A DNA stretch of 64,000 nt from positions 1 through 64,000 of the forward strand of contig JBEWZL010000278.1 in assembly GCA_045837725.1 (NCBI GenBank), written 5' to 3'. The notes beneath the pieces were generated by a model. That model did no database searches and was not told the origin of the DNA. It worked only from the letters and a program-made list of their open reading frames with translations. Shown piece by piece: positions 1 through 64,000 of this stretch. Origin of the DNA: Vermamoeba vermiformis (Eukaryota). The position numbers and the translations under genes were made by a program. The stretch's first letter is position 1. The number at the start of each line of letters is the position of its first letter.

Positions 1-1978
1 ATACTTTTTATGAATTTCTTAGAATTCGTGATGTACCTGCCGAGGGAAGCAATGTTATTCGTAAAGCTTGCTTCAACTAGCGGAACGTAGCCCATGGACA
101 CTGCGGTGGATAAAGAGCTGTTGAAAACAGGAATAACTAATAATTTTGATTAGCTATGTATAATATTATTATTATTAGGATAAAACCGGCCGTATTATAA
201 GCTACGATTTTTAAATTTTAAATTTGAATTTGCCGGGCCATTGCTCAGAGGTACTTACAAGTATTGTGATTAATTTTGAGGTCTTGGCAAAATAACAGAA
301 TAAATTCGCGGCCATCACCGTGAATATCATAAAATAAATTGTTTTCGAATAGCACTCGCTCAATAACCCAAGGCTTTATAGCCGAACTCATGCCTAAAAT
401 AATACTTATTAGATTATTATACTTAGTATGATGATTATTGTATTACCAAATCCGGAAAGAGTGTTCTTTACGATGTTATTTGTAATGGTAAAGTCCGACA
501 GAATTGTTTTTTCGGTAACCATTGGCAACACATCCACAAGCGATAGTAAAATACCCAAGCCATTATTTAGGCCCGATAACATATTTTCCATTATATTTGA
601 GTCGATTAAAACCCTATCAAAAAAAAGTTAGTGTACGGATCTGCTAAATCTGACTTGGCTCGAGAAAATACCTTCGTCCAGTTTTGATTTCGATTATATT
701 CTTAACTCCATATGGCGGTGATGTCCATGAGGGATCTTTATAAAAGTGATTTCCTTGAATAACAATATCGCTCGAGACTTCTTCCGGGACCGTGGTTCCA
801 GCGCCGCCAAAAATAACGTTTTCACCAGTAGCTGTTTCAAATATTATTATGCGATATCGCTAAATCGTCATTAAGACAATAATTTAAAGATATAAGTAAT
901 GAATGAAGAAGATTAAGAAAGCGGTAAATTTACTTGGATTTGGCTCGGTTTTCCGATCTAATTGAACTCAGGTGATGTAGACAGAAATTCTAGGTGAACG
1001 ATGTATTAAGAATATAATTACCTGATAAATAGTTGTTTTTGATCAAGAAAGGTCCGAGACCGTTCCATCCGCCAATCGCCTGGGTATCATCTTGGCTTCT
1101 AAAGTTCTCAATGTAGCTATCTTGCACTGCTGAATACTGCGAGTTCAAAGCTACACCTCTTCTGCAATCTGTTTCGCTAGGTCCGTGGATCCAGCACCGT
1201 TCAATGAATAACCAAGCCGGCACATCCGCTCTCATTGTTTGCTCATCGTTACCAAAACGAAATAGACCTATTAATAATACTCATATTAAGCTGATACTAA
1301 GGGCAATTAATGCCAAGGAATATTACCGTAATTAAAATCTGTGGAAGTTACTTCCAAACCGACAAAAAGATAGCGGTTGGCGCCTAATCAGATAATGTTA
1401 ATTGAATGGCATAATATATGTATCATATTGCTTACGAAGTGCAGTTTTAAATACGGGGTCTGCATTGGTTGCATAGACTTTGGCGAGTAGTTCTTTTTTG
1501 GAAGGATCTGCAGATCGAAAGTTAAAACTCGAGAATTTCGTCGAACTCAAATTTATAATTTATACCTATACGAAGACCTCGAGGAATCTCGGCATCAGGT
1601 GTAGAAGTTCTAATTGTAATCCACAAATTACTTAAATTTTCTTTCTCAGGCAAAATAAAATTGCCACTTCGTTCAGAACCTTTAAAAAAATTATATTATT
1701 ATTCACGATTAGTATTATCTTACCTGCTTCCAAGCAGATCGTATCGCCAGGTTTAGCCTGCCGAAAATTGTTAGATCTCATCAAAAATCGCTACAAATTT
1801 ATTTTTACCTCGTTAATAGCCTGCTGCAAATCTGCTGTCGCATTTAGCAGTACTGTGCACGTTGTAAATTCAGGAATAGTCGTATCGAACGTTTTTGGAA
1901 GTTCTGGAGGAGTCCATGAGTGTAGTGAGGAGAGGTGCACAAAACCAAAACGATCGTGAACGCAATATTATAATGCAT
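1..1978 (-). CDS. Secreted right-handed parallel beta-helix (pectin lyase-like fold) protein of bacterial type, multi-exon; 3' end probably runs off the window
   Basis: Spliced translation reads ...WLFIERCWIHG..DCRRGVALNS..DSYIENF..DTQAIGGWNGLGPFLIKNNYL/ATGENVIFGGAG..DIVIQGNHFYK..GVKNIIEIKTGR/VLIDSNIMEN.., a run of beta-helix repeats. A signal-peptide-like start MHYNIAFTIVLVLC at 1978 is out of frame with the following SWTPPELPKTFD, implying an indel near 1920-1940. Confidence 0.7.
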
Positions 1979-2583
1979 TATGAAGAATAATAGTGCTGGT
2001 AATGATGGAAAGCATCGTAATTAATTTCGCGTGAGTAAATAAAGCGGGATACTTGAAAGTAATCAACGAAAACAATCACGTGTCCAAAAAATCTACTAGA
2101 AACGGTAAAAACAAAGATGAGCACGCCATAAACGGTTATTTGACCAAGATTAGCAAATTACGTAAGGATTAAAGGATAACTAACGGCGTGCCAAAATTAC
2201 CTTTCCGAAATATTTTTTTCGATCTGATCAAATGAAATTGTCCAGCGAAGAAAATCAGTAAAATTACTTACTTCCGTAATAAAAATTTTCTTAATTATTG
2301 TCAATAGAGGGTGTAGATAAAACGCAACGCGTCTTGTTTTAATTAACACTTCTTCGGCTTTCACTGGGCATTTCTTAATTCGCATTTAAATTAACAAGAT
2401 TAATTATGAAGTGAGATTGTTGGTCTACAATGACGTAGTTTTGTTGTTTGTTGATCAACAACGAAACTGGCAAGTTAAAAATAGAAAAACCTCTCCTCTC
2501 CAGGCCGCGAGATTTTCTTGGTCGACGATAATAATTTTACATTTAACTCTAGGAAGCACACTATTGTTACTGTGAGTTGCACG

Positions 2584-5500
2584 ATGGATAGTCAAGGAGA
2601 GCTTCCGACCCTCCATCCGAACGTTGTGGAAGGTAAGTAATCAGAAAAATTCTAAAAATCGATTCTCCTCAAAAGGTGGATTATGTAATAATATTACAAT
2701 GGTCAAATTACTTGGCTGAGCCAGATTTACCGAAAAAATAAAATTCTACAATTTAAAGTCCTTTCAAGTTTCGTGTTAGATCATAATATAATTATTTTTA
2801 TCATACAGCCCCTGGCACAGTTTTGCAAGGACATGAGTCATTGAAAACTTCGCATACTTGGTGGAAAAAACCCGTCTCGCAGATCTTGCAAAAGAAGCAG
2901 CTCATAGAAAAATTATCTAAAGGATATGATACCAATTTCCCTCGAGCCGTTATTCAGTCTAGTGGTAAGTCTTATTAAAGATCAAGGAGTAACGCCTCAA
3001 AAATAAATTTCCGATTTAATTTTCCAGATTTAGCTCTTGAGGTCCGGGTTTGCTAACGGAGCACTAAATAATTATTCTAATTTTATTTTTATAGTTGCCC
3101 CTTCAGAGGAGGCCGTAACCGCCTGCCGTTTGATCACAAAATGTTTACAACTTCGAACAAAGTACGAGGCAGAGAATCCGTGCGTAGATCGCATGTTTAC
3201 GCTGGGAACATTTGATCCTATCATGCCGGCATCACAGGTATTAATATCAATCATGATCTTAATTTTAAATCAAACGGAATTGCCGTTTGTGCTCCGATCG
3301 TTTACTGAAAAATTTTAATGCAGCACACTATGAAGACTATTAACGGTATTATACACGCATTTGACGGTGAAACAGGTATGCTATAAAAATATGCTTTTAT
3401 AAGTTATTAATCTGTCTTATAGACGTTACACCGGTCATTAGTGTCGAAGATTATTTGCAAGACTACAAATTGTAAGGCTTTTAATGCTTTTTATTGTATT
3501 CTTAAGCTTAATTTGCTGAAATTTCATCATTTAGTGTCGTCGAGACTGATAATACTGGCCCTGCAAAGACGTTTTCGTACTTCCGTTTGAAGAGTTTGGA
3601 ATTCAAATTCGATTTTCATATTTTATTGAACGATTCGAGAGAACAATTGGCATCACAAGTAAGTATATATATGGTATAACAATCTATACATTTGCTTAAT
3701 CCCTCATGTTTTAGTGGGATCCGAAAGACTTCGAGTCCGTGACCAAGGTCGACACGCACATTCATTTGAGTGCTGCAATGACTTCAAAGCACCTATTGGA
3801 GTTTATTAAGAAGACTGTTAAAGAGCGTCCCGATGTGAGTATAAATCATTATTTGCGAGCATTATAGTGTTATTTATATGTGTTGCAGGATATCGTTAAT
3901 GTCACCAAAGACGGCAAGAAAGAAACTTTGAAAGACTTGTTTAATCGTCTTAACATTAACCCCGAGTACTTTACTTTGGACTCATTAGAGACTCGCGTAT
4001 GTATATATATAACAATCATAGTATTCATAACAAAGCAAGTTTGAAAAATTTGGATCCGGATCTGACGTTTTGGACAGGCTGGTGACACGTTCCAACGCTT
4101 CGACAAGTTTAATATGAAGTACAATCCATTTGGCAAAGGCGAGCTAAGAGATGTCTTCTTAAAGACGGCCAATGTGATTGAAGGCAAATATTACGCTGAC
4201 ATCACAAAGGAGTGCCTGAAGAAGATGGAGAAAAGCAAGTACCAAATGGCTGAGTACCGTGTATCGATCTACGGTCGTAAGGCGAGCGAGTGGGATGAAT
4301 TGGCCAAGTGGGTCGTGAACAACGATCTATTTTCAGCTCACAACCGTTGGGTCATTCAGTTCCCGAGAATTTTCTTCGTGTTGAAGAAAGTCGGTTTGAA
4401 GCACTTCCAAGAACTGCTCGAAAGTAAGATAACGATTTCAATCGTCGAATTCATTGCTAATATCTTCTCAGATATGTTCATGCCTTTGTTCGAAGTAACC
4501 CGGGATCCTTCTTCGCATCCGGATCTCCACAAGTTTTTGACTCATGTTTGCGCCTTTGATAGTGTCGATGATGAAAGCAGAGCTGAGCGTAAATTCGACG
4601 AAAAGTAAGCCTATTTGAGTAGGGAATGAAAATCTAACTGTGATTTCATAGTACGGCGAAGGTTTACCCTGAGAATTGGAACACGGAAGAAAATCCACCG
4701 TACGCGTACTACAATTACTATTTTTGGGCAAATATCACGGTTTTGAACAAGTTCCGAAGACTTCGTGGCATGAAACCGTTCGATTTCAGACCTCACTGCG
4801 GTGAATCTGGTGACTTGGACCATTTGGCCTCGAGTTTCTTGGTCGCCAAGCACATTAACCACGGCATCAATTTGGCCAAGACGCCAGTGCTGCAATATTT
4901 GTATTACTTGAAGCAGATTGGTCTCGCTGTTAGTCCGCTCAGCAACCACCAACTGTTCTTGCAGTACAAGGACAATCCTTTTGCACGGTTCTTCAAGAAA
5001 GGTCTTAACGTGTCATTGTCAACCGATGACCCTCTTCAGGTACGTCTTTCATGTCGTTTTAATATAGCACCCGGTGCTTATTGTCATTCAGTTCCATTAC
5101 ACGGAGGATCCGTTGCTCGAGGAGTACGCAATTGCAGCGCAAAGATGGAAGTTGGGCGTTTGTGATTTGTCAGAAATTGCACGCAACAGTGTCTTGCAAT
5201 CGAGTTTCGAGCACTCTGAAAAGATGAGATGGCTCGGACCTAATTACAAGAAAGAAGGATCTGACGGCAATGACATTCGGTTCACGAATATTCCTAACAT
5301 TCGTATTTGCTACCGTTACGAAACTTTGCAATCGGAACTCAACTTGCTCAAAAGGTACGCAAAAAAAAAAATTCGCTGAAAAAAACAACGATTTAATAAT
5401 ATCTGTCGTATAGATTCAGCACTTCTGGTCAAATGAGCCCTCGTGACATTTCAGTTAGCATGGAGACTACTGAAGCTTTGGGCAAAATTGTCGTTAAAAG

Positions 5501-8089
5501 TCCTCATCCAAGTACGCTTTACTCATCTTATCAAGTGGTTTTTCTGTGCTAATGTAATTATTCTAAGGTCCTGTTACTGATGAAGAAGAATTGGGCGCTC
5601 GCCGCTTGACCAGTGCATTAGAGTTGCGTCGAAAGTACAAACAGCCAATCATTACTAAAGCTAAAGTCGAAGGCCCTGGCTTCACGTCAGGCGTAAGTAA
5701 CGAAATTTCATATTTTTCATAGGAGCGGATCTAATCGTTACTGTTCAATAGTATACGTTCAGATCGCAAGGAGGTGTTTACTACGTGCGTGAATGCATCA
5801 CTGTTGGCGATAGAACGTTCGTTGATCCCACCGCACTCATCGTGTTGCCAAAGTACGCCGAGTTCATTCACGACTACAATAAGATCGTTGAGATATGCCA
5901 TTGCGGTCCTACTGGTACGAAAAAACTATTCAAAAGTGAGTTAGTAACTTAACGTTTTTATATTTGCAGCTACGTTGTCTCACATTCGTATGCGATTGAT
6001 GGAATATCGATTCGAGTTCCATACTTTGTTGAACGGTAGCCGCGAGTCTGACGCAATGAAGGTACCTATAATTGGAATATATGTAGTGCTCGGCAAGCTT
6101 ATTAACATTTTTATATAGAACTTGAAGTTGGACTACTATCATATGTACAAGGTTGATAACAACGTTCGATTGAACACTGGTATGGTCGCCAAACATTTGC
6201 TCAAGTTCATCAAGACCAAGATTAAGAACCATCCTCACGTAAGTCAATGACTATATTAGGCAAGTGCTCGTGATGTACTTACAATATTTCCTTTTTAGGA
6301 TATCGTGTACATGCACGGCGATAACCCTGTGACACTTCAAAAAGTGTTCGATGGCATGGGCATCACGCTTGAAAATTTGACGTTAGATTCGCTTGATGTC
6401 AAAGCTGAAGGCACTTTCCAACGCTACGACACGTTAGAAATGAAAACTAATCCGTTCGGAGTTGGAGAGCTGCAGACTTTGTTCTTGAAGTACGACAACT
6501 TCTCCAAGGGCAAGTACTTCGGTGAATTGGCGCGAGAGTTGTTGAGCAAGAAGAAGAAGACGCCGTATCACTTGTTCGAGTACAGATTGCCATTTTTGGG
6601 AAGGTAAAACTCGTCACGATCGATCGAAAGTATCAAACTTCACCTCGCTCATTTTATTTCCTTTTTTAGAAATCGTCGTGAATGGGATGACTTGGCCGAT
6701 TGGGTAGTAACTAATGGCTTGGATTCATCGCAAATCAACTGGGTCATTGAAATTCCTCGTGGCTACAAAGCGCTTAAAATGAATGGATCTGTTCATTCAT
6801 TCCAGGAACAATTGGACAGTAAGTAAATCGTTCTATCTACAATTTATATATCTAACATACTCTTATTAGACATTTTTGCGCCATTGTTCGAAGTCACTCA
6901 AGGTAAGAGAGGTTTTCAATAGTGGATCCGGATCTAATGAATTTTCTGCACAGATCCATCAACGCATCCAGCCTTGGCCCGCGTTATGCACAAAATTTCG
7001 GCGATTTCTATGATCCCTCACGAGCTCAACAGCTCTTCGACTCATCGCACGATCATTTCAGGAAATGTTTTGCCACGTGACTGGATCAACGACGATAACC
7101 CTTCTGTCGCGTACACGATGTACTACTTTTGGGCTAATTTGCAGTCATTGAACTCATTCAGAAAGAACTTGGGACTTTGTACGGACACTTTTTCTATATA
7201 TGGCAATTAGTCTAATTTCCATTTTTAGCTACGATCAAGTTTGTGCCTCAAAGCGGATTGAGCCTTGAAGTTTCTTCGGGCATTCCTATTGACGTTATGA
7301 TTTCATTCTTATTGGCCGATGGTACGACTCTCATTAACCAAATAAGGAAATAATCCCGTGCCTAACTTTTTTTTCTTTGCAGAAATCTCGCAAGGCATTG
7401 ACTTGGCGAAATCATCGACGCTTCAATATTTGTATTATTTGGCGCAGATCGGAATTTTCATCAGTCCACTCAGTGTCAATAATCTCGTGATCGATTACGA
7501 GAAAAATCCGTTCGAAAAGTTCTACAAACGAGGTCTGGCTGTCACTTTAGCGACTGAAAACCCACTTCAAATTCATATCACGAACGATCCTGTCGCTGAA
7601 GAGTACGCTATTGCTGCTCAGGTACGAAAACTTTTTAAAATCGAAGAGTCAAACCCTAACCCTCGACAAAAATTTTAAGCCGGCTAGCTAAAACTTTGCA
7701 GTTTTTTTACGAGGCTATTGAAATGTGTTACAGAGTGTATTTTAATTTTATTATGATGATTATTAACTTTGATTACTATATTTAGATGTGGAAATTCTCT
7801 ACGTGCGATTTGGCCGAAATTGCGCGCAACAGTGTTTTGCACTCTGGTTTTGACAAAGACGTCAAAACTAATCTCTTGGGCAAACACTACGAGAAAGAAG
7901 GTGTCGAGGGCAACGGTAAGTGCCGTGTTAATATAAGATATAATTATATGGAAGTTAATATTTGCGTTGCTAGATCCGTCGAAGACGAGTTTGCCCAACA
8001 TTCGTGTGAACTTCAGAAGCGAGGCCTGGCACCAAGAACACGAATTCTTACACAGCGTGGTCAATCATAAGTCCGTCGAATACCAGTAA
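2584..8089 (+). CDS. AMPD: AMP deaminase with two tandem AMPD domains (N-terminal intact, C-terminal degenerate)
   Basis: Domain 1 has [21 protein letters not shown] and SLSTDDPLQ. Domain 2 has [20 protein letters not shown] and TLATENPLQ. The linker exons at about 5415-5511 and 5568-5692 splice in frame. Stop TAA at 8087-8089. Confidence 0.9.
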
Positions 8090-8231
8090 AGGCTGAAAAA
8101 AAGCTGTCGATAAAAATCATGATCCGGATCACAAAAGGCCTAAAAAATGTTTTATTTTATTTTTTTAAGTAGTAAATTAAATTAGATTATCATCGATGTG
8201 AAATACTTGTTTATTACTGTCGTACTAGCGT

Positions 8232-9561
8232 TCAATGCTCAATACTGTCACGCAAGCCTTGCAAGAGGCTTAAACGTTCTTTAGATGAGCGCGCAAGACT
8301 GTCAAGTAAGAAATAAAAATTTGTCATTTTCTCCTCTGCGGTTGGATGTGAGTACTTTTGAAATCTTGCAAACTGATTGGCACTATCGTACAAACGAACT
8401 CCATCATCTCCGATCAAATATTGAAGCTTAAGAACGGTATGCAGTCCTCGGATTGTAGAAGGAACGTAACCATCATCACTATCATTATGGAACTCATTTG
8501 AGTAGCCGAAATCTTCATACTTGTGCAGACGGATTAGCAGACAATTTTCTAAAGGTTAAGAAAATTTTCATTAATAATAAGGACTCAATTATTCGTCCGT
8601 GTTCGAGCAATACATTAACATGGATTGGTTATTATGATACTGTTTTAAGATAAATACTACGTACCAAATAGCTCGTATGTTTTAACGTAGTCCGGATCTG
8701 CTTCGATAATTTCCTTGACATTCGATTGGACAATATGCAAGTTGAGCAATACAGTCGGATAATTTAAGTCAAAATTGACGGCAGTTGACGGCCAGTGCTT
8801 GACCTCGTAACAAGTACTGTCGGTCAAAAATTTCGCTGCAAAACACTGACAAATCTGCTCGTCGCCGCGAAGCCAGACAATGACTGACGTAAAAGATTAG
8901 TATGATACTGTATATATTCGACAATGAGAACTTACTTTTTGGTACCTTGAAGTTTTGTAACGCCGATGCGAGAAGATTTTCTTCGTTGGTCATCTTTTGT
9001 TTCTGTTCTTGAACCTGCATATCAAGTTTACTACGCTCTTCTTTTACGAGAAATTCAAATTTTCGTCTTTCGAGTGAGTCTAAATCTGCGACCAAGCTAT
9101 TCAAAAAGGACGGCAACGGAAAAAACTCCGATGTCCGGAGAGGTCTGTATTCGCTTTCCAACGAGTAAACTTCGTCGTGCGAGATCTTTTTCAGTTTTTC
9201 TTCCAATGCACGTTTGACATCAAGCAATCGGTCGTTTGCTCGGACTTTCTTCTTTTCAATGACCATTACATTTGATAGCATTTCTCCGAGCATTTTCCAT
9301 CCTTCTTCATCATTGGCGGATATCCTCGCCCACATTGATTTCCATAGTCGTCTCGCATCCGATTTGACACTTGGATCTGCAATTATTTCAAACTTTGGCC
9401 ATAATGCATTCTCAACCTCGGATTGTTTTTGTTTGCCATTTGGGCTAAACGCCCTCACAACGCTGCCTTATTTAACAAATTTAGACTTCGAAAAACGAAC
9501 GAGTAACCAACTTACTAACCAAGCTGCGTAAGAGGCCCTTGTCATGTTTTTCATCCGTCAT
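8232..9561 (-). CDS. Hypothetical protein: coiled coil plus C-terminal alpha/beta (possibly TIR-like) domain; left member of head-to-head pair 1
   Basis: Four exons splice in frame: MTDEKHDKGLLRSLV/SSVVRAFSP...coiled coil...KVPK/IIVWLRGDEQ...YEVKHW...LLNLHIV...YELF/ENCLLIRLHK...RDSIEH*. Confidence 0.7.
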
Positions 9562-9610
9562 TAGCTGAGTTTGAGCGAGAGTACTGTTGTAACCAGAATT
9601 TAAGCTCGGT

Positions 9611-9876
9611 GTTGCAATAGGAGAAGATCAATTGTTTTTTAAAGTTGACTGTTTTAACACGGCGAAGACTGCACGTTTTTGATTTCAACTTTCATAGTTC
9701 ACACAAATGGATTTTCGTCCATTGAAAATATACCGTGTTGATTTGGTCTTGCACAACCGTTTGTTTGATCGTTTTTGATTTGCCGTGTCGAAATTGTGTC
9801 ACAATTCTCCAACACGGCGTGTTGAAACTTAGTTCGGTTTGGAAATTTAAATAATACCTGTTTCAACACGGCAGAA
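9611..9876. promoter_or_regulatory. Duplicated intergenic element, copy 1; putative bidirectional promoter with clustered AACACGG motifs
   Basis: Homologous in direct orientation to 16437-16713. AACACGG or CCGTGTT at 9656, 9733, 9811 and 9865, with variant CCGTGTC at 9783. Lies between divergent start codons at 9561(-) and 9951(+). Confidence 0.75.
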
Positions 9877-9950
9877 GATCTTTCGTCTCTCCTTAAATAC
9901 GCGTACCTATTTAATTCGACAATATCAAACACTCGTTGGACAACTGCAGG

Positions 9951-10863
9951 ATGGGATCCGTTTTCTACGATGAAAGTACTCTTGACAAAATCATCGCTGA
10001 CGCCATAGATGACGTTATAGGATTGAAAAATGGCACCGATGACTTTGTTACGAGGATTATGGAGTTAAGAAATGCTATGAGCTCCGTGCGTACGAGATCC
10101 GAAGAATTCAAGTTGGCTACCAAAGAAAAATACGAAAGAACGAGAAAAGGAAAGGAACAAGAATTAGATTTCATATCCAGAAATGCATTTAAATATCCGA
10201 ATTCACTCCCAGGCAGTCAAAGATTATTCTGCTCCTGTACGATCCGATCAGACTACTCTTCGTCAGCCTCAAGTCCAACCTTCAGCTCGTATACCTCCGA
10301 AACACATCGCTGTCGAACGTCCTACAAGTAAGAAGTTGTAGCAATTATCCTTCGTTATCTAATAATTAAATCGATTATTATTGACAGAAACGAAAATTTA
10401 CGTCTCAAAAGGTGATTTTCCAAGCAGTATTACCCAAGAACTGCAAAAAATCAACTCTAATTTTGAATATGTCTTTTGGACCGATGATATGTCAGTTCCT
10501 AGTAACTCTTGGCTGTTGCACTTCGAAGACGTGGTTACTCGGCTTGACGACGAAGCACTTCCTAAGAAAATTAAGGACTTAGCCTTAAAATGGGGTATGT
10601 TTTTATATTTCAATATCCGGGCAGTAAATTTCATGTTTTTCTCAGAAAATCGCTTCGTCTTCGTTAAGTTGTACAAGGAGCGCGGAAGTGCTGTCGCAGA
10701 CTATCGTAACAATCAATACGAAAGCGAATTTCTTCCAGGAATAAGAGTAGCAAAAGGGATCTATCGCCTTAATGTGCGCGACAACGGAATCAGCAAATCA
10801 GTCTCGAAGGAAATTATCGATTCGTCTGAGCTTCGAACCATGTTTCAAACTATTGCTAAATAA
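9951..10863 (+). CDS. Hypothetical protein: helical N-terminus plus C-terminal alpha/beta (possibly TIR-like) domain; right member of pair 1 and distant paralogue of 8232-9561
   Basis: MGSVFYDE... then a Pro-rich linker, then /KTKIYVSKGD...FEYVFW...WLLHFEDVV...LKW/ENRFVFVKLYK...TIAK*. Joining the 5' ORF to the linker needs either an intron at 10090-10180 or a 1-nt frameshift near 10170. Confidence 0.65.
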
Positions 10864-11859
10864 ACGTTTAACGATGTTCGAGAAGTTGGTCGGTGAGTCC
10901 CACGCTGAGACAGATCTTTCAGGCCAGTCCTGGTGCAGACCAAAGCCGCGAATACGCATCGATATGTCGTACATGCCACTCGTGCGACTGTCCAGACCAT
11001 TCCAGAACTCGCGCATGAAGAACTGCCATGGCGAATAATAGCCTTGACGAGCAGTGTGATGCACATCAGTGGCTCGTCGCCGCACACTTTGGACTTGAGC
11101 CGTGGCATCAGTGCTCGGTTCGGCTGGTTCCGTAATTACTTGGACTAGCCTACAGCTTAATGACATAGTTACCGGTTTGAGCGCGATGGCATCGGATCTT
11201 GTCCCTAATAGGCATACGTAGGCTGCGGATCAAAGTTTGATGCACACCACGGTACGAAGGCCCAAAGCATTGAACTGCCCAAAGATAAGCTGTTACACCC
11301 ACATCGGCCGTATCAAGCAGTTAGTTCGTCTCTCTCCTTAATCCGTAGCACGAAAAGTTCTTGATCCGAGATTTGTTCTGCAACTCAAAAATTACGTCCT
11401 TACAAAACTGAAAAATATGAGCCATTTTTCGGGTATTTTATCCAGTTTCTGAATGTAAATATCGCACCGCAAAACGCGGATCGCATGCTTGAGTTTCTCC
11501 AAAACGATAGAAACGTGATCAGAAGCTTGAGCGTATCACGCAACTATTTTTGTTTTGATAACTCGGGCACGTCATAAGACTTACTTGACAAGTGGAACGT
11601 TCTTTGGAAGATCCACTCCAGGCGATAAAAGTGCTGCATCCAACAAGTTAATCGTGATTACGATTAAATCATAAATTTGTGGATATAAATATGATAAATT
11701 TGTTGATAATCAAAGAATTTATGGCCAGTACGCCCTTTTACGCAACAAAGTTATCAATAAGATTTTTCTCGTGACTTTTCTCCGCATAATAATGTTAGGG
11801 AAAAAAATCGCATAAAAGTGACATACGTCATCATTATTTCTCTTTTATCAGTCATCATC

Positions 11860-13273
11860 ATGAACGCTAAACTCATTGCCGTCCTGCTTTTGGGCTGCTT
11901 GGCTCTTAGCGCTTTGGCCGATTTCCGCGTGCCTTTGCAAAAGATCAAGCGATCTGCCGCTGAAGAGCGTGCTCGCATTATGAACGCCAAGGAGCGTGCT
12001 ATTAACAAGTACCTCGGAGGCACTAACCCCGTCGACACCTTCAAGAACTACGATGATGTAAGTAAATCAGAATATTTTAATAATATCTTTTTTGCTAAAT
12101 CTGCAATCCAGGTTGAATACATTGGTAACGTTACCATCGGTACTCCCGGCCAATCTTTCCGTGTTGTCTTCGACACTGGTAGCGCCAACCTCTGGGTTCC
12201 TGGCGTTAGCTGCAATGACTACGGCTGCCAAGGCAAGGCCAAGTACAACTCAAAGAAGTCCTCCACCTACCAATCCAACGGTGAGTCCATCTCCATCCAA
12301 TACGGAACTGGCTCCATGGACGGTTTCTTGGACGTCGACAATGTTGGTATTGCTGGAACTACCGTTGCTGGTCAAGTTTTCGGTGAGGCCACTGATCTTG
12401 CTGACTTCTTCAACGTAAGTATTGACGCGTTTACGAAATCGAATATTATTACGGTCATAATTTTTAAATCAAGCTATAATAGAACCGCAAATCAGAGTTC
12501 CTAAATTTAAGCACAAATCTAATAATTTTTTTAGGGTCAACCTATGGACGGCATTCTCGGTTTGGCTTACCCCGCCATTGCTGCCGATTATGTTACCCCC
12601 GTCTTCGACGCTGATGATCAGCCAAAGCCTCGTCTCTCAACCCATCTTTGGTGTCTTCTTGGACTCCAACCCTGGTGATCGCCAATCTGCCATTGATTTC
12701 GGTGAGTAGCATTATTTTCCTTGCGCGCTATCGAATTTAATTCAACACTTATCTTCATTCAAGCTTAAGATACTATCGTCAGATTATTTTTAAAATTATG
12801 TTATTTTGACACTCGCATCTGCAGGAACCATCGATTCTACCAAGTTCACTGGTTCTCTCCAATACGAGCCTGTTGTTTCTCAAGACTACTGGACCGTCAA
12901 GTTGACTGAAGTCAGCGTCAACGGTAACGACGTCTCTGGCTGCCAAAATGGCGGATCTGGATGCCGTGCCATCGTCGACACTGGTACTTCTTTGATCATT
13001 GGCCCCACTGCCGCCGTCAACGCAATGAACATCAACGTTGACCCTGGCTGCAGCGGTATTGACAAATTGCCCGTTATCACCATCAAGATGAAGAAGTTGA
13101 CCTTCAAGATCCCTCCCAAGTACTACGTTATCAAGTCTGAGGGCCAATGCTTCTTTGGTATCCAAGGTGCTGATGGTTTGCCTTTCTGGATTTTGGGCGA
13201 CACCTTCATTCGTGCTTACTACACCCTCTTCGATCGTGGTCAAAACCAAATCGGTTTTGCCCCCGTCAAGTAA
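11860..13273 (+). CDS. Pepsin/cathepsin D-like aspartic protease (family A1), secreted; apparent +1 frameshift at 12610
   Basis: Signal peptide and propeptide, catalytic motifs VVFDTGS and AIVDTGTS, flap YGTGS, DGILGLAY and WILGDTFIR. An extra G at 12610 breaks VFD|LMISQSLV. Confidence 0.93.
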
Positions 13274-13545
13274 ATCTGATCGAGGATCTACAAGACAAGC
13301 ATTTGCGCTTTATTCCTAGCTGTTCTGAATAGTAGGGTAAAGAGTAAATGTGTCCCTTACAAACGCAGGTTTAGTGGCTTTGTGAATTTGCGAATAAAAA
13401 CACTTTTGAAAATCAAATCTGTTGCTCGGTCAAAACTCAATTTTAATAATTAAACGATAAAAAAAAAAAAATCAAAATAAATTTGATGTAGTCATGCCGG
13501 CGCTTACAGAAGCATTATCACAAGCGGATTGCGGATAAAAACCTG

Positions 13546-16362
13546 TTATGCGTGTTCAGGTTCGGCAATTGCAATGCACTCAGCACCTTCTTGCTTGAAC
13601 ATGATGTGCTTCACTCTAAAGTTGTCCAGTTGCTTCGGCTTAATCACGGCACCATGACACAAGAAGACAAAGCCAGTTGGTACTTCGATATCCTTGGTCA
13701 TTATCTCTTCAAGTTGACGCAACGTCATTGACTTTTCCACAATACAAGCGCCGAGGGACGACTTGTCCTTGTTGTTCAACACTACCAACGGAAACTGGTC
13801 CTTTAAAAATATCCGCATTAGCTTTCGTGAGTGCTGTTAAGTGTCACTTACGGAGGCCAGATCCGATGCTGTCAAGTCAGAAAGTACGAGGTCAGTCACG
13901 ACAATTGTGTCTTGGTTCACGAGGCAGGCTACAATTGCGGTGTTAGCTTCCTCTAGGAATGGCACAGGAGTGTTTTGAGGCTTCAAGAATTGAAAGCCTT
14001 TAAGTTCGATCTCTTCTTCAATAAGTTTTCTGAGGTCTGACAATGTGACGTGCTTCGGCTCGACCAGTACAGCACCCTCAGGCTTGCCATCCTTGATGAT
14101 AGTAAGAGTGTCGGGTACTGTCAAGTCAATGTCAACAGGGACTTGTTGAAGGGTTTTGGAGGCAGCACGTGGTATGACTGTGACGGTCCAGTAGCTGTAA
14201 GTGTTGTCTGATTTCGCGACACGTGTCAATGCAGTGCATTCTTCAGCGTTAACGGGAGTTTCAGACGCTTGTTGGTTGACAAAGACGAAGTCCTTGAGGC
14301 TCGGAATGCACTGCAAAATTCTTTCACGAATGACGTCTAATGTCGTCTCTGAGGCCCCATCAAAAGTAGCCGTTCCAATTACATCGCCTTTGGTATCTTC
14401 AACGATAATGTGCTTCTTCAAGTCGTTGGCGATCTTGGTGTTAGCAAATTGAATGGCAGCATGGAACGCGTTGAGTGCCAGCTTCTCACGGACCCACTCT
14501 GGTTTAGAATATTGACCAGTGTAGTTCATGACGGGGAAGATGTTTGTTAGCGGTATCTTCGTTCGAGTGCTGAACTCTTGGATGTGAGAGTCGATAATAC
14601 CAGTGTCAAAAATTGCTTCAAGTTTGCCGGTAATATCTGCTTCCGGAACCAAGTCAGGCTTAGTAAGAATCACAATGGGTTGGTATCCTTTGCTTGTCAT
14701 TCTGCCAACAATACGATTAATTTGATGACGATTAATTTGATGTGAAAAAATAAGGCAAAGATTTGAAACTCTTACTTGGCGAAGAATTTCTTCAACTCGT
14801 CAATGTGCGAATCCGTATAGATTGACGGCATTTCGTAGACAATGATTACTGCATGAACGCGATCACCGACAGTAGGCTCCTTGTTAAGCGATTTGAGCAG
14901 GTCTGAGTTCTCTTTGTAGCCGTCTCTGAGTGCGCCGTCAAGGAAAAACTCAAGCTCCTGGGACCACGAGTCACCACCTTTCCAGCCATACGTGTCGCAT
15001 AGTCTAATGGCGTTATTGCGATTGTTCTTCAAGAAACGTTTTCTGATCTCCAAGGTCACCGTCGTGATGTCGCTCTTGGTCAGTTGAGGCTCGTCATAAG
15101 ATCCGTTCATGATCGACCAGATGGTGTTGAAGAAGGCGGACTTGCCGTTGCCAATACGACCGAGAAGGGCAATGTTCAAGTAATCAATGCCAAAGTGCTT
15201 AAGCTCCGAGGGAACAGCGTAACATTCGAGCTTTTCGACCATTTTCCGAACTCTGTCTGGAAGATCTCGTCCTTGCAAAACAGCCGTTTCGGGATTTTCT
15301 GCAGTTGAAAATATTAATTGACTGTTTACGAAAACAAATGAATAGCTTGTTTTTACCTCGTAAAGTACGAATCTCAGTCACTTCTGACCAGCCAGTAACA
15401 GCAGTGCCATTGATTGCTTTGCCTCGAAGACTGTAAACGGAATTCGGCTCCAATCCAGTTGCGTAAAAGACATTCGACTCGGCAAATCCAAATGGAGTCC
15501 ATTTGTTGCTATTCTCCCGCAAGATTTCAATATCAACCCTTGTAAAGGGAGTGCTTGACACTATGTCAAACGATGCTTGTTTCGAACTGCGCGTTCGAGG
15601 GTTGATCTCAGGGGGACATCCTGGCTTGACGGACAGATACGAGACGACAAGACTCATCTCGCTAAAGTCATTGACGAAGATTGCGTGATCTGAGAGGGCC
15701 ATGACAGCTGTCTCGGTGTTGCCGCTTAAACCAACTCCGATCGAGATCAACGTGATATTTTTCTGCAGAAAACAGAAATTGTGTTATTTTTCAAAGTTCC
15801 GTGAAATTCACAACGTACCTGGGTCAAATTCGCTTGGATGGCTTGCGCACCGCTGACGTCGCCGTCAGTCATCAGCACAATAGTCTTGTGGCAATTGTTT
15901 CTATCATCAGCAGCGAACATATTGATACATGTTGTTAAAGCCAAGCCTGCGTTGGTCCCTCCTCTTCTTTGTGGTGTTGAAACAACGGCTGTGTTGAAAG
16001 CTAGTGCATCAGCAGTCAAGTGGCTAATCACGTAGACTCCGTTGTCAAATTGAAGCTATGGATATGAAGATATTAAGCAATATAATGAACTATAATAAGG
16101 CATTCTTACTCCTCCAACGCGGTAACTTGGATCCTCAACATTTTTCAGGCCTAAGTAGTTGACCAAAGTTCGGATGCAGAACTTCATCGTCTCCCATTGA
16201 TGAACTTGGACCGAACCCGAGCCATCCACCGCCTGAATATCATATAAGTACGAATGTCGAACTTCGCATACAACTTACAAATAAGATATCTTGCGGAGTA
16301 GCAAGGCCAGTGAATGCTCTCTGCAGTAGATCCGCTTTTTGCTCAACGGTAAGTCTGTTCAT
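13546..16362 (-). CDS. VWA - FN3 - IFI44-like P-loop GTPase - three ubiquitin-like repeats; left member of head-to-head pair 2
   Basis: VWA MIDAS DILFAVDGSGS, GGTN and VLMTDG. FN3 GLEPNSVYSLR..N...WS. GTPase G1 LLGRIGNGKS, G3 LCDTYG, DRVHAVIIV, G4 ILTKPD and IFPVMNY, as in the IFI44 family. Three C-terminal repeats of pattern G...TL..(I/L)R..I...F.F(L/V). Confidence 0.8.
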
Positions 16363-16436
16363 GCTAATCTACTAGGCTTAAATAAGTAGGGTGGTTGTAT
16401 TTAATACGTTGTGTTGTAATAGATCTTCGCGATTAA

Positions 16437-16713
16437 GTTGCAATAGAATAAGATTGAAATTGTTTTTAAAGTTGACTTTTTCCAACACGGCGAGGACTGC
16501 ACGTTTTTCATTTCAACTTTCACAGTTCACAAAAATGGGTTTTCGTCTATTGAAATTATACCGTGTTGATTTGGGTCTTGCACAACCGTTTGTTTGATCG
16601 TTTTTGATTTGCCGTGTTGAAATTTGTCACAATTCTCCAACACGGCGTGTTAGAAACTTTCATTTGGAAATATCGAACTAAGTTTCAATTAAACCTGTGT
16701 CAACACGGCAGAA
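16437..16713. promoter_or_regulatory. Duplicated intergenic element, copy 2; putative bidirectional promoter with clustered AACACGG motifs
   Basis: Homologous to 9611-9876. Motifs at 16484, 16561, 16612, 16639 and 16702, plus one more at 16734. Lies between divergent starts 16362(-) and 16790(+). Confidence 0.75.
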
Positions 16714-16789
16714 AATCATTCAATTGATTCATCAACACGGTAGGCGATTAAAGGTCTCAAAGTTTTAAACTGAAAAGAAGCAACAAACA

Positions 16790-17758
16790 ATGGCTGAGCA
16801 ACCGATTGAAACTACCCCTGTAGCGCCGCAAGACGAGTCTTCTAAAGCAAAAGAATTTGTACAATTATGGGTAGCAGAATCCTATACTTTGAACAGCAAT
16901 GACCTCACTACGTTCACTCTAGAATCGATAATCAAATATATGCATAATGGTTCTCGTTCGTACTTACAAAAAGTACCGGATCTAGAAAAATCTATTAAAG
17001 AAAATGCAAGGATGAAAGGCGAATTGAAAAGAAAGCAAGACTCCTTGCACGATAAACTAAACCGCATCGCTAAGGAGGTGGCTCTTATTGAAGAAGACGC
17101 AAATTCGTGCCAATCACAAGCAATTTCTAAGTGCAACGAAATTGACCGAAAAATTCAAGAGCAAAAAAACGAGTACGAAGAGAAATTACGCAAGGAAAAG
17201 ACGAAGCAGTTAGAAGAGGTCAAAAGACAAACAGAGCACTTGTATCGAGCTATGAAATGCGAGCAAATGAAGATGCTCGATCAATATCAAGAACAAATTG
17301 TGCAGGAAGAGAAGGAATGGCAAAACCTCGTTAAGTTAAGCGAATCCAAGAAAAAATGGCGCTCAATGGCCGAATTTAACATACCAGAGCGAGAAAGAGC
17401 AGATCAAATTAATGTGGAACGAAATAACGTTGAATTTAAATTGATCGTAACGGAATCGGAAGAGATCCTGGACGAAATAAAAATGCCAGAACTTACAGTA
17501 AAAGCCGAGGAGCCAGTCATAGCACCAGTGAAGTACATCAGTGTTAAGACCAAATCGGACGGTCAGCTGGTTGCCACAGTAGCCGTCAATCAGAGCGAAT
17601 TGTCAAGTTTGAAACTGGCCGGATTTAGAGCTCTCGCCAATGAGTTGCCGACCGACTTCACATTTCTATTCAAAGGAGCACCAATACGGCTTGGACAAGA
17701 ATCGAAATTTGCGTTGAAGCAGGTGCTGGATGGAGATAACGTTTGGATCAAGAACTGA
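16790..17758 (+). CDS. Intronless coiled-coil protein with C-terminal ubiquitin-like domain; right member of pair 2
   Basis: 322-aa ORF with a long E/K/Q-rich coiled coil. The C-terminal ISVKTKSDGQLVATVAV...LPTDFTFLFKGAPIRLGQESKF resembles repeat 3 of the partner (VPTGFVFLCHGAVIKPKQLDNF). Confidence 0.85.
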   Translation: MAEQPIETTPVAPQDESSKAKEFVQLWVAESYTLNSNDLTTFTLESIIKYMHNGSRSYLQKVPDLEKSIKENARMKGELKRKQDSLHDKLNRIAKEVALIEEDANSCQSQAISKCNEIDRKIQEQKNEYEEKLRKEKTKQLEEVKRQTEHLYRAMKCEQMKMLDQYQEQIVQEEKEWQNLVKLSESKKKWRSMAEFNIPERERADQINVERNNVEFKLIVTESEEILDEIKMPELTVKAEEPVIAPVKYISVKTKSDGQLVATVAVNQSELSSLKLAGFRALANELPTDFTFLFKGAPIRLGQESKFALKQVLDGDNVWIKN

Positions 17759-18236
17759 TCAAATTATTTTTAATTAATTGCAGCCAAAAATTTAAAAATT
17801 ATAAAGAGTAGCTGAATTATATTAGAGTACACTTGGTTATCATACCAAAAATAAAATCCGAGCTAACGGTACCTTTGATTAATTTTTGGAGCAAATCTCG
17901 AAGCTATCTGTTCTTTGAACGCGTACGTATAGCCCTTAACGTATTGCAGCGTATGCAGTGTATTTGGCTCGAAAAGTCAAAGCTTGCGCTGCTTGTTTAG
18001 TCTAAGCTTGTGGTTCTGAACATCGCTTGAAAAGCAGCAGTTGCCTTTTGCTCGCAACTACCCGGATCGTCATGCAGAGGTAATTAGCCAAACGAACGTG
18101 CGTTCTAACTCGCATGTTTTGCGAGAACAGTAAGAAATGGCATACCCGTTGATTAATTTTGGTAATTTTGACCGAACAAGAATTTGCAAAGGCGCCAATT
18201 TTATTCTCATCACCTACAACTTATTGTACACAACAA

Positions 18237-20179
18237 ATGGGTAAGAAAATCTTATCTTGTTCTAAAATTAATTAGAAACAACGTAAAATTATCAGTCCAC
18301 TCAAGTCCTACCTTTTGGATAACAAGAGCTGACCTTTTTTTTAAAATTATTCAACTTTTAAAATTATTCCTGCAGCTGATTTTAATATGCATCGGTTTAC
18401 TGCAGAGTCTTGGAATATTTTAGAAATTTTACCGCCGGAAGTAATGATTCTGGTATTTTCGAATCTGGAGCCTGAAGATATCGTATCATCCTTATCGGTT
18501 AGCAAGCTATGGAATGCATTACATAATGGATTTAATTGGAAAGAAGCATTTAAAGTTACTTTTGGAGAGTTACCAGAGTCGGTGGATCTTTCTCAAAAAT
18601 TAAATTGGCGAAAACTCGTATGATTGCTAATTCACAATACGCCTTAGATATATTATTAATTATTTTTATTCAAAATAGTTTTTCGACTGCAAAACTCTGT
18701 CGTCGCTCACCAAATCCAGGAGGAAATTTAAGCCGCTCCTCGTTTCTTTCGGCAATCCTAAGAAAACGATACCATTTAGCGTTGAATTGATGACGAAAGA
18801 CAATGTTCTTTACAAACATAATGACGGATTTTATTTGATTGATCTACGGTAAGAAATTCATCGGAGTTGATATTACGTAAACGACGTAGGAAATTAATTG
18901 GTACGTACATTTTTAGAGCATTAAAAGATGACCCGTCAATTTCCAAGGAGAAACTTATACCCTCAACGGCAGTACTGCCCTGGATCAAGGGTTTTTTCCA
19001 TTACAATACAACCAATCCTATTATCAAATTTTCTGGGAGTATTAAGTTAAGCTATCCAGGTTATTATCGAAATGTTTTTCTATTCTGGAACTTTAAAAAA
19101 GGAAGCAAAGCCCTGAATAGTATTATTTTGCCTTCCTCTTTTCCAGAAAGAGTTCACTCATACACGTCCCATCATTACGTCAATTCCAAATATTTTCTCG
19201 TAAGTAACTGATCTAACGCTTACGGATTATAATTATTAATTACCATCTTTGTTAGTGGAAGTGTCGTCAGTATGGATGCTTAATCGATACAACTAAGAGG
19301 TGCTATCATTATTGTAACTTTGAAAAACGAGGACAAACTTACGAACGAGAAAATTACCCAAGTGTCTGCGAGAACAAGGAGTACATTCTAATAATTATAT
19401 ATTATATTATTATTAACGTTTAATTTATTTACAGGAAGTGCGCAGTAATTGAAACTTGGGACGATTACGATTGGTATCCGTTTCTAAGCGAACAAGATCC
19501 GGATCTCATCGTTGGCATTCGAGTTAACAAAGATAAACAATACGAGCTAGTACAATCGCGTATCGGACAACAAAAAAACGTACAAGTGCTCTCTCAAGCT
19601 TCGGGATCTGCCATAATCCAGGTCGGATCCGAACACGTAATTAAGTCAAGAAGAAAGATCGTACGGCATTGGTTCTCGTTTGAAATCAACGCAGATCTAT
19701 ATTTTATCGACTTAATGGATACTAGTCGCAAAATTAAGATGTCGCTAGATATGTACGACTGGATCCCAAACGAAAGTAAGCAAAAATTTAAAAACTAAGA
19801 ATTCGAGATTAATTTTGACGGTCGATAGGCAAAGTAATATTGTGGAAGAAGAATATTATAATCATGTATGATTTAGAAAATGCTCTGAGGTGTTCCAAGA
19901 TGACCTTCAAAGATTCGGTCCTTGATTTTTCAATATTGCCTAGCCACGGTTTTATTGCTGTTCTGGAAGCCAATCGCAAATACGTTACGGTAAGCTTTTA
20001 ATACGACAATTTAATATGAAGGTTGTTTCTAAGCCGTTTTATAGATTTGTCATTTGGAAACAGCTATGAAAGGGCGATCGATTGACGTTTCAGAATACAA
20101 GCCTACTAAGATTACATTAGTCTCGGAAAAGCTGTTATTTATAACAAACGGCAGAGATTTACATTACTTGCCATTGTAA
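18237..20179 (+). CDS. F-box protein with beta-rich (possibly propeller) C-terminus
   Basis: M/ESWNILEILPPEVMILVFSNLEPEDIVSSLSVSKLWN is an F-box. Multi-exon; the last exon ends ...DLHYLPL* at 20179. Confidence 0.8.
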
Positions 20180-20370
20180 TTATACTATAAAACAACTTTA
20201 CGGCGTTATCCGTTTTCAATGCTGAAACTTATTTTAAAACTATTCAATGCTCAAGCCTTACACGATATAATTAGCATCTAATTTTAGTGGTTAGCAGTCA
20301 ACAAAAGTCAAAGGTAACGACGTAAAAATGCGGAAGTTTGTGAACTCGTTTGAACCAGGGCCGAATAGTA

Positions 20371-21461
20371 ATGTACACGCTGCCCCGACTGCCAAATATT
20401 CCATCTAATTATCCTAACGAATGGCCACAGTTCGGAGATTACGATGAGGAACAGATCGAGTTGCGCATCAAGTTCGTGCTCGAAAATAAGTTAATGAGCC
20501 AAGAGGACTTGTTTGGTAGCTTAGCACAAACAGACGATGTTAAAGGTAACACTTGCAAATTACAAAAAAATGCTGGAAGCTTAATCTGCTTCCATTTTTT
20601 TCGGATTTGGCAACCAATATCACCAAAAAATTCTATAATATTATGAAAAAATACACGACATATCGAGTATTAATATTTTTATATAGTTGGTCACCAAGCA
20701 CCCTCAGCAAGAGTTGTTAAATTAGATGGCGCGGAAATTGACATTCGCACTTTGCTCCACCCTTCAAAATTAACTGTATTGAACTTCGGTTCATATACCT
20801 GACCTCCGTTTCGACGTGCTCTCCATAAGGTACGATATATACTCTCTACAACAATTTTTTTTCAGCGCCGTCTCGGTACAGTGCTTGTTTTATACGAGTA
20901 GATCCGTCTAATCATGTTTTAGGTGATCGAAATTTGCAGAAAATATTCTTCATCCTTGGAATTGATTCACGTCTACATTATGGAGGCGCATCCAACTGGT
21001 AAGCCAGATCCTCTTCGTTTGATGGATCTTACTAATTCCGTCTAGACGGCTGGCAGCTGCCCGACAATGAGCACGATGGTGTTTGCTATCGTCAGCCACA
21101 ATCTATAAATGAGCGCATTCAAGTTTGCAAGCAATTCATAGCGGATTTCAAGCTCGAAAATGAAAATTTCGTTGTAGACGCCATTGATAACAATACGGAA
21201 GCAGGTCAGTTATATGTCAAATAGAAACTATAAAGGCGGTATTAACGCCGGCGTATATTTTAGCTTACGAAGCAAGACCAGAGAGAATTTACGGTACGCG
21301 AACACATCCGCCTCAATAATCCTTTTGCTAATTGGTTGAATCTAGTTATAGAAGGTGACACGATTATATTCAAATCATTGCTTGGACCCTACGGCTACGA
21401 TACCAAGCGTTTTGAAGCGTTCTTAAGGACACATCCGAAAATCAAACCGGAACAACAGTAA
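20371..21461 (+). CDS. Iodothyronine deiodinase-like selenoprotein (in-frame TGA = Sec at 20800-20802), 6 exons
   Basis: GHQAP...VLNFGSYT(TGA)PPF matches the deiodinase NFGSxTUPPF active site. The frame continues past the TGA into VYIMEAHPTDGW, VDAIDN, YEARPERIYV and GPYGY. True stop TAA at 21459-21461. Confidence 0.93.
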
Positions 21462-21490
21462 GCGTTCTATTCTGCGATGATATGAATGAC

Positions 21491-21578
21491 GATCAAATAC
21501 GACTATGATCCTTAAATTGGTCAAAGATTCAAAATATCAGCTTATTTAGGAGGAGAAATATTTTACCGTACATTGATT
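21491..21578 (+). promoter_or_regulatory. Candidate SECIS element in the 3' UTR of the deiodinase-like gene
   Basis: Hand-folded: lower helix GATCAA-A-TACG/CGTA-CA-TTGATT, ATGA core at 21505 opposite GGAG at 21552, upper helix CTTAAAT/ATTTAGG, apical AAA at 21523 and a GAT/ATC mini-stem. An overlapping alternative fold uses the ATGA at 21486. Confidence 0.55.
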
Positions 21579-22046
21579 CTCTTTTTCATGACTCGAGAAT
21601 AAAAGCGCTGGAATTAACTTAAATGATACCGCAAGTTAATGATTTCTATATTTTCTAAGCATGGGGTATTGTTTCGTGTGGATTGGACTTGTGGGTTTTT
21701 AAATTCAGCTTCACCTTTAAAGATTCTGCACCAATTTAATTTCGGTGCAATTCCTTGCGTATCTTTTAGATAAAGTACACTTTTATTCCGGTTCGGTTAA
21801 TTAAATAAATAATCCAGGTTTTTTGCTCTGGATAAAAAGGCAAGTTAATTATCGTTTGGAAATTGTATTATATACTACTAAAGGACTTATACGGAGAGTC
21901 TTTGCAAACATGAGCTATGCGAATACTTATTTGGTTTAAAGTTTTGTACGTAACTGTCAAATCAATCAGTTTTGTGAATAAAAAATCAGCTGCGTAATTT
22001 TGATTTAATTAATTTGTAATTTACGTTTCGAATTGCGCCAACACAA

Positions 22047-24664
22047 ATGAAAAGTTCTCGCATATTTTTTGTCGCTTTGGCACTCTTTTCGATTATTTCC
22101 GTCGCTCATCTGGCTGGAACTGTTAGCTGGACCGGCGTTAATTTAGCTGGCGCGGAGTTTGGTAGGATTTTTTACAGTATATCGCATTAATTAACTAACG
22201 AATATTATTTATACGTTAAGATTCTTCCGCTGTTTGGCCCACTACTGCAGATATGGATTATTTTGCATCAAAAGGGATGAATATTTTCCGAATCCCTTTC
22301 AAGTGGGAGAGATTACAGCCCAGCCTTGGCGGAGCATTCGATTCTACTTATTTGGGTCAATTAGATTCCATCGTGACTTACGCTACTAATAAGGGTGTTT
22401 ACATTCTTTTGGATGTGCACAAGTACGTTCTAACGGCGCCAAACTGACTCCAATTATAGTATATTAATGTAGAATTCTATTTTAATAGTTATGCACGATA
22501 TAATTCCGTTCCAATCGGCGGCGGTCTGTCAAACGAGAATTTTGCGGATTTATGGACCAGATTAGCCACCAAATACAAAGACAACGCGAGAGTAGTATGT
22601 AAACAAATACTGCTAAATTTTATTTTGTTTTGGATGTACTCAAATAAGCCTAATCGTATTAACTAACCCCGAACGTAGTTGTTTGGCCTTATGAACGAAC
22701 CTAACACGATGCCAAATATGTAAGATAATTAATTTAACGGTAATATTTAATTCCTACGGGCTATCTAACTTGTTTTGTCAAAAAGTAATTGGAAAAACGG
22801 AGCCCAAGCAGCAGTGAACGCGATCCGAGCAACTGGTGCAACGAACTACATCTTGCTTCCAGGTAATACTAGCGCTATAAATATGTACTTCCAAACATCT
22901 TCTAAACAATATGATAGGCAATGGTTGGACTGGAGCTCACTCGTGGTTGCAGACTTGGTACGATAAGGATGCCAGCTCGCCATCCTCCAACGCCGACACT
23001 ATGATTCAAGTGACTGATTCAGCCAACAAAATGATCTTCGAAGTGCATCAGTACTTTGGTAAGCTTTTATGGAGACGTACAGTCATCTCTAGTCACATCT
23101 AGCGGTCATTTTAAGAAAATTTGAAGTTCTTACCGGATACTGGTTCTTTTCTGAATAATATCAGAATTCGGGAATTAGTGCTAATTAAATTTAATTTAGA
23201 CAATGGCTATAGCGGAACATCACCCGATTGTCTTGCCCCGACTGTCGGTATGTCGATTTGTATGAGGTAAAAAGATTTCTTACTGAATAATTTGCTTTAT
23301 CGCAGGAAGCGACAAGCTCGTCGACTTCACCAATTGGTTGCGCCAGAACAACAGAAAGGGTTTCTTGGGCGAGTTCGGTGGATCTGAAAGCACGAACTGC
23401 TTTTCAGCCTTGACTGATGCTTTGCAATACATGCAAGATAACAACGACGTTTGGTACGCGTACTCAATGAGTCATATATACGATTCTAATGTATATGTAT
23501 TTTTAGGGTTGGTTGGACTTACTGGGCTGCTGGTACGATCTTTTTGACATTTTGACACTTTTTGTTGACACGTGTCATTTGACCAACAATTTGCAGGTAA
23601 TGCATGGCCAAGCGATTACATCTACACCCTTCAACCAAAGAACAATTATCAAACTGATCGTCCTCAACTTGCGTACATTCAACCGTTCATTTCTCAAAAC
23701 ACGGATGTCTCGATCCCGATGGCACCATTCTCCATTCCGCCTCAAACCCCTATTTCTCCTCAAACCCCAACTTCTTCCAGCTCGAACTCATGCACGGGTG
23801 GAAACTCGTTGATAGTTTTTGACGACGCTTTACAAAACGGTTTTGAAAACTGGTAAGATCCACTGTTATTTCATGCGAATCAAATTCTCAAGGTTTTTTA
23901 TTATAGGAGCTGGGCTACTGATATGAACTTAGCCGACACCTCGTTGGTGCACAGCGGCTCAAAGTCTGTCAGTTTCGTCCCGCAAAACTACCAAGCCTTG
24001 TTCTTTGCCGTGTCCAGCAGCACTTTCTCAACATCGTCCTACAGCGGAGTTGAGTTCTATATCAATGGCTCTCCTAATGGTAATATATAATCGTGACCTA
24101 TCAGTTGAACGGTGTACTTACGGTTTATACAGGTGGTCAGCAGATCCGTGTCGGGTTCAGAAAAGTCAAGGACACCGAATACGGTACTCCTACTTACGTG
24201 AACGTTAACAACTACATTGACGGTTCTTCAATTGGCAACACTTGGAAGCGAGTCTACGTGCCGTTCTCAGCAATGAACATTGGTACTGGTGATAGCCTCA
24301 TGTCAATGACCATTCAAGCCGTAAGTGAAACTAGTATGCTACACTGATATGTCAGATCGACTAATTTATACGTAAATCTAGGATATTCAAGCTGCTCAAG
24401 CCAGAGTATACGTTGATGATATCAAGTTGATTTGTGATGGTAAGTTCACACTGACTAAATTTATCGAGAAGCGAAATTGGTACTTACGAATTATTTTTTG
24501 CGGAACCAGCCTCTAGCCAAACTCCATCATCGTCTCAATCTCAAAGCCCTTCGTCGACCTCACCATCGAAATCACCTTCTGCTGGACTTTCATCCAGTGC
24601 AACGTCACTTGTTGCGGTATCGATTTACAGTGTAATTGCTGCAATTCTTGTCTTTGTGCATTAG
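22047..24664 (+). CDS. GH5 endoglucanase (GH5_5-like) + CBM8-like module + Ser/Pro stalk + GPI/TM tail, copy 1
   Basis: Signal peptide, [28 protein letters not shown], acid/base LMNEP, FEVHQYFD, nucleophile FLGEFG and WTYWAAG. CBM8-like [14 protein letters not shown]...VEFYING. Hydrophobic C-terminus. Confidence 0.9.
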
Positions 24665-25148
24665 TAGTCCGAACAATAAAATTTATTTAATTTGATATCG
24701 CGAATGATTCTCTTTTACGGGTATTTAATATTTATTACTACGCCAACCGGCTGTCAAAAAAGATACGGAAATAAAATTATCGCAATGATTTGCACGTCAG
24801 TTTTCGAGTACAAAACAGAAATTCTTCCGGATTACCGAATCACGAAATCTGTTAAACTAAACTTGCTGTTTTACAATGGAATGACATTATCTTTCGGTTT
24901 AGAACAGAAGTGTTAGAATTGGTTGGATCTTGGTTCCTCACCTACGTTTTCGCTCGAAGCCACAGCACGGTATAATACTCCGAAGAACAAGAATGTATAT
25001 GAACTCGCAAGATTGCTCCTGTGAGATAGTTTGCAAAACGGTTTGACACGTGTCAGAGTGTCAGATTAATCATTGTGTAATTTGTGACAAAATAAAACGA
25101 AAATCTTTATTAGTCAATCTTTTTAAGCTTCGCAGCTATCAACAACAC

Positions 25149-27929
25149 ATGATAATATGCGCTTTTGCAATATTATTTTAGCCATCCTTATTACCTGCGC
25201 GCTTTTAAGTTGCATCCAAGCGACAGTAACGTTTACTGGCGTTAACTTGGCTGGCGCGGAGTTTGGTAAGATTTATTAATACATTTCGCGTTAATTAACC
25301 AACGAATATTATTCATATATCAAGATTCTTCTGCTGTTTGGCCTACTACTGCAGATATGGATTATTTTGCATCAAAAGGAATGAATATTTTCCGAATCCC
25401 TTTCAAATGGGAGAGATTGCAAACATCCCTCGGGGGAGCGTTTGATACTACATATCTAAATCAATTAGATTCTGTCGTGAATTACGCAACCAACACCAAA
25501 AAGGTTTATGTGATTTTGGATGTGCACAAGTAAGCGAACGACATTAATTAAAGTTCAAAGCAGTATTTTCTAACTATATGTGCTTCATTACCTAGCTACG
25601 CACGTTACAACAGTCTTGTTATCGGAAACGGGATCACAAACGCGCAATTCGCCGATTTGTGGACTCGATTAGCCACCAAGTACAAAGCTAATGATAAAGT
25701 CGTAAGTATAAACGAGAGTGTAGTGAGTTCCCGAGATATTTTCAATCGGGTTACGAAGTCAACAACGATATACCCGATCTGGATCTAACCTCAGTTTTCA
25801 GATATTTGGTCTAATGAACGAACCGAAAGAGATGAAGAATGTGTAAGTAAAAACGGTCACAGTATAATTCTAATGACTGAAAGTGATTGGAAAGACGGAG
25901 CCCAAGCAGCAGTGAACGCGATCCGAGCAACCGGTGGGACGAACTACATCTTACTTCCAGGTAATACTTAAGCGCTGATAAATAGGTACTTACAAATATC
26001 TTCTAAACAACGTGATAGGCAATGGCTGGACTGGAGCTCACTCGTGGTTCCAAACATGGTACGACCAGGGCAGTCCGCAAACCTCCAACGCCGACACGAT
26101 GATTCAAGTGACTGATTCAGCCAACAAAATGATCTTCGAAGTGCATCAGTACTTTGGTAAGCTTATCCAGGAAAAATACAGTCAATTTCTAATTGTTATG
26201 CAGACAGTGGCTATGGTGGTACTTCGGCCACATGCCTCGCTCCAACTGTCGGTATGTCGACTGGTCAGAGCGAAGAAGAATTCAAACTGATTAATAGTTG
26301 CAGGAAAGGACAAGCTCGTTGATTTCACAAACTGGCTGAGACAGAACAACAGAAAGGGTTTCTTGGGCGAGTTCGGTGGATCTGAAAGTACGAACTGCTT
26401 TTCAGCCTTGACCGATGCTTTGCAATACATGCAAGACAATAGTGACGTTTGGTATGCGAATTTTGAAACGCTAGTTATTTAATTAACGTCTTAATCATCA
26501 GGGTTGGTTGGACTTACTGGGCAGCAGGTTCGATTTTTTTGGACATTTTGACACTTTTTGTTGACACGTGTCATTGACCGACAATTTGCAGGTAATGCAT
26601 GGCCAAGCGATTACATCTACACCCTTCAACCAAAGAACAACTATCAAACTGATCGTCCTCAACTCGCGTACCTGCTGCCGTACATTTCATCCGGTACGCC
26701 AGTTTCCATTCCGATGGCACCTGTCGCTGCGGTTGCACCTGTAGCTTCACCACCCGTTGGTAGTTGCACTCCTGGAACATCGGAAAATATCTTCACCGAC
26801 TCTATTCAAAGTGGCTGGGAGGATTGGTAAGTGCATCAACAATAATGACTCGTTATTAATGTTCATTAACAGGAGTTGGGCTGATACAAGAAATACAGCA
26901 GATACTTCTTTGAAGCGAACAGGAACGGCTTCGTACAGTTTCACTCCAACCAATTTCCAAGCAATTTTTTTCGCAAAAGCGACCAGTGGAACTTTCTCAA
27001 CATCGTCGTACAGCGGAGTTGAGTTCTATATCAACGGATCTCCTAACGGTAATACATACTCGTTTCCTAATCGAATGTTATTCTTACGCTTCACACAGGT
27101 GGTCAGCAGATCCGCGTCGGATTCAGAAAATCAGGTGACTCGGAGTACGGTACTCCAACCTACGTGAACATCAATAACTACATTGACGGCGCTACTTCCA
27201 TTGGCAATGTATGGCGACGAGTCTACGTGCCGTTCTCAGCGATGAACATTGGTCTTGGCGACACGTTGATGGGCGTCACTATTCAAGCAGTACGTAGAAC
27301 CATGATTGAGCTTGGTGATGGCTCGTAGTTGACGTTACTGTAGGACATTGCAAGCACACAAGCTAAAGTGTATCTGGACGACGTTAGATTGATTTGTGCT
27401 GGTGCTGCTTCTCCTGTCGCTACGCCGGTTTCCACTCCGGTGGCGACACCTGTCAAGCCTCCTACGGCAACGCCAGTTGCCACACCTGTCACTGCTCCTG
27501 TTGCGACACCCATTAGACCTCCTACTTCAACGCCAGTCGCCACAGCAGTCGCAGCTCCTGTCAAGTCTCCTACGGCAACACCAGTTGCTGTTCCTCTCGC
27601 TAGTACCAGTTGCTGCTCCCGTCAAGCCTCCGGCCACTACTCCAGTTACCATACCAGTAGCAGAACCAACTGCTACTCCCATCACCACACCAACGAGCGG
27701 ATCTGCACCAGTAGCAACACCATCAATCGATGCTCCTGTTAGCACCGAAGTCCCTGTGGCTAGTGCTGAGCCTAAAGCTGATGACACACCCGTTGAACCA
27801 ACGACCGATTCATCACCTGTCGCCTCTCCTGTTGCAGCCGGAAAGACGCCAATAGTATCTTCGATTACTTCCAGCGCCGCGAAATTATTGTATTCCAGTG
27901 CCATCGTTTGTACTTTCATTTTACTATAA
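25149..27929 (+). CDS. GH5 endoglucanase + CBM8-like module + long Pro/Thr/Ala/Val stalk + GPI/TM tail, copy 2; apparent +1 frameshift near 27602
   Basis: Same catalytic motifs and exon layout as copy 1. The PVATPV repeats switch frame at about 27602, where ORFs 27368-27742 and 27396-27929 overlap. Confidence 0.88.
27414..27840 (+). repeat. Coding low-complexity tandem repeat ([12 protein letters not shown]), mucin-like stalk
   Basis: Recurrent cctgtcaagcctcctacggcaac-type units encoding [11 protein letters not shown]. Confidence 0.8.
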
Positions 27930-29291
27930 ACATGAATTCCCTACGTCACTTTTTTTTTTGTAAACAAGAGACTGCAAGCGACTTATCGAGCGAGTTGGAT
28001 TCATAGTTTTGCAAATAATCAATACTGAGAACGTTTATGAGCGTGGACTGTAGCGTACGATTTGTATTTATTGACATTTATACAAAGTAAGTAAAAGTAC
28101 TTTGCTTGGTGATTACTTTCGTGTCTTAGCTCCTCTTTCTTTGCGAATGCGTGGCTCTTCGAAGTAATAATCAAAGCCAAATACTTTAGCAGACGCAGCG
28201 AGATGGGCGGAACCATATATTGCCCTTTGCTATTTATTCTAGTCTCTCATGGTAGTCAAAAAGATAGTTATATCTCATTTGAGGGAGGTGCAGCGAGCCC
28301 GACAAAGATAACATACAATTTCAATTCCGAGGCACTTTTTTTAGCGACCCTTAGACATTCTTCTCGCCCCCACAGTTTCAAACGCGGAACGCGCCAAGCA
28401 AGGATTAATCCCTCATTGTCTCGCCCAGTGAGCGTTGGGCCCAGCGGCGGTAGAGGTGACGGCGGCAGGGAGCGAATGATATTTGACGCAATATACTAAT
28501 TGCTTATTTTTGGCATTAGCCGGAAGTTGAACAGAAGGGGCTTCCAGCGTTGCAAAACCAATAGATTCAATTTTTCTGTGCCACATCGTCTGTTATAATA
28601 CTAAATTAATGCTATTAATTAATTGCAATCTCTGTAAGCTTTCGTTGTTACACTCTGGCACCGAATAAATCGCTGTTTTACAGGAATATATTTTTTAATT
28701 GACGTGTGGTTTGCTTTTTTGGGAGGCAGTACGTTCTAACAAAAATTACAACGGTCAATTTTAATTTTTCCTTGCACACGAAACAACGATCTTATCGGCG
28801 TTGCAATTGTTATCATTAGGTATTTTCATAAATACTTATAATTTTAGCAAGAGACTTTTTAATACATAACGATCACCAGATCTGATCGAGTTGAATTTTT
28901 AATTAATGTTTCAATTATCAATCAAAAAATATTGAACGATGAGAGGTAAGAATATTACTATTTTTCGTGGACAACTAATCTAATATTATTTAGCACAACG
29001 CTTGATTTTAATTGAGGAAGAAATAATTTGGATCCATAAAGTTTCCTTGCAAGGCCCAAAATCTTCGGTGTCGATAGCGTAGCGATTGGGCTAGCACGTA
29101 ATCTAGCGGGTCTAGTGTTGGTGATCCGAAGATAGCATCGCGATGCCAGAACGTCAATCAAAATTACATCAAAATTTCAAACGCTCCACAAAAATCACAT
29201 TGATTGCGTTGATTTTGCAATACAAAACGCCAAAATCTATTGATTTGTTTATTTTGTGCTTAATCAGAGACCGCGTTACAACAACAAAATA

Positions 29292-30301
29292 ATGCGCTCT
29301 GTCAGCCATCTTGCAGTAGCCTTCGTGCTCGTGGCACTTTCGTGTGCTTTGACCAGCTACGCCGGTGTTGCTTGGACCGGAGTTAACTTGTCCGGAGGAG
29401 AGTTTGGTAAGCTCTATTTAACGCAGTATTATCCATATTTATAAACTCTTTTAGGTGGTCAGTCGATCTGGCCCTACACCACTGACATGGATTACTTCGT
29501 CAACAAAGGCATGAACATTTTCAGAATTCCATTTGACTGGACCAGAATACAACCCTCGCCTAATGGTGAGCTCAACGCTTCTGAGCTCAACGCGTTAGAT
29601 GCTCTCGTTCAATACGCGACTGTTACAAAAGGAGTTTACGTCGTTCTGGATGTGCACAAGTAAGTCAGACTAATTCAGGATTATTATTTTTAGCACGGAT
29701 CTAACTATCTTATTAAAGCTATGCCCGTTATAACGGTCTTATTATTGGCCTTGGTATTCCATACTCAAGTTTTGCGGATCTTTGGACCAGATTGGCCACG
29801 AAGTACAAAACCAACTCAAAAGTCGTAAGTTTACGATTATTACTAATTCCGTAAGAAATTGAATCAAAGATTTACCGTAATTTTAATGCGGAATATCACA
29901 TTTTTCGATATAACAGCCGCCTTCACTAACGATGTATTAGCTCTTCGGCCTTATGAATGAGCCTTATAGCATGCCCAATAAGTAAGTTATCGATTTCTTA
30001 CAAAGATTCTGATGCACGTGTTTCTTTCAAGTGTTTGGCGTGACGGCGCACAAGCTGCTGTGACCGCAATCCGAGCAACTGGTGCTACGAACTACATCTT
30101 AGTTCCAGGTATATTACCATTTATATATAGATAGTACTCGACACCTTCTAACGATTATAGGTAATGCCTGGACCGGAGCTCATTCTTGGTTGGGTACTTA
30201 TTACGACCAAGGTGCCAACCCACAACGATCAAACGGTCAAGTTATGCTTGAAGTTTACGATCCTGCAAACAAAATGATCTTTGAAGTGCATCAATACTTT
30301 G
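29292..30301 (+). pseudogene. GH5 endoglucanase copy 3, 3'-truncated
   Basis: Intact signal peptide through LMNEP and FEVHQYF with the same intron positions as copies 1 and 2. No downstream exon encoding GEFG, the CBM or the tail is found before the next gene. Confidence 0.75.
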
Positions 30302-30536
30302 GTAAGGCTTTCATAGACCGTGTAAAAAAGTCAATCATAGTGCGGGATTCGTGCACGGAAAAAATTTTGATCCAGGCACATAATCCTACATGTTGCAGGC
30401 AAATGGAATATCTATATGCTTACAAATTTAGTTATGCTGCAAGTAATATTTAAGGATATCCTTCTCCTGTCTCCGCGGATGATGTGACGTTAAGGCAGGG
30501 TCATAAAGTTTCACAACCGATTCGCTGAATTTTGCG

Positions 30537-31160
30537 TTAGGCACTTGTTGTTGTTGCTTTACCTGTTGCAAACCATGTTCCGGGATATAATGCGTTGGCC
30601 CACTTTATGAGCATCGAGTCCAAGATTGCTGGAACCCATTTCTGTTGTGTCACGTGATAATATCGTGGCAGAGGCCTGCTGTTGAATTTTGCATCATCTA
30701 TATAGATATCTCTGATTGCCTTTGCTTCACTGAGTCGTTGAATTGCACAGGATCTGACAAAACAAGTGACACGTGTCAATAAAATTGCAAGCCGTTTGTG
30801 GCCAAGTTACGTTGTAAAATACTTACGATATATTGTTTCGCTGCATCGAGAGCATTTTGTCAATGAGAAGAAGAACGTTCTTGCGAAGTTGTTGTCTGAT
30901 CTTCGGCTCATTGAAACTGTCGAATATTGGAGGTCTTGAAGCTCCATTTTCGCTGGCAATTTTCCGAATAAAATCAGTTGAATATATTGTCCCAGAATTG
31001 ACGAAATCCGTGTCGAATAAATTCGCAAAATTTGGATCTTGCTCGATCAACGAACAACTTGCTGTTTAAAATAATTATTTCGAGGTCCGATAATAATAAA
31101 ATAAAGAAATGACGCCTTACCAACCGCAAGAAGCACTATTAACAATTTCAATTCGTTCAT
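30537..31160 (-). CDS. Small secreted protein with possible ADP-ribosyltransferase-like motif; 3' end uncertain or truncated
   Basis: MNELKLLIVLLAV/ASCSLIEQDPN...MQRNNI/...RYYHVTQQKWVPAILDSMLIKWANALYPGTWFAT. Two canonical introns. No convincing further exon. Confidence 0.5.
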
Positions 31161-31525
31161 TAATAATAATAATTATTAATTAGACGTTCCTGGTTGTCGC
31201 TTCGGAGATCTTTTTACAAAAAAGATCGTGTGTATAAACAGAAAGATCTCCGAAATAAATAAAATCGCCAGTGAATCGCAGGTACAGAAAAAGGCGTCAG
31301 AAGTTTCAGTTCACATCTGAGCGAAAAACAAAGGCCAGAACTCGTGCCAAACAGTCGTATATTGAAATATTTGAGCCGTGTGCGACGTTTATAAATAGAA
31401 AGATCTTCAAAAGCAAAATAAACATCGTGTCAGACTGACTTTTTGACGGGAGGCAAATTTTTGTTACCCCGAGGCTCCAAAGCCAGATTTCGGCACTCAA
31501 TACAATATTAGACTCGTCTTTTTTT

Positions 31526-33762
31526 TCACTCTTCATCACCATAGTCAGGGTCGATATCACCCATCTCACTATCAAACTGCATCAAGGCTATTAGTTAACA
31601 CCACCATACAATTATTTAAAAAAGCAAAAAAAAAACTTACGCCATCGTCTTGCACGAGGGCCACACATCGCCCTAATTGCACGTATTGCTTTAATTGTTC
31701 GACGGATGTGACAGCGTAGACGTCTTTATCGCACTTGTTGCAATGTCGTCTGTCGCCGTCAGTTGTATCTAATTGATAATACGATAGTGGGCATTTGAAG
31801 CCAAATTCGCAATTCTCTGAAAACAAATCCAACGTCAGTACAATAAAATTAACATAGCGGATCTGAATATTACGCACCAATAGCAGGCTCGGCAGGTCGC
31901 TCTTTAAACCTTTCATATCGTACTTTGAAGAATTTAGCCCAACTTTGCATCTTCAAGTTTGGATTCTGATCCGGGTACTGTTGCATATAAAGTTTGTGCC
32001 AAATAGCGTTGTTATCGGTCACGAGCTGATGGAACTTCTTGTTGACCAACGATACGCTAAGTAAGGTAAAGGCAGCGGTATGTGAAGCATGCTAAGAAAA
32101 AAATAAGTCAGTACAAATGCTGGATGTGGCTCGATCCTGAATCTTACCTCAAGAATAATTCGCAGAGTTTCAGTAGGCAAGTTGCTAATATAGCAGTTCT
32201 TGTCAGATTTAGGCCATTCGTTAATATCCCAAACAAATTCCGAACGGCCGAAGTTGTATCGAACGCGGATGTCGCTTCCAACGAATCCAAGCGTTGGGAA
32301 GCAATCCATTCCACCTGCAACCCTCTTCGTTATGTACCCGACGAACTTGCCATTTACAGTATAGAACACCTTGCGTTGGTTGAACGAGTCCATGGCAAGA
32401 CCACATCCAACCACGTCGTTCACTTTGAACGCACCTCGCTCCCCGTCGCTCGTGAAGTTGAAGCCAACAGTGCCGTTGTTGAAGTAGCCGAACGAGTTCT
32501 GCATGGAGCCCACGAGTTGACTGGACTCAAATCTTTGGTCGCTGAAACCAATCGAAAGCGTTTCGTCCGCTATGAAAAACGCGTATGAGTATAGGTTCAT
32601 AATACGCCAAATAGGGTAATAATTGGATGGTATATAGTAGGTGGCACCTACGTTTTAGTGATAGTATGGTGACTTCATAATAAGGCAGTGATGTTGTGAG
32701 ACGGGGGAAGAAAGAGTCAGCTTGAAGTGACTCGGCCTTTGGCGCTGTGATAGTGAGTATGTTGCCTTCGAGAATTGCTTTTGTTTTTTTGTTGAATTTG
32801 AAGAACGTTGGTATTTTATTCTCGGCCTAAAAATTATCAGCAGTTAAAAATCGGATGTGGATGGCGCGTACCGGAAAATTCTTTGCGTTACTTACGAATG
32901 GATTATGCACGAAAGGAATTCCTTTAGTACCAAAATTCACTTGGATATTTTCTTGCAGGCTGTGCAAGCCAACCATTGGATACAACTTGTCGGGAAAAGC
33001 TTGCATCTTGTACGTCGGCAATGTTTTCTTCGTACCATCGGGAAATACGAAGAATATTGATTCTAAATATGTATTAACTCGTATACTACTTTTCAGTGCG
33101 TAAATGAACCATGTATCTCTGATCAATCTCCAATTTAAATTCCGACCGGATGCATCCCTACTTTTTTTCCAAACAAAATGGAGGTACTTACGTGCTTCAA
33201 AGTCAACACCACATCCTATTGTAACATTTCGAACTGCCCATATGGGACCAAAGTTTCGGATCACCTCAGTATCATCGCAGAAAGCAATGCCGTCATCAGC
33301 ATGATAACCAAACGTTCCTGTAATGAAAAATTTAACAAAAAGTTATATATAGACCTTAAGTAAGTACCGTGAGTCCAGCCAGGTTGCTTGTCGGCTGCAT
33401 CTTTTTCGTTCTTTGATAAACCAATTGCGATCGTGCCTTTGGTGCCTTTTGAGATAACTGTGACCTCTAAAAAATTGCCAAAATATAATTAATATATGGG
33501 CGTTTGTGATAACAGTATTAGAAGGATAGTAAAGATTAATTTAAATTTACTCTTTTTTTGTTTGGATTTGCTTACCGAAATAAAATCGTTTGCCGTTCGT
33601 GGGTTCCCAAGCACCTGTTGATTTTAAATTTACCACATTTTCATTCGACAAATACAGAATTTCACAGAGCTTGTTGGGAAGATCTTCGTATTGGATGGTG
33701 TTCTTCAAAGGCTTTTTGAAGCCTATTGTAGCTTTGCTGGTACTTTTTCCGAACGAAAACAT
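31526..33762 (-). CDS. Tandem SPRY (RanBP9/SPRYD3-type) + F-box + Cys-rich C-terminal domain protein (left arm)
   Basis: SPRY motifs FGYHADDG, TIGCGVDF, LYPMVGL, FGYFNNG, DVVGCG and RYNFG..FVWD. F-box ISNLPTETLRIILE. Tail CEFGFKCP...RHCNKCDKDVY...GRCVA...EMG. Confidence 0.85.
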
Positions 33763-34070
33763 TACGTGGTGTTCACTTCGATATTGTATAATTAACTCAT
33801 AACGAGACTAGTCTTTTTATCTTATCGGCACGTGCTTTCGTTGAGCTTGCCTTTTTTAGCGCAAGCTGTCAATCTGACGAAAGCTACGGTCTTCTTTGAA
33901 TTATTCAGGTCATGGATTAGAAGGTAAATAAGGAAGATAGTTGAAAAAAGTAAAAAACGGTTCACCTGTTGCAATTTTAATTTGTCCGATTGGTAGGTAA
34001 TTATCAAAGAAAGAAGTACCACTATTGTTTATTGCTTCAAGCAATTTTAATATTGGATTTGCTTGGAAAC

Positions 34071-35736
34071 ATGAGCGTATACGAATGGAAAGAGATCGTG
34101 CCTGAGACGAGGATACTCGAAGCAACTTCAATTTCACCATCTGGTAAATGTTACGAGTATTATATTGATGTAGATTATACCATCAAAGAAAACGAAATAT
34201 TATTACTACGCCTGGAAATGTGGGATGCGTTTTACGTTGAAAAATATTCGTTCATACATGTCGATACAGGCGAAGATTTTGCACGTAAGTTTCTTAGAAT
34301 AAATTAATTATATAATAATACGAATTTTAACTAATTTTTAGCTCACGGGAAAAATATTGGAGATAATTTTCGTCGGGCTTGGATCTTTAAAAATCCACCC
34401 AAGGGTCGATATAAAGTAAATACCGAAGGAGGCGCTCATAAATGTATGTACAATTAAATTTATATTTCGATATTAGCTAAATCTGGTGCAGATTGCGTTT
34501 CCTTTCTAACAACCAACGGAAAACTGCCACATCCATTACAATGCAAGATAAATAATTCGCTTCTGGTTACTCTACGTCTACCAGAGATATACGAGCGCAT
34601 GCCTACGGCAGTAGCTTATAGAAAGCTTAATACAGAGGAATGGAAAATGTAGGTTGGGTCTTACCTACGTAAAATAATTTTCAATGCTCTAGACTAACGC
34701 TGTTTTCTTATAGATCCGTCTCTATTCACCCTCATAAGTAATATTTTATTATTATGAATTTGATTTCTGACTCCTATAAGGAAAATAAGAATCGTCTTGG
34801 ATGCAGATGCCGCTTATGAAGTCAAAGCGAAACTCTTTATCAAAGATCTATTTGAAAGCGAATATAGTCCTACAATAACTATCGCCGATCATCAAACTTT
34901 TGCGGATTCGATTGAACCTGCTGATTATTATTTGTTCGATACTGCGTTGACTTTTCAATTTTCAATGAAACCATGGCTTAACGAGTACGACCGATTAAAT
35001 TATTAATATTATAATATATTCTTTTTAATAATACTATTTAAATAGGATTAACGCAACCTTGCGGATCAAGTTTCCGGATGAAACTGAAATTACTGTTACG
35101 CACAACATTTGGAATGATTATTCCGGAAAACTTGCCGTATCATTTGAAGACGAAGTATACGATAAGCTGACTAAGGATACGGTGGTCGAATGGCAGTTGC
35201 ATATTAAAGACACTAGATCCTTTCAAGAAGTGGTTGGCAAGGTCCACCGATTTGAATTTAAAAAACGAGAAAAATTTCTTGGAATGGAACACTTTAGCAA
35301 GACATTGGTAATGCGGTCACAGAAGTACAACAGTTTGCTTTATTTGACTCGTAGCGGAAAATTTTTGCTTGAGCGAGAGAAGATTAAAGGCGATTTCATT
35401 TTGAAGGAATTTAATGGCAAAAAAACAATCAAATTAATGCCTAAATATGGAATTTCATTCGAAAAAATTAATATGGACGCTTATTATGGATCAATGGAAA
35501 CTTCAATATTATTTTTGCCGGAACTATTGACCAAAATATTTCGAATGTGTGACCGACCACCACATAATTTTAACGATAAAAAATATAAGCAATTAATTAT
35601 GCTATCATTGGTCTGCAAATATTGGTTCAACACGTTCACTAAAGTCTTCTACATGGAAGGAGAGTATTCTCCGATTTATGGCGATTATTATAAGAGGAAT
35701 CAACTAGAGTTACATGGATGGGGTGTATTTCAATAA
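34071..35736 (+). CDS. Hypothetical beta-sandwich protein with C-terminal F-box-like motif (left arm)
   Basis: Multi-exon and conserved in the other arm. FN3-like segment LDADAAYEVKAK....ESEYS. C-terminal LFLPELLTKIFRMC...LSLVCKYWFN. Confidence 0.7.
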
Positions 35737-35826
35737 ATAAATTTGAATTATCACTCTTTTTTATTGTTGGATCTGCACTTAAAAATTGAAAAAAAAATAT
35801 TATTACGAATAAAATTACGTTTCGAT

Positions 35827-38800
35827 TTATTTTTTCTTTTTGATTCCCAAATAAGTCAACGCTTCTTTGTCTTTTTTGCGTGAGACTAATAACTGGAACA
35901 ACATATTGTAGACATTCGTTTCGCGATTGTTCAACTCATTCAACGAAGAATTCTTCGGCGAATTCTCTTCGCGTTCTAATTCTGCAATTACTTCTTTAGT
36001 CGGTTTTGAATAGCAATCTAATATAACGATTTGTTTTGTCAGATCTCGATCCATGATCCGAGGTTTGAGACCTTCGCCGTCAGCATAGAAGAACTCTGTA
36101 TATTCATTAGTCATAATATTTACAAATCATATCGCTACGCTTACTCTTCATCGGCTAAAATAGATGCAAAGATTAGTAAAAGTATTTTTCAGTGAACGAT
36201 GAAATTTCACGTACCTGATACAATCCGCGAATGATTTCAATTTGCAAACTACTAGGCTTATTCTTTTCATCGTCTATTAATAATACTTTGTAAATAATGT
36301 CGAGAATGTGAAGCCAGATCTGTCGCAACAACCGCAAAAATAATTCGTGGTACATATTATCCGTCATAATCTTCAAGTGTTCGTTCAAATAGTTGAATAA
36401 CGGCTCTAATTGCTCTTCTAAATAATCTTCCATTTGTTTGTCCTTTGGTCCTTGTTTCCTCGGGCTGATATTTTTCCACGCCGAACTCAATCGATTTTCA
36501 TCCTTAATGACGTATCCAAACACATTCAACAAGTTCAATCTTATAGTATTACTCATCTATATATTGAATATATGAATTAGAGCAATATGAAAGTTTAAAT
36601 AATTAACTTACGCCTAAAATTATGATGTCGATCATTTCGTTTTGGGTCTTCTTCATCGACTTGAAGAACTCTGTGAAATTCTCAGAAATATAATCTTCAG
36701 AGCTGAGCACCTGTCGCTCCTCGTCCTTGAACTTGGGTATAAGCGATTTGTAGATCGGATAAATCTGGTCGCCAACAAGTTCGTTGAGATAGGCACGACA
36801 GGCCTCGACATTGTTCAATTTGATGCAGGCCTGTGATTCAAAAATAAGTTAATGAAATATACGAATAGTAACTACGCACCTTCTCGGAGATTTTAAAGTC
36901 GAATTTCTTCGGGAAGACTTGGAAGGTCGGATCATACAGCATTTTGTCGAGGTTGTTGATGGTCTCTTCGGTGACACCAAGTTCCAAGCAAAAAAATCTT
37001 TTCATACTTTCAGCGTATGAAAATGACACTTTGCCGATCACCTGAATGACAAAAATGTCAAAAAAAGTGACACGTGTCAATTTTAGGTTGACTTACAGTA
37101 CCGTAATGTTGCAGTAATAGAAGTACGGAGTTATCGTCCCATTCACTGAAAAGCTCTTCTAAGAACTCCACTGTTTGAGAACACGCCATCATTAAGTCCA
37201 AACACGACGACGAATGTGGTGAGTCTTTGCTGATCTTTTCCCACTTGTCCAACTCACGCGCATTCATGGTCCATTCGCGCAACTTAGTCTTGAGCTCTTC
37301 TAACCAAAGTGCTACGTAACTAACAGCGTAAGAGTAAAGAGGGAAATCTGAGACACTAGAAACACATGTCAGAAAATGTGACATCTTGACAGGTCAAAGT
37401 GTCATCGCGTACCGTTGTTCGCGCTTAATCCAGCTGTCGAATAGCTTCTTAGTCGCAGTGAATACATCGATCACGCTAATAGTCTCGAGATCTCTCGAGT
37501 GCTTGGTCAGTGTGAAAAAATCTTTCAGATCTGCTTCGAGCGAGTCGTAACAGGCGTTGATTACCGTGCAAACAATATCGACCTCCCTAAAGTACAAAAG
37601 TGATTAATAATTGCTGAACAGATGTATTTTTCACGACTTTTCTAAAGGGTGCTTGACGTACTTTGGAAAGGCTTTGTCGAAGAAGAAATCGTATTCATCG
37701 ACAAACTCCATAAGGCCCTCAACAATCGCAATCATATCAACGCAACTGTACTTCGGTTCAGGACTTAGCGAAGGGCTTACGGGCGTTGAAACAGGGTGAA
37801 CTTGATGAGCAACGTTTCCCGCCAATTGGAACACTTCACGTGTCACTACTGAAGGGCGCGGCTGCTTTGTTTTATCGATTTTAGGCTCGACGAACATATC
37901 AGGGACTAACGGCGCTTGCGGCCCTGGTTGATCTTTCGCGTTGCTTTTTTTGCGGCCGGTCTGATCTTGTGCTGCCAGGGCCTTTAACGGTCCCAACAAG
38001 TCATATGTCAACTTGCACATCACCTGCAAATGAAAAAATTAGCGAAATTTCAGTGTAGTATATACTCAGAGTGCTCGTTTAAGTCGAAAAAGAATTTGAA
38101 AAAAAAAAAACTTTGCGAAGAAAAAATTGAAATTTCCGCTTTTCAAAAATAAGCAAAAAAGTTTTACGTACCACAGTATTGTCTCTGATAAGATTAGCGT
38201 AGTTGTTTGGGAACAAAAACGTGAACATTTTGATCACAAAATCAAAGCCGTAATCCGCGTCATTGTTCGGGAATAGCTTCGTGCAGCTCTGAATAGCGTT
38301 CTCGCAATATAATTTCAATCTATTTTGCGTGTCTTCCAAGCGTTTAGCTTCGTTCTTGGTTTTGAACGAAAATTTCTTTAAATTGACCAATGACTCGAAC
38401 ATATTCGATAAATGCGCTCGATCTTCAGTGACGTACGTCAAAAGATAGTCCAGATACCTAAAAAGGAAATTGATACAAGATATCCATAAAAGACTCGTGG
38501 ATCCGTATTCTCAAAAAAACATGTTTCCGTTGATGATTTCCTTATATGGAAGTTGGCATATGAAACCTACGTCAAGTGCTGATAACTCTTAGGAATACCA
38601 TAATAACTGCAAAATTGATCGATGTAGCCCTGCATCTCGACAGTATTGATCAAGTTAATTTTTCTCTTTTGTGCATAACTTGAAACTCCTATTATTTGTT
38701 CCAATAGCGTCCTATATTAAGGTTCAATTAGTATATAAGTCAATGTATCATTTCGTGTCGTGCTTACTGATATACTTTTATGCTTGTTGGTACGTCTTTA

Positions 38801-40663
38801 AATCTCCGTGTTGGCAAGTCATTAACATGAGATTGCGAAATAAATACTATTTGAAGCTTCAACTTGGCTTCCGGACTCTATTGAACATATTAGATCACCA
38901 TTAAGGTTCAATCAAAGTTAGATCCGGTCGGTCTTACTTTTGGAGATTTCAACGAGAACCATTCAATCTGTGGCGATGGTTGGTCACGCCACTTGGTGCT
39001 CTAGATGATTTAATTTACTTAATTAGGCCTATAATCATCACGCGTAATTTTAATAGAAAATTTCGTACCGGAATATTGAGCTCGGCCACTTTGGTCTTCG
39101 TTTGAACGCCAATGAAATTGTGGTCCGTTGTATAGACCTTAACTATTATATCTTTATCTGCCCTATCCACTGGAACGTCGCTATACAAAACAAAATTAGA
39201 ACGAAAATTTTTGTAACGAAAAATAAAATTGATAAAAATTATAGCATTGACGTTAATAGGACATATAATACTTACAAATACTTTTCTTCGTTCCATTTAG
39301 CCTTAGGACCTTGCGAAGTCATCGTAGTTTTGGTTTTTGATTTGTCGTATTTGACCATGACAAATAAATTGCCCAAAGTATCGTCTTTCAAGAGTTTCTT
39401 GCCTTCAAGTACTCCTATAAATAATCTTCCTACGCATTGAGGCGATAGCGCTTGGTAAGTACAAACATTCGCTGGATTTTTCGCAGCTTGAGTTTCATTA
39501 TCCGCTCGTTTTTGTTGTAACGACCTCCAGTTATAAAACGCTTGTTCATCCTAATAAAAATTGGCATTAATATAATTAATTTCGCATAAATATGGCAATA
39601 GCTTACGTTAAAGTCTTCTTTGTTAAAAGGTCCTTTTTTGTCCATGACTTGTTTCAGCTCTTCCTGCAATTGATTGATTCGATACTACAACGAGATTAAT
39701 ATTTATATCGTTAAGTATATATAAGTCTTACGTCAGTACCGCCAAACGTCTTGAGAGCAAAAATAATCTGGGATCCGCGATTAGGATCAGAAAATTTGAA
39801 ATATTGCTCGAGCTTGCTGAGTTCGAGTTTATATTCTGATTTAACGTGGCCGAAGGGGTATATTAAGCAATGAACGGCCCTTTCAAACGTTATCTGTTCA
39901 TGGATCTAGGTCAGTACGAAAACTTGCTTAATTAGGAAAGGTTTAGATTTCTAATTAAGACGTATTAAACGTTCAAATTGTATTATATATGGTATTTAAA
40001 AGGCATTGACTTACTTCTAATAGGTCATCAGGAGTTTTAACCTCGTAGGTATTGAACTCGTCAATTTCTTGCGCTAACCGTTCTTTAAAAATATTTTGCT
40101 TCTTATTCGCGTTATTATTATTCTCATTAGTATCCTTTGGCCGTTCTAATTCTTCAGGACGATTAAATATACTAGCGATTTTCCTTCGCGATACTGCGTT
40201 TCTGATTCTAATTTGTCCTTCTTCCTTCTTTTTAGCTACATTATCCTTAACTTTGCTACGATTTAACAAAGGGCCAAGGATTTTTTGTGCTGAATGCACG
40301 CTCCTGTAGAATTAGCGGTAAGTGATCTGTCCAACAACCAAATTCAATCTTGACAGCAACGTGACCAAAATTAATTAAAATTTATTAATTAACATTTAGA
40401 TGCTATCATAGGTCTTAAATTGACTAACAGACGGACAAAAATATTTTTTAATAATTTTTTCAATTAAATTGTGAATTAGCAACGTACCATTTAACTCCAT
40501 CATGGAACCCCTGTTTAAGAATATTCTTCTTTCCCTTTATCGTCGAATTTTTCGACACGCGAAGCGATCTGAAATTAATTTATTATTGAAAAGTCAGAAA
40601 TTGGAATTGCCAAGGCAAACTTGAGGGAAACTGGTCTTACTGTCCTCTTTTATGCTCCGCCAT
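35827..40663 (-). CDS. Munc13/BAIAP3-like protein (C2 domain plus MUN/MHD helical region), left arm
   Basis: C2 domain (IGVLEGKKL...VKYDK..TT...PKAKWNE...VKVY..D). MHD1-like DKWEKISKDSPHSSSCLDL and CIKLNNVE. MHD2-like LEPLFNYLNEHL...LLRQIW and FFYADGEGL. Confidence 0.8.
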
Positions 40664-41042
40664 TGTATATCAATTACATCTGAATTCAATTTGAGACACC
40701 AGGGAAAATTGGTCGGTTTTGCGGGTTTTGATTACCGCAAAAAGATACAAATAAAACGGGGGAGATATCAAAATATTAATTGTAGATACGTGGTTTATAT
40801 TCTAGAATATCTACAAGGAGCAAATCGTTTTTCGAAAGCAAAGGAATGGAGAAAGATCCGGTTTTGCTGTTAAGTTTCTCACTCACTTTGGTTTATTTAC
40901 AAATTATACAATCGTGATCGAAACCCAGGTTCTGGCGCTAATAAATAAAATATGTTCAAAATACCAGTGTTGTACAGGATCCGCGGATGTGGTTGGTGCA
41001 TCCGCGTATCTTTTCGACAATCGATCTTATTGCCAGTTATTA

Positions 41043-41354
41043 TTACTTGTCAATAATATCGACCATCTTGCTGCACTCGTCGTCGCTAGTGCCAGCATCG
41101 CTAGAGAGAGCAGCAGCTTGATTACTAGTCTCGTTTGTGATTTCGTTAGGCTCGTTGTTCGCCGAGGTAGATTCTTCGTCTTGTTGTCTCAAGAGTTCAA
41201 TTTGTTGGTTAATAAACTCGAGAAGAGGAGCAATATCTTCTTTCTTGCTTAATTCGCTGTAGTACTTGATCACTTCATCGCAAGCGGCGATCATTCGTTC
41301 AACATCCGCATCTGAATTATTCATGTTCGTTAGTACTCGCGAATTCGTTTGCAT
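41043..41354 (-). CDS. Small acidic hypothetical protein (103 aa), left arm
   Basis: ATG-started ORF with a helical N-half and acidic tail. The protein is identical in the other arm. Confidence 0.5.
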   Translation of the reverse strand: MQTNSRVLTNMNNSDADVERMIAACDEVIKYYSELSKKEDIAPLLEFINQQIELLRQQDEESTSANNEPNEITNETSNQAAALSSDAGTSDDECSKMVDIIDK

Positions 41355-41474
41355 TAGAGTTGTATTTCAAAAATAATAACATATTTTACGAATTTTTAAC
41401 TTATATAGCTGAATTCAATTTTTGATCCAAAACGCATCTGGCTTAATTTCGCACGAATTTTCCATAGAAGAATT

Positions 41475-43376
41475 CTACTTACTCAGATGATTGCTTGCCA
41501 AGGCCTCGACGAACTTTCGAATGTCTACTCCGTCGAATTGTGGCAAAACAGAACTTCCAAAAGTTGAACTCGTGTCTCTAATGTTGACCTCGGTTTTCAT
41601 CAAATCGTCCAACTCTTCATTATCATCGTCTGTCATGGCGTCATCGTCATCTAATCGTGGCATGAAGGAAGGTTGTGGTAGTGAAGGGAAAGAATTGCGA
41701 ATGGTTGTGGCAGCATTGAAAGATAGGGACGGAAGTTGTCTTTGGAACAAAAGTTGACTGAGCGGTATCATGGCCTTGCTAAGGCTCGATGAGGATGAAC
41801 TATCAGGTCGCTTAATGATCACGCGCCGTCTAAATTGAGCCAAATATCGACGTCGTAGTGTTGGTGTGAGTCTAAAATGGGACATTAGTTCGCGCACAAA
41901 TTAATCAATTTAAAACTTCCGCCGCAAGATTTGGCAATTCAAATTCAAAAAGGTAATTATAGAAATGCAATTTTGCAACGTACCTATTAATGTCTTTAAT
42001 AGAAGGAGTAAGCAGCTTTTGTTTGGCCTCGTCGTCAATGGGCAAAAAGTATCTTGTCTCGTCGACGCAACCCTTTTGAAATGATTAGATTTTTGTCTCC
42101 TTTGATTCAATTTGACTTGAAGCTCGCTTACTTGATAGTTAATGCTCTCCAGGAACCATTCTAAGCCGACACAGTAGATACCCCATTCCATCGCGTACAA
42201 AAATTTTAATCCAGATGCGTTCTTTAAAAATCAATTAGCTTAGCTCTCAAAACGTCTTATCATGCTATAGTAAAGTTACTTACGCGATACTTGATCGATC
42301 CCACTCGTGTAGCGATCAAGGCAGTAGTTTCGCTGTTAATTTCTTCGGTAACTTCGCCATGCATGTACTTGATGACCTTGATTGTATTTTCCTATATAAG
42401 GGCGGTCAGTTCCGCGAGCTAAGCGCTAAAGTCCAATCGATCGAGAAATTTGGGACGGTTCAGTCGCTCACAAAGGGGACTGATTCTCGGTACGAAACAA
42501 ATTAGGGTATCTTTGGTGATTAATATGAGTAGGTTAAATTTGCTAAATTGATCAAGGGTCACGTAAGGAATTATCATGGAATTTGTGGATGTTTTCGGCA
42601 GATTGGTCTCGTACGCAAGGTACATACCTTTTTGTTGCTATTCATTGAGGAACATCCGAATTTACATCCTTCTAATAATCTAGAATATAAAGGGTAATGT
42701 TCTTTGCCTTCTGGAATCGGTTTTCGATCGCGAACAGATTCGTAGATGCAGCGTACACCTACAAAAGACCGTTAGAAACTATTTTTTCTGTGCATATCGT
42801 TAATTGAGTGTACTTGCCAATAATATGAGCGCCATTCTTCTCGCACAGCTGGTGGAACGAGTCCTTGCAAATCCAAAGAAAGTTAGTACCGCAATAAATT
42901 GTAAGCAATTTAACGCTCGAGAACATTTTCCTCTCGCGGTAGAGTGATAGTCAATACTAAATAAGCGCTTAATTTGCGTATAAATAGAGAGCTAATCGAT
43001 TGAATTAATATTTAAAATTTAATAAATTTGATCGAAAAGCCACTACTTGGAAAACTGAGTAATAGACTTTCGATATGAATCTAAAAATAAAATTAATAGA
43101 TACATGATAATCGGATACGCGCGCTTAAAATCACTAATTTCTGCATTCGTTGCCACGTACTCCCTCAAATCTGTCCACCACTACAAAAATTGCGTGTTCT
43201 TCTGCTTCGAGCGGTATGTAATCATTGATGCACCCTTCTTTTTGAACGAGTTGATTGAGTCCGCTCAAAAAAGTTGGAGTTGCACAGATCTTGCCGCCGT
43301 TCTCGACTAACACTTGTTGAAGCTTATGAGCATCTGCAATTTCTCCAGATACATAGAATATTTTGTTGGCAAACAT
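41475..43376 (-). CDS. BRCT-repeat protein (TopBP1/ECT2 N-terminal type); left-arm allele lacking two exons
   Basis: Mirror of 52092-54621 but missing the 637 bp at 53221-53857, with the junction at about 42248-42250. The 3' end may extend to about 41400 through a short last exon. Confidence 0.7.
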
Positions 43377-43789
43377 AAGTTTCTTGTATGTTACACTATT
43401 TGAATCACGGGACAAAAAGCTTGTGACCGAAACTTGTAATTTTCCTTTCTGCCTTTTTTGTCAAATCGACAGTTTGTCGAGGTGATTCGCGGAGTTCTTT
43501 AATTAATCTAAAGTCCCATGCGATAAATCACATGGTACAAGATCACCACGCACGGCTCCATGAACGGTACTGAGTTGTAGGAGGAGAAAATTGATACGTC
43601 GGAGTTGCTACATCCACAAAGGAGGGTTATCTCGAACTTACGACCTTGATCCGTTTACTAGTAGCGCCCCAACCGGGTAGAAAATTAGTTTATTCTTTTC
43701 TTTTGCGTGCGTTTCAATTTACAATTGTAAATTGATTTTTTGGCATTTTGATCGGGAGAAAAAATAATTCTGTTAATTAAAATCTACGC

Positions 43790-45395
43790 ATGTCACGAAC
43801 ACCACGAAGAGCCAGCAAGCAGGTTGATTATGCTGCTTTTGGCGACGGTGAAGATGAAGACGCTTTGGATCTAAGCGCTGAGGACGCAGAGGACGAGGAA
43901 GTCAGGCCTAAGAAACGTGAAAAAAGAGAACCTAGCAAGAAAAAAGAAGATAATAAAAAACCTGCGAGCGTTATTATTGACGATAACGATGACGACGTTG
44001 TGCTAGTTGAAGATCGAGATGCCGACGACTTTGATCTCGGTCGGAGAATAATCAATAATATTGCGCAAAAAATTCCAGAAATTATTAAACCCAAGAAAAA
44101 GAACGTAATTGATGACGATGAAGTTATAAATTTAGAGGAAGACGATAACGAACCGGTAGTAACATTTAGAAATTTGCCTAAAATTGGCGGACAAACCGTA
44201 CGACCATCACCTGCCCCAGCTAAAGAATTATCACCTCGTGAACCGGTTGTAGAAAGTAAGTAGAAATTAATTCGTTATTTTTTTAAATTTTCTGGAAATT
44301 CGTGCCGTGCAATTCGCGCGGGAAACAACCAGCAGCCCTTTTATTGCTTATTTACGTTGTAGTATTTATTTTAAAAATTAACCTAAATTATTTCGATTTA
44401 GAGCAACCGACAAAGCGTGAACGAACACCACCGAAGAAACGGATCATCGATAGCGATAGCGACGATGATTTTAGCGGTGAAGGTAATTTTCACTATTCTA
44501 TTAACGAATGTTATATTAATTTCCATTTAGCTGATGGCGAATATGACGCTGATTTTGGGTTTGAAGAAGAAAGATCCAAGTCAAAAAAACGAAAGGCGGA
44601 GCCCAAAGAAAAGAAAGCGCCCACAAAGCGAGCAAAGCGTAATAAAGACGATGACGTGTCAGTATCAGAGTCGACTTCAACACGAAAAGAAGAAGTTCCA
44701 AAGCCAAAGCCTGTTTCAGTTGTAATTGAACCGGTCAAAGAAATTATTCCAGAAAGAAAGCCACAAACAGCGCCAGTGAAAGAAGTGGCTATTAAAGAAG
44801 TCAATAATAGCAGTAGCACTTCTAAGAAAAAAGAACCGTCAATAGAAAGTGATGAAGAAGAGGACAGATCCGTCTCGACATCCAACCAACCAGCGATTGA
44901 AACGAAACGAGATAAGAGAGCTTTAATTACTAGCGAAGCAAATAATCAATATGGTGGAAATAAGCAGACAGCAGCTAGCGCAAATGGCAATTCATCGCCT
45001 CCAAAGAAGAAAAATGAAAGCGATGAAGAAGTCACATCCGGTCCTTCCACGCCAATTAAGCGTAAGATTAATATGAGCAACGATTATTGTAACAATATTC
45101 TTATATTACTATTTAGCTAAACCAGTTATGCCCGCTTCAACCTCAGCTGCGCAATCGAAGCCGATCGTCAGCACCAGTTCACCGAAAAAGCCTGGTCTAT
45201 CAAGTAAGTCTTCTTCTCCCTATAATGAAAAAATTGATAATAGGTCCCGGCTATGATAGTATATTAATTGCGTTTCTATTTTTAGAAGCTAACGGAGAGC
45301 AGTCAAGCGGCATGAACCTAGGTCCATCACCTAGCCGAAGGCGCGTCGGTTTATCAAGAACTCAGCGCGTACCATCTTTGCACGGTGATAAATAG
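43790..45395 (+). CDS. RAD51AP1/NUCKS-family-like disordered nuclear protein, left arm
   Basis: N-terminus MSRTPRRASKQVDYAAFGD resembles NUCKS1/RAD51AP1 (M.RP.R..K.V.YSQF). Charged disordered middle. C-terminus RRRVGLSRTQRVPSLH resembles the RAD51AP1 RAD51-binding tail (LRLGLSR..RVKPLH). Confidence 0.7.
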
Positions 45396-45531
45396 TCACT
45401 CGAGCTATAGTATAGTGCTTGTATTGTAAATAAATTGTAAAAGTTGATTTTGTTGCGGAAATTTTGCTAGGCAAAGCCTCTCGCAAAATTTCGGCGTCTT
45501 GCTTTTATTTTTTGAATATAGAGATACACAA

Positions 45532-47713
45532 ATGGAAGAAACTGGCCACAAAAAGCTCGTTTGTGTTATTGTAGGCACCAACAGATCAGGCAAAACAACG
45601 ATTTTCAATTTATTGACCAGATCAGATCAAGCCCAGTCAAATGGAGAGATAATAATTCCAAAAAATATTACGTTATCGTAAGTATGAAATTAAGACCATT
45701 AAAATCGAAGCCTATTTAATTATTCATGAATAAAATTAAAATTGCAATTTTCCGGAACGGCCAGACTCAATCTCTATTGCCTCCGTCTATATTTTACTTA
45801 TTATATATTTAAAATAGGGAGCGTGAATTTCAAAGCACGAGCCAGTCTCCGTTTGGCACGCTTCCAACCGAGATCTTGAACAAGAGTAAGCTTATCAGAT
45901 TGAAGGGATCGTATTTTTATTAACTATTACAATTAGTATTTTATTTTATGGACAAACGTGATCTTCTCCGTTGTCTATCAGTTTGCAAATCATTTTCAAA
46001 ACTTGGCTCGACGGATTCTCTTTGGCGAGCTCATTTGAACGATTGGCTCGCATCCAATTCAATAGCAACACCTATGAAAATAATAGAAACGGCTCAATCC
46101 TTAAAAAAGCTGGTCAAGTAAGTCCTGGACAGAACTTTCCTTTTATGGTAAATCGCATCCAACCCATTTATTTCTAGGTGGCTGAATATTTCAGAAGGTG
46201 GAATGTATAGGACTAATGCACCTGATCTAGCAGATTTATTATTAGTGGATACATTGCCAGTCAATGTCGCGGTCTCTTATACAAAATACGAAAATTTCTC
46301 TCGTGTAATGATGGGCGCGTACGGCGTCGGAATTTTATGCGTAAATCCAAACGTCTTCAAGTCGTAAGTAATATACTTACTATATGAATAATCAATCTTA
46401 TCATTTTATAGCATGTCGATCGTGGATCTGATCCCAAAAATATTATCGGCGTTACATGCCTTTGCAGTGACCCAAGATCGAACGTTAATTATAGCAGTGA
46501 ATCGATTAGACGAAGTATCATTCGCGCAGCCAATGTTTAATAAGTTCAGAAGCTTCTTAGTCTCACTACTAAGCAGAGTAAGTCACCCTAGCTGTCACCG
46601 ACATCCGCTTTCCTTTTGACATAGAAACAATTAGTTACAAATATACAAGCTTTTAATACACTACATTCGATACTCTTAGGAATACTAGGATTATTATAGT
46701 TAGCTTCAATAGTCAGATCTGTTCCTAACATTTATTTTGTGTTCCTAGCACGGAGTTCCTAATTACTACATTGTACCTGTAAACGGAAAAACAGGCGAAA
46801 ATGTGGTCACTGAGTTCAATACTAGTGAGAAGAAGATGCCATGGTACAATGGTCCCTCAATTCAACAAATTCTCGCTGAAATATATAATACGAGGCAAGT
46901 ACCTTTAACTACCATTTTGGGTTCATATCATTATTTTTCCGTTATATTAATATGAAGGTGCGTATTACAAGGTTAGAGTCATGGAGCGAAAAAAATTTAA
47001 AAGCGGCTATTCGAACCATCAAAGTACGTAACCAAAAAAACAGTAGTCAGTTCAATAATATTATGTACTTATTTAATAATAGAGAACGACCATGACGAGC
47101 ATAATCACGTTTGTTTGCGTTCACAGCGGAGTTATTCGTACTGGCGATAATCTTTCAGTGGGAAGTAACGCAGTAACTGTCGAGTCCATCGAACAAGAGG
47201 GACGAATAGTAGACAGTGTTAGTGCTTCTGATTGGGCTGTGATTACCTTAAAAGGAAATACTGTCGATCAAATACAAGAAGTAAGTCTTATCCATAAAAG
47301 TTCGTTTGCTTCATGAAAACATTAACATGTGATCTTTAATTAGGGGGCGTTGATATCTTCCGTTGAAGATCCCATCGGAGAATTAAAGAAATTCCGCGTC
47401 ATGTTGCATACTTACCACGTGATCACCCCAAACGAAAAATACACCCTCATAACGTAAGTTCAAATATTTCCTTATTTGGTAATACTCACGAGACCGTTCA
47501 GATCTTCATTTGCAAAGAGGACAGTGCGAGTGGTATCGATTGCCAAAATAGGAATACATTCGAACCGATTCAGGGCAACACTGGAGATCGAGCGAGATTT
47601 CGCCGTGCCATTCGTTCAAGAACCAGCCAAGAAAATGGGCCGATTTGTGTTAGTCAGCATTGTGAAGAACGTCAAAATATTGAACAGTCCTATACTCATG
47701 GCTGCTGGTATAT
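45532..47713 (+). CDS. Divergent EF1A/HBS1-like GTPase with an F-box inserted after the P-loop; truncated by the gap (left arm)
   Basis: G1 VIVGTNRSGKTT, F-box FGTLPTEILNKIFYFMDKRDLLRCLSVCKSF...LW, G4-like IAVNRLD, IVPVNGKTGEN..MPWYNGPS, domain II VHSGVIRTGD..VESIE and domain III MGRFVL...AAG. Confidence 0.8.
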
Positions 47714-47813
47714 NNNNNNNNNNNNNNNNNNNNNNNNNNNNNNNNNNNNNNNNNNNNNNNNNNNNNNNNNNNNNNNNNNNNNNNNNNNNNNNNNNNNNNN
47801 NNNNNNNNNNNNN
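47714..47813. other. Assembly gap (100 N) at the symmetry axis of the inverted duplication
   Basis: Run of N bases. Both flanks end within about 20 nt of the same position of the same gene. Confidence 0.99.
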
Positions 47814-49955
47814 AGTATAGGACTGTTCAATATCTTGACGTTCTTCACAATGCTGACTAACACAAATCGGCCCATTTTCTTGGCTGGTTCTTGCACGAAT
47901 GGCACGGCGAAATCTCGCTCGATCTCCAGCGTTGCCTTGAATCGGTTCGAATGTATTCCTATTTTGGCAATCGATACCACTCGCACTGTCCTCTTTGCAA
48001 ACGAAGATCTGAACGGTCACGTAAGTATTTGTGCCAAATAAGGAAATATTTTGAACTTACGTTATGAGGGTGTATTTTTCGTTTGGGGTGATCACGTGGT
48101 AAGTATGCAACATGACGCGGAATTTCTTTAATTCTCCGATGGGATCTTCAACGGAAGATATCAACGCCCCCTAATTAAAGATCACATGTTAATGTTTTCA
48201 TGAAGCAAACGAACTTTTATGGATAAGACTTACTTCTTGTATTTGATCGACAGTATTTCCTTTTAAGGTAATCACAGCCCAATCAGAAGCACTAACACTG
48301 TCTACTATTCGTCCCTCTTGTTCGATGGACTCGACAGTTACTGCGTTACTTCCCACTGAAAGATTATCGCCAGTACGAATAACTCCGCTGTGAACGCAAA
48401 CAAACGTGATTATGCTCGTCATGGTCGTTCTCTATTATTAAATAAGTACATGATATTCATGAAATGACTACTGTTTTTTTTTGTTACGTACTTTGATGGT
48501 TCGAATAGCCGCTTTTAAATTTTTTTCGCTCCATGACTCTAACCTAGTAATACGCGCCTTCATATTAATATAACGGAAATAATAATGAACCCTAAATGGT
48601 ACTTGCCTCGTATTATATATTTCAGCGAGAATTTGTTGAATTGAGGGACCATTGTACCATGGCATCTTCTTCTCACTAGTATTGAATTCAGTGACCACAT
48701 TTTCGCCTGTTTTTCCGTTTACGGGTACAATGTAGTAATTAGGAACTCCATGCTATGAACACAAAACAAATGTTATAACAAATCTGACTATTGAAGCTAA
48801 CTATAATAATCCTAGTATTCCTAAGAGTATCGTATGTAGTATATTAAATTGCTTGTCGATTTTGATTTGTAACTAATTTCTGAAAGGAAAGCGGATGCAG
48901 GTAACTTACTCTGCTTAGCAGTGAGACTAAGAAGCTTCTGAACTTATTAAACATTGGCTGCGCGAATGATACTTCGTCTAATCGATTCACCGCTATAATT
49001 AACGTTCGATCTTGGGTCACTGCAAAGGCATGTAACGCCGATAATATTTTTGGGATCAGATCCACGATCGACATGCTATAAAATGATAAGATTGATTATT
49101 CATATAGTAAGTATATTACTTACGACTTGAAGACGTTTGGATTTACGCATAAAATTCCGACGCCGTACGCGCCCATCATTACACGAGAGAAATTTTCGTA
49201 TTTTGTATAAGAGACCGCGACATTGACTGGCAATGTATCCACTAATAATAAATCTGCTAGATCAGGTGCATTAGTCCTATACATTCCACCTTCTGAAATA
49301 TTCAGCCACCTAGAAATAAATGGGTTGGATGCGATTTACCATAAAAGGAAAGTTCTGTCCAGGACTTACTTGACCAGCTTTTTTAAGGATTGAGCCGTTT
49401 CTATTATTTTCATAGGTGTTGCTATTGAATTGGATGCGAGCCAATCGTTCAAATGAGCTCGCCAAAGAGAATCCGTCGAGCCAAGTTTTGAAAATGATTT
49501 GCAAACTGATAGACAACGGAGAAGATCACGTTTGTCCATAAAATAAAATACTAATTGTAATAGTTAATAAAAATACGATCCCTTCAATCTGATAAGCTTA
49601 CTCTTGTTCAAGATCTCGGTTGGAAGCGTGCCAAACGGAGACTGGCTCGTGCTTTGAAATTCACGCTCCCTATTTTAAATATATAATAAGTAAAATATAG
49701 ACGGAGGCAATAGAGATTGAGTCTGGCCGTTCCGGAAAATTGCAATTTTAATTTTATTCATGAATAATTAAATAGGCTTCGATTTTAATGGTCTTAATTT
49801 CATACTTACGATAACGTAATATTTTTTGGAATTATTATCTCTCCATTTGACTGGGCTTGATCTGATCTGGTCAATAAATTGAAAATCGTTGTTTTGCCTG
49901 ATCTGTTGGTGCCTACAATAACACAAACGAGCTTTTTGTGGCCAGTTTCTTCCAT
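47814..49955 (-). CDS. F-box/EF1A-like GTPase, right-arm copy, truncated by the gap
   Basis: Mirror of 45532-47713. Confidence 0.8.
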
Positions 49956-50091
49956 TTGTGTATCTCTATATTCAAAAAATAAAAGCAAGACGCCGAAATT
50001 TTGCGAGAGGCTTTGCCTAGCAAAATTTCCGCAACAAAATCAACTTTTACAATTTATTTACAATACAAGCACTATACTATAGCTCGAGTGA

Positions 50092-51675
50092 CTATTTATC
50101 ACCGTGCAAAGATGGTACGCGCTGAGTTCTTGATAAACCGACGCGCCTTCGGCTAGGTGATGGACCTAGGTTCATGCCGCTTGACTGCTCTCCGTTAGCT
50201 TCTAAAAATAGAAACGCAATTAATATACTATCATAGCCGGGACCTATTATCAATTTTTTCATTATAGGGAGAAGAAGACTTACTTGATAGACCAGGCTTT
50301 TTCGGTGAACTGGTGCTGACGATCGGCTTCGATTGTGCAGCTGAGGTTGAAGCGGGCATAGCTGGTTTGGCTAAATAGTAACATTAGAACATATTATTAC
50401 AATAATAATTAATCTTACGCTTAATTGGCGTGGAAGGACCGGATGTGACTTCTTCATCGCTTTCATTTTTCTTCTTTGGAGGCGATGAATTGCCATTTGC
50501 GCTAGCTGCTGTCTGCTTATTTCCACCATATTGATTATTTGCTTCGCTAGTAATTAAAGCTCTCTTATCTCGTTTCGTTTCAATCGCTGGTTGGTTGGAT
50601 GTCGAGACGGATCTGTCCTCTTCTTCATCACTTTCTATTGACGGTTCTTTTTTCTTAGAAGTGCTACTGCTATTATTGACTTCTTTAATAGCCACTTCTT
50701 TCACTGGCGCTGTTTGTGGCTTTCTTTCTGGAACAATTTCTTTGACTGGTTCAATTACGACTGAAACAGGCTTTGGTTTTGGAACTTCTTCTTTTCGTGT
50801 TGAAGTCGACTCTGATATTGACACGTCATCGTCTTTATTACGCTTTGCTCGCTTTGTGGGTGCTTTCTTTTCTTTGGGCTCCGCCTTTCGTTTCTTTGAC
50901 TTGGATCTTTCTTCTTCAAACCCAAAATCAGCGTCATATTCGCCATCAGCTAAATGAAATTAATATACCATTCGTTAATAGAATTAGTAATAATTACCTT
51001 CACCGCTAAAATCATCGTCGCTATCGATGATCCGTTTCTTCGGTGGTGTTCGTTCACGCTTTGTCGGTTGCTCTAAATCGAAATAATTTAGGTTAATTTT
51101 TAAAATAAATACTACAACGTAAATAAGCAATAAAAGGGCTGCTGGTTGTTTCCCGCGCGAATTGCACGGCACGAATTTCCAGAAAATTTAAAAAAATAAC
51201 GAATTAATTTCTACTTACTTTCTACAACCGGTTCACGAGGTGATAATTCTTTAGCTGGGGCAGGTGATGGTCGTACGGTTTGTCCGCCAATTTTAGGCAA
51301 ATTTCTAAATGTTACTACCGGTTCGTTATCGTCTTCCTCTAAATTTATAACTTCATCGTCATCAATTACGTTCTTTTTCTTGGGTTTAATAATTTCTGGA
51401 ATTTTTTGCGCAATATTATTGATTATTCTCCGACCGAGATCAAAGTCGTCGGCATCTCGATCTTCAACTAGCACAACGTCGTCATCGTTATCGTCAATAA
51501 TAACGCTCGCAGGTTTTTTATTATTTTCTTTTTTCTTGCTGGGTTCACGTTTCTTAGGCCTAACTTCGTCGTCCTCTGCATCCTCACCGCTTAGATCTAA
51601 AGCGTCTTCATCTTCACCGTCGCCAAAAGCAGCATAATCAACCTGCTTGCTGGCTCTTCGTGGTGTTCGTGACAT
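50092..51675 (-). CDS. RAD51AP1/NUCKS-family-like protein, right-arm copy
   Basis: Mirror of 43790-45395 with small in-frame indels (KKREKREPS vs KKREPS; DSDSDDDF vs DSDDDF). Confidence 0.7.
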
Positions 51676-52091
51676 GCGTAGATTTTAATTAACAGAATTA
51701 TTTTTTCTCCCGATCAAAATGCCAAAAAATCAAAATTAATAGTTAAATTGAACCGGACGCAAAAGAAAAGAATCAATTAATTTTCTACCCGGTTGGGGCG
51801 CTACTAGGAAACGGATCAAGATCGTAAGCTCGTGAAGCTTCACCTTTGTGGATGTAGCACGTCCCATGTATCAATTTTCTCCTCCCTAAAGCTCAGTACC
51901 GTTCATGGAACGCAGTGCGTGGTCATCTTGTACCATGTGATTTATCGAATGGGACTTTAGATTAATTAAAGAACTCCGCGAATCACCTCGACAAACTGTC
52001 GATTTGACAAAAAAGGCAGAAAGGAAAATTACAAGTTTCGGTCACAAGCTTTTTGTCCCGTGATTCAAATAGTGTAACATACAAGAAACTT

Positions 52092-54621
52092 ATGTTTGCC
52101 AACAAAATATTCTATGTATCTGGAGAAATTGCAGATGCTCATAAGCTTCAACAAGTGTTAGTCGAGAACGGCGGCAAGATCTGTGCAACTCCAACTTTTT
52201 TGAGCGGACTCAATCAACTCGTTCAAAAAGAAGGGTGCATCAATGATTACATACCGCTCGAAGCAGAAGAACACGCAATTTTTGTAGTGGTGGACAGATT
52301 TGAGGGAGTACGTGGCAACGAATGCAGAAATTAGTGATTTTAAGCGCGCGTATCCGATTATCATGTATCTATTAATTTTATTTTTAGATTCATATCGAAA
52401 GTCTATTACTCAGTTTTCCAAGTAGTGGCTTTTCGATCAAATTTATTAAATTTTAAATATTAATTCAATCGATTAGCTCTCTATTTATACGCAAATTAAG
52501 CGCTTATTTAGTATTGACTATCACTCTACCGCGAGAGGAAAATGTTCTCGAGCGTTAAATTGCTTACAATTTATTGCGGTACTAACTTTCTTTGGATTTG
52601 CAAGGACTCGTTCCACCAGCTGTGCGAGAAGAATGGCGCTCATATTATTGGCAAGTACACTCAATTAACGATATGCACAGAAAAAATAGTTTCTAACGGT
52701 CTTTTGTAGGTGTACGCTGCATCTACGAATCTGTTCGCGATCGAAAACCGATTCCAGAAGGCAAAGAACATTACCCTTTATATTCTAGATTATTAGAAGG
52801 ATGTAAATTCGGATGTTCCTCAATGAATAGCAACAAAAAGGTATGTACCTTGCGTACGAGACCAATCTGCCGAAAACATCCACAAATTCCATGATAATTC
52901 CTTACGTGACCCTTGATCAATTTAGCAAATTTAACCTACTCATATTAATCACCAAAGATACCCTAATTTGTTTCGTACCGAGAATCAGTCCCCTTTGTGA
53001 GCGACTGAACCGTCCCAAATTTCTCGATCGATTGGACTTTAGCGCTTAGCTCGCGGAACTGACCGCCCTTATATAGGAAAATACAATCAAGGTCATCAAG
53101 TACATGCATGGCGAAGTTACCGAAGAAATTAACAGCGAAACTACTGCCTTGATCGCTACACGAGTGGGATCGATCAAGTATCGCGTAAGTAACTTTACTA
53201 TAGCATGATAAGATGTTTTGGATTATACTCAATCGCTTACTATACTGCCTCATAAGTCTATTAAATTCAGGATCCCAAATTTAATTCGTTGCTAAATTTC
53301 GCTCGGTTCTTCGTGGTGTTCTAAACTGTCCCAAATTATCGATACAGTTCCGCACCTCGTGCTAATTCATGCAATGCACCTATTAATATTTCTCTACGAT
53401 ACAGCTGGCCTTAACTTCCAAAATTCCAATTCTGGATCCTGCTTGGGTTTTCAAGTGCTGGTCTACTCAAACGCTTATGCCGATGGATGACTACAAATTG
53501 GCTCCTTTTACTGGCTGCGTAATCTCCGTGACGGGATTGAGCCTAGGTATGGGACAGGACTGATTTTGCGGTCCTTTGGACGTTGTGAATCAAAAGGCGC
53601 ACCTGTGTACATGTTACCGGACTTAATGGCCTCATCGGTCACAATTAGTCCCAAAAATCACAACGTACTTTAGGGCACATTAATTATACGCATACATATA
53701 TAGTGTTGGCTACATAGTACTAATTCAACGTTTTAGTCACGAGACAGGAGGTCCAGAGATTGATTTCTCTCAACGGCGGAGAATACTCGCCGAATTTGAC
53801 TAAGCGATGCACTCACTTGATCGCAAAGGTACGTGCCATGTTAATGCTGCTTAATTGAGAGCTAAGCCAATTGATTTTTAAAGAACGCATCTGGATTAAA
53901 ATTTTTGTACGCGATGGAGTGGGGCATCTATTGTGTTGGCTTAGAATGGTTCCTGGAGAGCATTAACTATCAAGTAAGCGAGTCTTAAGTCAAATTGAAT
54001 CAAAGGAGACCAAAAATCTAATCGTTTCAAAAGGGTTGCGTCGACGAGACAAGATACTTTTTGCCTATTGACGACGAGGCCAAACAAAAGCTGCTTACTC
54101 CTTCTATTAAAGATATTAATAGGTACGTTGCAAAATTGCATTTCTATAATTACCTTTTTGAATTTGAATTGCCAAATCTTGCGGCGGAAGTTCAATTTGT
54201 GCGCGTACTAATGTCCCCTTTTAGACTCACACCAACACTACGACGTCGATATTTGGCTCAATTTAGACGGCGCGTGATCATTAAGCGACCTGATAGTTCA
54301 TCCTCATCGAGCCTTAGCAAGGCCATGATACCGCTCAGTCAACTTTTGTTCCAAAGACAACTTCCGTCCCTATCTTTCAATGCTGCCACAACCATTCGCA
54401 ATTCTTTCCCTTCACTACCACAACCTTCCTTCATGCCACGATTAGATGACGATGACGCCATGACAGACGATGATAATGAAGAGTTGGACGATTTGATGAA
54501 AACCGAGGTCAACATTAGAGACACGAGTTCAACTTTTGGAAGTTCTGTTTTGCCACAATTCGACGGAGTAGACATTCGAAAGTTCGTCGAGGCCTTGGCA
54601 AGCAATCATCTGAGTAAGTAG
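52092..54621 (+). CDS. BRCT-repeat protein (TopBP1/ECT2 BRCT0-1-2 type), complete right-arm allele
   Basis: MFANKIFYVSG...VENGGKI, GSIKYR/LALTSKIPILDPAWVFKCW, FTGCVISVTGL...NGGEYSPNLTKRCTHLIAK and GLKFLYAMEWGIYCVGLEWFLESI. The 3' end may extend to about 54696. Confidence 0.8.
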
Positions 54622-54741
54622 AATTCTTCTATGGAAAATTCGTGCGAAATTAAGCCAGATGCGTTTTGGATCAAAAATTGAATTCAGCTATATAAGTTAA
54701 AAATTCGTAAAATATGTTATTATTTTTGAAATACAACTCTA

Positions 54742-55053
54742 ATGCAAACGAATTCGCGAGTACTAACGAACATGAATAATTCAGATGCGGATGTTGAACG
54801 AATGATCGCCGCTTGCGATGAAGTGATCAAGTACTACAGCGAATTAAGCAAGAAAGAAGATATTGCTCCTCTTCTCGAGTTTATTAACCAACAAATTGAA
54901 CTCTTGAGACAACAAGACGAAGAATCTACCTCGGCGAACAACGAGCCTAACGAAATCACAAACGAGACTAGTAATCAAGCTGCTGCTCTCTCTAGCGATG
55001 CTGGCACTAGCGACGACGAGTGCAGCAAGATGGTCGATATTATTGACAAGTAA
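54742..55053 (+). CDS. Small acidic hypothetical protein (103 aa), right arm
   Basis: Mirror of 41043-41354. Confidence 0.5.
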   Translation: MQTNSRVLTNMNNSDADVERMIAACDEVIKYYSELSKKEDIAPLLEFINQQIELLRQQDEESTSANNEPNEITNETSNQAAALSSDAGTSDDECSKMVDIIDK

Positions 55054-55439
55054 TAATAACTGGCAATAAGATCGATTGTCGAAAAGATACGCGGATGCAC
55101 CAACCACATCCGCGGATCCTGTACAACACTGGTATTTTGAACATATTTTATTTATTAGCGCCAGAACCTGGGTTTCGATCACGATTGTATAATTTGTAAA
55201 TAAACCAAAGTGAGTGAGAAACTTAACAGCAAAATCGGATCTTTCTCCATTCATTTGCTCGAAAAAAGATTTGCTCCTTGTAGATATCTAGATATTCTAG
55301 AATATAAACCACGTATCTACAGTTAATATTTTGATATCTCACCCGTTTTATTTGAATATTTTTGCGGCAAGTCAAAACCCGCAAAACCGACCAATTTTAC
55401 CTGGTGTCTCAAATTGAATTCAAATGTAATTGATATACA

Positions 55440-58400
55440 ATGGCGGAGCATAAACGAGGACAGTAAGACCAATTTCCCTCAAGTTTGCCTTGGCAATTCC
55501 AATTTCTGACTTTTCAATTAATTTCAGATCGCTTCGCGTGTCGAAAAATTCGACGATAAAGGGAAAGAAGAATATTCTTAAACAGGGGTTCCATGATGGA
55601 GTTAAATGGTACGTTACTAATTCACAATTTAATTGAAAAATTATTCAAAAATATTTTTGTCCGTCTGCAATTCAATTAAAGGCCTATTATACATCTAAAT
55701 GTTATTTAATTAATTTATTTTAAATTTTGATCACGTTGCTGTCAAGATTGAATTTCATTGTATTTTGACAGATCAACTTACCGCTAATTCTACAGGAGCG
55801 TGCATTCAGCACAAAAAATTCTTGGCCCTTTATTAAATCGTAGCAAGGTTAAGGATAATGTAGCTAAAAAGAAGGAAGAAGGACAAATTAGAATCAGAAA
55901 CGCAGTATCGCGAAGGAAAATCGCTAGTATATTTAATCGTCCTGAAGAATTAGAACGGCCAAAGGATACTAATGAGAATAATAATAACGCGAATAAGAAG
56001 CAAAATATTTTTAAAGAACGGTTAGCGCAAGAAATTGACGAGTTCAATACCTACGAGGTTAAAACTCCCGATGACCTGCTAGAAGTAAGTCAATGCCTTT
56101 CAAATACCATATATAATACAATTTGATCATTTAATAAGTTTAATTAGAAATCTAAACCTTTCCCTATTTAGCAAGTTTTCGTACTGACCTAGATCCATGA
56201 ACAGATAACGTTTGAAAGGGCCGTTCATTGCTTAATATACCCCTTTGGCCACGTCAAATCAGAATATAAACTCGAACTCAGCAAGCTCGAGCAATACTTC
56301 AAATTTTCTGATCCTAATCGCGGATCCCAGATTATTTTCGCTCTCAAGACGTTTGGTGGTACTGACGTAAGTCTATATATACTCGACGATGTAGAGGTTA
56401 ATCTAGTTGTAGTATCGAATCAATCAATTGCAAGAAGAGCTGAAACAAGTCATGGACAAAAAAGGACCGTTTAACAAAGAAGACTTTAACGTAAGCTATT
56501 GCCATATTTATGCGAAATTAATTATATTAATGCCAATTTTTATTAGGATGAACAAGCGTTTTATAACTGGAGGTCGTTACAACAAAAACGAGCGGATAAT
56601 GAAACTCAAGCTGCGAAAAATCCAGCGAATGTTTGTACTTACCAAGCGCTATCGCCTCAATGCGTAGGAAGATTATTTATAGGAGTACTTGAAGGCAAGA
56701 AACTCTTGAAAGACGATACTTTGGGCAATTTATTTGTCATGGTCAAATACGACAAATCAAAAACCAAAACTACGATGACTTCGCAAGGTCCTAAGGCTAA
56801 ATGGAACGAAGAAAAATATTTGTAAGTATTTTATGTCCTATTAACGCCAATACTATAATTTTTATCAATTTTATTTTTCGTTACAAAAAAATTTCTAATT
56901 TTGTTTTGTATAGCGACGTTCCAGTAGACAGGGCAGATAAAGATATAATAGTTAAGGTCTATACAACGGATCACAATTTCATTGGCGTTCAAACGAAGAC
57001 CAAAGTGGCCGAGCTCAATATTCCAGTACGAAATTTTCTATTTAATTAAGCGTGCGATTATAGGCCTAATAAGTTAAATTAAATCATCTAGAGCTCCAAG
57101 TGGCGTGACCAACCATCGCCACAGATTGAGTGGTTCTCGTTGAAATCACCAAAAGTAAGACCGATCGGATCTCACTTCAATTGAATCTGCTTAATCGAGA
57201 TCTAATATATTCAATAGAGTCCTGAAGCCAAGTTGAAGCTTCAAATAGTATTTATTTCGCAATCTCATGTTAATGACTTGCCGACACGGAGATTTAAAGA
57301 CGTGCCAACTAGCATAAAAGTATATCAGTAAGTACGCCTCAAAGTGATTCGTCGATTTATAGACTAATTGATTCTCAATATAGGACACTATTAGAACAAA
57401 TAATAGGAGTTTCAAGTTATGCACAAAAGAGAAAAATTAACTTGATCAATACCGTCGAGATGCAGGGCTACATCGATCAATTTTGCAGTTATTATGGTAT
57501 TCCTAAGAGTTATCAGCACTTGACGTAGGTTTCATATGCCAACTTCCATATAAGGAAATCATCAACGGAAACATGTTTTTTTGAGAATACGGATCCACGA
57601 GTCTTTTATGGATATCTTGTATCAATTTCCTTTTTAGGTATCTGGACTATCTTTTGACGTACGTCACTGAAGATCGAGCGCATTTATCGAATATGTTCGA
57701 GTCATTGGTCAATTTAAAGAAATTTTCGTTCAAAACCAAGAACGAAGCTAAACGCTTGGAAGACACGCAAAATAGATTGAAATTATATTGCGAGAACGCT
57801 ATTCAGAGCTGCACGAAGCTATTCCCGAACAATGACGCGGATTACGGCTTTGATTTTGTGATCAAAATGTTCACGTTTTTGTTCCCAAACAACTACGCTA
57901 ATCTTATCAGAGACAATACTGTGGTACGTACAACTTTTTTGCTTTATTTTTGAAAAGCGGAAATTTCAATTTTTTCTTGTCACCAAGTTTTTTTTGCATT
58001 CTTTTCGACTTTAATCTAGCACTGAAGATCCGTAGTATATACTGAAATTTCGCTAATTTTATCATTTGCAGGTGATGTGCAAGTTGACATATGACTTGTT
58101 AGGTCCGTTAAAAGCCCTGGCAGCACAAGATCAGACCGGCCGCAAAAAAAGCAACGCGAAAGATCAACCAGGGCCACAAGCTCCGTTAGTCCCTGATATG
58201 TTCGTCGAGCCTAAAAACGATAAAACGAAGCAGCCGCCGCGCCCTTCAGTAGTGACACGTGAAGTGTTCCAATTGGCGGGAAATGTTGCTCATCAAGTTC
58301 ACCCTGTTTCAACGCCTGTCAGTCCTTCACTAAGTCCTGAACCGAAGTACAGTTGCGTTGACATGATTGCGATTGTTGAGGGCCTTATGGAGTTTGTCGA

Positions 58401-60299
58401 TGAATACGATTTCTTCTTCGACAAAGCCTTTCCAAAGTACGTCAAGCACCCTTTCCAAATTTAGAAAAGTCAGAAAAATACATCTATCTCAATAAGTTAT
58501 TTCGATTTATTAATCACTTTTGTACATTAGGGAGGTCGATATTGTTTGCACGGTAATCAACGCCTGTTACGACTCGCTCGAAGCAGATCTGAAAGATTTT
58601 TTCACGCTGACTAAGCATTCGAGAGATCTCGAGACTATTAGCGTCATCGATGTATTCACCGCGACTAAGAAGCTGTTCGACAGTTGGATTAAGCGTGAAC
58701 AACGGTACGTTATGATACTTTGACCTGTCAAGATGTCACATTTTCTGACATGTGTTTCTAGTGTCTCAGATTTCCCTCTTTACTCTTACGCTGTTAGTTA
58801 CGTAGCACTTTGGTTAGAAGAGCTCAAGACTAAGTTGCGCGAATGGACCATGAATGCGCGTGAGTTGGACAAGTGGGAAAAGATCAGCAAAGACTCACCA
58901 CATTCGTCGTCGTGTTTGGACTTAATGATGGCGTGTTCTCAAACAGTGGAGTTCTTAGAAGAGCTTTTCAGTGAATGGGACGATAACTCCGTACTTCTAT
59001 TACTGCAACATTACGGCACTGTAAGTCAACCTAAACTTGTTTTGACAGGTGTCACTTTTTTTTGACATTTCTGTCATTTAGGTGATCGGCAAAGTGTCAT
59101 TTTCATATGCTGAAAGTATGAAAAGATTTTTTTGCTTGGAACTTGGTGTCACCGAAGAGACCATCAACAACCTCGACAAAATGCTGTATGATCCGACCTT
59201 CCAAGTCTTCCCGAAGAAATTTGACTTTAAAATCTCCGAGAAGGTGCGTATTTTATACTATTCATATAATTCATTCACTTATTTTTGAATCACAGGCTTG
59301 TATCAAATTGAATAATGTCGAGGCCTGTCGTGCCTATCTCAACGAACTTGTTGGAGACCAGATTTATCCGATCTACAAATCGCTTATACCCAAGTTTAAG
59401 GACGAAGAGCGACAGGTTCTCAGCTCCGAAGATTATATTTCTGAGAATTTCACAGAGTTCTTCAAGTCGATGAAGAAGACCCAGAACGAAATGATCGACA
59501 TCATAATTTTAGGCGTAAGTTTATTTTTATGTCATTTAAATGTCTCTTCTGGAGTTAATTATCATATAGATGAGTAATACTATAAGATTGAACTTGTTGA
59601 ATGTGTTTGGATACGTCATTAAGGATGAAAATCGATTGAGTTCGGCGTGGAAAAATATCAGCCCGAGGAAACAAGGACCAAAGGACAAACAAATGGAAGA
59701 TTATTTAGAAGAGCAATTAGAGCCGTTATTCAACTATTTGAACGAACACTTGAAGATTATGACGGATAATATGTACCACGAATTATTTTTGCGGTTGTTG
59801 CGACAGATCTGGCTTCACATTCTCGACATTATTTACAAAGTATTATTAATAGACGATGAAAAGAATAAGCCTAGTAGTTTGCAAATTGAAATCATTCGCG
59901 GATTGTATCAGGTACGTGAAATTTCATCGTTCACTGAAAAATACTTTTACTAATCTTTGCATCTATTTTAGCCGATGAAGAGTAAGCGTAGCGATATGAT
60001 TTGTAAATATTATGACTAATGAATATACAGAGTTCTTCTATGCTGACGGCGAAGGTCTCAAACCTCGGATCATGGATCGAGATCTGACAAAACAAATCGT
60101 TATATTAGATTGCTATTCAAAACCGACTAAAGAAGTAATTGCAGAATTAGAACGCGAAGAGAATTCGCCGAAGAATTCTTCGTTGAATGAGTTGAACAAT
60201 CGCGAAACGAATGTCTACAATATGTTGTTCCAGTTATTAGTCTCACGCAAAAAAGACAAAGAAGCGTTAACTTATTTGGGAATCAAAAAGAAAAAATAA
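55440..60299 (+). CDS. Munc13/BAIAP3-like protein, right arm
   Basis: Mirror of 35827-40663. The first exons splice in frame as MAEHKRGQ/SLRVSK...GVKW/SVHSAQK. Confidence 0.8.
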
Positions 60300-60400
60300 A
60301 TTGCTCTGTAATTATATAAATTTGTAATAATTAATTTTCAATTTTAAGTGCAGATCAAACACGGCGCCCGAAAATAAAAAAGTGATAATTTCATATTTAT

Positions 60401-62058
60401 TTATTGAAATACTCCCCATCCATGTAACTCTAGTTGATTCCTCTTATAATAATCGCCATAAATCGGAGAATACTGTCCTTCCATGTAGATGACTTTAGTG
60501 AACGTGTTGAACCAATATTTGCAGACCAATGAGAGCACCATTAATTGCATATATTTTTTATTAAAATGATGCGGAGGTCGGTCACACATTCGAAATATTT
60601 TGGTCAATAGTTCCGGCAAAAATAATATTGATGTTTCGATTGATCCAGAATAAGCGTCCATATTAATTTTTTCGAATGAAATTCCATATTTAGGCATTAA
60701 TTTGATTGTTTTTTTGCCATTAAATTCCTTCAAAATGAAATCGCCTTTAATCTTCTCTCGCTCAAGCAAAAATTTTCCGCTACGAGTCAAATAAAGCAAA
60801 CTGTTGTACTTCTGTGACCGCATTACCAATGTCTTGCTAAAGTGTTCCATTCCAAGAAATTTTTCTCGTTTTTTAAATTCAAATCGGTGGACCTTGCCAA
60901 CCACTTCTTGAAAGGATCTAGTGTCTTTAATATGCAACTGCCATTCGACCACCGTATCCTTAGTCAGCTTATCGTATACTTCGTCTTCAAATGATACGGC
61001 AAGTTTTCCGGAATAATCATTCCAAATGTTGTGCGTAACAGTAATTTCAGTTTCATCCGGAAACTTGATCCGCAAGGTTGCGTTAATCCTTTTAAAATAG
61101 CATTATTAATAAAGCGATATTATTATATTAATAATTTAATCATACTCGTTAAGCCAGGGTTTCATTGAAAATTGAAAAGTCAACGCAGCGTCGAACAAAT
61201 AATAATCAGCAGGTTCAATCGAATCCGCAAAAGTTTGATGATCGGCGATAGTTATTGTAGGACTATATTCGCTTTCAAATAGATCTTTGATAAAGAGTTT
61301 CGCTTTGACTTCATAAGCGGCATCTGCATCCAAGACGATTCTTATTTTCCTTATAGGAGTCAGAAATCAAATTCATAATAATAAAATATTACTTATGAGG
61401 GTGATCTGAGACGGATCTATAAGAAAATAGCGTTAGCCTAGAGCATTGAAAATTATTTTACGTAGGTAAGATCCACCTACATTTTCCATTCTTCAGTATT
61501 AAGCTTTCTGTAAGCTATTGCCGTAGGCATGCGCTCATATATCTCTGGTAGGCGAAGAGTAACCAGAAACGAATTATTTGTCTTGCATCGTAATAGATGT
61601 GGCAGTTTGCCGTTGGTTGTTAGAAAGGAAACGCAATCTGCACCAGATTTAGCTTATATCGAAATGTTAAATGAGTTGTACTTACACTTATGAGCGCCTC
61701 CTTCGGTGTTTACCTTATATTGACCCTTGGGTGGATTTTTAAAGATCCAAGCCCGACGAAAATTATCTCCAATATTTTTCCCGTGAGCTAAAAATTAGTT
61801 AAAATTCGTATTATTATATAATTAATTTATTCTAAGAAACTTACGTGCAAAATCTTCGCCTGTATCGACATGTATGAACGAATATTTTTCAACGTAAAAC
61901 GCATCCCACATTTCCAGGCGTAGTAATAATATTTCGTTTTCTTTGATGGTATAATCTACATCAATATAATACTCGTAACATTTACCAGATGGTGAAATTG
62001 AAGTTGCTTCGAGTATCCTCGTCTCAGGCACGATCTCTTTCCATTCGTATACGCTCAT
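60401..62058 (-). CDS. Hypothetical protein with C-terminal F-box-like motif, right arm
   Basis: Mirror of 34071-35736. Confidence 0.7.
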
Positions 62059-62379
62059 GTTTCCAAGCAAATCCAATATCAAAATTGCTTGAAGCAATAA
62101 ACAATAGTGGTTTTTCTTAAATTTAAATTGTAATTAATTACCTACGCTTCGGACAGTTCACAACCGTTTTTTTTCACTTTTTTCAACTGTCTTCCTTATT
62201 TAGCTTATTTAGCTATCTAATCCATGACCTGAATAACTCAAAGAAGACCGTAGCTTTCTTCAGATTGACAGTTGCTAAAAAAGGCAAGCTCAACGAAAGC
62301 ACGTGCTTATCAGATAAAAAGACTAGTTACGTTGTTAGAGTTAATTAGCTAAATAGTGTATCGAAGTGAACACCACGTA

Positions 62380-64000
62380 ATGTTTTCGTTCGGAAAAAGT
62401 ACCGGCAAAGATAAAATAGGCTTCAAAAAGCCGATGAAGAACACCATCCAATTCGAAGATCTTCCCAACAAACTCTGTGAAATTCTGTATTTGTCGAATG
62501 AAAATGTGGTAAATTTAAAATCAACAGGTGCTTGGGAACCCACGAACGGCAAACGATTTTATTTCGGTAAGCAAATCCAAACAAAAAAAGAGTAAATTTA
62601 AATTAATCTTTACTATCCTTCTAATACTGTTATCACAAACGCCCATATATTAATTATATTTTGGCAATTTTTTAGAGGTCACAGTTATCTCAAAAGGCAC
62701 CAAAGGCACGATCGCAATTGGTTTATCAAAGAACGAAAAAGATGCAGCCGACAAGCAACCTGGCTGGACTCACGGTACTTACTTAAGGTCTATATATAAC
62801 TTATTGTTAAATTTTTCATTACAGGAACGTTTGGTTATCATGCTGATGACGGCATTGCTTTCTGCGATGATACTGAGGTGATCCGAAACTTTGGTCCCAT
62901 ATGGGCAGTTCGAAATGTTACAGTAGGATGTGGTGTTGACTTTGAAGCACGTAAGTACCTCCATGCTGTTTAAAAAAAGTTGAGTGCATCCGTTCGAATT
63001 TAAATTGGCGAGATTGATTGGAGGTATTGGTTCAATTACGCACTAAATATTAGTATACGAGCTAATGTATATTTAGAATCAGTGTTCTTCGTATTTCCCG
63101 ATGGTACGAAGAAAACATTGCCGACGTACAAGATGCAAGCTTTTCCCGACAAGTTGTATCCAATGGTTGGCTTGCACAGCCTGCAAGAACAGATTAAAGT
63201 GAATTTTGGCACCAAAGGAATTCCTTTCGTGCATAATCCATTCGTAAGTAACGCAAAGAAATTTCTGGTACGCGCCATACACATCCGGTTTTTAACTGCT
63301 GATAATTTTTAGGCCGAGAATAAAATACCAACGTTCTTCAAATTCAACAAAACAACAAAAGCAATTCTTGAAGGCAACATACTCACCGTCACAGCGCCAA
63401 AGGCCGAGTCACTTCAAGCTGACTCTTTCTTCCCCCGTCTCACAACATCACTGCCTTATTATGAAGTCACCATACTATCACTAAAACGTAGGTGCCACCT
63501 ACAATATACCATCCAATTATTACCCTATTTGGCGTATTATGAACCTATACTCATACGCGTTTTTCATAGCGGACGAAACGCTTTCGATTGGTTTCAGCGA
63601 CCAAAGATTTGAGTCCAGTCAACTCGTGGGCTCCATGCAGAACTCGTTCGGCTACTTCAACAACGGCACTGTTGGCTTCAACTTCACGAGCGACGGGGAG
63701 CGAGGTGCGTTCAAAGTGAACGACGTGGTTGGATGTGGTCTTGCCATGGACTCGTTCAACCAACGCAAGGTGTTCTATACTGTAAATGGCAAGTTCGTCG
63801 GGTACATAACGAAGAGGGTTGCAGGTGGAATGGATTGCTTCCCAACGCTTGGATTCGTTGGAAGCGACATCCGCGTTCGATACAACTTCGGCCGTTCGGA
63901 ATTTGTTTGGGATATTAACGAATGGCCTAAATCTGACAAGAACTGCTATATTAGCAACTTGCCTACTGAAACTCTGCGAATTATTCTTGAGGTAAGATTC
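62380..64000 (+). CDS. Tandem SPRY + F-box protein, right arm, partial (runs off the window)
   Basis: Mirror of 32139-33762. Confidence 0.85.

Follow-up and report, generated by a model that had tools for sequence, protein, structure and literature searches.

A copied intergenic element as a candidate common switch for two divergent gene pairs in Vermamoeba vermiformis

Two head-to-head gene pairs of Vermamoeba vermiformis, located 6.8 kb apart in the 64-kb window (the whole stretch of 64,000 nucleotides that was analysed), each hold in their intergenic gap one copy of the same ~280-bp element with a cluster of 11-bp motifs, and the four genes are probably placed under a common switch by this copied element. 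With a probability of roughly one half, the element is a duplicated upstream activating module that gives all four genes (g1 to g4) one regulatory input. If it does drive the four genes, the locus would be a clean natural case of rewiring by the copying of a whole bidirectional promoter module, and the 11-bp motif would provide a handle, in a eukaryote that has received little study, for identifying the factor responsible and the other genes of its regulon.

Two divergent gene pairs and the element between them

Pair 1 comprises g1 (8232..9561, minus strand) and g2 (9951..10863, plus strand), and pair 2 comprises g3 (13546..16362, minus strand) and g4 (16790..17758, plus strand). In our own spliced models, which were predicted from the sequence, the ATG-to-ATG gap is 389 bp in pair 1 and 427 bp in pair 2; both are divergent promoter arrangements, with genes on opposite strands and starts less than 1 kb apart. 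These models reproduce the outer coordinates of the four genes given in an earlier, sequence-only reading of this DNA, and its statement that the two pairs differ in protein sequence also holds, all cross-pair comparisons being at the shuffle level (z between -0.34 and 0.66). An aspartic protease gene sits between the two pairs and an AMP deaminase gene lies ~3 kb past the 3' end of g1; the locus is therefore not a defence island, and its neighbours are housekeeping genes.

Copy 1 of the element (9611..9884) is separated by 49 bp from the start codon of g1 and by 66 bp from that of g2; for copy 2 (16437..16722), the distances to the start codons of g3 and g4 are 74 and 67 bp, respectively. Neither copy is assigned to a strand, and the two have the same orientation, one per head-to-head gap. 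The homology between the gaps that had been claimed is borne out by a repeat search, which links the copies through four collinear blocks of 117, 54, 42 and 32 nt (85, 96, 83 and 94% identity, respectively) at a spacing of 6828-6837 bp and finds only these two copies in the 64-kb window. The alignment of the core is 290 columns long, of which 33 are substitutions and 20 contain gaps; the identity is 87.8% with gaps left out and reaches 90-100% in the central ~170 bp (windows starting at 9658-9807). Toward the edges it falls gradually, roughly from 0.95 through 0.7 and 0.5 to 0.35, such that exact ends cannot be set. The element nearly fills both gaps, leaving a non-homologous flank of 49-74 bp before each ATG, and A/T-rich, TATA-like strings, as judged by eye, are present in every flank.

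A cluster of 11-bp motifs

The motif YCRACACGGYR occurs five times in each copy of the element, at matching positions and with the strand order + - - + +. In copy 1, the sites are at 9654-9664 (plus strand; the variant TTAACACGGCG), 9731-9741 (minus), 9781-9791 (minus), 9809-9819 (plus) and 9863-9873 (plus), with start-to-start distances of 77, 50, 28 and 54 bp. In copy 2, they start at 16482 (plus), 16559 (minus), 16610 (minus), 16637 (plus) and 16700 (plus), and an extra, sixth site (16732-16742, plus) is found just beyond the homologous core, the distances among the six being 77, 51, 27, 63 and 32 bp. The five shared sites align column for column between the copies with near-identical spacing, and site 5 is an island of 90% identity amid stretches of 35-60%.

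All 10 matches to YCRACACGGYR in the 64-kb window are inside the two elements or gaps, compared with 0.22 expected; the pattern was derived from the element itself, and the informative part of this count is the zero matches elsewhere in the window. For the motif 8-mers, 7 of 9 and 9 of 11 window matches are inside the two elements. Motif columns are identical between the copies at 52 of 55 positions versus 185 of 235 elsewhere in the element (Fisher p 0.006), a comparison that is partly circular, since the two copies being compared are also those whose matches revealed the sites. The motif does not match any identifiable transcription-factor site, and a full-text literature search with the motif 8-mer showed no regulatory element among the titles of the matches listed. 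The spacers between the sites are themselves 79% identical (185/235 columns), and the likeness of the two elements therefore mostly reflects a fairly recent copy rather than long-term selection.

Probable common control of the four genes and alternative explanations

The shared element resembles a group of binding sites, and it is therefore reasonable to infer that g1-g4 receive a common regulatory input. The element appears to sit between the separate core promoters of both divergent pairs, and the putative YCRACACGGYR sites would most likely be occupied by a single sequence-specific DNA-binding factor which, once bound, would drive transcription outward in both directions and so provide the same input to g1, g2, g3 and g4. 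The flanking genes being unrelated, the ~280 bp would have arrived at its second site not through gene duplication but through gene conversion or a small ectopic duplication of the module, a step that shares the roughly even odds of the reading to which it belongs; in the same reading, g3 and g4 may associate through ubiquitin-like (UBL) domains of one family.

The yeast GAL1-GAL10 and histone gene pairs consist of divergent genes with a shared upstream activating sequence that contains several copies of one factor's site. The arrangement in Vermamoeba is similar in that the genes are head-to-head within less than 1 kb, with repeated sites, apparently for one factor, between two core promoters, and in that divergent pairs with different protein products have the same site cluster. 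The difference is that the two loci studied here have 88% identity across the entire ~280-bp module, spacers included, which points to a recent physical copy of a promoter as opposed to convergent gain of sites. In the available part of a yeast study (PMC4551913), most divergent pairs that include cell-cycle or stress genes are differentially regulated, and therefore a shared intergenic region does not guarantee co-expression.

The recent-copy signature, namely the 79% identity of the spacers, would also be expected of a dispersed repeat, be it a SINE-like sequence, a solo-LTR fragment or a non-autonomous transposon, that landed in two gaps, with any regulation being incidental, and the unrelated flanking genes indicate that the ~280 bp moved alone. 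However, such a repeat is hard to reconcile with the absence of terminal inverted repeats: the region 7500-18500 contains no inverted pairs of at least 30 nt, the hallmark sought for a MITE, and the inverted pairs of at least 10 nt in the homologous core are internal copies of the motif, with none at the element ends. The homology fades out at the edges instead of ending sharply, the 64 kb contain no further copy, and the same orientation, the placement in head-to-head gaps and the distance of 49-74 bp from each ATG make an unlikely outcome of random landings. Collections of metagenome and viral contigs gave no exact match to a conserved 24-mer from the element, which argues weakly in the same direction inasmuch as the organism may be absent from both of them. 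Taking these observations together, we regard a dispersed repeat as unlikely, albeit worth keeping in mind.

A structured non-coding RNA or structural DNA, such as a replication origin or an insulator, in place of a cluster of factor sites, would agree with the finding that the element folds somewhat better than shuffled sequences on both strands (z -2.27, with 7 of 200 shuffles as good, and z -2.64, with 1 of 200). The extra stability is strand-symmetric, though, and comes from the inverted motif copies, as DNA-level symmetry predicts; Rfam yields 0 matches at E<=1, no tRNA was found, and 1 of the 68 predicted pairs is changed on both sides, in a test that has no power with two sequences. Such a nature of the element appears highly improbable.

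The orphan proteins of pair 1

The g1 gene is an orphan protein-coding gene, predicted to be spliced from four exons (9561-9516, 9466-8936, 8883-8665 and 8548-8232) and to encode 370 aa; its introns are 49, 52 and 116 nt long, with GTAAGT/GTACGT donors and AG acceptors. The three large exons match no Pfam family at E<=1, a search with exon 2 gave no longer homologue, and the PDB sequence search with exon 3 (E<=10) returned one, unrelated match. The g2 gene is likewise an orphan, encoding 271 aa in two exons (9951-10327, whose Ser-rich 3' end is uncertain, and 10425-10863) separated by a 97-nt intron with a TACTAAC-like branch site. It has no Pfam match, and its exon 2 has no PDB sequence match (E<=10); the best Atlas score, 0.87, is under the usable level, and the AF2 model, with a pLDDT of 38.6, is unusable.

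The partners of pair 1 had been thought to share a C-terminal domain, but their comparison is at the level of chance (best BLASTP E 2.2; z -0.09, with 1014 of 2000 shuffles as good). Nor could the TIR domain that had been suggested be recovered: no TIR family matches at E<=1 in 10 exon translations of g1-g4, the C-terminal domain of g1, which is split by an intron, having been searched exon by exon. Pair 1 encodes two lineage-restricted orphan proteins and is tied to pair 2 by the element alone.

The multidomain GTPase encoded by g3

The g3 gene has seven exons (16362-16279, 16232-16110, 16055-15819, 15762-15357, 15298-14776, 14701-13852 and 13800-13546) and encodes an 825-aa protein with the domain order vWA, FN3-like, GTPase and three UBL domains. 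Residues 5-821 align to residues 4-816 of the 817-aa protein P0055 with 52% identity, and the alignment is unbroken at every exon junction of g3.

The vWA domain (15819..16362, minus strand) covers exons 1-3 and continues into exon 4. Exon 3 alone exceeds the cut-offs of two Pfam families (VWA_2, 30.8 bits with a cut-off of 27; VWA, 24.5 bits with a cut-off of 23.8), exon 2 contains the MIDAS-type (DxSxS) motif DGSGS, and in this region the profile of the g3 family matches collagen VI and integrin I domains; VWA is present in 5 of 7 relatives. The FN3-like domain (15357..15762, minus strand; exon 4) gives a weak Pfam fn3 match (E 0.056), and the family profile matches the FN3 chain 9ot8 (E 1.3e-6). 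The P-loop GTPase domain (14425..15298, minus strand, with approximate boundaries) occupies exon 5 and the first third of exon 6 and carries the motifs GRIGNGKS (G1), DTYG (G3) and TKPD (G4). It matches Pfam MMR_HSR1 (24.2 bits, cut-off 21.9) and, weakly, IIGP, AIG1 and Septin, and the family profile matches Septin-2 (E 1.9e-6) and IIGP1 (E 3.5e-6) over the G domain; by sequence, this is a TRAFAC-class GTPase of the septin/IRG/GIMAP-like kind.

The three tandem UBL domains (13552..14418, minus strand), delineated with a repeat profile, are at 14191-14418 (A), 13906-14115 (B) and 13552-13800 (C). Units A and B are modelled by AF2 with a pLDDT of about 80-90, and the top Foldseek matches of the UBLs are all chains of ubiquitin (including di-ubiquitin), ISG15, FAT10, the USP7 UBL or OASL (E 4e-5 to 1e-3). 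Structural superposition with VIA-align gave a Z of about 7 (7.1) and an rmsd of 2.7-2.8 A over 69-73 residues, a Z below 8 being, by the tool's own warning, one that can reflect a common arrangement.

The UBL of g4 and its possible association with g3

The single exon of g4 encodes 322 aa, of which the N-terminal two thirds are charged and helical and the C-terminal part contains a UBL (aa 252-313, nt 17543-17728) assigned by sequence profile. The repeat profile of the g3 UBLs, built without g4, finds residues 252-313 of g4 at 13.3 bits, compared with 11.7 for the best of 1000 shuffles, and among 960 ORFs of the window g4 is its only match outside g3 (E 0.0036). Direct comparison of g3 and g4 agrees with this (BLASTP, 41% identity over 29 aa, E 4.8e-4; Smith-Waterman, z 5.9, with 0 of 2000 shuffles as good). 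The earlier notion of a shared C-terminal domain within each pair is thus correct for pair 2, where both g3 and g4 have a UBL, but not for pair 1. The termini of g3 and g4 lack a C-terminal di-glycine, and because neither ends in this way, the two proteins are unlikely to be conjugatable modifiers.

Complex prediction for UBL-C of g3 with the C-terminus of g4 scored 0.54, with 0.01 for the best control, and the tool's verdict is 'weak support'; at least 95% of contacts are the same across runs, and the partner pLDDT is at least 80. Of 78 solved complexes, 51 reach the mark for this prediction, as do 2 of 108 mismatched pairs, and scores of 0.60 or below include only 5 of the 78 solved complexes yet all 4 mismatches that passed. 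Scores in the range that includes 0.54 are, according to the tool, wrong more often than they are right, and the predicted UBL-UBL packing could be recall of solved di-ubiquitin-like structures. With respect to the proposal that the partners heterodimerise through a shared domain, pair 2 offers a UBL in both proteins and the modelled contact, whereas pair 1 has no detectable shared domain to dimerise through. Pair 2 is a plausible functional unit, and g3 and g4 may associate through their UBLs.

In a close relative, the g4-like protein P0001 is 89% identical across the first 59% of g4, and P0001 and the g3-like protein P0003 each list one contig of 23,070 bp; this record fits conservation of the g3-g4 adjacency.

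Comparison with known systems

The sequence-only reading took the locus for an infection-induced regulon of four genes for cell-autonomous immunity, in which each pair would heterodimerise through its shared C-terminal domain as plant NLR pairs do. The control element common to both pairs is compatible with this proposal, as are the similarity of the GTPase of the g3 relative P0002 to IFI44-like Atlas clusters, the family profile matches to IIGP1 and septin, the resemblance of the tandem UBLs to ISG15 and OASL, the UBL that g3 and g4 have in common together with their weakly supported complex (0.54 versus 0.01), and the repetition of a small adaptor domain in the adjacent gene of bacterial vWA-centred conflict systems (described in the available part of PMC7159879). 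However, pair 1 has no detectable shared domain, family assignment or TIR domain, g3 has neither a STAND NTPase nor a TLDc domain, the neighbours are housekeeping genes, and likeness of fold or features to interferon-induced proteins does not show immune function. We consider such a regulon distinctly unlikely, and an immune role of the four genes is speculative.

Plant sensor/helper NLRs are encoded as head-to-head pairs, and the likeness to the present locus consists in divergent transcription from a short shared promoter region. The analogy fails with regard to the defining STAND NTPase, which is missing: no NB-ARC or NACHT family is matched in Pfam by the 10 scanned exons of g1-g4, LRRs are likewise absent from these exons, no TIR is found, and the GTPase of g3 is, as noted above, of the septin/IRG class.

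In bacterial vWA-MoxR ternary systems, the effector-associated domain (EAD) of the large vWA protein recurs in the adjacent product, with homotypic contacts proposed, and some bacterial vWA conflict systems carry GTPases of the GIMAP/septin clade (both in the available part of PMC7159879). Similarly, the small UBL domain of g3 recurs in the adjacent g4 product, whereas the bacterial systems are prokaryotic operons with MoxR ATPases and defined effectors, and the present pair belongs to an intron-containing eukaryote and has a UBL in common, with no effector domain recognisable in g4. It would be a long shot to suppose that a portable bidirectional module, copied from one promoter to another, wires the orphan pair, the g3-type sensor with its IFI44-like GTPase and a helical partner with a UBL into one inducible programme of protist cell-autonomous defence or stress, with the partner recruited by UBL-UBL contact, as a eukaryotic counterpart of the bacterial EAD logic. 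With g3 and a neighbour that has the same UBL, adaptor-domain pairing between the products of adjacent eukaryotic genes can be put to the test.

The label of an IFI44-family GTPase, previously attached to g3, reflects feature likeness. With the GTPase region of P0002 as the query, the nearest Atlas clusters bear the automatic name 'interferon-induced protein 44-like' (206 of 256 features in common, at a score of 0.95; the IFI44-like set makes up 16 of the 30 matches), a language-model feature similarity that involves no alignment and pertains to P0002, not to g3. To our knowledge, interferon is absent from protists. The Pfam family that the g3 domain matches, MMR_HSR1, is a generic one. No IFI44 chain was matched in PDB sequence searches, and no TLD family was found either in the five scanned exons of g3, at E<=1, or, at E<=0.01 or E<=0.1, in the 13 relatives that were scanned. 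The available part of PMC5614904 ascribes a putative TLDc domain to IFI44; g3 instead has vWA and FN3 before the GTPase, and three UBLs after it, which distinguishes it from both IFI44 and IFI44L.

Septin-2 and IIGP1/Irga6 are matched by the family profile over the G domain, with its G1, G3 and G4 motifs, and Pfam adds weak matches to IIGP, AIG1 (of the GIMAP/AIG1 clade) and Septin, but the matches span about 80-90 residues around the P-loop, the architecture of g3 is different and there is no IRG helical domain. The tandem beta-grasp UBLs of g3 have the same fold as ISG15, FAT10 and OASL, and follow an enzyme-like domain as in OASL, although the sequence identity is 9-16% and g3 and g4 lack the di-glycine end. 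The combination of vWA, FN3, a septin/IRG-class GTPase and tandem UBLs in g3 appears to be an uncharacterised eukaryotic architecture, and at least 33 relatives of this protein are detectable, including transcripts from Physarum and from a marine protist survey.

Two divergent gene pairs with a duplicated intergenic element

Splice-aware open reading frame modeling delineated four genes in two head-to-head pairs: g1 (8232-9561, minus strand, 4 exons, 370 aa) and g2 (9951-10863, plus strand, 2 exons, 271 aa, the 3' end of exon 1 being uncertain) in pair 1, and g3 (13546-16362, minus strand, 7 exons, 825 aa) and g4 (16790-17758, plus strand, a single exon, 322 aa) in pair 2. The outer coordinates of all four models match exactly those proposed in the sequence-only reading. 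Introns in the window are of the eukaryotic style, 46-116 nt long, with GTAAGT...AG boundaries and TACTAA-like branch sites. The g3 model is validated at the level of sequence comparison: its residues 5-821 align with 52% identity to residues 4-816 of a database relative, P0055, and the alignment runs uninterrupted across all exon junctions; P0055 is 817 aa long and comes from source contigs no longer than 2,570 nt, probably transcripts. The N-terminus of g4 is 89% identical to P0001, a protein of a close relative. Homolog support is confined to g3 and g4, and the g1 and g2 models are predicted. Database searches were run exon by exon, which lowers the sensitivity for intron-split domains, notably the C-terminal domain of g1.

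The ATG-to-ATG gaps span 389 bp in pair 1 and 427 bp in pair 2. A direct-repeat search detected four collinear blocks linking the gaps (117, 54, 42 and 32 nt, with 85, 96, 83 and 94% identity, respectively), set 6828-6837 bp apart. The presence of homologous elements in both gaps, proposed from the sequence alone, is thus borne out: the homologous core, 9611-9884 in copy 1 and 16437-16722 in copy 2, comprises 290 alignment columns with 33 substitutions and 20 gap columns, that is, 87.8% identity without gaps. Both copies have the same orientation; identity reaches 90-100% in 20-column windows starting at 9658-9807 and declines gradually at both edges. Non-homologous sequence of 49-74 bp separates the element from each of the four start codons, and each of these flanks contains A/T-rich, TATA-like strings, as judged by eye in the alignment; hence each gene seems to have kept its own core promoter, with the common part in between.

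A word of 11 bp, YCRACACGGYR, forms the framework of the element: its 10 matches on either strand of the window all lie inside the two copies, compared to 0.22 expected from shuffles. Of the 9 and 11 window matches of the 8-mers AACACGGC and CAACACGG, 7 and 9, respectively, are inside the copies. Copy 1 carries five motif sites, including one variant; copy 2 has counterparts of all five and adds a sixth at the edge. The common sites are in register in every alignment column, run + - - + + and start 77, 50/51, 28/27 and 54/63 bp apart (copy 1/copy 2). Identical columns are more frequent in the motif sites than elsewhere (52 of 55 versus 185 of 235; Fisher p 0.006), a test with some circularity, the sites having been recognized in the same two copies. 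Independent of this test, site 5 forms an island of 90% identity amid stretches of 35-60%. Among the titles listed in a literature search for the 8-mer motif, none concerns a regulatory element. By eye, a near-perfect 15-bp palindrome, AATTGTG.CACAATT, is apparent at 9792-9806 of copy 1, between sites 3 and 4, and its counterpart in copy 2 (16620-16633) is imperfect owing to a 1-bp deletion; this palindrome could represent a binding site of another type.

Domain architecture of g3 and its relatives

Searches with single exons of g3 against Pfam identified a vWA domain (VWA_2, 30.8 bits, cut-off 27; VWA, 24.5 bits, cut-off 23.8), a weak FN3 signal and a P-loop GTPase domain (MMR_HSR1, 24.2 bits, cut-off 21.9, along with weak matches to IIGP, AIG1 and Septin). 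In the modeled protein, a MIDAS-type motif (DGSGS) is present along with GRIGNGKS, DTYG and TKPD of the G domain. Searched exhaustively with HMMER, the 283-aa exon of g3 retrieved 33 relatives at E<=1e-3, 11 of them at E<=1e-10; vWA is present in 5 of the 7 longer relatives that were aligned. Named relatives comprise one transcript each from Physarum polycephalum and MMETSP, a bivalve G-domain protein and one giant protein of Arcobacter, the last of which is probably an unrelated domain match. Among solved structures, the g3-family profile matches FN3 (E 1.3e-6), Septin-2 (E 1.9e-6) and IIGP1 (E 3.5e-6). In metagenomes, a g3-family protein pattern matched 157 stretches, none of which was confirmed by tblastn.

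These results place g3 among the septin/IRG/GIMAP-like GTPases. The proposal that it belongs to the IFI44 family stands only as a likeness of features: in the Atlas, the clusters nearest to the G region of the g3 relative P0002 are labeled 'interferon-induced protein 44-like' (0.95; 206 of 256 features), which is a lead and not an alignment. The name IFI44 is absent from the source names of the 23 relatives checked. IFI44 has been described with a TLDc domain (PMC5614904); unlike IFI44, g3 lacks TLDc. Similarly, unlike the NLRs, g3 falls outside the STAND class.

In P0034, a g3 relative without vWA, C-terminal residues 602-645 match Pfam KHA with 26.6 bits, below the cut-off of 29.6. This lead to a dimerization domain was dropped because the profile of the ubiquitin-like unit described below has no match in P0034 at E<=1.

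A ubiquitin-like domain common to g3 and g4

Downstream of the GTPase domain, g3 contains three copies of a repeat of about 80 aa. In an AlphaFold2 model built from a 7-row alignment (mean pLDDT 70.6, rising to about 80-90 within the two repeats that it covers), the repeat adopts the topology beta-beta-alpha-beta-alpha-beta-beta. Foldseek ranks ISG15, linear di-ubiquitin, FAT10, the UBLs of USP7 and the tandem UBL of OASL highest (36 matches at E<=1e-3), and ubiquitin-like domains also head the results of an independent all-against-representatives alignment, with a Z of 7.1 and an rmsd of 2.7-2.8 A across 69-73 residues, with the proviso that Z below 8 can reflect a common arrangement. Because the two methods agree and the match list is uniformly ubiquitin-like, the assignment of the modeled repeats to the ubiquitin-like (UBL) fold is sound.

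The claim that the partners in each pair share a C-terminal domain is supported for pair 2 but not for pair 1. BLASTP aligns g3 and g4 at 41% identity over 29 aa (E 4.8e-4), and their Smith-Waterman score has a z of 5.9, with none of 2000 shuffles as good. A UBL profile, built from 15 repeat units of g3 and five relatives, with g4 and the 93%-identical, g3-like P0003 left out, matches residues 252-313 of g4 with 13.3 bits, compared to 11.7 for the best of 1000 shuffles. When this profile was run against all 960 stop-to-stop ORFs of the window (at least 35 aa), g4 was the sole match beyond the g3 exons (E 0.0036); the profile also detects units in relatives outside its build set. In pair 1, the best BLASTP E value between g1 and g2 is 2.2, their C-terminal halves score like the average shuffle (z -0.09), with 1014 of 2000 shuffles doing equally well, and the UBL profile matches neither protein.

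Complex prediction for the last UBL of g3 (UBL-C) and the C-terminus of g4 returned 'weak support', with a score of 0.54 versus 0.01 for the best control. At least 95% of the contacts agree between runs and partner pLDDT is at least 80. Of 78 solved complexes, 51 attain this mark, as do 2 of 108 mismatched pairs; at scores of 0.60 or below, however, just 5 of the 78 attain it, along with all 4 mismatches that passed. Familiarity of the predictor with di-ubiquitin-like structures could also account for the pass. For P0001 (g4-like) and P0003 (g3-like) alike, one 23,070-bp contig is recorded, which fits, and does not prove, conserved adjacency of g3 and g4 in a close relative. The database proteins P0056 and P0057 are carried by a contig of 581,853 bp. 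The g3/g4 UBL pairing is real and testable.

Searches with the exons of g1 and g2 yielded no Pfam family at E<=1, one chance-level match aside, and no sequence relatives in the PDB. No longer homolog of g1 exon 2 was found, the best Atlas score for g2 was 0.87, with low recognition and no usable neighbor, and a single-sequence AlphaFold2 model of g2 exon 2 was unusable (pLDDT 38.6).

Possible function and origin of the element

The reading we favor, with a probability of about one half, is that the element acts as an upstream activating module and has been duplicated. In it, five sites for a single DNA-binding factor would form a homotypic cluster that lies between separate core promoters, feeds both genes of each pair and so provides a single input common to g1, g2, g3 and g4. 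Since the spacers agree at 79% whereas unrelated genes flank the two copies, the module itself was copied, by a small ectopic duplication or gene conversion; the better preservation of the motif sites and the conserved spacing suggest that the element is in use. We infer co-regulation of the four genes, and in pair 2, g4 might additionally associate with g3 through the common UBL. The yeast GAL1-GAL10 and histone pairs are divergent pairs with a common activating sequence, and the present arrangement would work in the same manner; unlike in these yeast pairs, the whole module here appears to be a recent physical copy common to unrelated pairs. According to PMC4551913, most yeast divergent pairs with cell-cycle or stress genes are differentially regulated.

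Homology between the gaps would also be seen if the two copies belonged to a dispersed repeat, an unlikely origin given that the element has no terminal inverted repeats, the inverted pairs in the core being internal motif copies, and that the 64-kb window contains no third copy; a conserved 24-mer of the element had no matches in a metagenome scan or in a viral contig scan. An RNA or structural element appears very unlikely: the element does fold moderately better than shuffles on the two strands (z -2.27 and -2.64), but this is expected because motif copies are inverted, and there is neither an Rfam match at E<=1 nor a tRNA in the element, covariation having no power with two sequences.

The sequence-only reading proposed a four-gene regulon, possibly of cell-autonomous immunity, with IFI44-family GTPases and TIR domains cited as immune-associated. 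This full model appears quite improbable; the immune regulon, the TIR domain and domain sharing in pair 1 are all unsupported by what could be checked, and no TIR family is found among the Pfam matches of the exons of the four genes, the intron-split C-terminal domain of g1 having been searched in two pieces. The duplicated promoter itself is real and testable. With respect to pair 2, effector-associated domains have been described in bacterial vWA-centered conflict systems (PMC7159879), and the large vWA-GTPase g3 next to g4 with the same small domain resembles them. Neither the present arrangement nor a vWA-FN3-GTPase-UBL architecture was described in anything listed by the literature searches, supplementary files being outside their reach.

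Genomic neighborhood

The neighborhood is not a defense gene cluster, since a pepsin-type aspartic protease gene (about 11860-13273, plus strand; Pfam Asp, E 1.8e-35 and 5.8e-36), with two DTG active-site motifs and an apparent signal peptide, sits between the two pairs, and AMP deaminase exons (4066-5162, plus strand; Pfam AMP_deaminase, E 2.1e-63 and 1.1e-64) are located nearby. Farther along, a gene is tandemly triplicated (22131-24331, 25235-27300 and 29376-30311; spacing of about 3.1 and 4.1 kb, blocks of 66-93% identity); one ORF of its second copy (26745-27164) has no Pfam match at E<=0.001, and this copy is followed by a proline/threonine/valine-rich repeat (27411-27601). The second half of the window, from 32139 to its end at 64000, is filled by a giant, near-perfect inverted repeat centered near 47755, the arms of which contain at least 25 collinear segments at 91-100% complementarity; it may reflect a true palindromic duplication or be an artifact of assembly. 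An ORF with a SPRY domain (32022-32654, minus strand; E 8.8e-7) lies at the edge of this palindrome.

Follow-up and report, generated by a model that had tools for sequence, protein, structure and literature searches.

A block of about 275-305 bp occurs twice in the window (the whole 64,000-nucleotide stretch of DNA analysed here), each time between the divergent predicted start codons of a head-to-head gene pair and each time with five or six occurrences of the 11-mer YYAACACGGYR. We consider it somewhat probable that the block is a recently copied bidirectional promoter module built around a homotypic cluster of factor-binding sites. Homotypic clusters of transcription-factor sites in head-to-head, bidirectional promoters are a known general class, and the block shares with it the multiple copies of one site, their two orientations and the divergent gap of about 400 bp. 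It differs in that one module, of putative activity, stands at two unrelated gene pairs. To our knowledge, the cis-elements described from free-living protists are few, and none of the open-literature titles listed for AACACGG as a motif or as an amoeba cis-element is related. For the organism, Vermamoeba vermiformis, the available text of PMC7125106 gives a GC content of 41.7% and about 4N, in agreement with the GC content and the multiple haplotypes observed here.

Two copies of one block and an 11-mer consensus

The eleven motif sites listed in the preliminary description are all present where it placed them (Table 1), ten as exact AACACGG and one as the variant GACACGG; the single contig of run X1 that covers position 9789 carries the consensus letter there. 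Both clusters, however, belong to a single block that is present twice, so that the independent positions number six rather than eleven. The extended form proposed for the motif, CAACACGGC, is found exactly at 6 of the 11 sites, and the degenerate YYAACACGGYR fits all of them, consistently on both strands, against 1 of the 11 other matches to the core. At four flanking letters all six positions show the same purine/pyrimidine class, and they have little else in common. The sixth site of copy 2 had been taken as an extra one outside the homology; it is not clearly beyond it, since in the alignment it falls opposite AATACGCGTA of copy 1 (about 9896-9905), where a counterpart may have been lost or altered rather than a new site gained in copy 2. 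The CCAACGCGGTA at 16114 falls within a coding exon and was discarded. The W-box-like word TTGACT and the word AACnGTT occur singly in both copies, at a density near background.

Table 1. Features of the two block copies and their flanking genes
Feature	Position	Strand	Remarks
Block copy 1	9612..9884		blastn; weaker similarity left to 9585, right to about 9905
Block copy 2	16437..16743		blastn; weaker similarity left to 16412
Core (sites 1-4)	9652..9822		93% identical to 16480-16650 (160/172 columns)
Site 1, copy 1 (11-mer)	9654..9664	+	AACACGG at 9656
Site 2, copy 1	9731..9741	-	AACACGG at 9733
Site 3, copy 1	9781..9791	-	variant GACACGG at 9783
Site 4, copy 1	9809..9819	+	AACACGG at 9811
Site 5, copy 1	9863..9873	+	AACACGG at 9865; 80 bp upstream of ATG 9951
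ACGCGT, copy 1	9899..9904		matches CAMTA-type VCGCGB; counterpart position of site 6; 47 bp upstream of ATG
Site 1, copy 2	16482..16492	+	AACACGG at 16484
Site 2, copy 2	16559..16569	-	AACACGG at 16561
Site 3, copy 2	16610..16620	-	AACACGG at 16612
Site 4, copy 2	16637..16647	+	AACACGG at 16639
Site 5, copy 2	16700..16710	+	AACACGG at 16702; 82 bp upstream of ATG 16790
Site 6, copy 2 only	16732..16742	+	AACACGG at 16734; 50 bp upstream of ATG
Pair 1 left gene	8232..9561	-	predicted spliced; short first exon, GT-AG intron, matching phase; 3' end from ORFs
Pair 1 right gene	9951..10863	+	predicted, two exons
Pair 2 left gene	13546..16362	-	vWA, FN3, IFI44-like P-loop GTPase, three ubiquitin-like repeats
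Pair 2 right gene	16790..17758	+	single exon, 322 aa, coiled-coil

Repetition of the motif within a single copy exceeds chance. The window as a whole holds 17 exact AACACGG where 5.64 are expected, a number reached in 1 of 100 shuffles, and the 7 outside the clusters correspond to the background level. The 6 occurrences in copy 2 alone were equalled in 0 of 2000 shuffles and the 4 exact ones in copy 1 in 11 of 2000, with post-hoc correction for any 7-mer of at least three G/C; when any 7-mer is admitted whatever its G/C, the corresponding counts are 123 and 289 of 2000. Among 236 segments of 420 bp in positions 1-47600, just one, at 16401, contains six copies of any 7-mer with at least three G/C.

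The copies lie 6.8 kb apart and are 85% identical over 291 columns (blastn). Their divergence is uneven, with 12 events against 160 matches in the core and 19 against 86 in the arms (p 0.006), a pattern more in keeping with constraint or conversion than with an insert that decays evenly. The 93% identity of the core needs no selection, since other haplotypes at the locus themselves differ by about 4-12%. That the motifs are retained where spacers have diverged, as first described, holds locally for site 5, which persists beside a linker of 59% identity with a 12-bp indel; the block as a whole gives the claim no clear statistical support. Over 12 settings of the whole block, motif columns are conserved at 34 of 35 and spacer columns at 213-231 of 232-262 (Fisher p 0.02-0.23, circular-shift p 0.02-0.07), and in the core, where p is 0.30-0.54, the spacers are as well kept as the sites.

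A candidate promoter between divergent genes

Copy 1 occupies most of the 389-bp gap between divergent predicted ATGs at 9562-9950, and copy 2 most of the 427-bp gap at 16363-16789; both gaps are shorter than the 1 kb used to delimit bidirectional promoters. The four flanking genes have no counterparts between the two pairs. In pair 1, the left gene has a helical or coiled-coil part and matched no Pfam family, and the right gene has no family and no homolog (atlas scores at most 0.82) and gave no match in a fold search (model pLDDT 49.6). In pair 2, the left gene has a vWA-FN3-GTPase architecture, the vWA motif DxSxS spanning intron 1, and through its GTPase domain it resembles an animal interferon-induced gene. 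This IFI44-type call is drawn from TLDc-carrying matches of the GTPase exon (7 of the 30 scanned, 6 above the Pfam cut-off) and not from comparison with a named IFI44. vWA is common to 8 of the same 30 matches. According to the accessible part of PMC5614904, IFI44 contains a TLDc domain; unlike it, the pair 2 protein has vWA and FN3 in place of the N-terminal TLDc, and ubiquitin-like repeats in addition. None of the IFI44 titles listed from the open literature is a protist study. The C-terminal domain of the right gene resembles the ubiquitin-like repeats of the left one, and when this shared domain was modelled (pLDDT 62.8), each of the ten best Foldseek rows was a ubiquitin-like fold, none of them significant (best E 0.37).

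Several lines of evidence favor a promoter module: a cluster beyond chance in a single copy, with an 11-mer all but absent from the other core matches; the location of both copies between ATGs that diverge and are accompanied by splice phases that match; the spacing of site 5 to the right-hand ATGs, which is kept at 80 and 82 bp across the diverged linker though the right-hand genes are unrelated; the uneven divergence; the lack of any terminal inverted repeat over 7 bp; ordinary contig depth; the shared domain type of the pair 2 genes; and a CCGTGT core that fits MCGTGT. Against it stand motif columns whose conservation does not clearly exceed that of the spacers, and in the core does not exceed it at all; a promoter that moves without its genes, as is typical of mobile DNA; and AACACGG arrays in both orientations in three unrelated families of dispersed repeats. 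In such a compact module, the five or six sites of mixed orientation would be bound by one sequence-specific factor, and binding would switch on the genes of both sides together. The module would have been copied between, or kept alike by gene conversion at, two unrelated head-to-head pairs, placing under one conditional switch four lineage-specific genes, among them the IFI44-like GTPase and its partner with a ubiquitin-like domain.

The preliminary description had proposed multimerised sites for one factor driving both directions. The divergent-ATG gaps, the consensus on both strands and the spacing of site 5 are consistent with this proposal, and it is the position of the block that suggests activity in both directions; the comparison of motifs with spacers and the lack of transcripts from the four genes lend it no support. 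Two RNA runs from another strain (X21 and X23, mostly 90-95% alike at the pepsin gene) cover the neighbouring pepsin gene only, with no reads on the four genes or the block. A sigma-70 scan of copy 1, a search not applicable here, found no match. The aquifer run X13 contains near-identical pieces of the genes, but at its very low coverage neither block bin has any depth. Runs X5-X12 contain a fraction of 0.14-0.19 of the words.

The best candidate for the putative factor, as a lead only, is a CG-1/CAMTA-like protein. In the portions available, PMC4890006 reports binding of plant CAMTA3 to MCGTGT and gives MCGTGT and VCGCGB as CAMTA/CG-1 site forms, and PMC4053784 reports a CAMTA in Acanthamoeba; among the unicellular algae surveyed in PMC4770041, full CAMTAs were absent and two had CG-1-bearing CAMTA-like proteins. 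All 11 sites have the core CCGTGT and fit MCGTGT, a weak 6-mer match with a background of 1 per kb, and copy 1 shows ACGCGT opposite site 6 of copy 2. The block motif departs from CAMTA sites in being an 11-mer whose flanks are fixed and in allowing less variation than the 6-mers of CAMTA, and the gaps contain no ACGTGT and the CGCG form only once.

Interferon-stimulated response elements stand upstream of animal IFI44. The block likewise places repeated sites before an IFI44-like GTPase gene, but its sequence is unrelated to ISRE or GAS. It is a tentative and rather unlikely extension that the block is a portable, inducible defence switch of an amoeba-like protist, in which a two-way enhancer-promoter under a CAMTA-like factor, transplanted between unrelated pairs, would co-induce the IFI44-like GTPase together with its ubiquitin-like partner and a pair of orphan genes that evolve fast, and would thereby take the functional role of the interferon-stimulated element in a cell that has no interferon. 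Were the switch inducible, the 11-mer would allow a genome-wide listing of a defence regulon and offer a route to its factor, and the locus would be a clean example of promoter transplantation creating co-regulation.

Alternative origins of the block

The main rival, which we regard as doubtful, is that the block survives as a relic of a non-autonomous element or of the end of a DNA transposon, inserted into two promoter gaps and co-opted or not, its motifs being subterminal transposase-binding repeats; as such it would be ordinary. The block has moved without its flanking genes, and in the text available from PMC13635294 the transposase sites at the ends of maize Ac are repeats of AAACGG. An 8-bp direct repeat surrounds copy 2 (16429 and 16744) exactly at the left homology edge (chance 0.002-0.06), but copy 1 has no such flanking repeat and its similarity runs on to the left of the supposed edge. 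There are no terminal inverted repeats, the longest exact inverted end match being 7 bp. The window holds two copies, and contigs of run X1 do not pile up at 80% likeness; their depth, which is no copy number, is 186 and 184 on the blocks and 95-426 in the other 28 bins, and none of the loose ends listed falls inside the block bins.

A three-site scan found 17 loci of an element of about 500 bp, as well as a palindromic family at 15 loci and another family at 13. Around the match the 500-bp element has 11-17 sites, and the same sharp GAGG end recurs in 12 of 12 ends examined (11 different flanks). The scan, however, covered one word only, and by requiring three copies of it selected repeats by design. 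Its 84 pattern matches in metagenome contigs include 0 homologous to the block (blastn empty), and in the dense arrays listed 0 of 15-17 sites conform to the consensus YY..YR. Viral contigs yielded no homologs, prokaryote genomes no relatives, and protein-based locus scans nothing related. With Ac/Ds, as far as the accessible text of PMC13635294 goes, and with the dispersed elements L005/L023, L001 and L006 found here, the block shares a short word in both orientations within a few hundred AT-rich bases and its place at unrelated flanks; unlike them, it shows no terminal inverted repeats, convincing target duplication or sequence homology, and has a low copy number and another extended consensus. 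Reading the blocks as two LTRs was rejected, the interior being a pepsin and a GTPase gene with no gag/pol family among the ORFs scanned, as were TG..CA ends, the homology continuing past CAACA; inspection by eye saw no Helitron ends.

It is improbable that the cluster merely arose as local duplications and fold-backs reshaped an ordinary promoter gap, followed by gene conversion, with most sites inert. Sites 3 and 4 are indeed the arms of one imperfect palindrome within the core, 13 bp are common to sites 3 and 5, and core spacers are conserved as well as sites. Exchange between the copies is further indicated by an X1 contig that joins a diverged copy of the pair 1 left gene to 31 letters matching the left edge of copy 2, from which copy 1 of the window differs. 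Local duplication accounts poorly, however, for six positions that agree in the class of four flanking letters and are otherwise little alike, and for a site 5 whose distance to the ATG has outlasted a rearranged linker. It is very improbable that the block forms a DNA hairpin or a structured RNA of non-coding type by pairing of opposite-strand motifs, a reading toward which the RNA fold z-scores of -2.47 (copy 2) and -1.70 (copy 1) would point: the predicted folds of the two copies pair different sites, inverted motifs alone can explain the energy, positions 8000-18000 have no Rfam match up to E 1, and the RNA reads of the other strain leave the block uncovered.

Motif sites and the duplicated block

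The AACACGG cluster is real, non-random, low-copy, duplicated and in promoter position. The positions and strands assigned to its sites in the preliminary description are all correct, namely ten exact AACACGG and a variant at 9783, and in one of these 11 sites the first A of the core is replaced by G. The extent of the word needed revision: the true word is longer, YYAACACGGYR, and occurs at 11 of 11 cluster sites versus 1 of 11 other core matches, as a consensus built from these same sites. Among the listings obtained from the open-access literature, no published description of the motif was found.

Exact AACACGG occurs 17 times in the whole window against 5.64 expected (at least 17 in 1 of 100 shuffles), the seven occurrences outside the two clusters being at background level. 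Since both clusters are copies of one block, only six site positions are independent. Clustering within a single block copy nonetheless exceeds chance. The sixfold 7-mer of copy 2 was matched by 0 of 2,000 shuffles for any 7-mer with at least three G/C, and by 123 for any 7-mer; the four exact 7-mers of copy 1 were matched by 11 and 289 of 2,000, respectively. Only 1 of 236 windows of 420 bp, that at 16401, reaches six copies.

The two copies of the block are 85% identical over 291 columns, and no third copy was found in the window. Identity follows a gradient, from 73% in the left arm to 93% in the core (sites 1–4), 59% in the linker between sites 4 and 5, 93% at site 5, and 52% beyond it, with core and arms diverging differently (p 0.006); site 6 of copy 2 aligns with an ACGCGT-bearing stretch of copy 1. 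Motif columns are identical in 34 of 35 cases and spacer columns in 213–231 of 232–262. The earlier proposal that motifs outlast their spacers is borne out at site 5 relative to its linker and is unproven as a general rule (12 whole-block settings, Fisher p 0.02–0.23, circular-shift p 0.02–0.07; within the core, p 0.30–0.54). A tandem pair of cellulase-like paralogues (22–27 kb), used as a control, has gene bodies 74–81% alike and unalignable upstream DNA, which argues that the block was recently copied or kept alike.

Flanking genes and a candidate promoter module

The window, from an intron-rich microbial eukaryote, encodes AMP deaminase, pepsin (with spliced reads) and F-box genes. Each block copy takes up most of the gap between a divergent, head-to-head gene pair (pair 1 or pair 2), and the phases of predicted first exons and splice sites around both gaps match. 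Upstream of the right-hand ATG, site 5 lies at 80 bp (copy 1) and 82 bp (copy 2), site 6 of copy 2 at 50 bp, and its ACGCGT counterpart in copy 1 at 47 bp.

By tblastn, the genes of pair 1 show no likeness to those of pair 2, and no family was found for them. The left gene of pair 2 encodes a vWA-FN3-GTPase protein with three ubiquitin-like repeats, which the C-terminal domain of its right-hand partner resembles (phmmer E 1e-4, 12-protein set); a fold search is no more than suggestive of a ubiquitin-like fold for this shared domain. The GTPase exon of the left gene has 191 relatives, and in 30 scanned of the 150 among the matches listed, TLDc occurs in seven and vWA in eight. IFI44 combines a TLDc domain with a GTPase of the type seen here. 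The vWA-FN3-IFI44-like GTPase with ubiquitin-like repeats looks like an undescribed protist family. Published work places a TLDc domain in IFI44 (PMC5614904) and IFI44 within a cnidarian antiviral programme (PMC13319465).

We lean towards reading the block as a bidirectional promoter module. A single factor would occupy its five or six motif copies, transcription would proceed both ways, perhaps inducibly, and copying of the module from one unrelated gene pair to the other would have coupled four genes. On the opposite strand the core reads CCGTGT, which fits the MCGTGT bound by plant CAMTA3 (PMC4890006); Acanthamoeba encodes a CAMTA as well as interferon-inducible GTPase homologues (PMC4053784), and only CAMTA-like proteins were found in unicellular algae (PMC4770041). 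The 6-mer match offers a CAMTA-type factor as a lead; an inducible defence switch would be a doubtful extension.

Coordinates of features in the window and in metagenome loci matched by a three-site AACACGG pattern
Feature	Location	Observation
Block copy 1	9612–9884	Between ATGs 9561 and 9951
Block copy 2	16437–16721	Between ATGs 16362 and 16790
Pair 2 left gene	13546–16362 (−)	vWA + GTPase layout recurs in 8/30 scanned relatives, some with zinc ribbons
Pair 1 left gene, compared portion	8991–9421	
Fragment between pair 1 and pepsin	10870–11340	GC-richer, apparently decayed gene; X1 (DNA run) contigs match parts, then continue into other sequence; one haplotype rearranged
Tandem genes	3000–8100; 22000–30500	Two AMP deaminase and three glycoside hydrolase-like (presumed from motifs), Pro/Thr-rich linkers
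Inverted duplicate	32139–64000	16 kb, around 100-N gap 47714–47813; identity between arms 95–97%; probably an artefact of assembly in which two haplotypes were joined head to head
L005, L008, L009, L023 and 13 related loci	e.g. L023 9931–10426	~500-bp AT-rich element end, 11–17 extended AACACGG words in both orientations, sharply bounded by GAGG; host contigs GC-rich and eukaryote-like; continues for 1.2–1.7 kb in some copies; resembles the end of a DNA transposon
L001 and 14 related loci	L001 1083–1616	~500-bp palindromic dispersed repeat, AACACGG sites near centre
L036	30–1860	~25 regularly spaced, partly palindromic repeats, 71–75 bp period, varying spacers; CRISPR-like array

Repeat arrays and other explanations

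Matches to the three-site pattern comprised 84 stretches of metagenome sequence and a single viral contig. One locus was dropped; none of the remaining 84 is homologous to the window, and many sort into three families of dispersed repeats (17, 15 and 13 loci). In the largest, 11–17 sites in both orientations stand behind a sharp common end, and arrays of this kind are typical of transposon ends such as those of Ac (PMC13635294). That the block is itself the relic of a transposon end is nevertheless unlikely: the scan picks repeats by design and had no control word, dense arrays among the matches listed lack the YY..YR flanks, and no terminal inverted repeat was found at the window's block. An 8-bp direct repeat surrounds copy 2 only (chance 0.002–0.06).

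In X1, a DNA run that may derive from the window's own sample, a single contig carries a diverged version of the pair 1 left gene fused to 31 letters that match the left edge of copy 2, from which copy 1 differs at the corresponding edge. This fusion points to exchange between the block copies or to a third locus. Local duplication and conversion could also have produced the cluster as a neutral by-product, which we consider improbable. A structured RNA is very hard to credit as the block's identity.

Reads and haplotypes

X1 depth is 186 and 184 over the two blocks versus 95–426 in other bins, depth being no measure of copy number; among the loose ends listed, 150 others aside, 0 of 6 fall inside a block. 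Two RNA runs (X21, X23) from a strain mostly 90–95% alike at the pepsin gene cover pepsin only, with essentially no reads over the four flanking genes and both blocks; that strain may lack the four genes, leave them unexpressed or carry versions too divergent to be matched. Other haplotypes or paralogues in X1 diverge by ~4–12% at the block loci. The pair 1 left gene and its second haplotype or paralogue show 50 differences in ~430 coding bases, above neighbouring loci, possibly reflecting diversifying selection.

Follow-up and report, generated by a model that had tools for sequence, protein, structure and literature searches.

We propose, with a probability of about 0.55, that gene A, one of two divergently arranged genes in a 64,000-nucleotide stretch of a Vermamoeba vermiformis contig (JBEWZL010000278.1, positions 1 to 64,000; hereafter the window), encodes a cytosolic GTPase of the IFI44-like group in which a VWA domain with a metal site (MIDAS) and an FN3 domain stand in for TLDc and a ubiquitin-like (Ubl) tail serves for docking, the product of the neighbouring gene B being a candidate co-factor. 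The two genes lie head to head, and the span 13546-17758 runs exactly from the stop codon of gene A to that of gene B (Table 1).

Table 1. Features of the gene A/gene B locus, in window coordinates.
Feature	Position	Strand	Description or basis
Gene A	13546..16362	-	7 exons, 825 aa, VWA-FN3-GTPase-Ubl x3, intact
Gene A exons	16362-16279, 16232-16110, 16055-15819, 15762-15357, 15298-14776, 14701-13852, 13800-13546	-	GT-AG assembly
VWA domain, ~aa 25-190, exons 1-4	15637..16290	-	Pfam VWA_2 E 5e-7, VWA E 3.7e-5 (exon 3)
Predicted FN3 domain, ~aa 195-283, exon 4	15358..15624	-	Pfam fn3 E 0.056, P0001 model
IFI44-like P-loop GTPase domain, ~aa 318-550, exons 5-6, intron 5 inside	14425..15197	-	Motifs, Pfam, HMMER neighbours
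Ubl repeat 1, aa 553-636	14167..14418	-	AF2 model, tandem-Ubl matches
Ubl repeat 2, aa 644-731	13882..14145	-	AF2 model, VIA-align, Foldseek
Predicted Ubl repeat 3, aa 742-825, whole of exon 7	13549..13800	-	jackhmmer and pairwise homology
Gene B	16790..17758	+	Single exon, 322 aa, intact ORF
Charged middle of B, aa 61-205	16970..17404	+	Composition, presumably helical/coiled-coil
Predicted C-terminal Ubl domain of B, aa 247-322	17528..17755	+	Profile homology
Putative bidirectional promoter module between A and B	16431..16724	.	Six exact CCGTGTTG/CAACACGG 8-mers

Gene A is intact and spliced. All six of its introns (46-74 nt) have GT-AG borders, run X5, RNA-seq of a close relative, has contigs (95-99% alike) with splice joints for five of the six, and the homologues P0001 and P0002 align collinearly and without a break across the exon junctions. 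The X5 contigs carry no coverage of intron 6 or of gene B, and runs X19-X21, which share their species label with the best DNA match, gave no reads at 95% likeness on the stretch, a count that is not a test and from which nothing is drawn. Neither gene has a paralogue elsewhere in the window by tblastn (weak P-loop matches only, E 0.24 and 4.9), and scanning the window for Rfam families and tRNAs gave no matches. A crude Kyte-Doolittle scan detected no hydrophobic N-terminus and no plausible membrane-spanning segment in either product, in line with the lack of a signal peptide reported in the initial annotation, and the gene A protein is probably cytosolic.

The VWA domain at the head of the protein has a complete MIDAS in the translation (D31-G-S33-G-S35, T103 and D133), as had been claimed on first reading, and these residues are kept in the family consensus. 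The FN3 assignment of exon 4, where the window's own Pfam match falls below the cut-off, draws on a model of P0001, whose exon-4 region is 53% identical to that of gene A: residues 121-201 of the AF2 model form a beta-sandwich (pLDDT >90) that matches solved FN3 domains in Foldseek with target-normalised TM-scores of 0.75-0.82 and E ~1e-6, and exon 4 of gene A is accordingly predicted to encode an FN3 domain. Pfam matched a TLD domain on no exon of gene A, and VWA-FN3 occupies the same slot ahead of the G domain that TLDc occupies in IFI44-type proteins, which agrees with the earlier suggestion that the one replaces the other.

The motifs that mark TRAFAC P-loop GTPases (G1 GxxxxGK[ST], G3 DxxG, G4 [NT]KxD) can all be read in the gene A translation, as GRIGNGKS (330-337), DTYG (385-388) and TKPD (471-474), just as first annotated, and Pfam places MMR_HSR1 on the protein (E 3.8e-5); AIG1, IIGP and Septin stay below their cut-offs on exon 5. 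Across 112 relatives, conservation reaches 90% or more at G1, the G2 threonine and G3. A phmmer search with exon 5 against 1.84 billion proteins gave 192 matches at E<=1e-3. Of the 150 listed, 116 show the G1-region pattern G..x.GK[ST]..x[N..][ST]; among 99 G-domain matches scanned for other domains, TLDc occurs in 31 and VWA in 12, the latter including Physarum and Nematostelium transcripts. Named matches include 'interferon-induced protein 44-like' (Mercenaria; an Alosa cluster), and the top ESM Atlas cluster for the G region of P0002 bears the same name (score 0.96). By sequence, the closest relatives of the gene A G domain are thus IFI44-type GTPases. In a G-domain tree, the 29-row side that holds gene A contains 14 of the 15 VWA-group rows and none of the 30 TLDc-group rows, a split with an SH-aLRT value of only 87 in an unrooted tree with no outgroup. 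Because VWA-bearing and TLDc-bearing sequences fall on opposite sides, gene A is best described as IFI44-like rather than as an IFI44 orthologue, i.e. as a probable sister-type subfamily. The initial description as an IFI44-like GTPase therefore stands as to nearest kin, but probably not if taken to mean nesting within IFI44.

Few animal genes respond to interferon as strongly as IFI44 and IFI44L, whose mechanism is poorly understood. Like gene A, they carry one large domain ahead of a G domain of the same group, but that domain is TLDc, whereas gene A has VWA-FN3 and a C-terminal Ubl tail; they are animal proteins, whereas the relatives of gene A come from Amoebozoa and other protists. IFI44 reportedly binds FKBP5 and dampens antiviral responses (PMC6712396). 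At the level of fold, the neighbours of the P0001 G domain are the IRG proteins Irga6/IIGP1 and Irgb10, GIMAP2/7, Toc34 and mitofusin (Foldseek E 1e-6 to 1e-5), in each case with no significant sequence match of P0001 to any solved chain (no match to PDB sequences at E<=0.01). These TRAFAC GTPases dimerise, and many of them act in immunity.

The architecture had been called unusual, and its domain order (VWA-FN3-GTPase-Ubl x3) is upheld by Pfam, the models and the profile comparisons, but it is not a one-off, as the recurrence of VWA among the G-domain matches indicates. The same arrangement is found in P0001 (53% identity overall), in P0002 of Physarum polycephalum (825 aa, 40% identity), in P0068 (Nematostelium gracile) and in P0023 (MMETSP), and matches to the Ubl profile occur in nine of the 29 rows on the VWA side of the G-domain tree versus one of the 66 on the TLDc side. 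Gene A belongs to a small family with members among the Amoebozoa (Physarum, Nematostelium) and other protists, a subfamily in which one to three Ubl domains, none of them conjugatable, often come after the G domain. A search of metagenome contigs for loci of its relatives gave 207 matches to the VWA pattern and 592 to the G-domain pattern, none confirmed by tblastn. Searches of the open full-text literature found no description of this architecture, which does not prove that none exists elsewhere.

The tail behind the GTPase consists of three repeats of ~80 aa each. The three-repeat reading made at the outset holds well, since jackhmmer started from any single repeat retrieves all three, both in gene A and in P0001; repeats 2 and 3 also align at a Smith-Waterman z of 6.3. 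Modelling and fold comparison identify repeats 1 and 2 as ubiquitin-like beta-grasp domains. In an AF2 model of the two together, repeat 2 (pLDDT ~90) superposes on ubiquitin with Z 7.2 and rmsd 2.7 A over 71 residues (VIA-align), and repeat 1 (pLDDT ~46-85) has the order beta-beta-alpha-beta...beta. Foldseek gave 26 matches to this model at E<=1e-3, headed by linear ubiquitin chains (E 5e-5 for repeat 2), and the tandem-Ubl matches extend over both repeats. Every Foldseek match listed below E 1e-3 is ubiquitin or UBL proper, as are the top VIA-align rows, and nearly all listed VIA-align rows are Ubl or beta-grasp by title. Repeat 3 is modelled at pLDDT <50 in P0001, and homology places it in the same domain family as the other two; the beta-grasp fold first suggested for the repeats is thus backed by structure prediction for two of them and by kinship for the third.

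Sequence families are silent on these domains: Pfam finds no family on exon 6 at E<=1 and no ubiquitin match, only sub-threshold CX (0.03) and DUF7138 (0.046) on exon 7, and no PB1 on gene A or B. Doublecortin-type and RA-type beta-grasp folds were considered and dropped, being unsupported by Pfam or by any row of the Foldseek and VIA-align searches. The likeness to PB1/DIX-type modules put forward in the initial annotation survives as to the shared beta-grasp fold, such modules being a minority of the fold matches: two of the 50 listed VIA-align rows are PB1-type (1oey_J on repeat 1, Z 5.6; the Par3 NTD, Z 5.4). The proteins end in ...AEPEHA (A) and ...VWIKN (B), and the lack of a C-terminal Gly-Gly in both excludes an ISG15-like conjugation.

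OASL and ISG15 resemble gene A in having tandem Ubl domains other than ubiquitin, and in OASL, as in gene A, these follow a nucleotide-handling domain on its C-terminal side; fold searches with the model of repeats 1 and 2 pick up the chicken OASL tandem Ubl (7sbi_B) as well as ISG15 entries. The likeness is one of fold only (9-15% identity in structural alignments), and OASL and ISG15 have two Ubls where gene A has three and no ISG15-type Gly-Gly end. The Ubls of OASL act as a polyubiquitin mimic.

Gene B ends in a domain that, by sequence comparison, belongs to the same family as the gene A repeats, as had been proposed for this partner. Repeat 3 aligns with the C-terminus of B at z 8.4 (none of 300 shuffles as high), and a jackhmmer search from B included repeat 3 of gene A first. 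Repeat profiles built by jackhmmer with B left out score residues 273-317 of B at 17.5 bits (E 2e-7 at a database size of 1), a value reached by none of 1000 shuffles (maximum 6.9), and hhalign pairs the B C-terminus with the repeats over 61 columns at 93.6% probability. A MAFFT-based profile of nine repeats, which found B only at E 0.015, was superseded by the jackhmmer profiles. The middle of B (residues 61-205) is 48% E/K/Q/R, with two prolines and one glycine in 145 aa, and is presumably helical or coiled-coil. A word-indexed protein search found one close relative, P0003, an N-terminal fragment 89% identical over the first 192 aa of B, and no further homologues. B had no match to PDB sequences at E<=1, its C-terminus none in Pfam, and nothing in the ESM Atlas scored above 0.79; one Atlas cluster, scoring 0.76, in which 29% of the members carry Pfam ubiquitin, is a lead only.

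Between the two start codons, at 66-69 bp from each ATG, lies a module of ~290 bp that contains six of the window's 11 exact matches to CCGTGTTG/CAACACGG, where 1.0 would be expected in the whole window. A second copy at 9604-9886, 7 kb away, is identical at 239 of 277 aligned bases and adjoins another divergent gene pair, on whose ORFs Pfam finds no family. Although the module could be a repeat element and not a regulatory unit, its position suggests that A and B may be co-regulated through it.

Taken together, gene A may encode an immune- or stress-type scaffold that is switched by nucleotide, an immune role being suggested by analogy to animal IFI44. The VWA-FN3 head would bind a protein ligand through its metal site, the G domain would switch or dimerise depending on the nucleotide, and the Ubl tail would be a docking platform that recruits proteins, as do the tandem Ubls of OASL and ISG15. 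Gene B, with its charged, putatively helical region and a Ubl of the same family, divergently transcribed from the shared 290-bp module, would be the prime candidate co-factor. Adjacency, the shared domain and the recurring module link the two genes, whose products may cooperate. A complex prediction with B as partner (repeats 1-2 of A, repeat 3 of A and full-length B) gave a score of 0.17 and a mark of 0.34, which neither supports nor opposes binding.

Among the alternatives, A and B may be mere neighbours, the Ubl of B being a local duplicate of exon 7 and A a housekeeping GTPase of trafficking or the cytoskeleton with no role in defence. Such a duplication is conceivable, since exon 7 corresponds exactly to repeat 3 and is thus a unit ready for shuffling; B also went undetected in the RNA contigs that carry A, and the family is present in free-living protists. 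We nevertheless think this unlikely given that B is an intact ORF of 322 codons with an 89%-identical orthologue, that the module 66-69 bp from both ATGs contains one 8-mer six times, and that the nearest named relatives of the G domain are interferon-induced proteins. Homotypic, head-to-tail binding of the A repeats and the B Ubl in the manner of PB1/DIX domains, giving A-B hetero-oligomers or polymers, seems more doubtful still. It would suit the closeness of the B domain to repeat 3, the divergent arrangement around a shared module, and the appearance of a PB1 heterodimer chain (1oey_J) and of the PB1-like Par3 NTD among the fold matches, but the top matches are ubiquitin or UBL proper, and two domains may share an ancestor without being binding partners. 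Linear di-ubiquitin is recognised by the UBAN coiled coils of NEMO, ABIN and optineurin, and it is very improbable that a B dimer reads the triple-Ubl tail through its coiled coil as a mimic of such a chain, which the Ubl of B would extend: linear di-, tri- and tetra-ubiquitin, several solved with UBAN coiled coils, do indeed rank first in Foldseek for repeats 1 and 2, and B has a charged middle region almost free of proline and glycine, but any two tandem beta-grasp domains are expected to match linear chains, the rmsd of 12-16 A over both domains means that their relative orientation is not matched, and B is without detectable similarity to solved proteins, its coiled coil being deduced from composition.

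The reading that we favour, a VWA-FN3 GTPase of the IFI44-like group with a docking tail, could be part of an amoebozoan-type module for cell-autonomous defence or stress, in which a VWA-FN3 sensor and an IFI44-like switch would act with a polyubiquitin-like scaffold of three Ubls, read or extended by B as a co-expressed coiled-coil-Ubl adaptor, under a shared, inducible, bidirectional CCGTGTTG-repeat promoter that also drives the second pair 7 kb away. We hold this fuller scheme to be speculative and rather unlikely; if true, immune-type proteins would have had the IFI44-type G domain and Ubl tails before animals arose or outside the animal lineage. The pairing of a Ubl tail with a neighbouring gene that bears the same Ubl is concrete and testable, and the repeated 8-mer module offers a handle on regulation. 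That a protist subfamily keeps the IFI44-type G domain, exchanges what lies ahead of it and adds Ubls suggests that this G domain is a portable switch, which evolution would have combined with varied sensors and outputs, and the slime-mould relatives may offer a tractable non-animal system in which to study how the IFI44-type switch functions.

The window is eukaryotic in character, with short introns interrupting its open reading frames, and it holds a minus-strand gene (gene A) encoding von Willebrand factor A (VWA), fibronectin type III (FN3) and GTPase domains followed by three C-terminal ubiquitin-like (Ubl) repeats, together with a divergent neighbour (gene B) that is a candidate partner. 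Two homologues align collinearly with gene A across every exon junction, and five of its six predicted introns are splice joints, in agreement within one base, in contigs of the public RNA-seq run X5 (14701/14776, 15298/15357, 15762/15820, 16056/16111 and 16231/16278), whose coverage excludes intron 6, exon 7 and gene B. These contigs are 95-99% identical to the window, so that their source is a close relative. Three raw-read RNA runs bearing the species label of the best-matching DNA data yielded no reads, an outcome that carries no weight either way. Intron 6 (13800/13852) falls at the boundary of Ubl repeats 2 and 3, and exon 7 therefore corresponds to exactly one Ubl domain and is a shuffling-ready unit.

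Features of the window, in order of position
Feature	Position	Strand	Description
ORF beside second module copy	8769-9467	minus	ATG near 9555
Second module copy	9604-9886		same orientation as first; 239/277 aligned bases identical (86%)
ORFs beside second module copy	up to 10863	plus	ATG at 9951
Weak tblastn match to P-loop region of A	11481-11609	minus	E 0.24
Aspartyl protease gene, eukaryotic	11761-13273	plus	two pieces of ORF match Pfam Asp (E about 1e-35)
Gene A	16362-13546	minus	7 exons, six GT-AG introns of 46-74 nt, uninterrupted 825-aa product
Module of about 290 bp	16431-16724		inside A-B spacer
Gene B	16790-17758	plus	single 969-nt ORF, 322 aa
F-box-like ORF	18345-18623	plus	E 1.8e-9; gene B lies about 600 bp upstream
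Composition outlier	26001-28000		GC 0.47 against about 0.38 elsewhere
Weak tblastn match to P-loop region of A	30917-31009	plus	E 4.9
AT skew outlier	44001-46000		+0.14
AT skew outlier	50001-52000		-0.16

The G1 (GRIGNGKS, residues 330-337), G3 (DTYG, 385-388) and G4 (TKPD, 471-474) motifs listed in the initial annotation can each be read in gene A, and the Pfam model MMR_HSR1 matches the same domain (E 3.8e-5), with AIG1, Septin and IIGP below Pfam cut-offs. Exon 5 (173 aa, from G1 to just before G4), used as a phmmer query against a library of 1.84 billion representative proteins, gave 192 matches at E<=1e-3, of which 26 reached E<=1e-10. A Pfam scan of 99 of the 150 matches listed, namely the longer ones less some of the lowest-ranking, identified MMR_HSR1 in 61, TLDc (the hallmark of IFI44) in 31, VWA in 12 and fn3 in six. 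Names looked up for 20 matches included 'interferon-induced protein 44-like' in Mercenaria and in an Alosa cluster (UniRef), and a bivalve multi-G-domain protein. Several animal relatives (P0005, P0011, P0017 and P0101, with freshwater mussel and shad among the sources) carry two or three tandem IFI44-like G domains per protein. Sources of the VWA-type members among them are a transcriptome of Nematostelium gracile (EukProt), one transcript from MMETSP and contigs from JGI or Logan, and one A-type protein, P0002, is an 825-aa Physarum polycephalum transcript with the same architecture as gene A. With the G-domain portion of P0002 as query, the ESM Atlas returned 'interferon-induced protein 44-like' as its first cluster (0.96), a lead in agreement rather than independent proof. 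No solved chain similar by sequence to the A-type homologue P0001 was detectable; structural neighbours of the G domain in its model are those of IRG, GIMAP, Toc34 and mitofusin. The two weak tblastn matches within the window to the P-loop region of A could reflect further genes with a P-loop, or chance.

An unrooted tree of 95 G domains, built by a quick maximum-likelihood method from rows with at least 190 profile positions and freed of near-duplicates within clusters, divides the family in two. One side, of 29 rows, contains 14 of the 15 VWA-group rows and no TLDc-group row; the other, of 66 rows, contains all 30 TLDc-group rows plus one long-branched VWA-group row, P0043. The SH-aLRT of this split is 87, below the 95 mark. 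Gene A joins P0001 (98) and then P0002 (100) on the VWA side, and we therefore read its G domain as IFI44-like and the gene as probably belonging to a separate subfamily that carries VWA. The initial proposal of an IFI44-like GTPase holds for G-domain kinship, as seen by phmmer and in the names of relatives; gene A is probably not an IFI44 orthologue.

The intact VWA that had been proposed at the N-terminus was recovered by Pfam on exons 2-3 (VWA/VWA_2, best E 5e-7), with all MIDAS residues present (D31xS33xS35, T103 and D133). The fn3 match on exon 4 of gene A itself is sub-threshold (E 0.056), and fold support for the proposed FN3 comes from the AlphaFold2 model of P0001 (mean pLDDT 78), which shares 53% identity with A across 731 aligned positions. 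In this model the counterpart, residues 121-201, folds as a beta-sandwich (pLDDT above 90), and many FN3 domains of solved structure match it at a target-normalised TM-score of 0.75-0.82 and E about 1e-6. In a crude hydropathy scan both A and B lack a hydrophobic N-terminus and any convincing membrane-spanning stretch, in keeping with the suggested lack of a signal peptide, and because of this the product of gene A is probably cytosolic.

In jackhmmer searches of the tails that follow the G domain in 31 representatives, any one repeat of A used as seed retrieved all three repeats of both A and P0001, and similar domains were found in P0002, P0010, P0043, P0098, P0021, P0041, P0051 and P0100. 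On the VWA side of the tree 9 of 29 rows have Ubl-profile matches, versus 1 of 66 rows on the side with TLDc, so that the Ubl tail is a trait of the VWA-side subfamily; it is present also in members without a VWA, such as P0021 and P0041. None of the Pfam Ubl models recognises any repeat of A. In an AlphaFold2 model of repeats 1-2 (197 aa, 18-row alignment, mean pLDDT 72; about 90 in repeat 2 and 46-85 in repeat 1), strands and helices follow one another as beta-beta-alpha-beta-(alpha)-beta in each. Foldseek against the PDB gave 26 matches at E<=1e-3. Linear chains of two, three and four ubiquitins stood at the top (best E 5.3e-5), in alignments extending over both repeats; ISG15, the tandem Ubl of chicken OASL, FAT10 and the USP7 Ubls lay just above that threshold. 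An independent VIA-align search of representatives reached Z 7.2 (ubiquitin, rmsd 2.7 Å over 71 residues), where a Z of 7-8 is by itself middling, and the 50 rows listed were, by title, almost all ubiquitin-like or other beta-grasp domains, two of them PB1-type. Because the two fold searches agree and the hit list is uniform, we assign the Ubl fold to repeats 1 and 2, as the suggested beta-grasp character implied; repeat 3, whose pLDDT stays under 50 in the model of P0001, is a putative Ubl domain by homology. Neither A nor B ends in Gly-Gly, and their Ubl domains are therefore built in and are not modifiers.

In gene B an N-terminal region is followed by a 145-aa middle (48% E/K/Q/R, almost no Pro or Gly) that may form a coiled coil, and then by a C-terminal domain some 76 aa long. 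This domain resembles repeat 3, the most similar of the A repeats, with a Smith-Waterman z of 8.4 (0/300 shuffles as high). Profiles trained without B give its residues 273-317 a score of 12.4-17.5 bits (single-sequence E 7e-6 to 2e-7; 0/1000 shuffles as high), hhalign pairs the domain with the repeats at 93.6% probability (E 2.2e-7, 61 columns), and jackhmmer seeded from B included repeat 3 as its first target. All four comparisons concur with the earlier suggestion of a further repeat ending the partner gene, and by sequence this domain and the repeats of A are related. The sole relative of B found is an 89%-identical orthologue, represented by its first 192 aa. To the other side of gene A, the aspartyl protease gene is arranged tail to tail with it.

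The start of gene B lies 428 bp from the ATG of A, and this spacer contains 6 of the 11 exact CCGTGTTG/CAACACGG sites in the window; over its full length 1.0 would be expected, and 0/100 shuffles reached 11. The module's second copy, at 9604-9886, has three exact and four one-mismatch CCGTGTTG sites and also sits between divergent ORFs, with their ATGs 50-70 bp from its ends; neither flank has a Pfam family. The arrangement fits a compact bidirectional promoter used twice, possibly within a shared regulon; the module may alternatively be a repeat element.

VWA, FN3, IFI44-like G domain and Ubl are each already known singly. What appears new is their combination, in Amoebozoa and other protists, as well as a sequence-novel Ubl family and a neighbouring gene bearing the same Ubl; full-text literature searches found no prior description of these elements. 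The VWA MIDAS and FN3 of gene A would bind a protein ligand. IRG and GIMAP G domains switch or dimerise with nucleotide, and that of gene A would behave like these structural neighbours. The Ubl tail would serve for the docking of other proteins, among which B is the first candidate. By analogy to IFI44, OASL and ISG15, gene A may have an immune or stress role.
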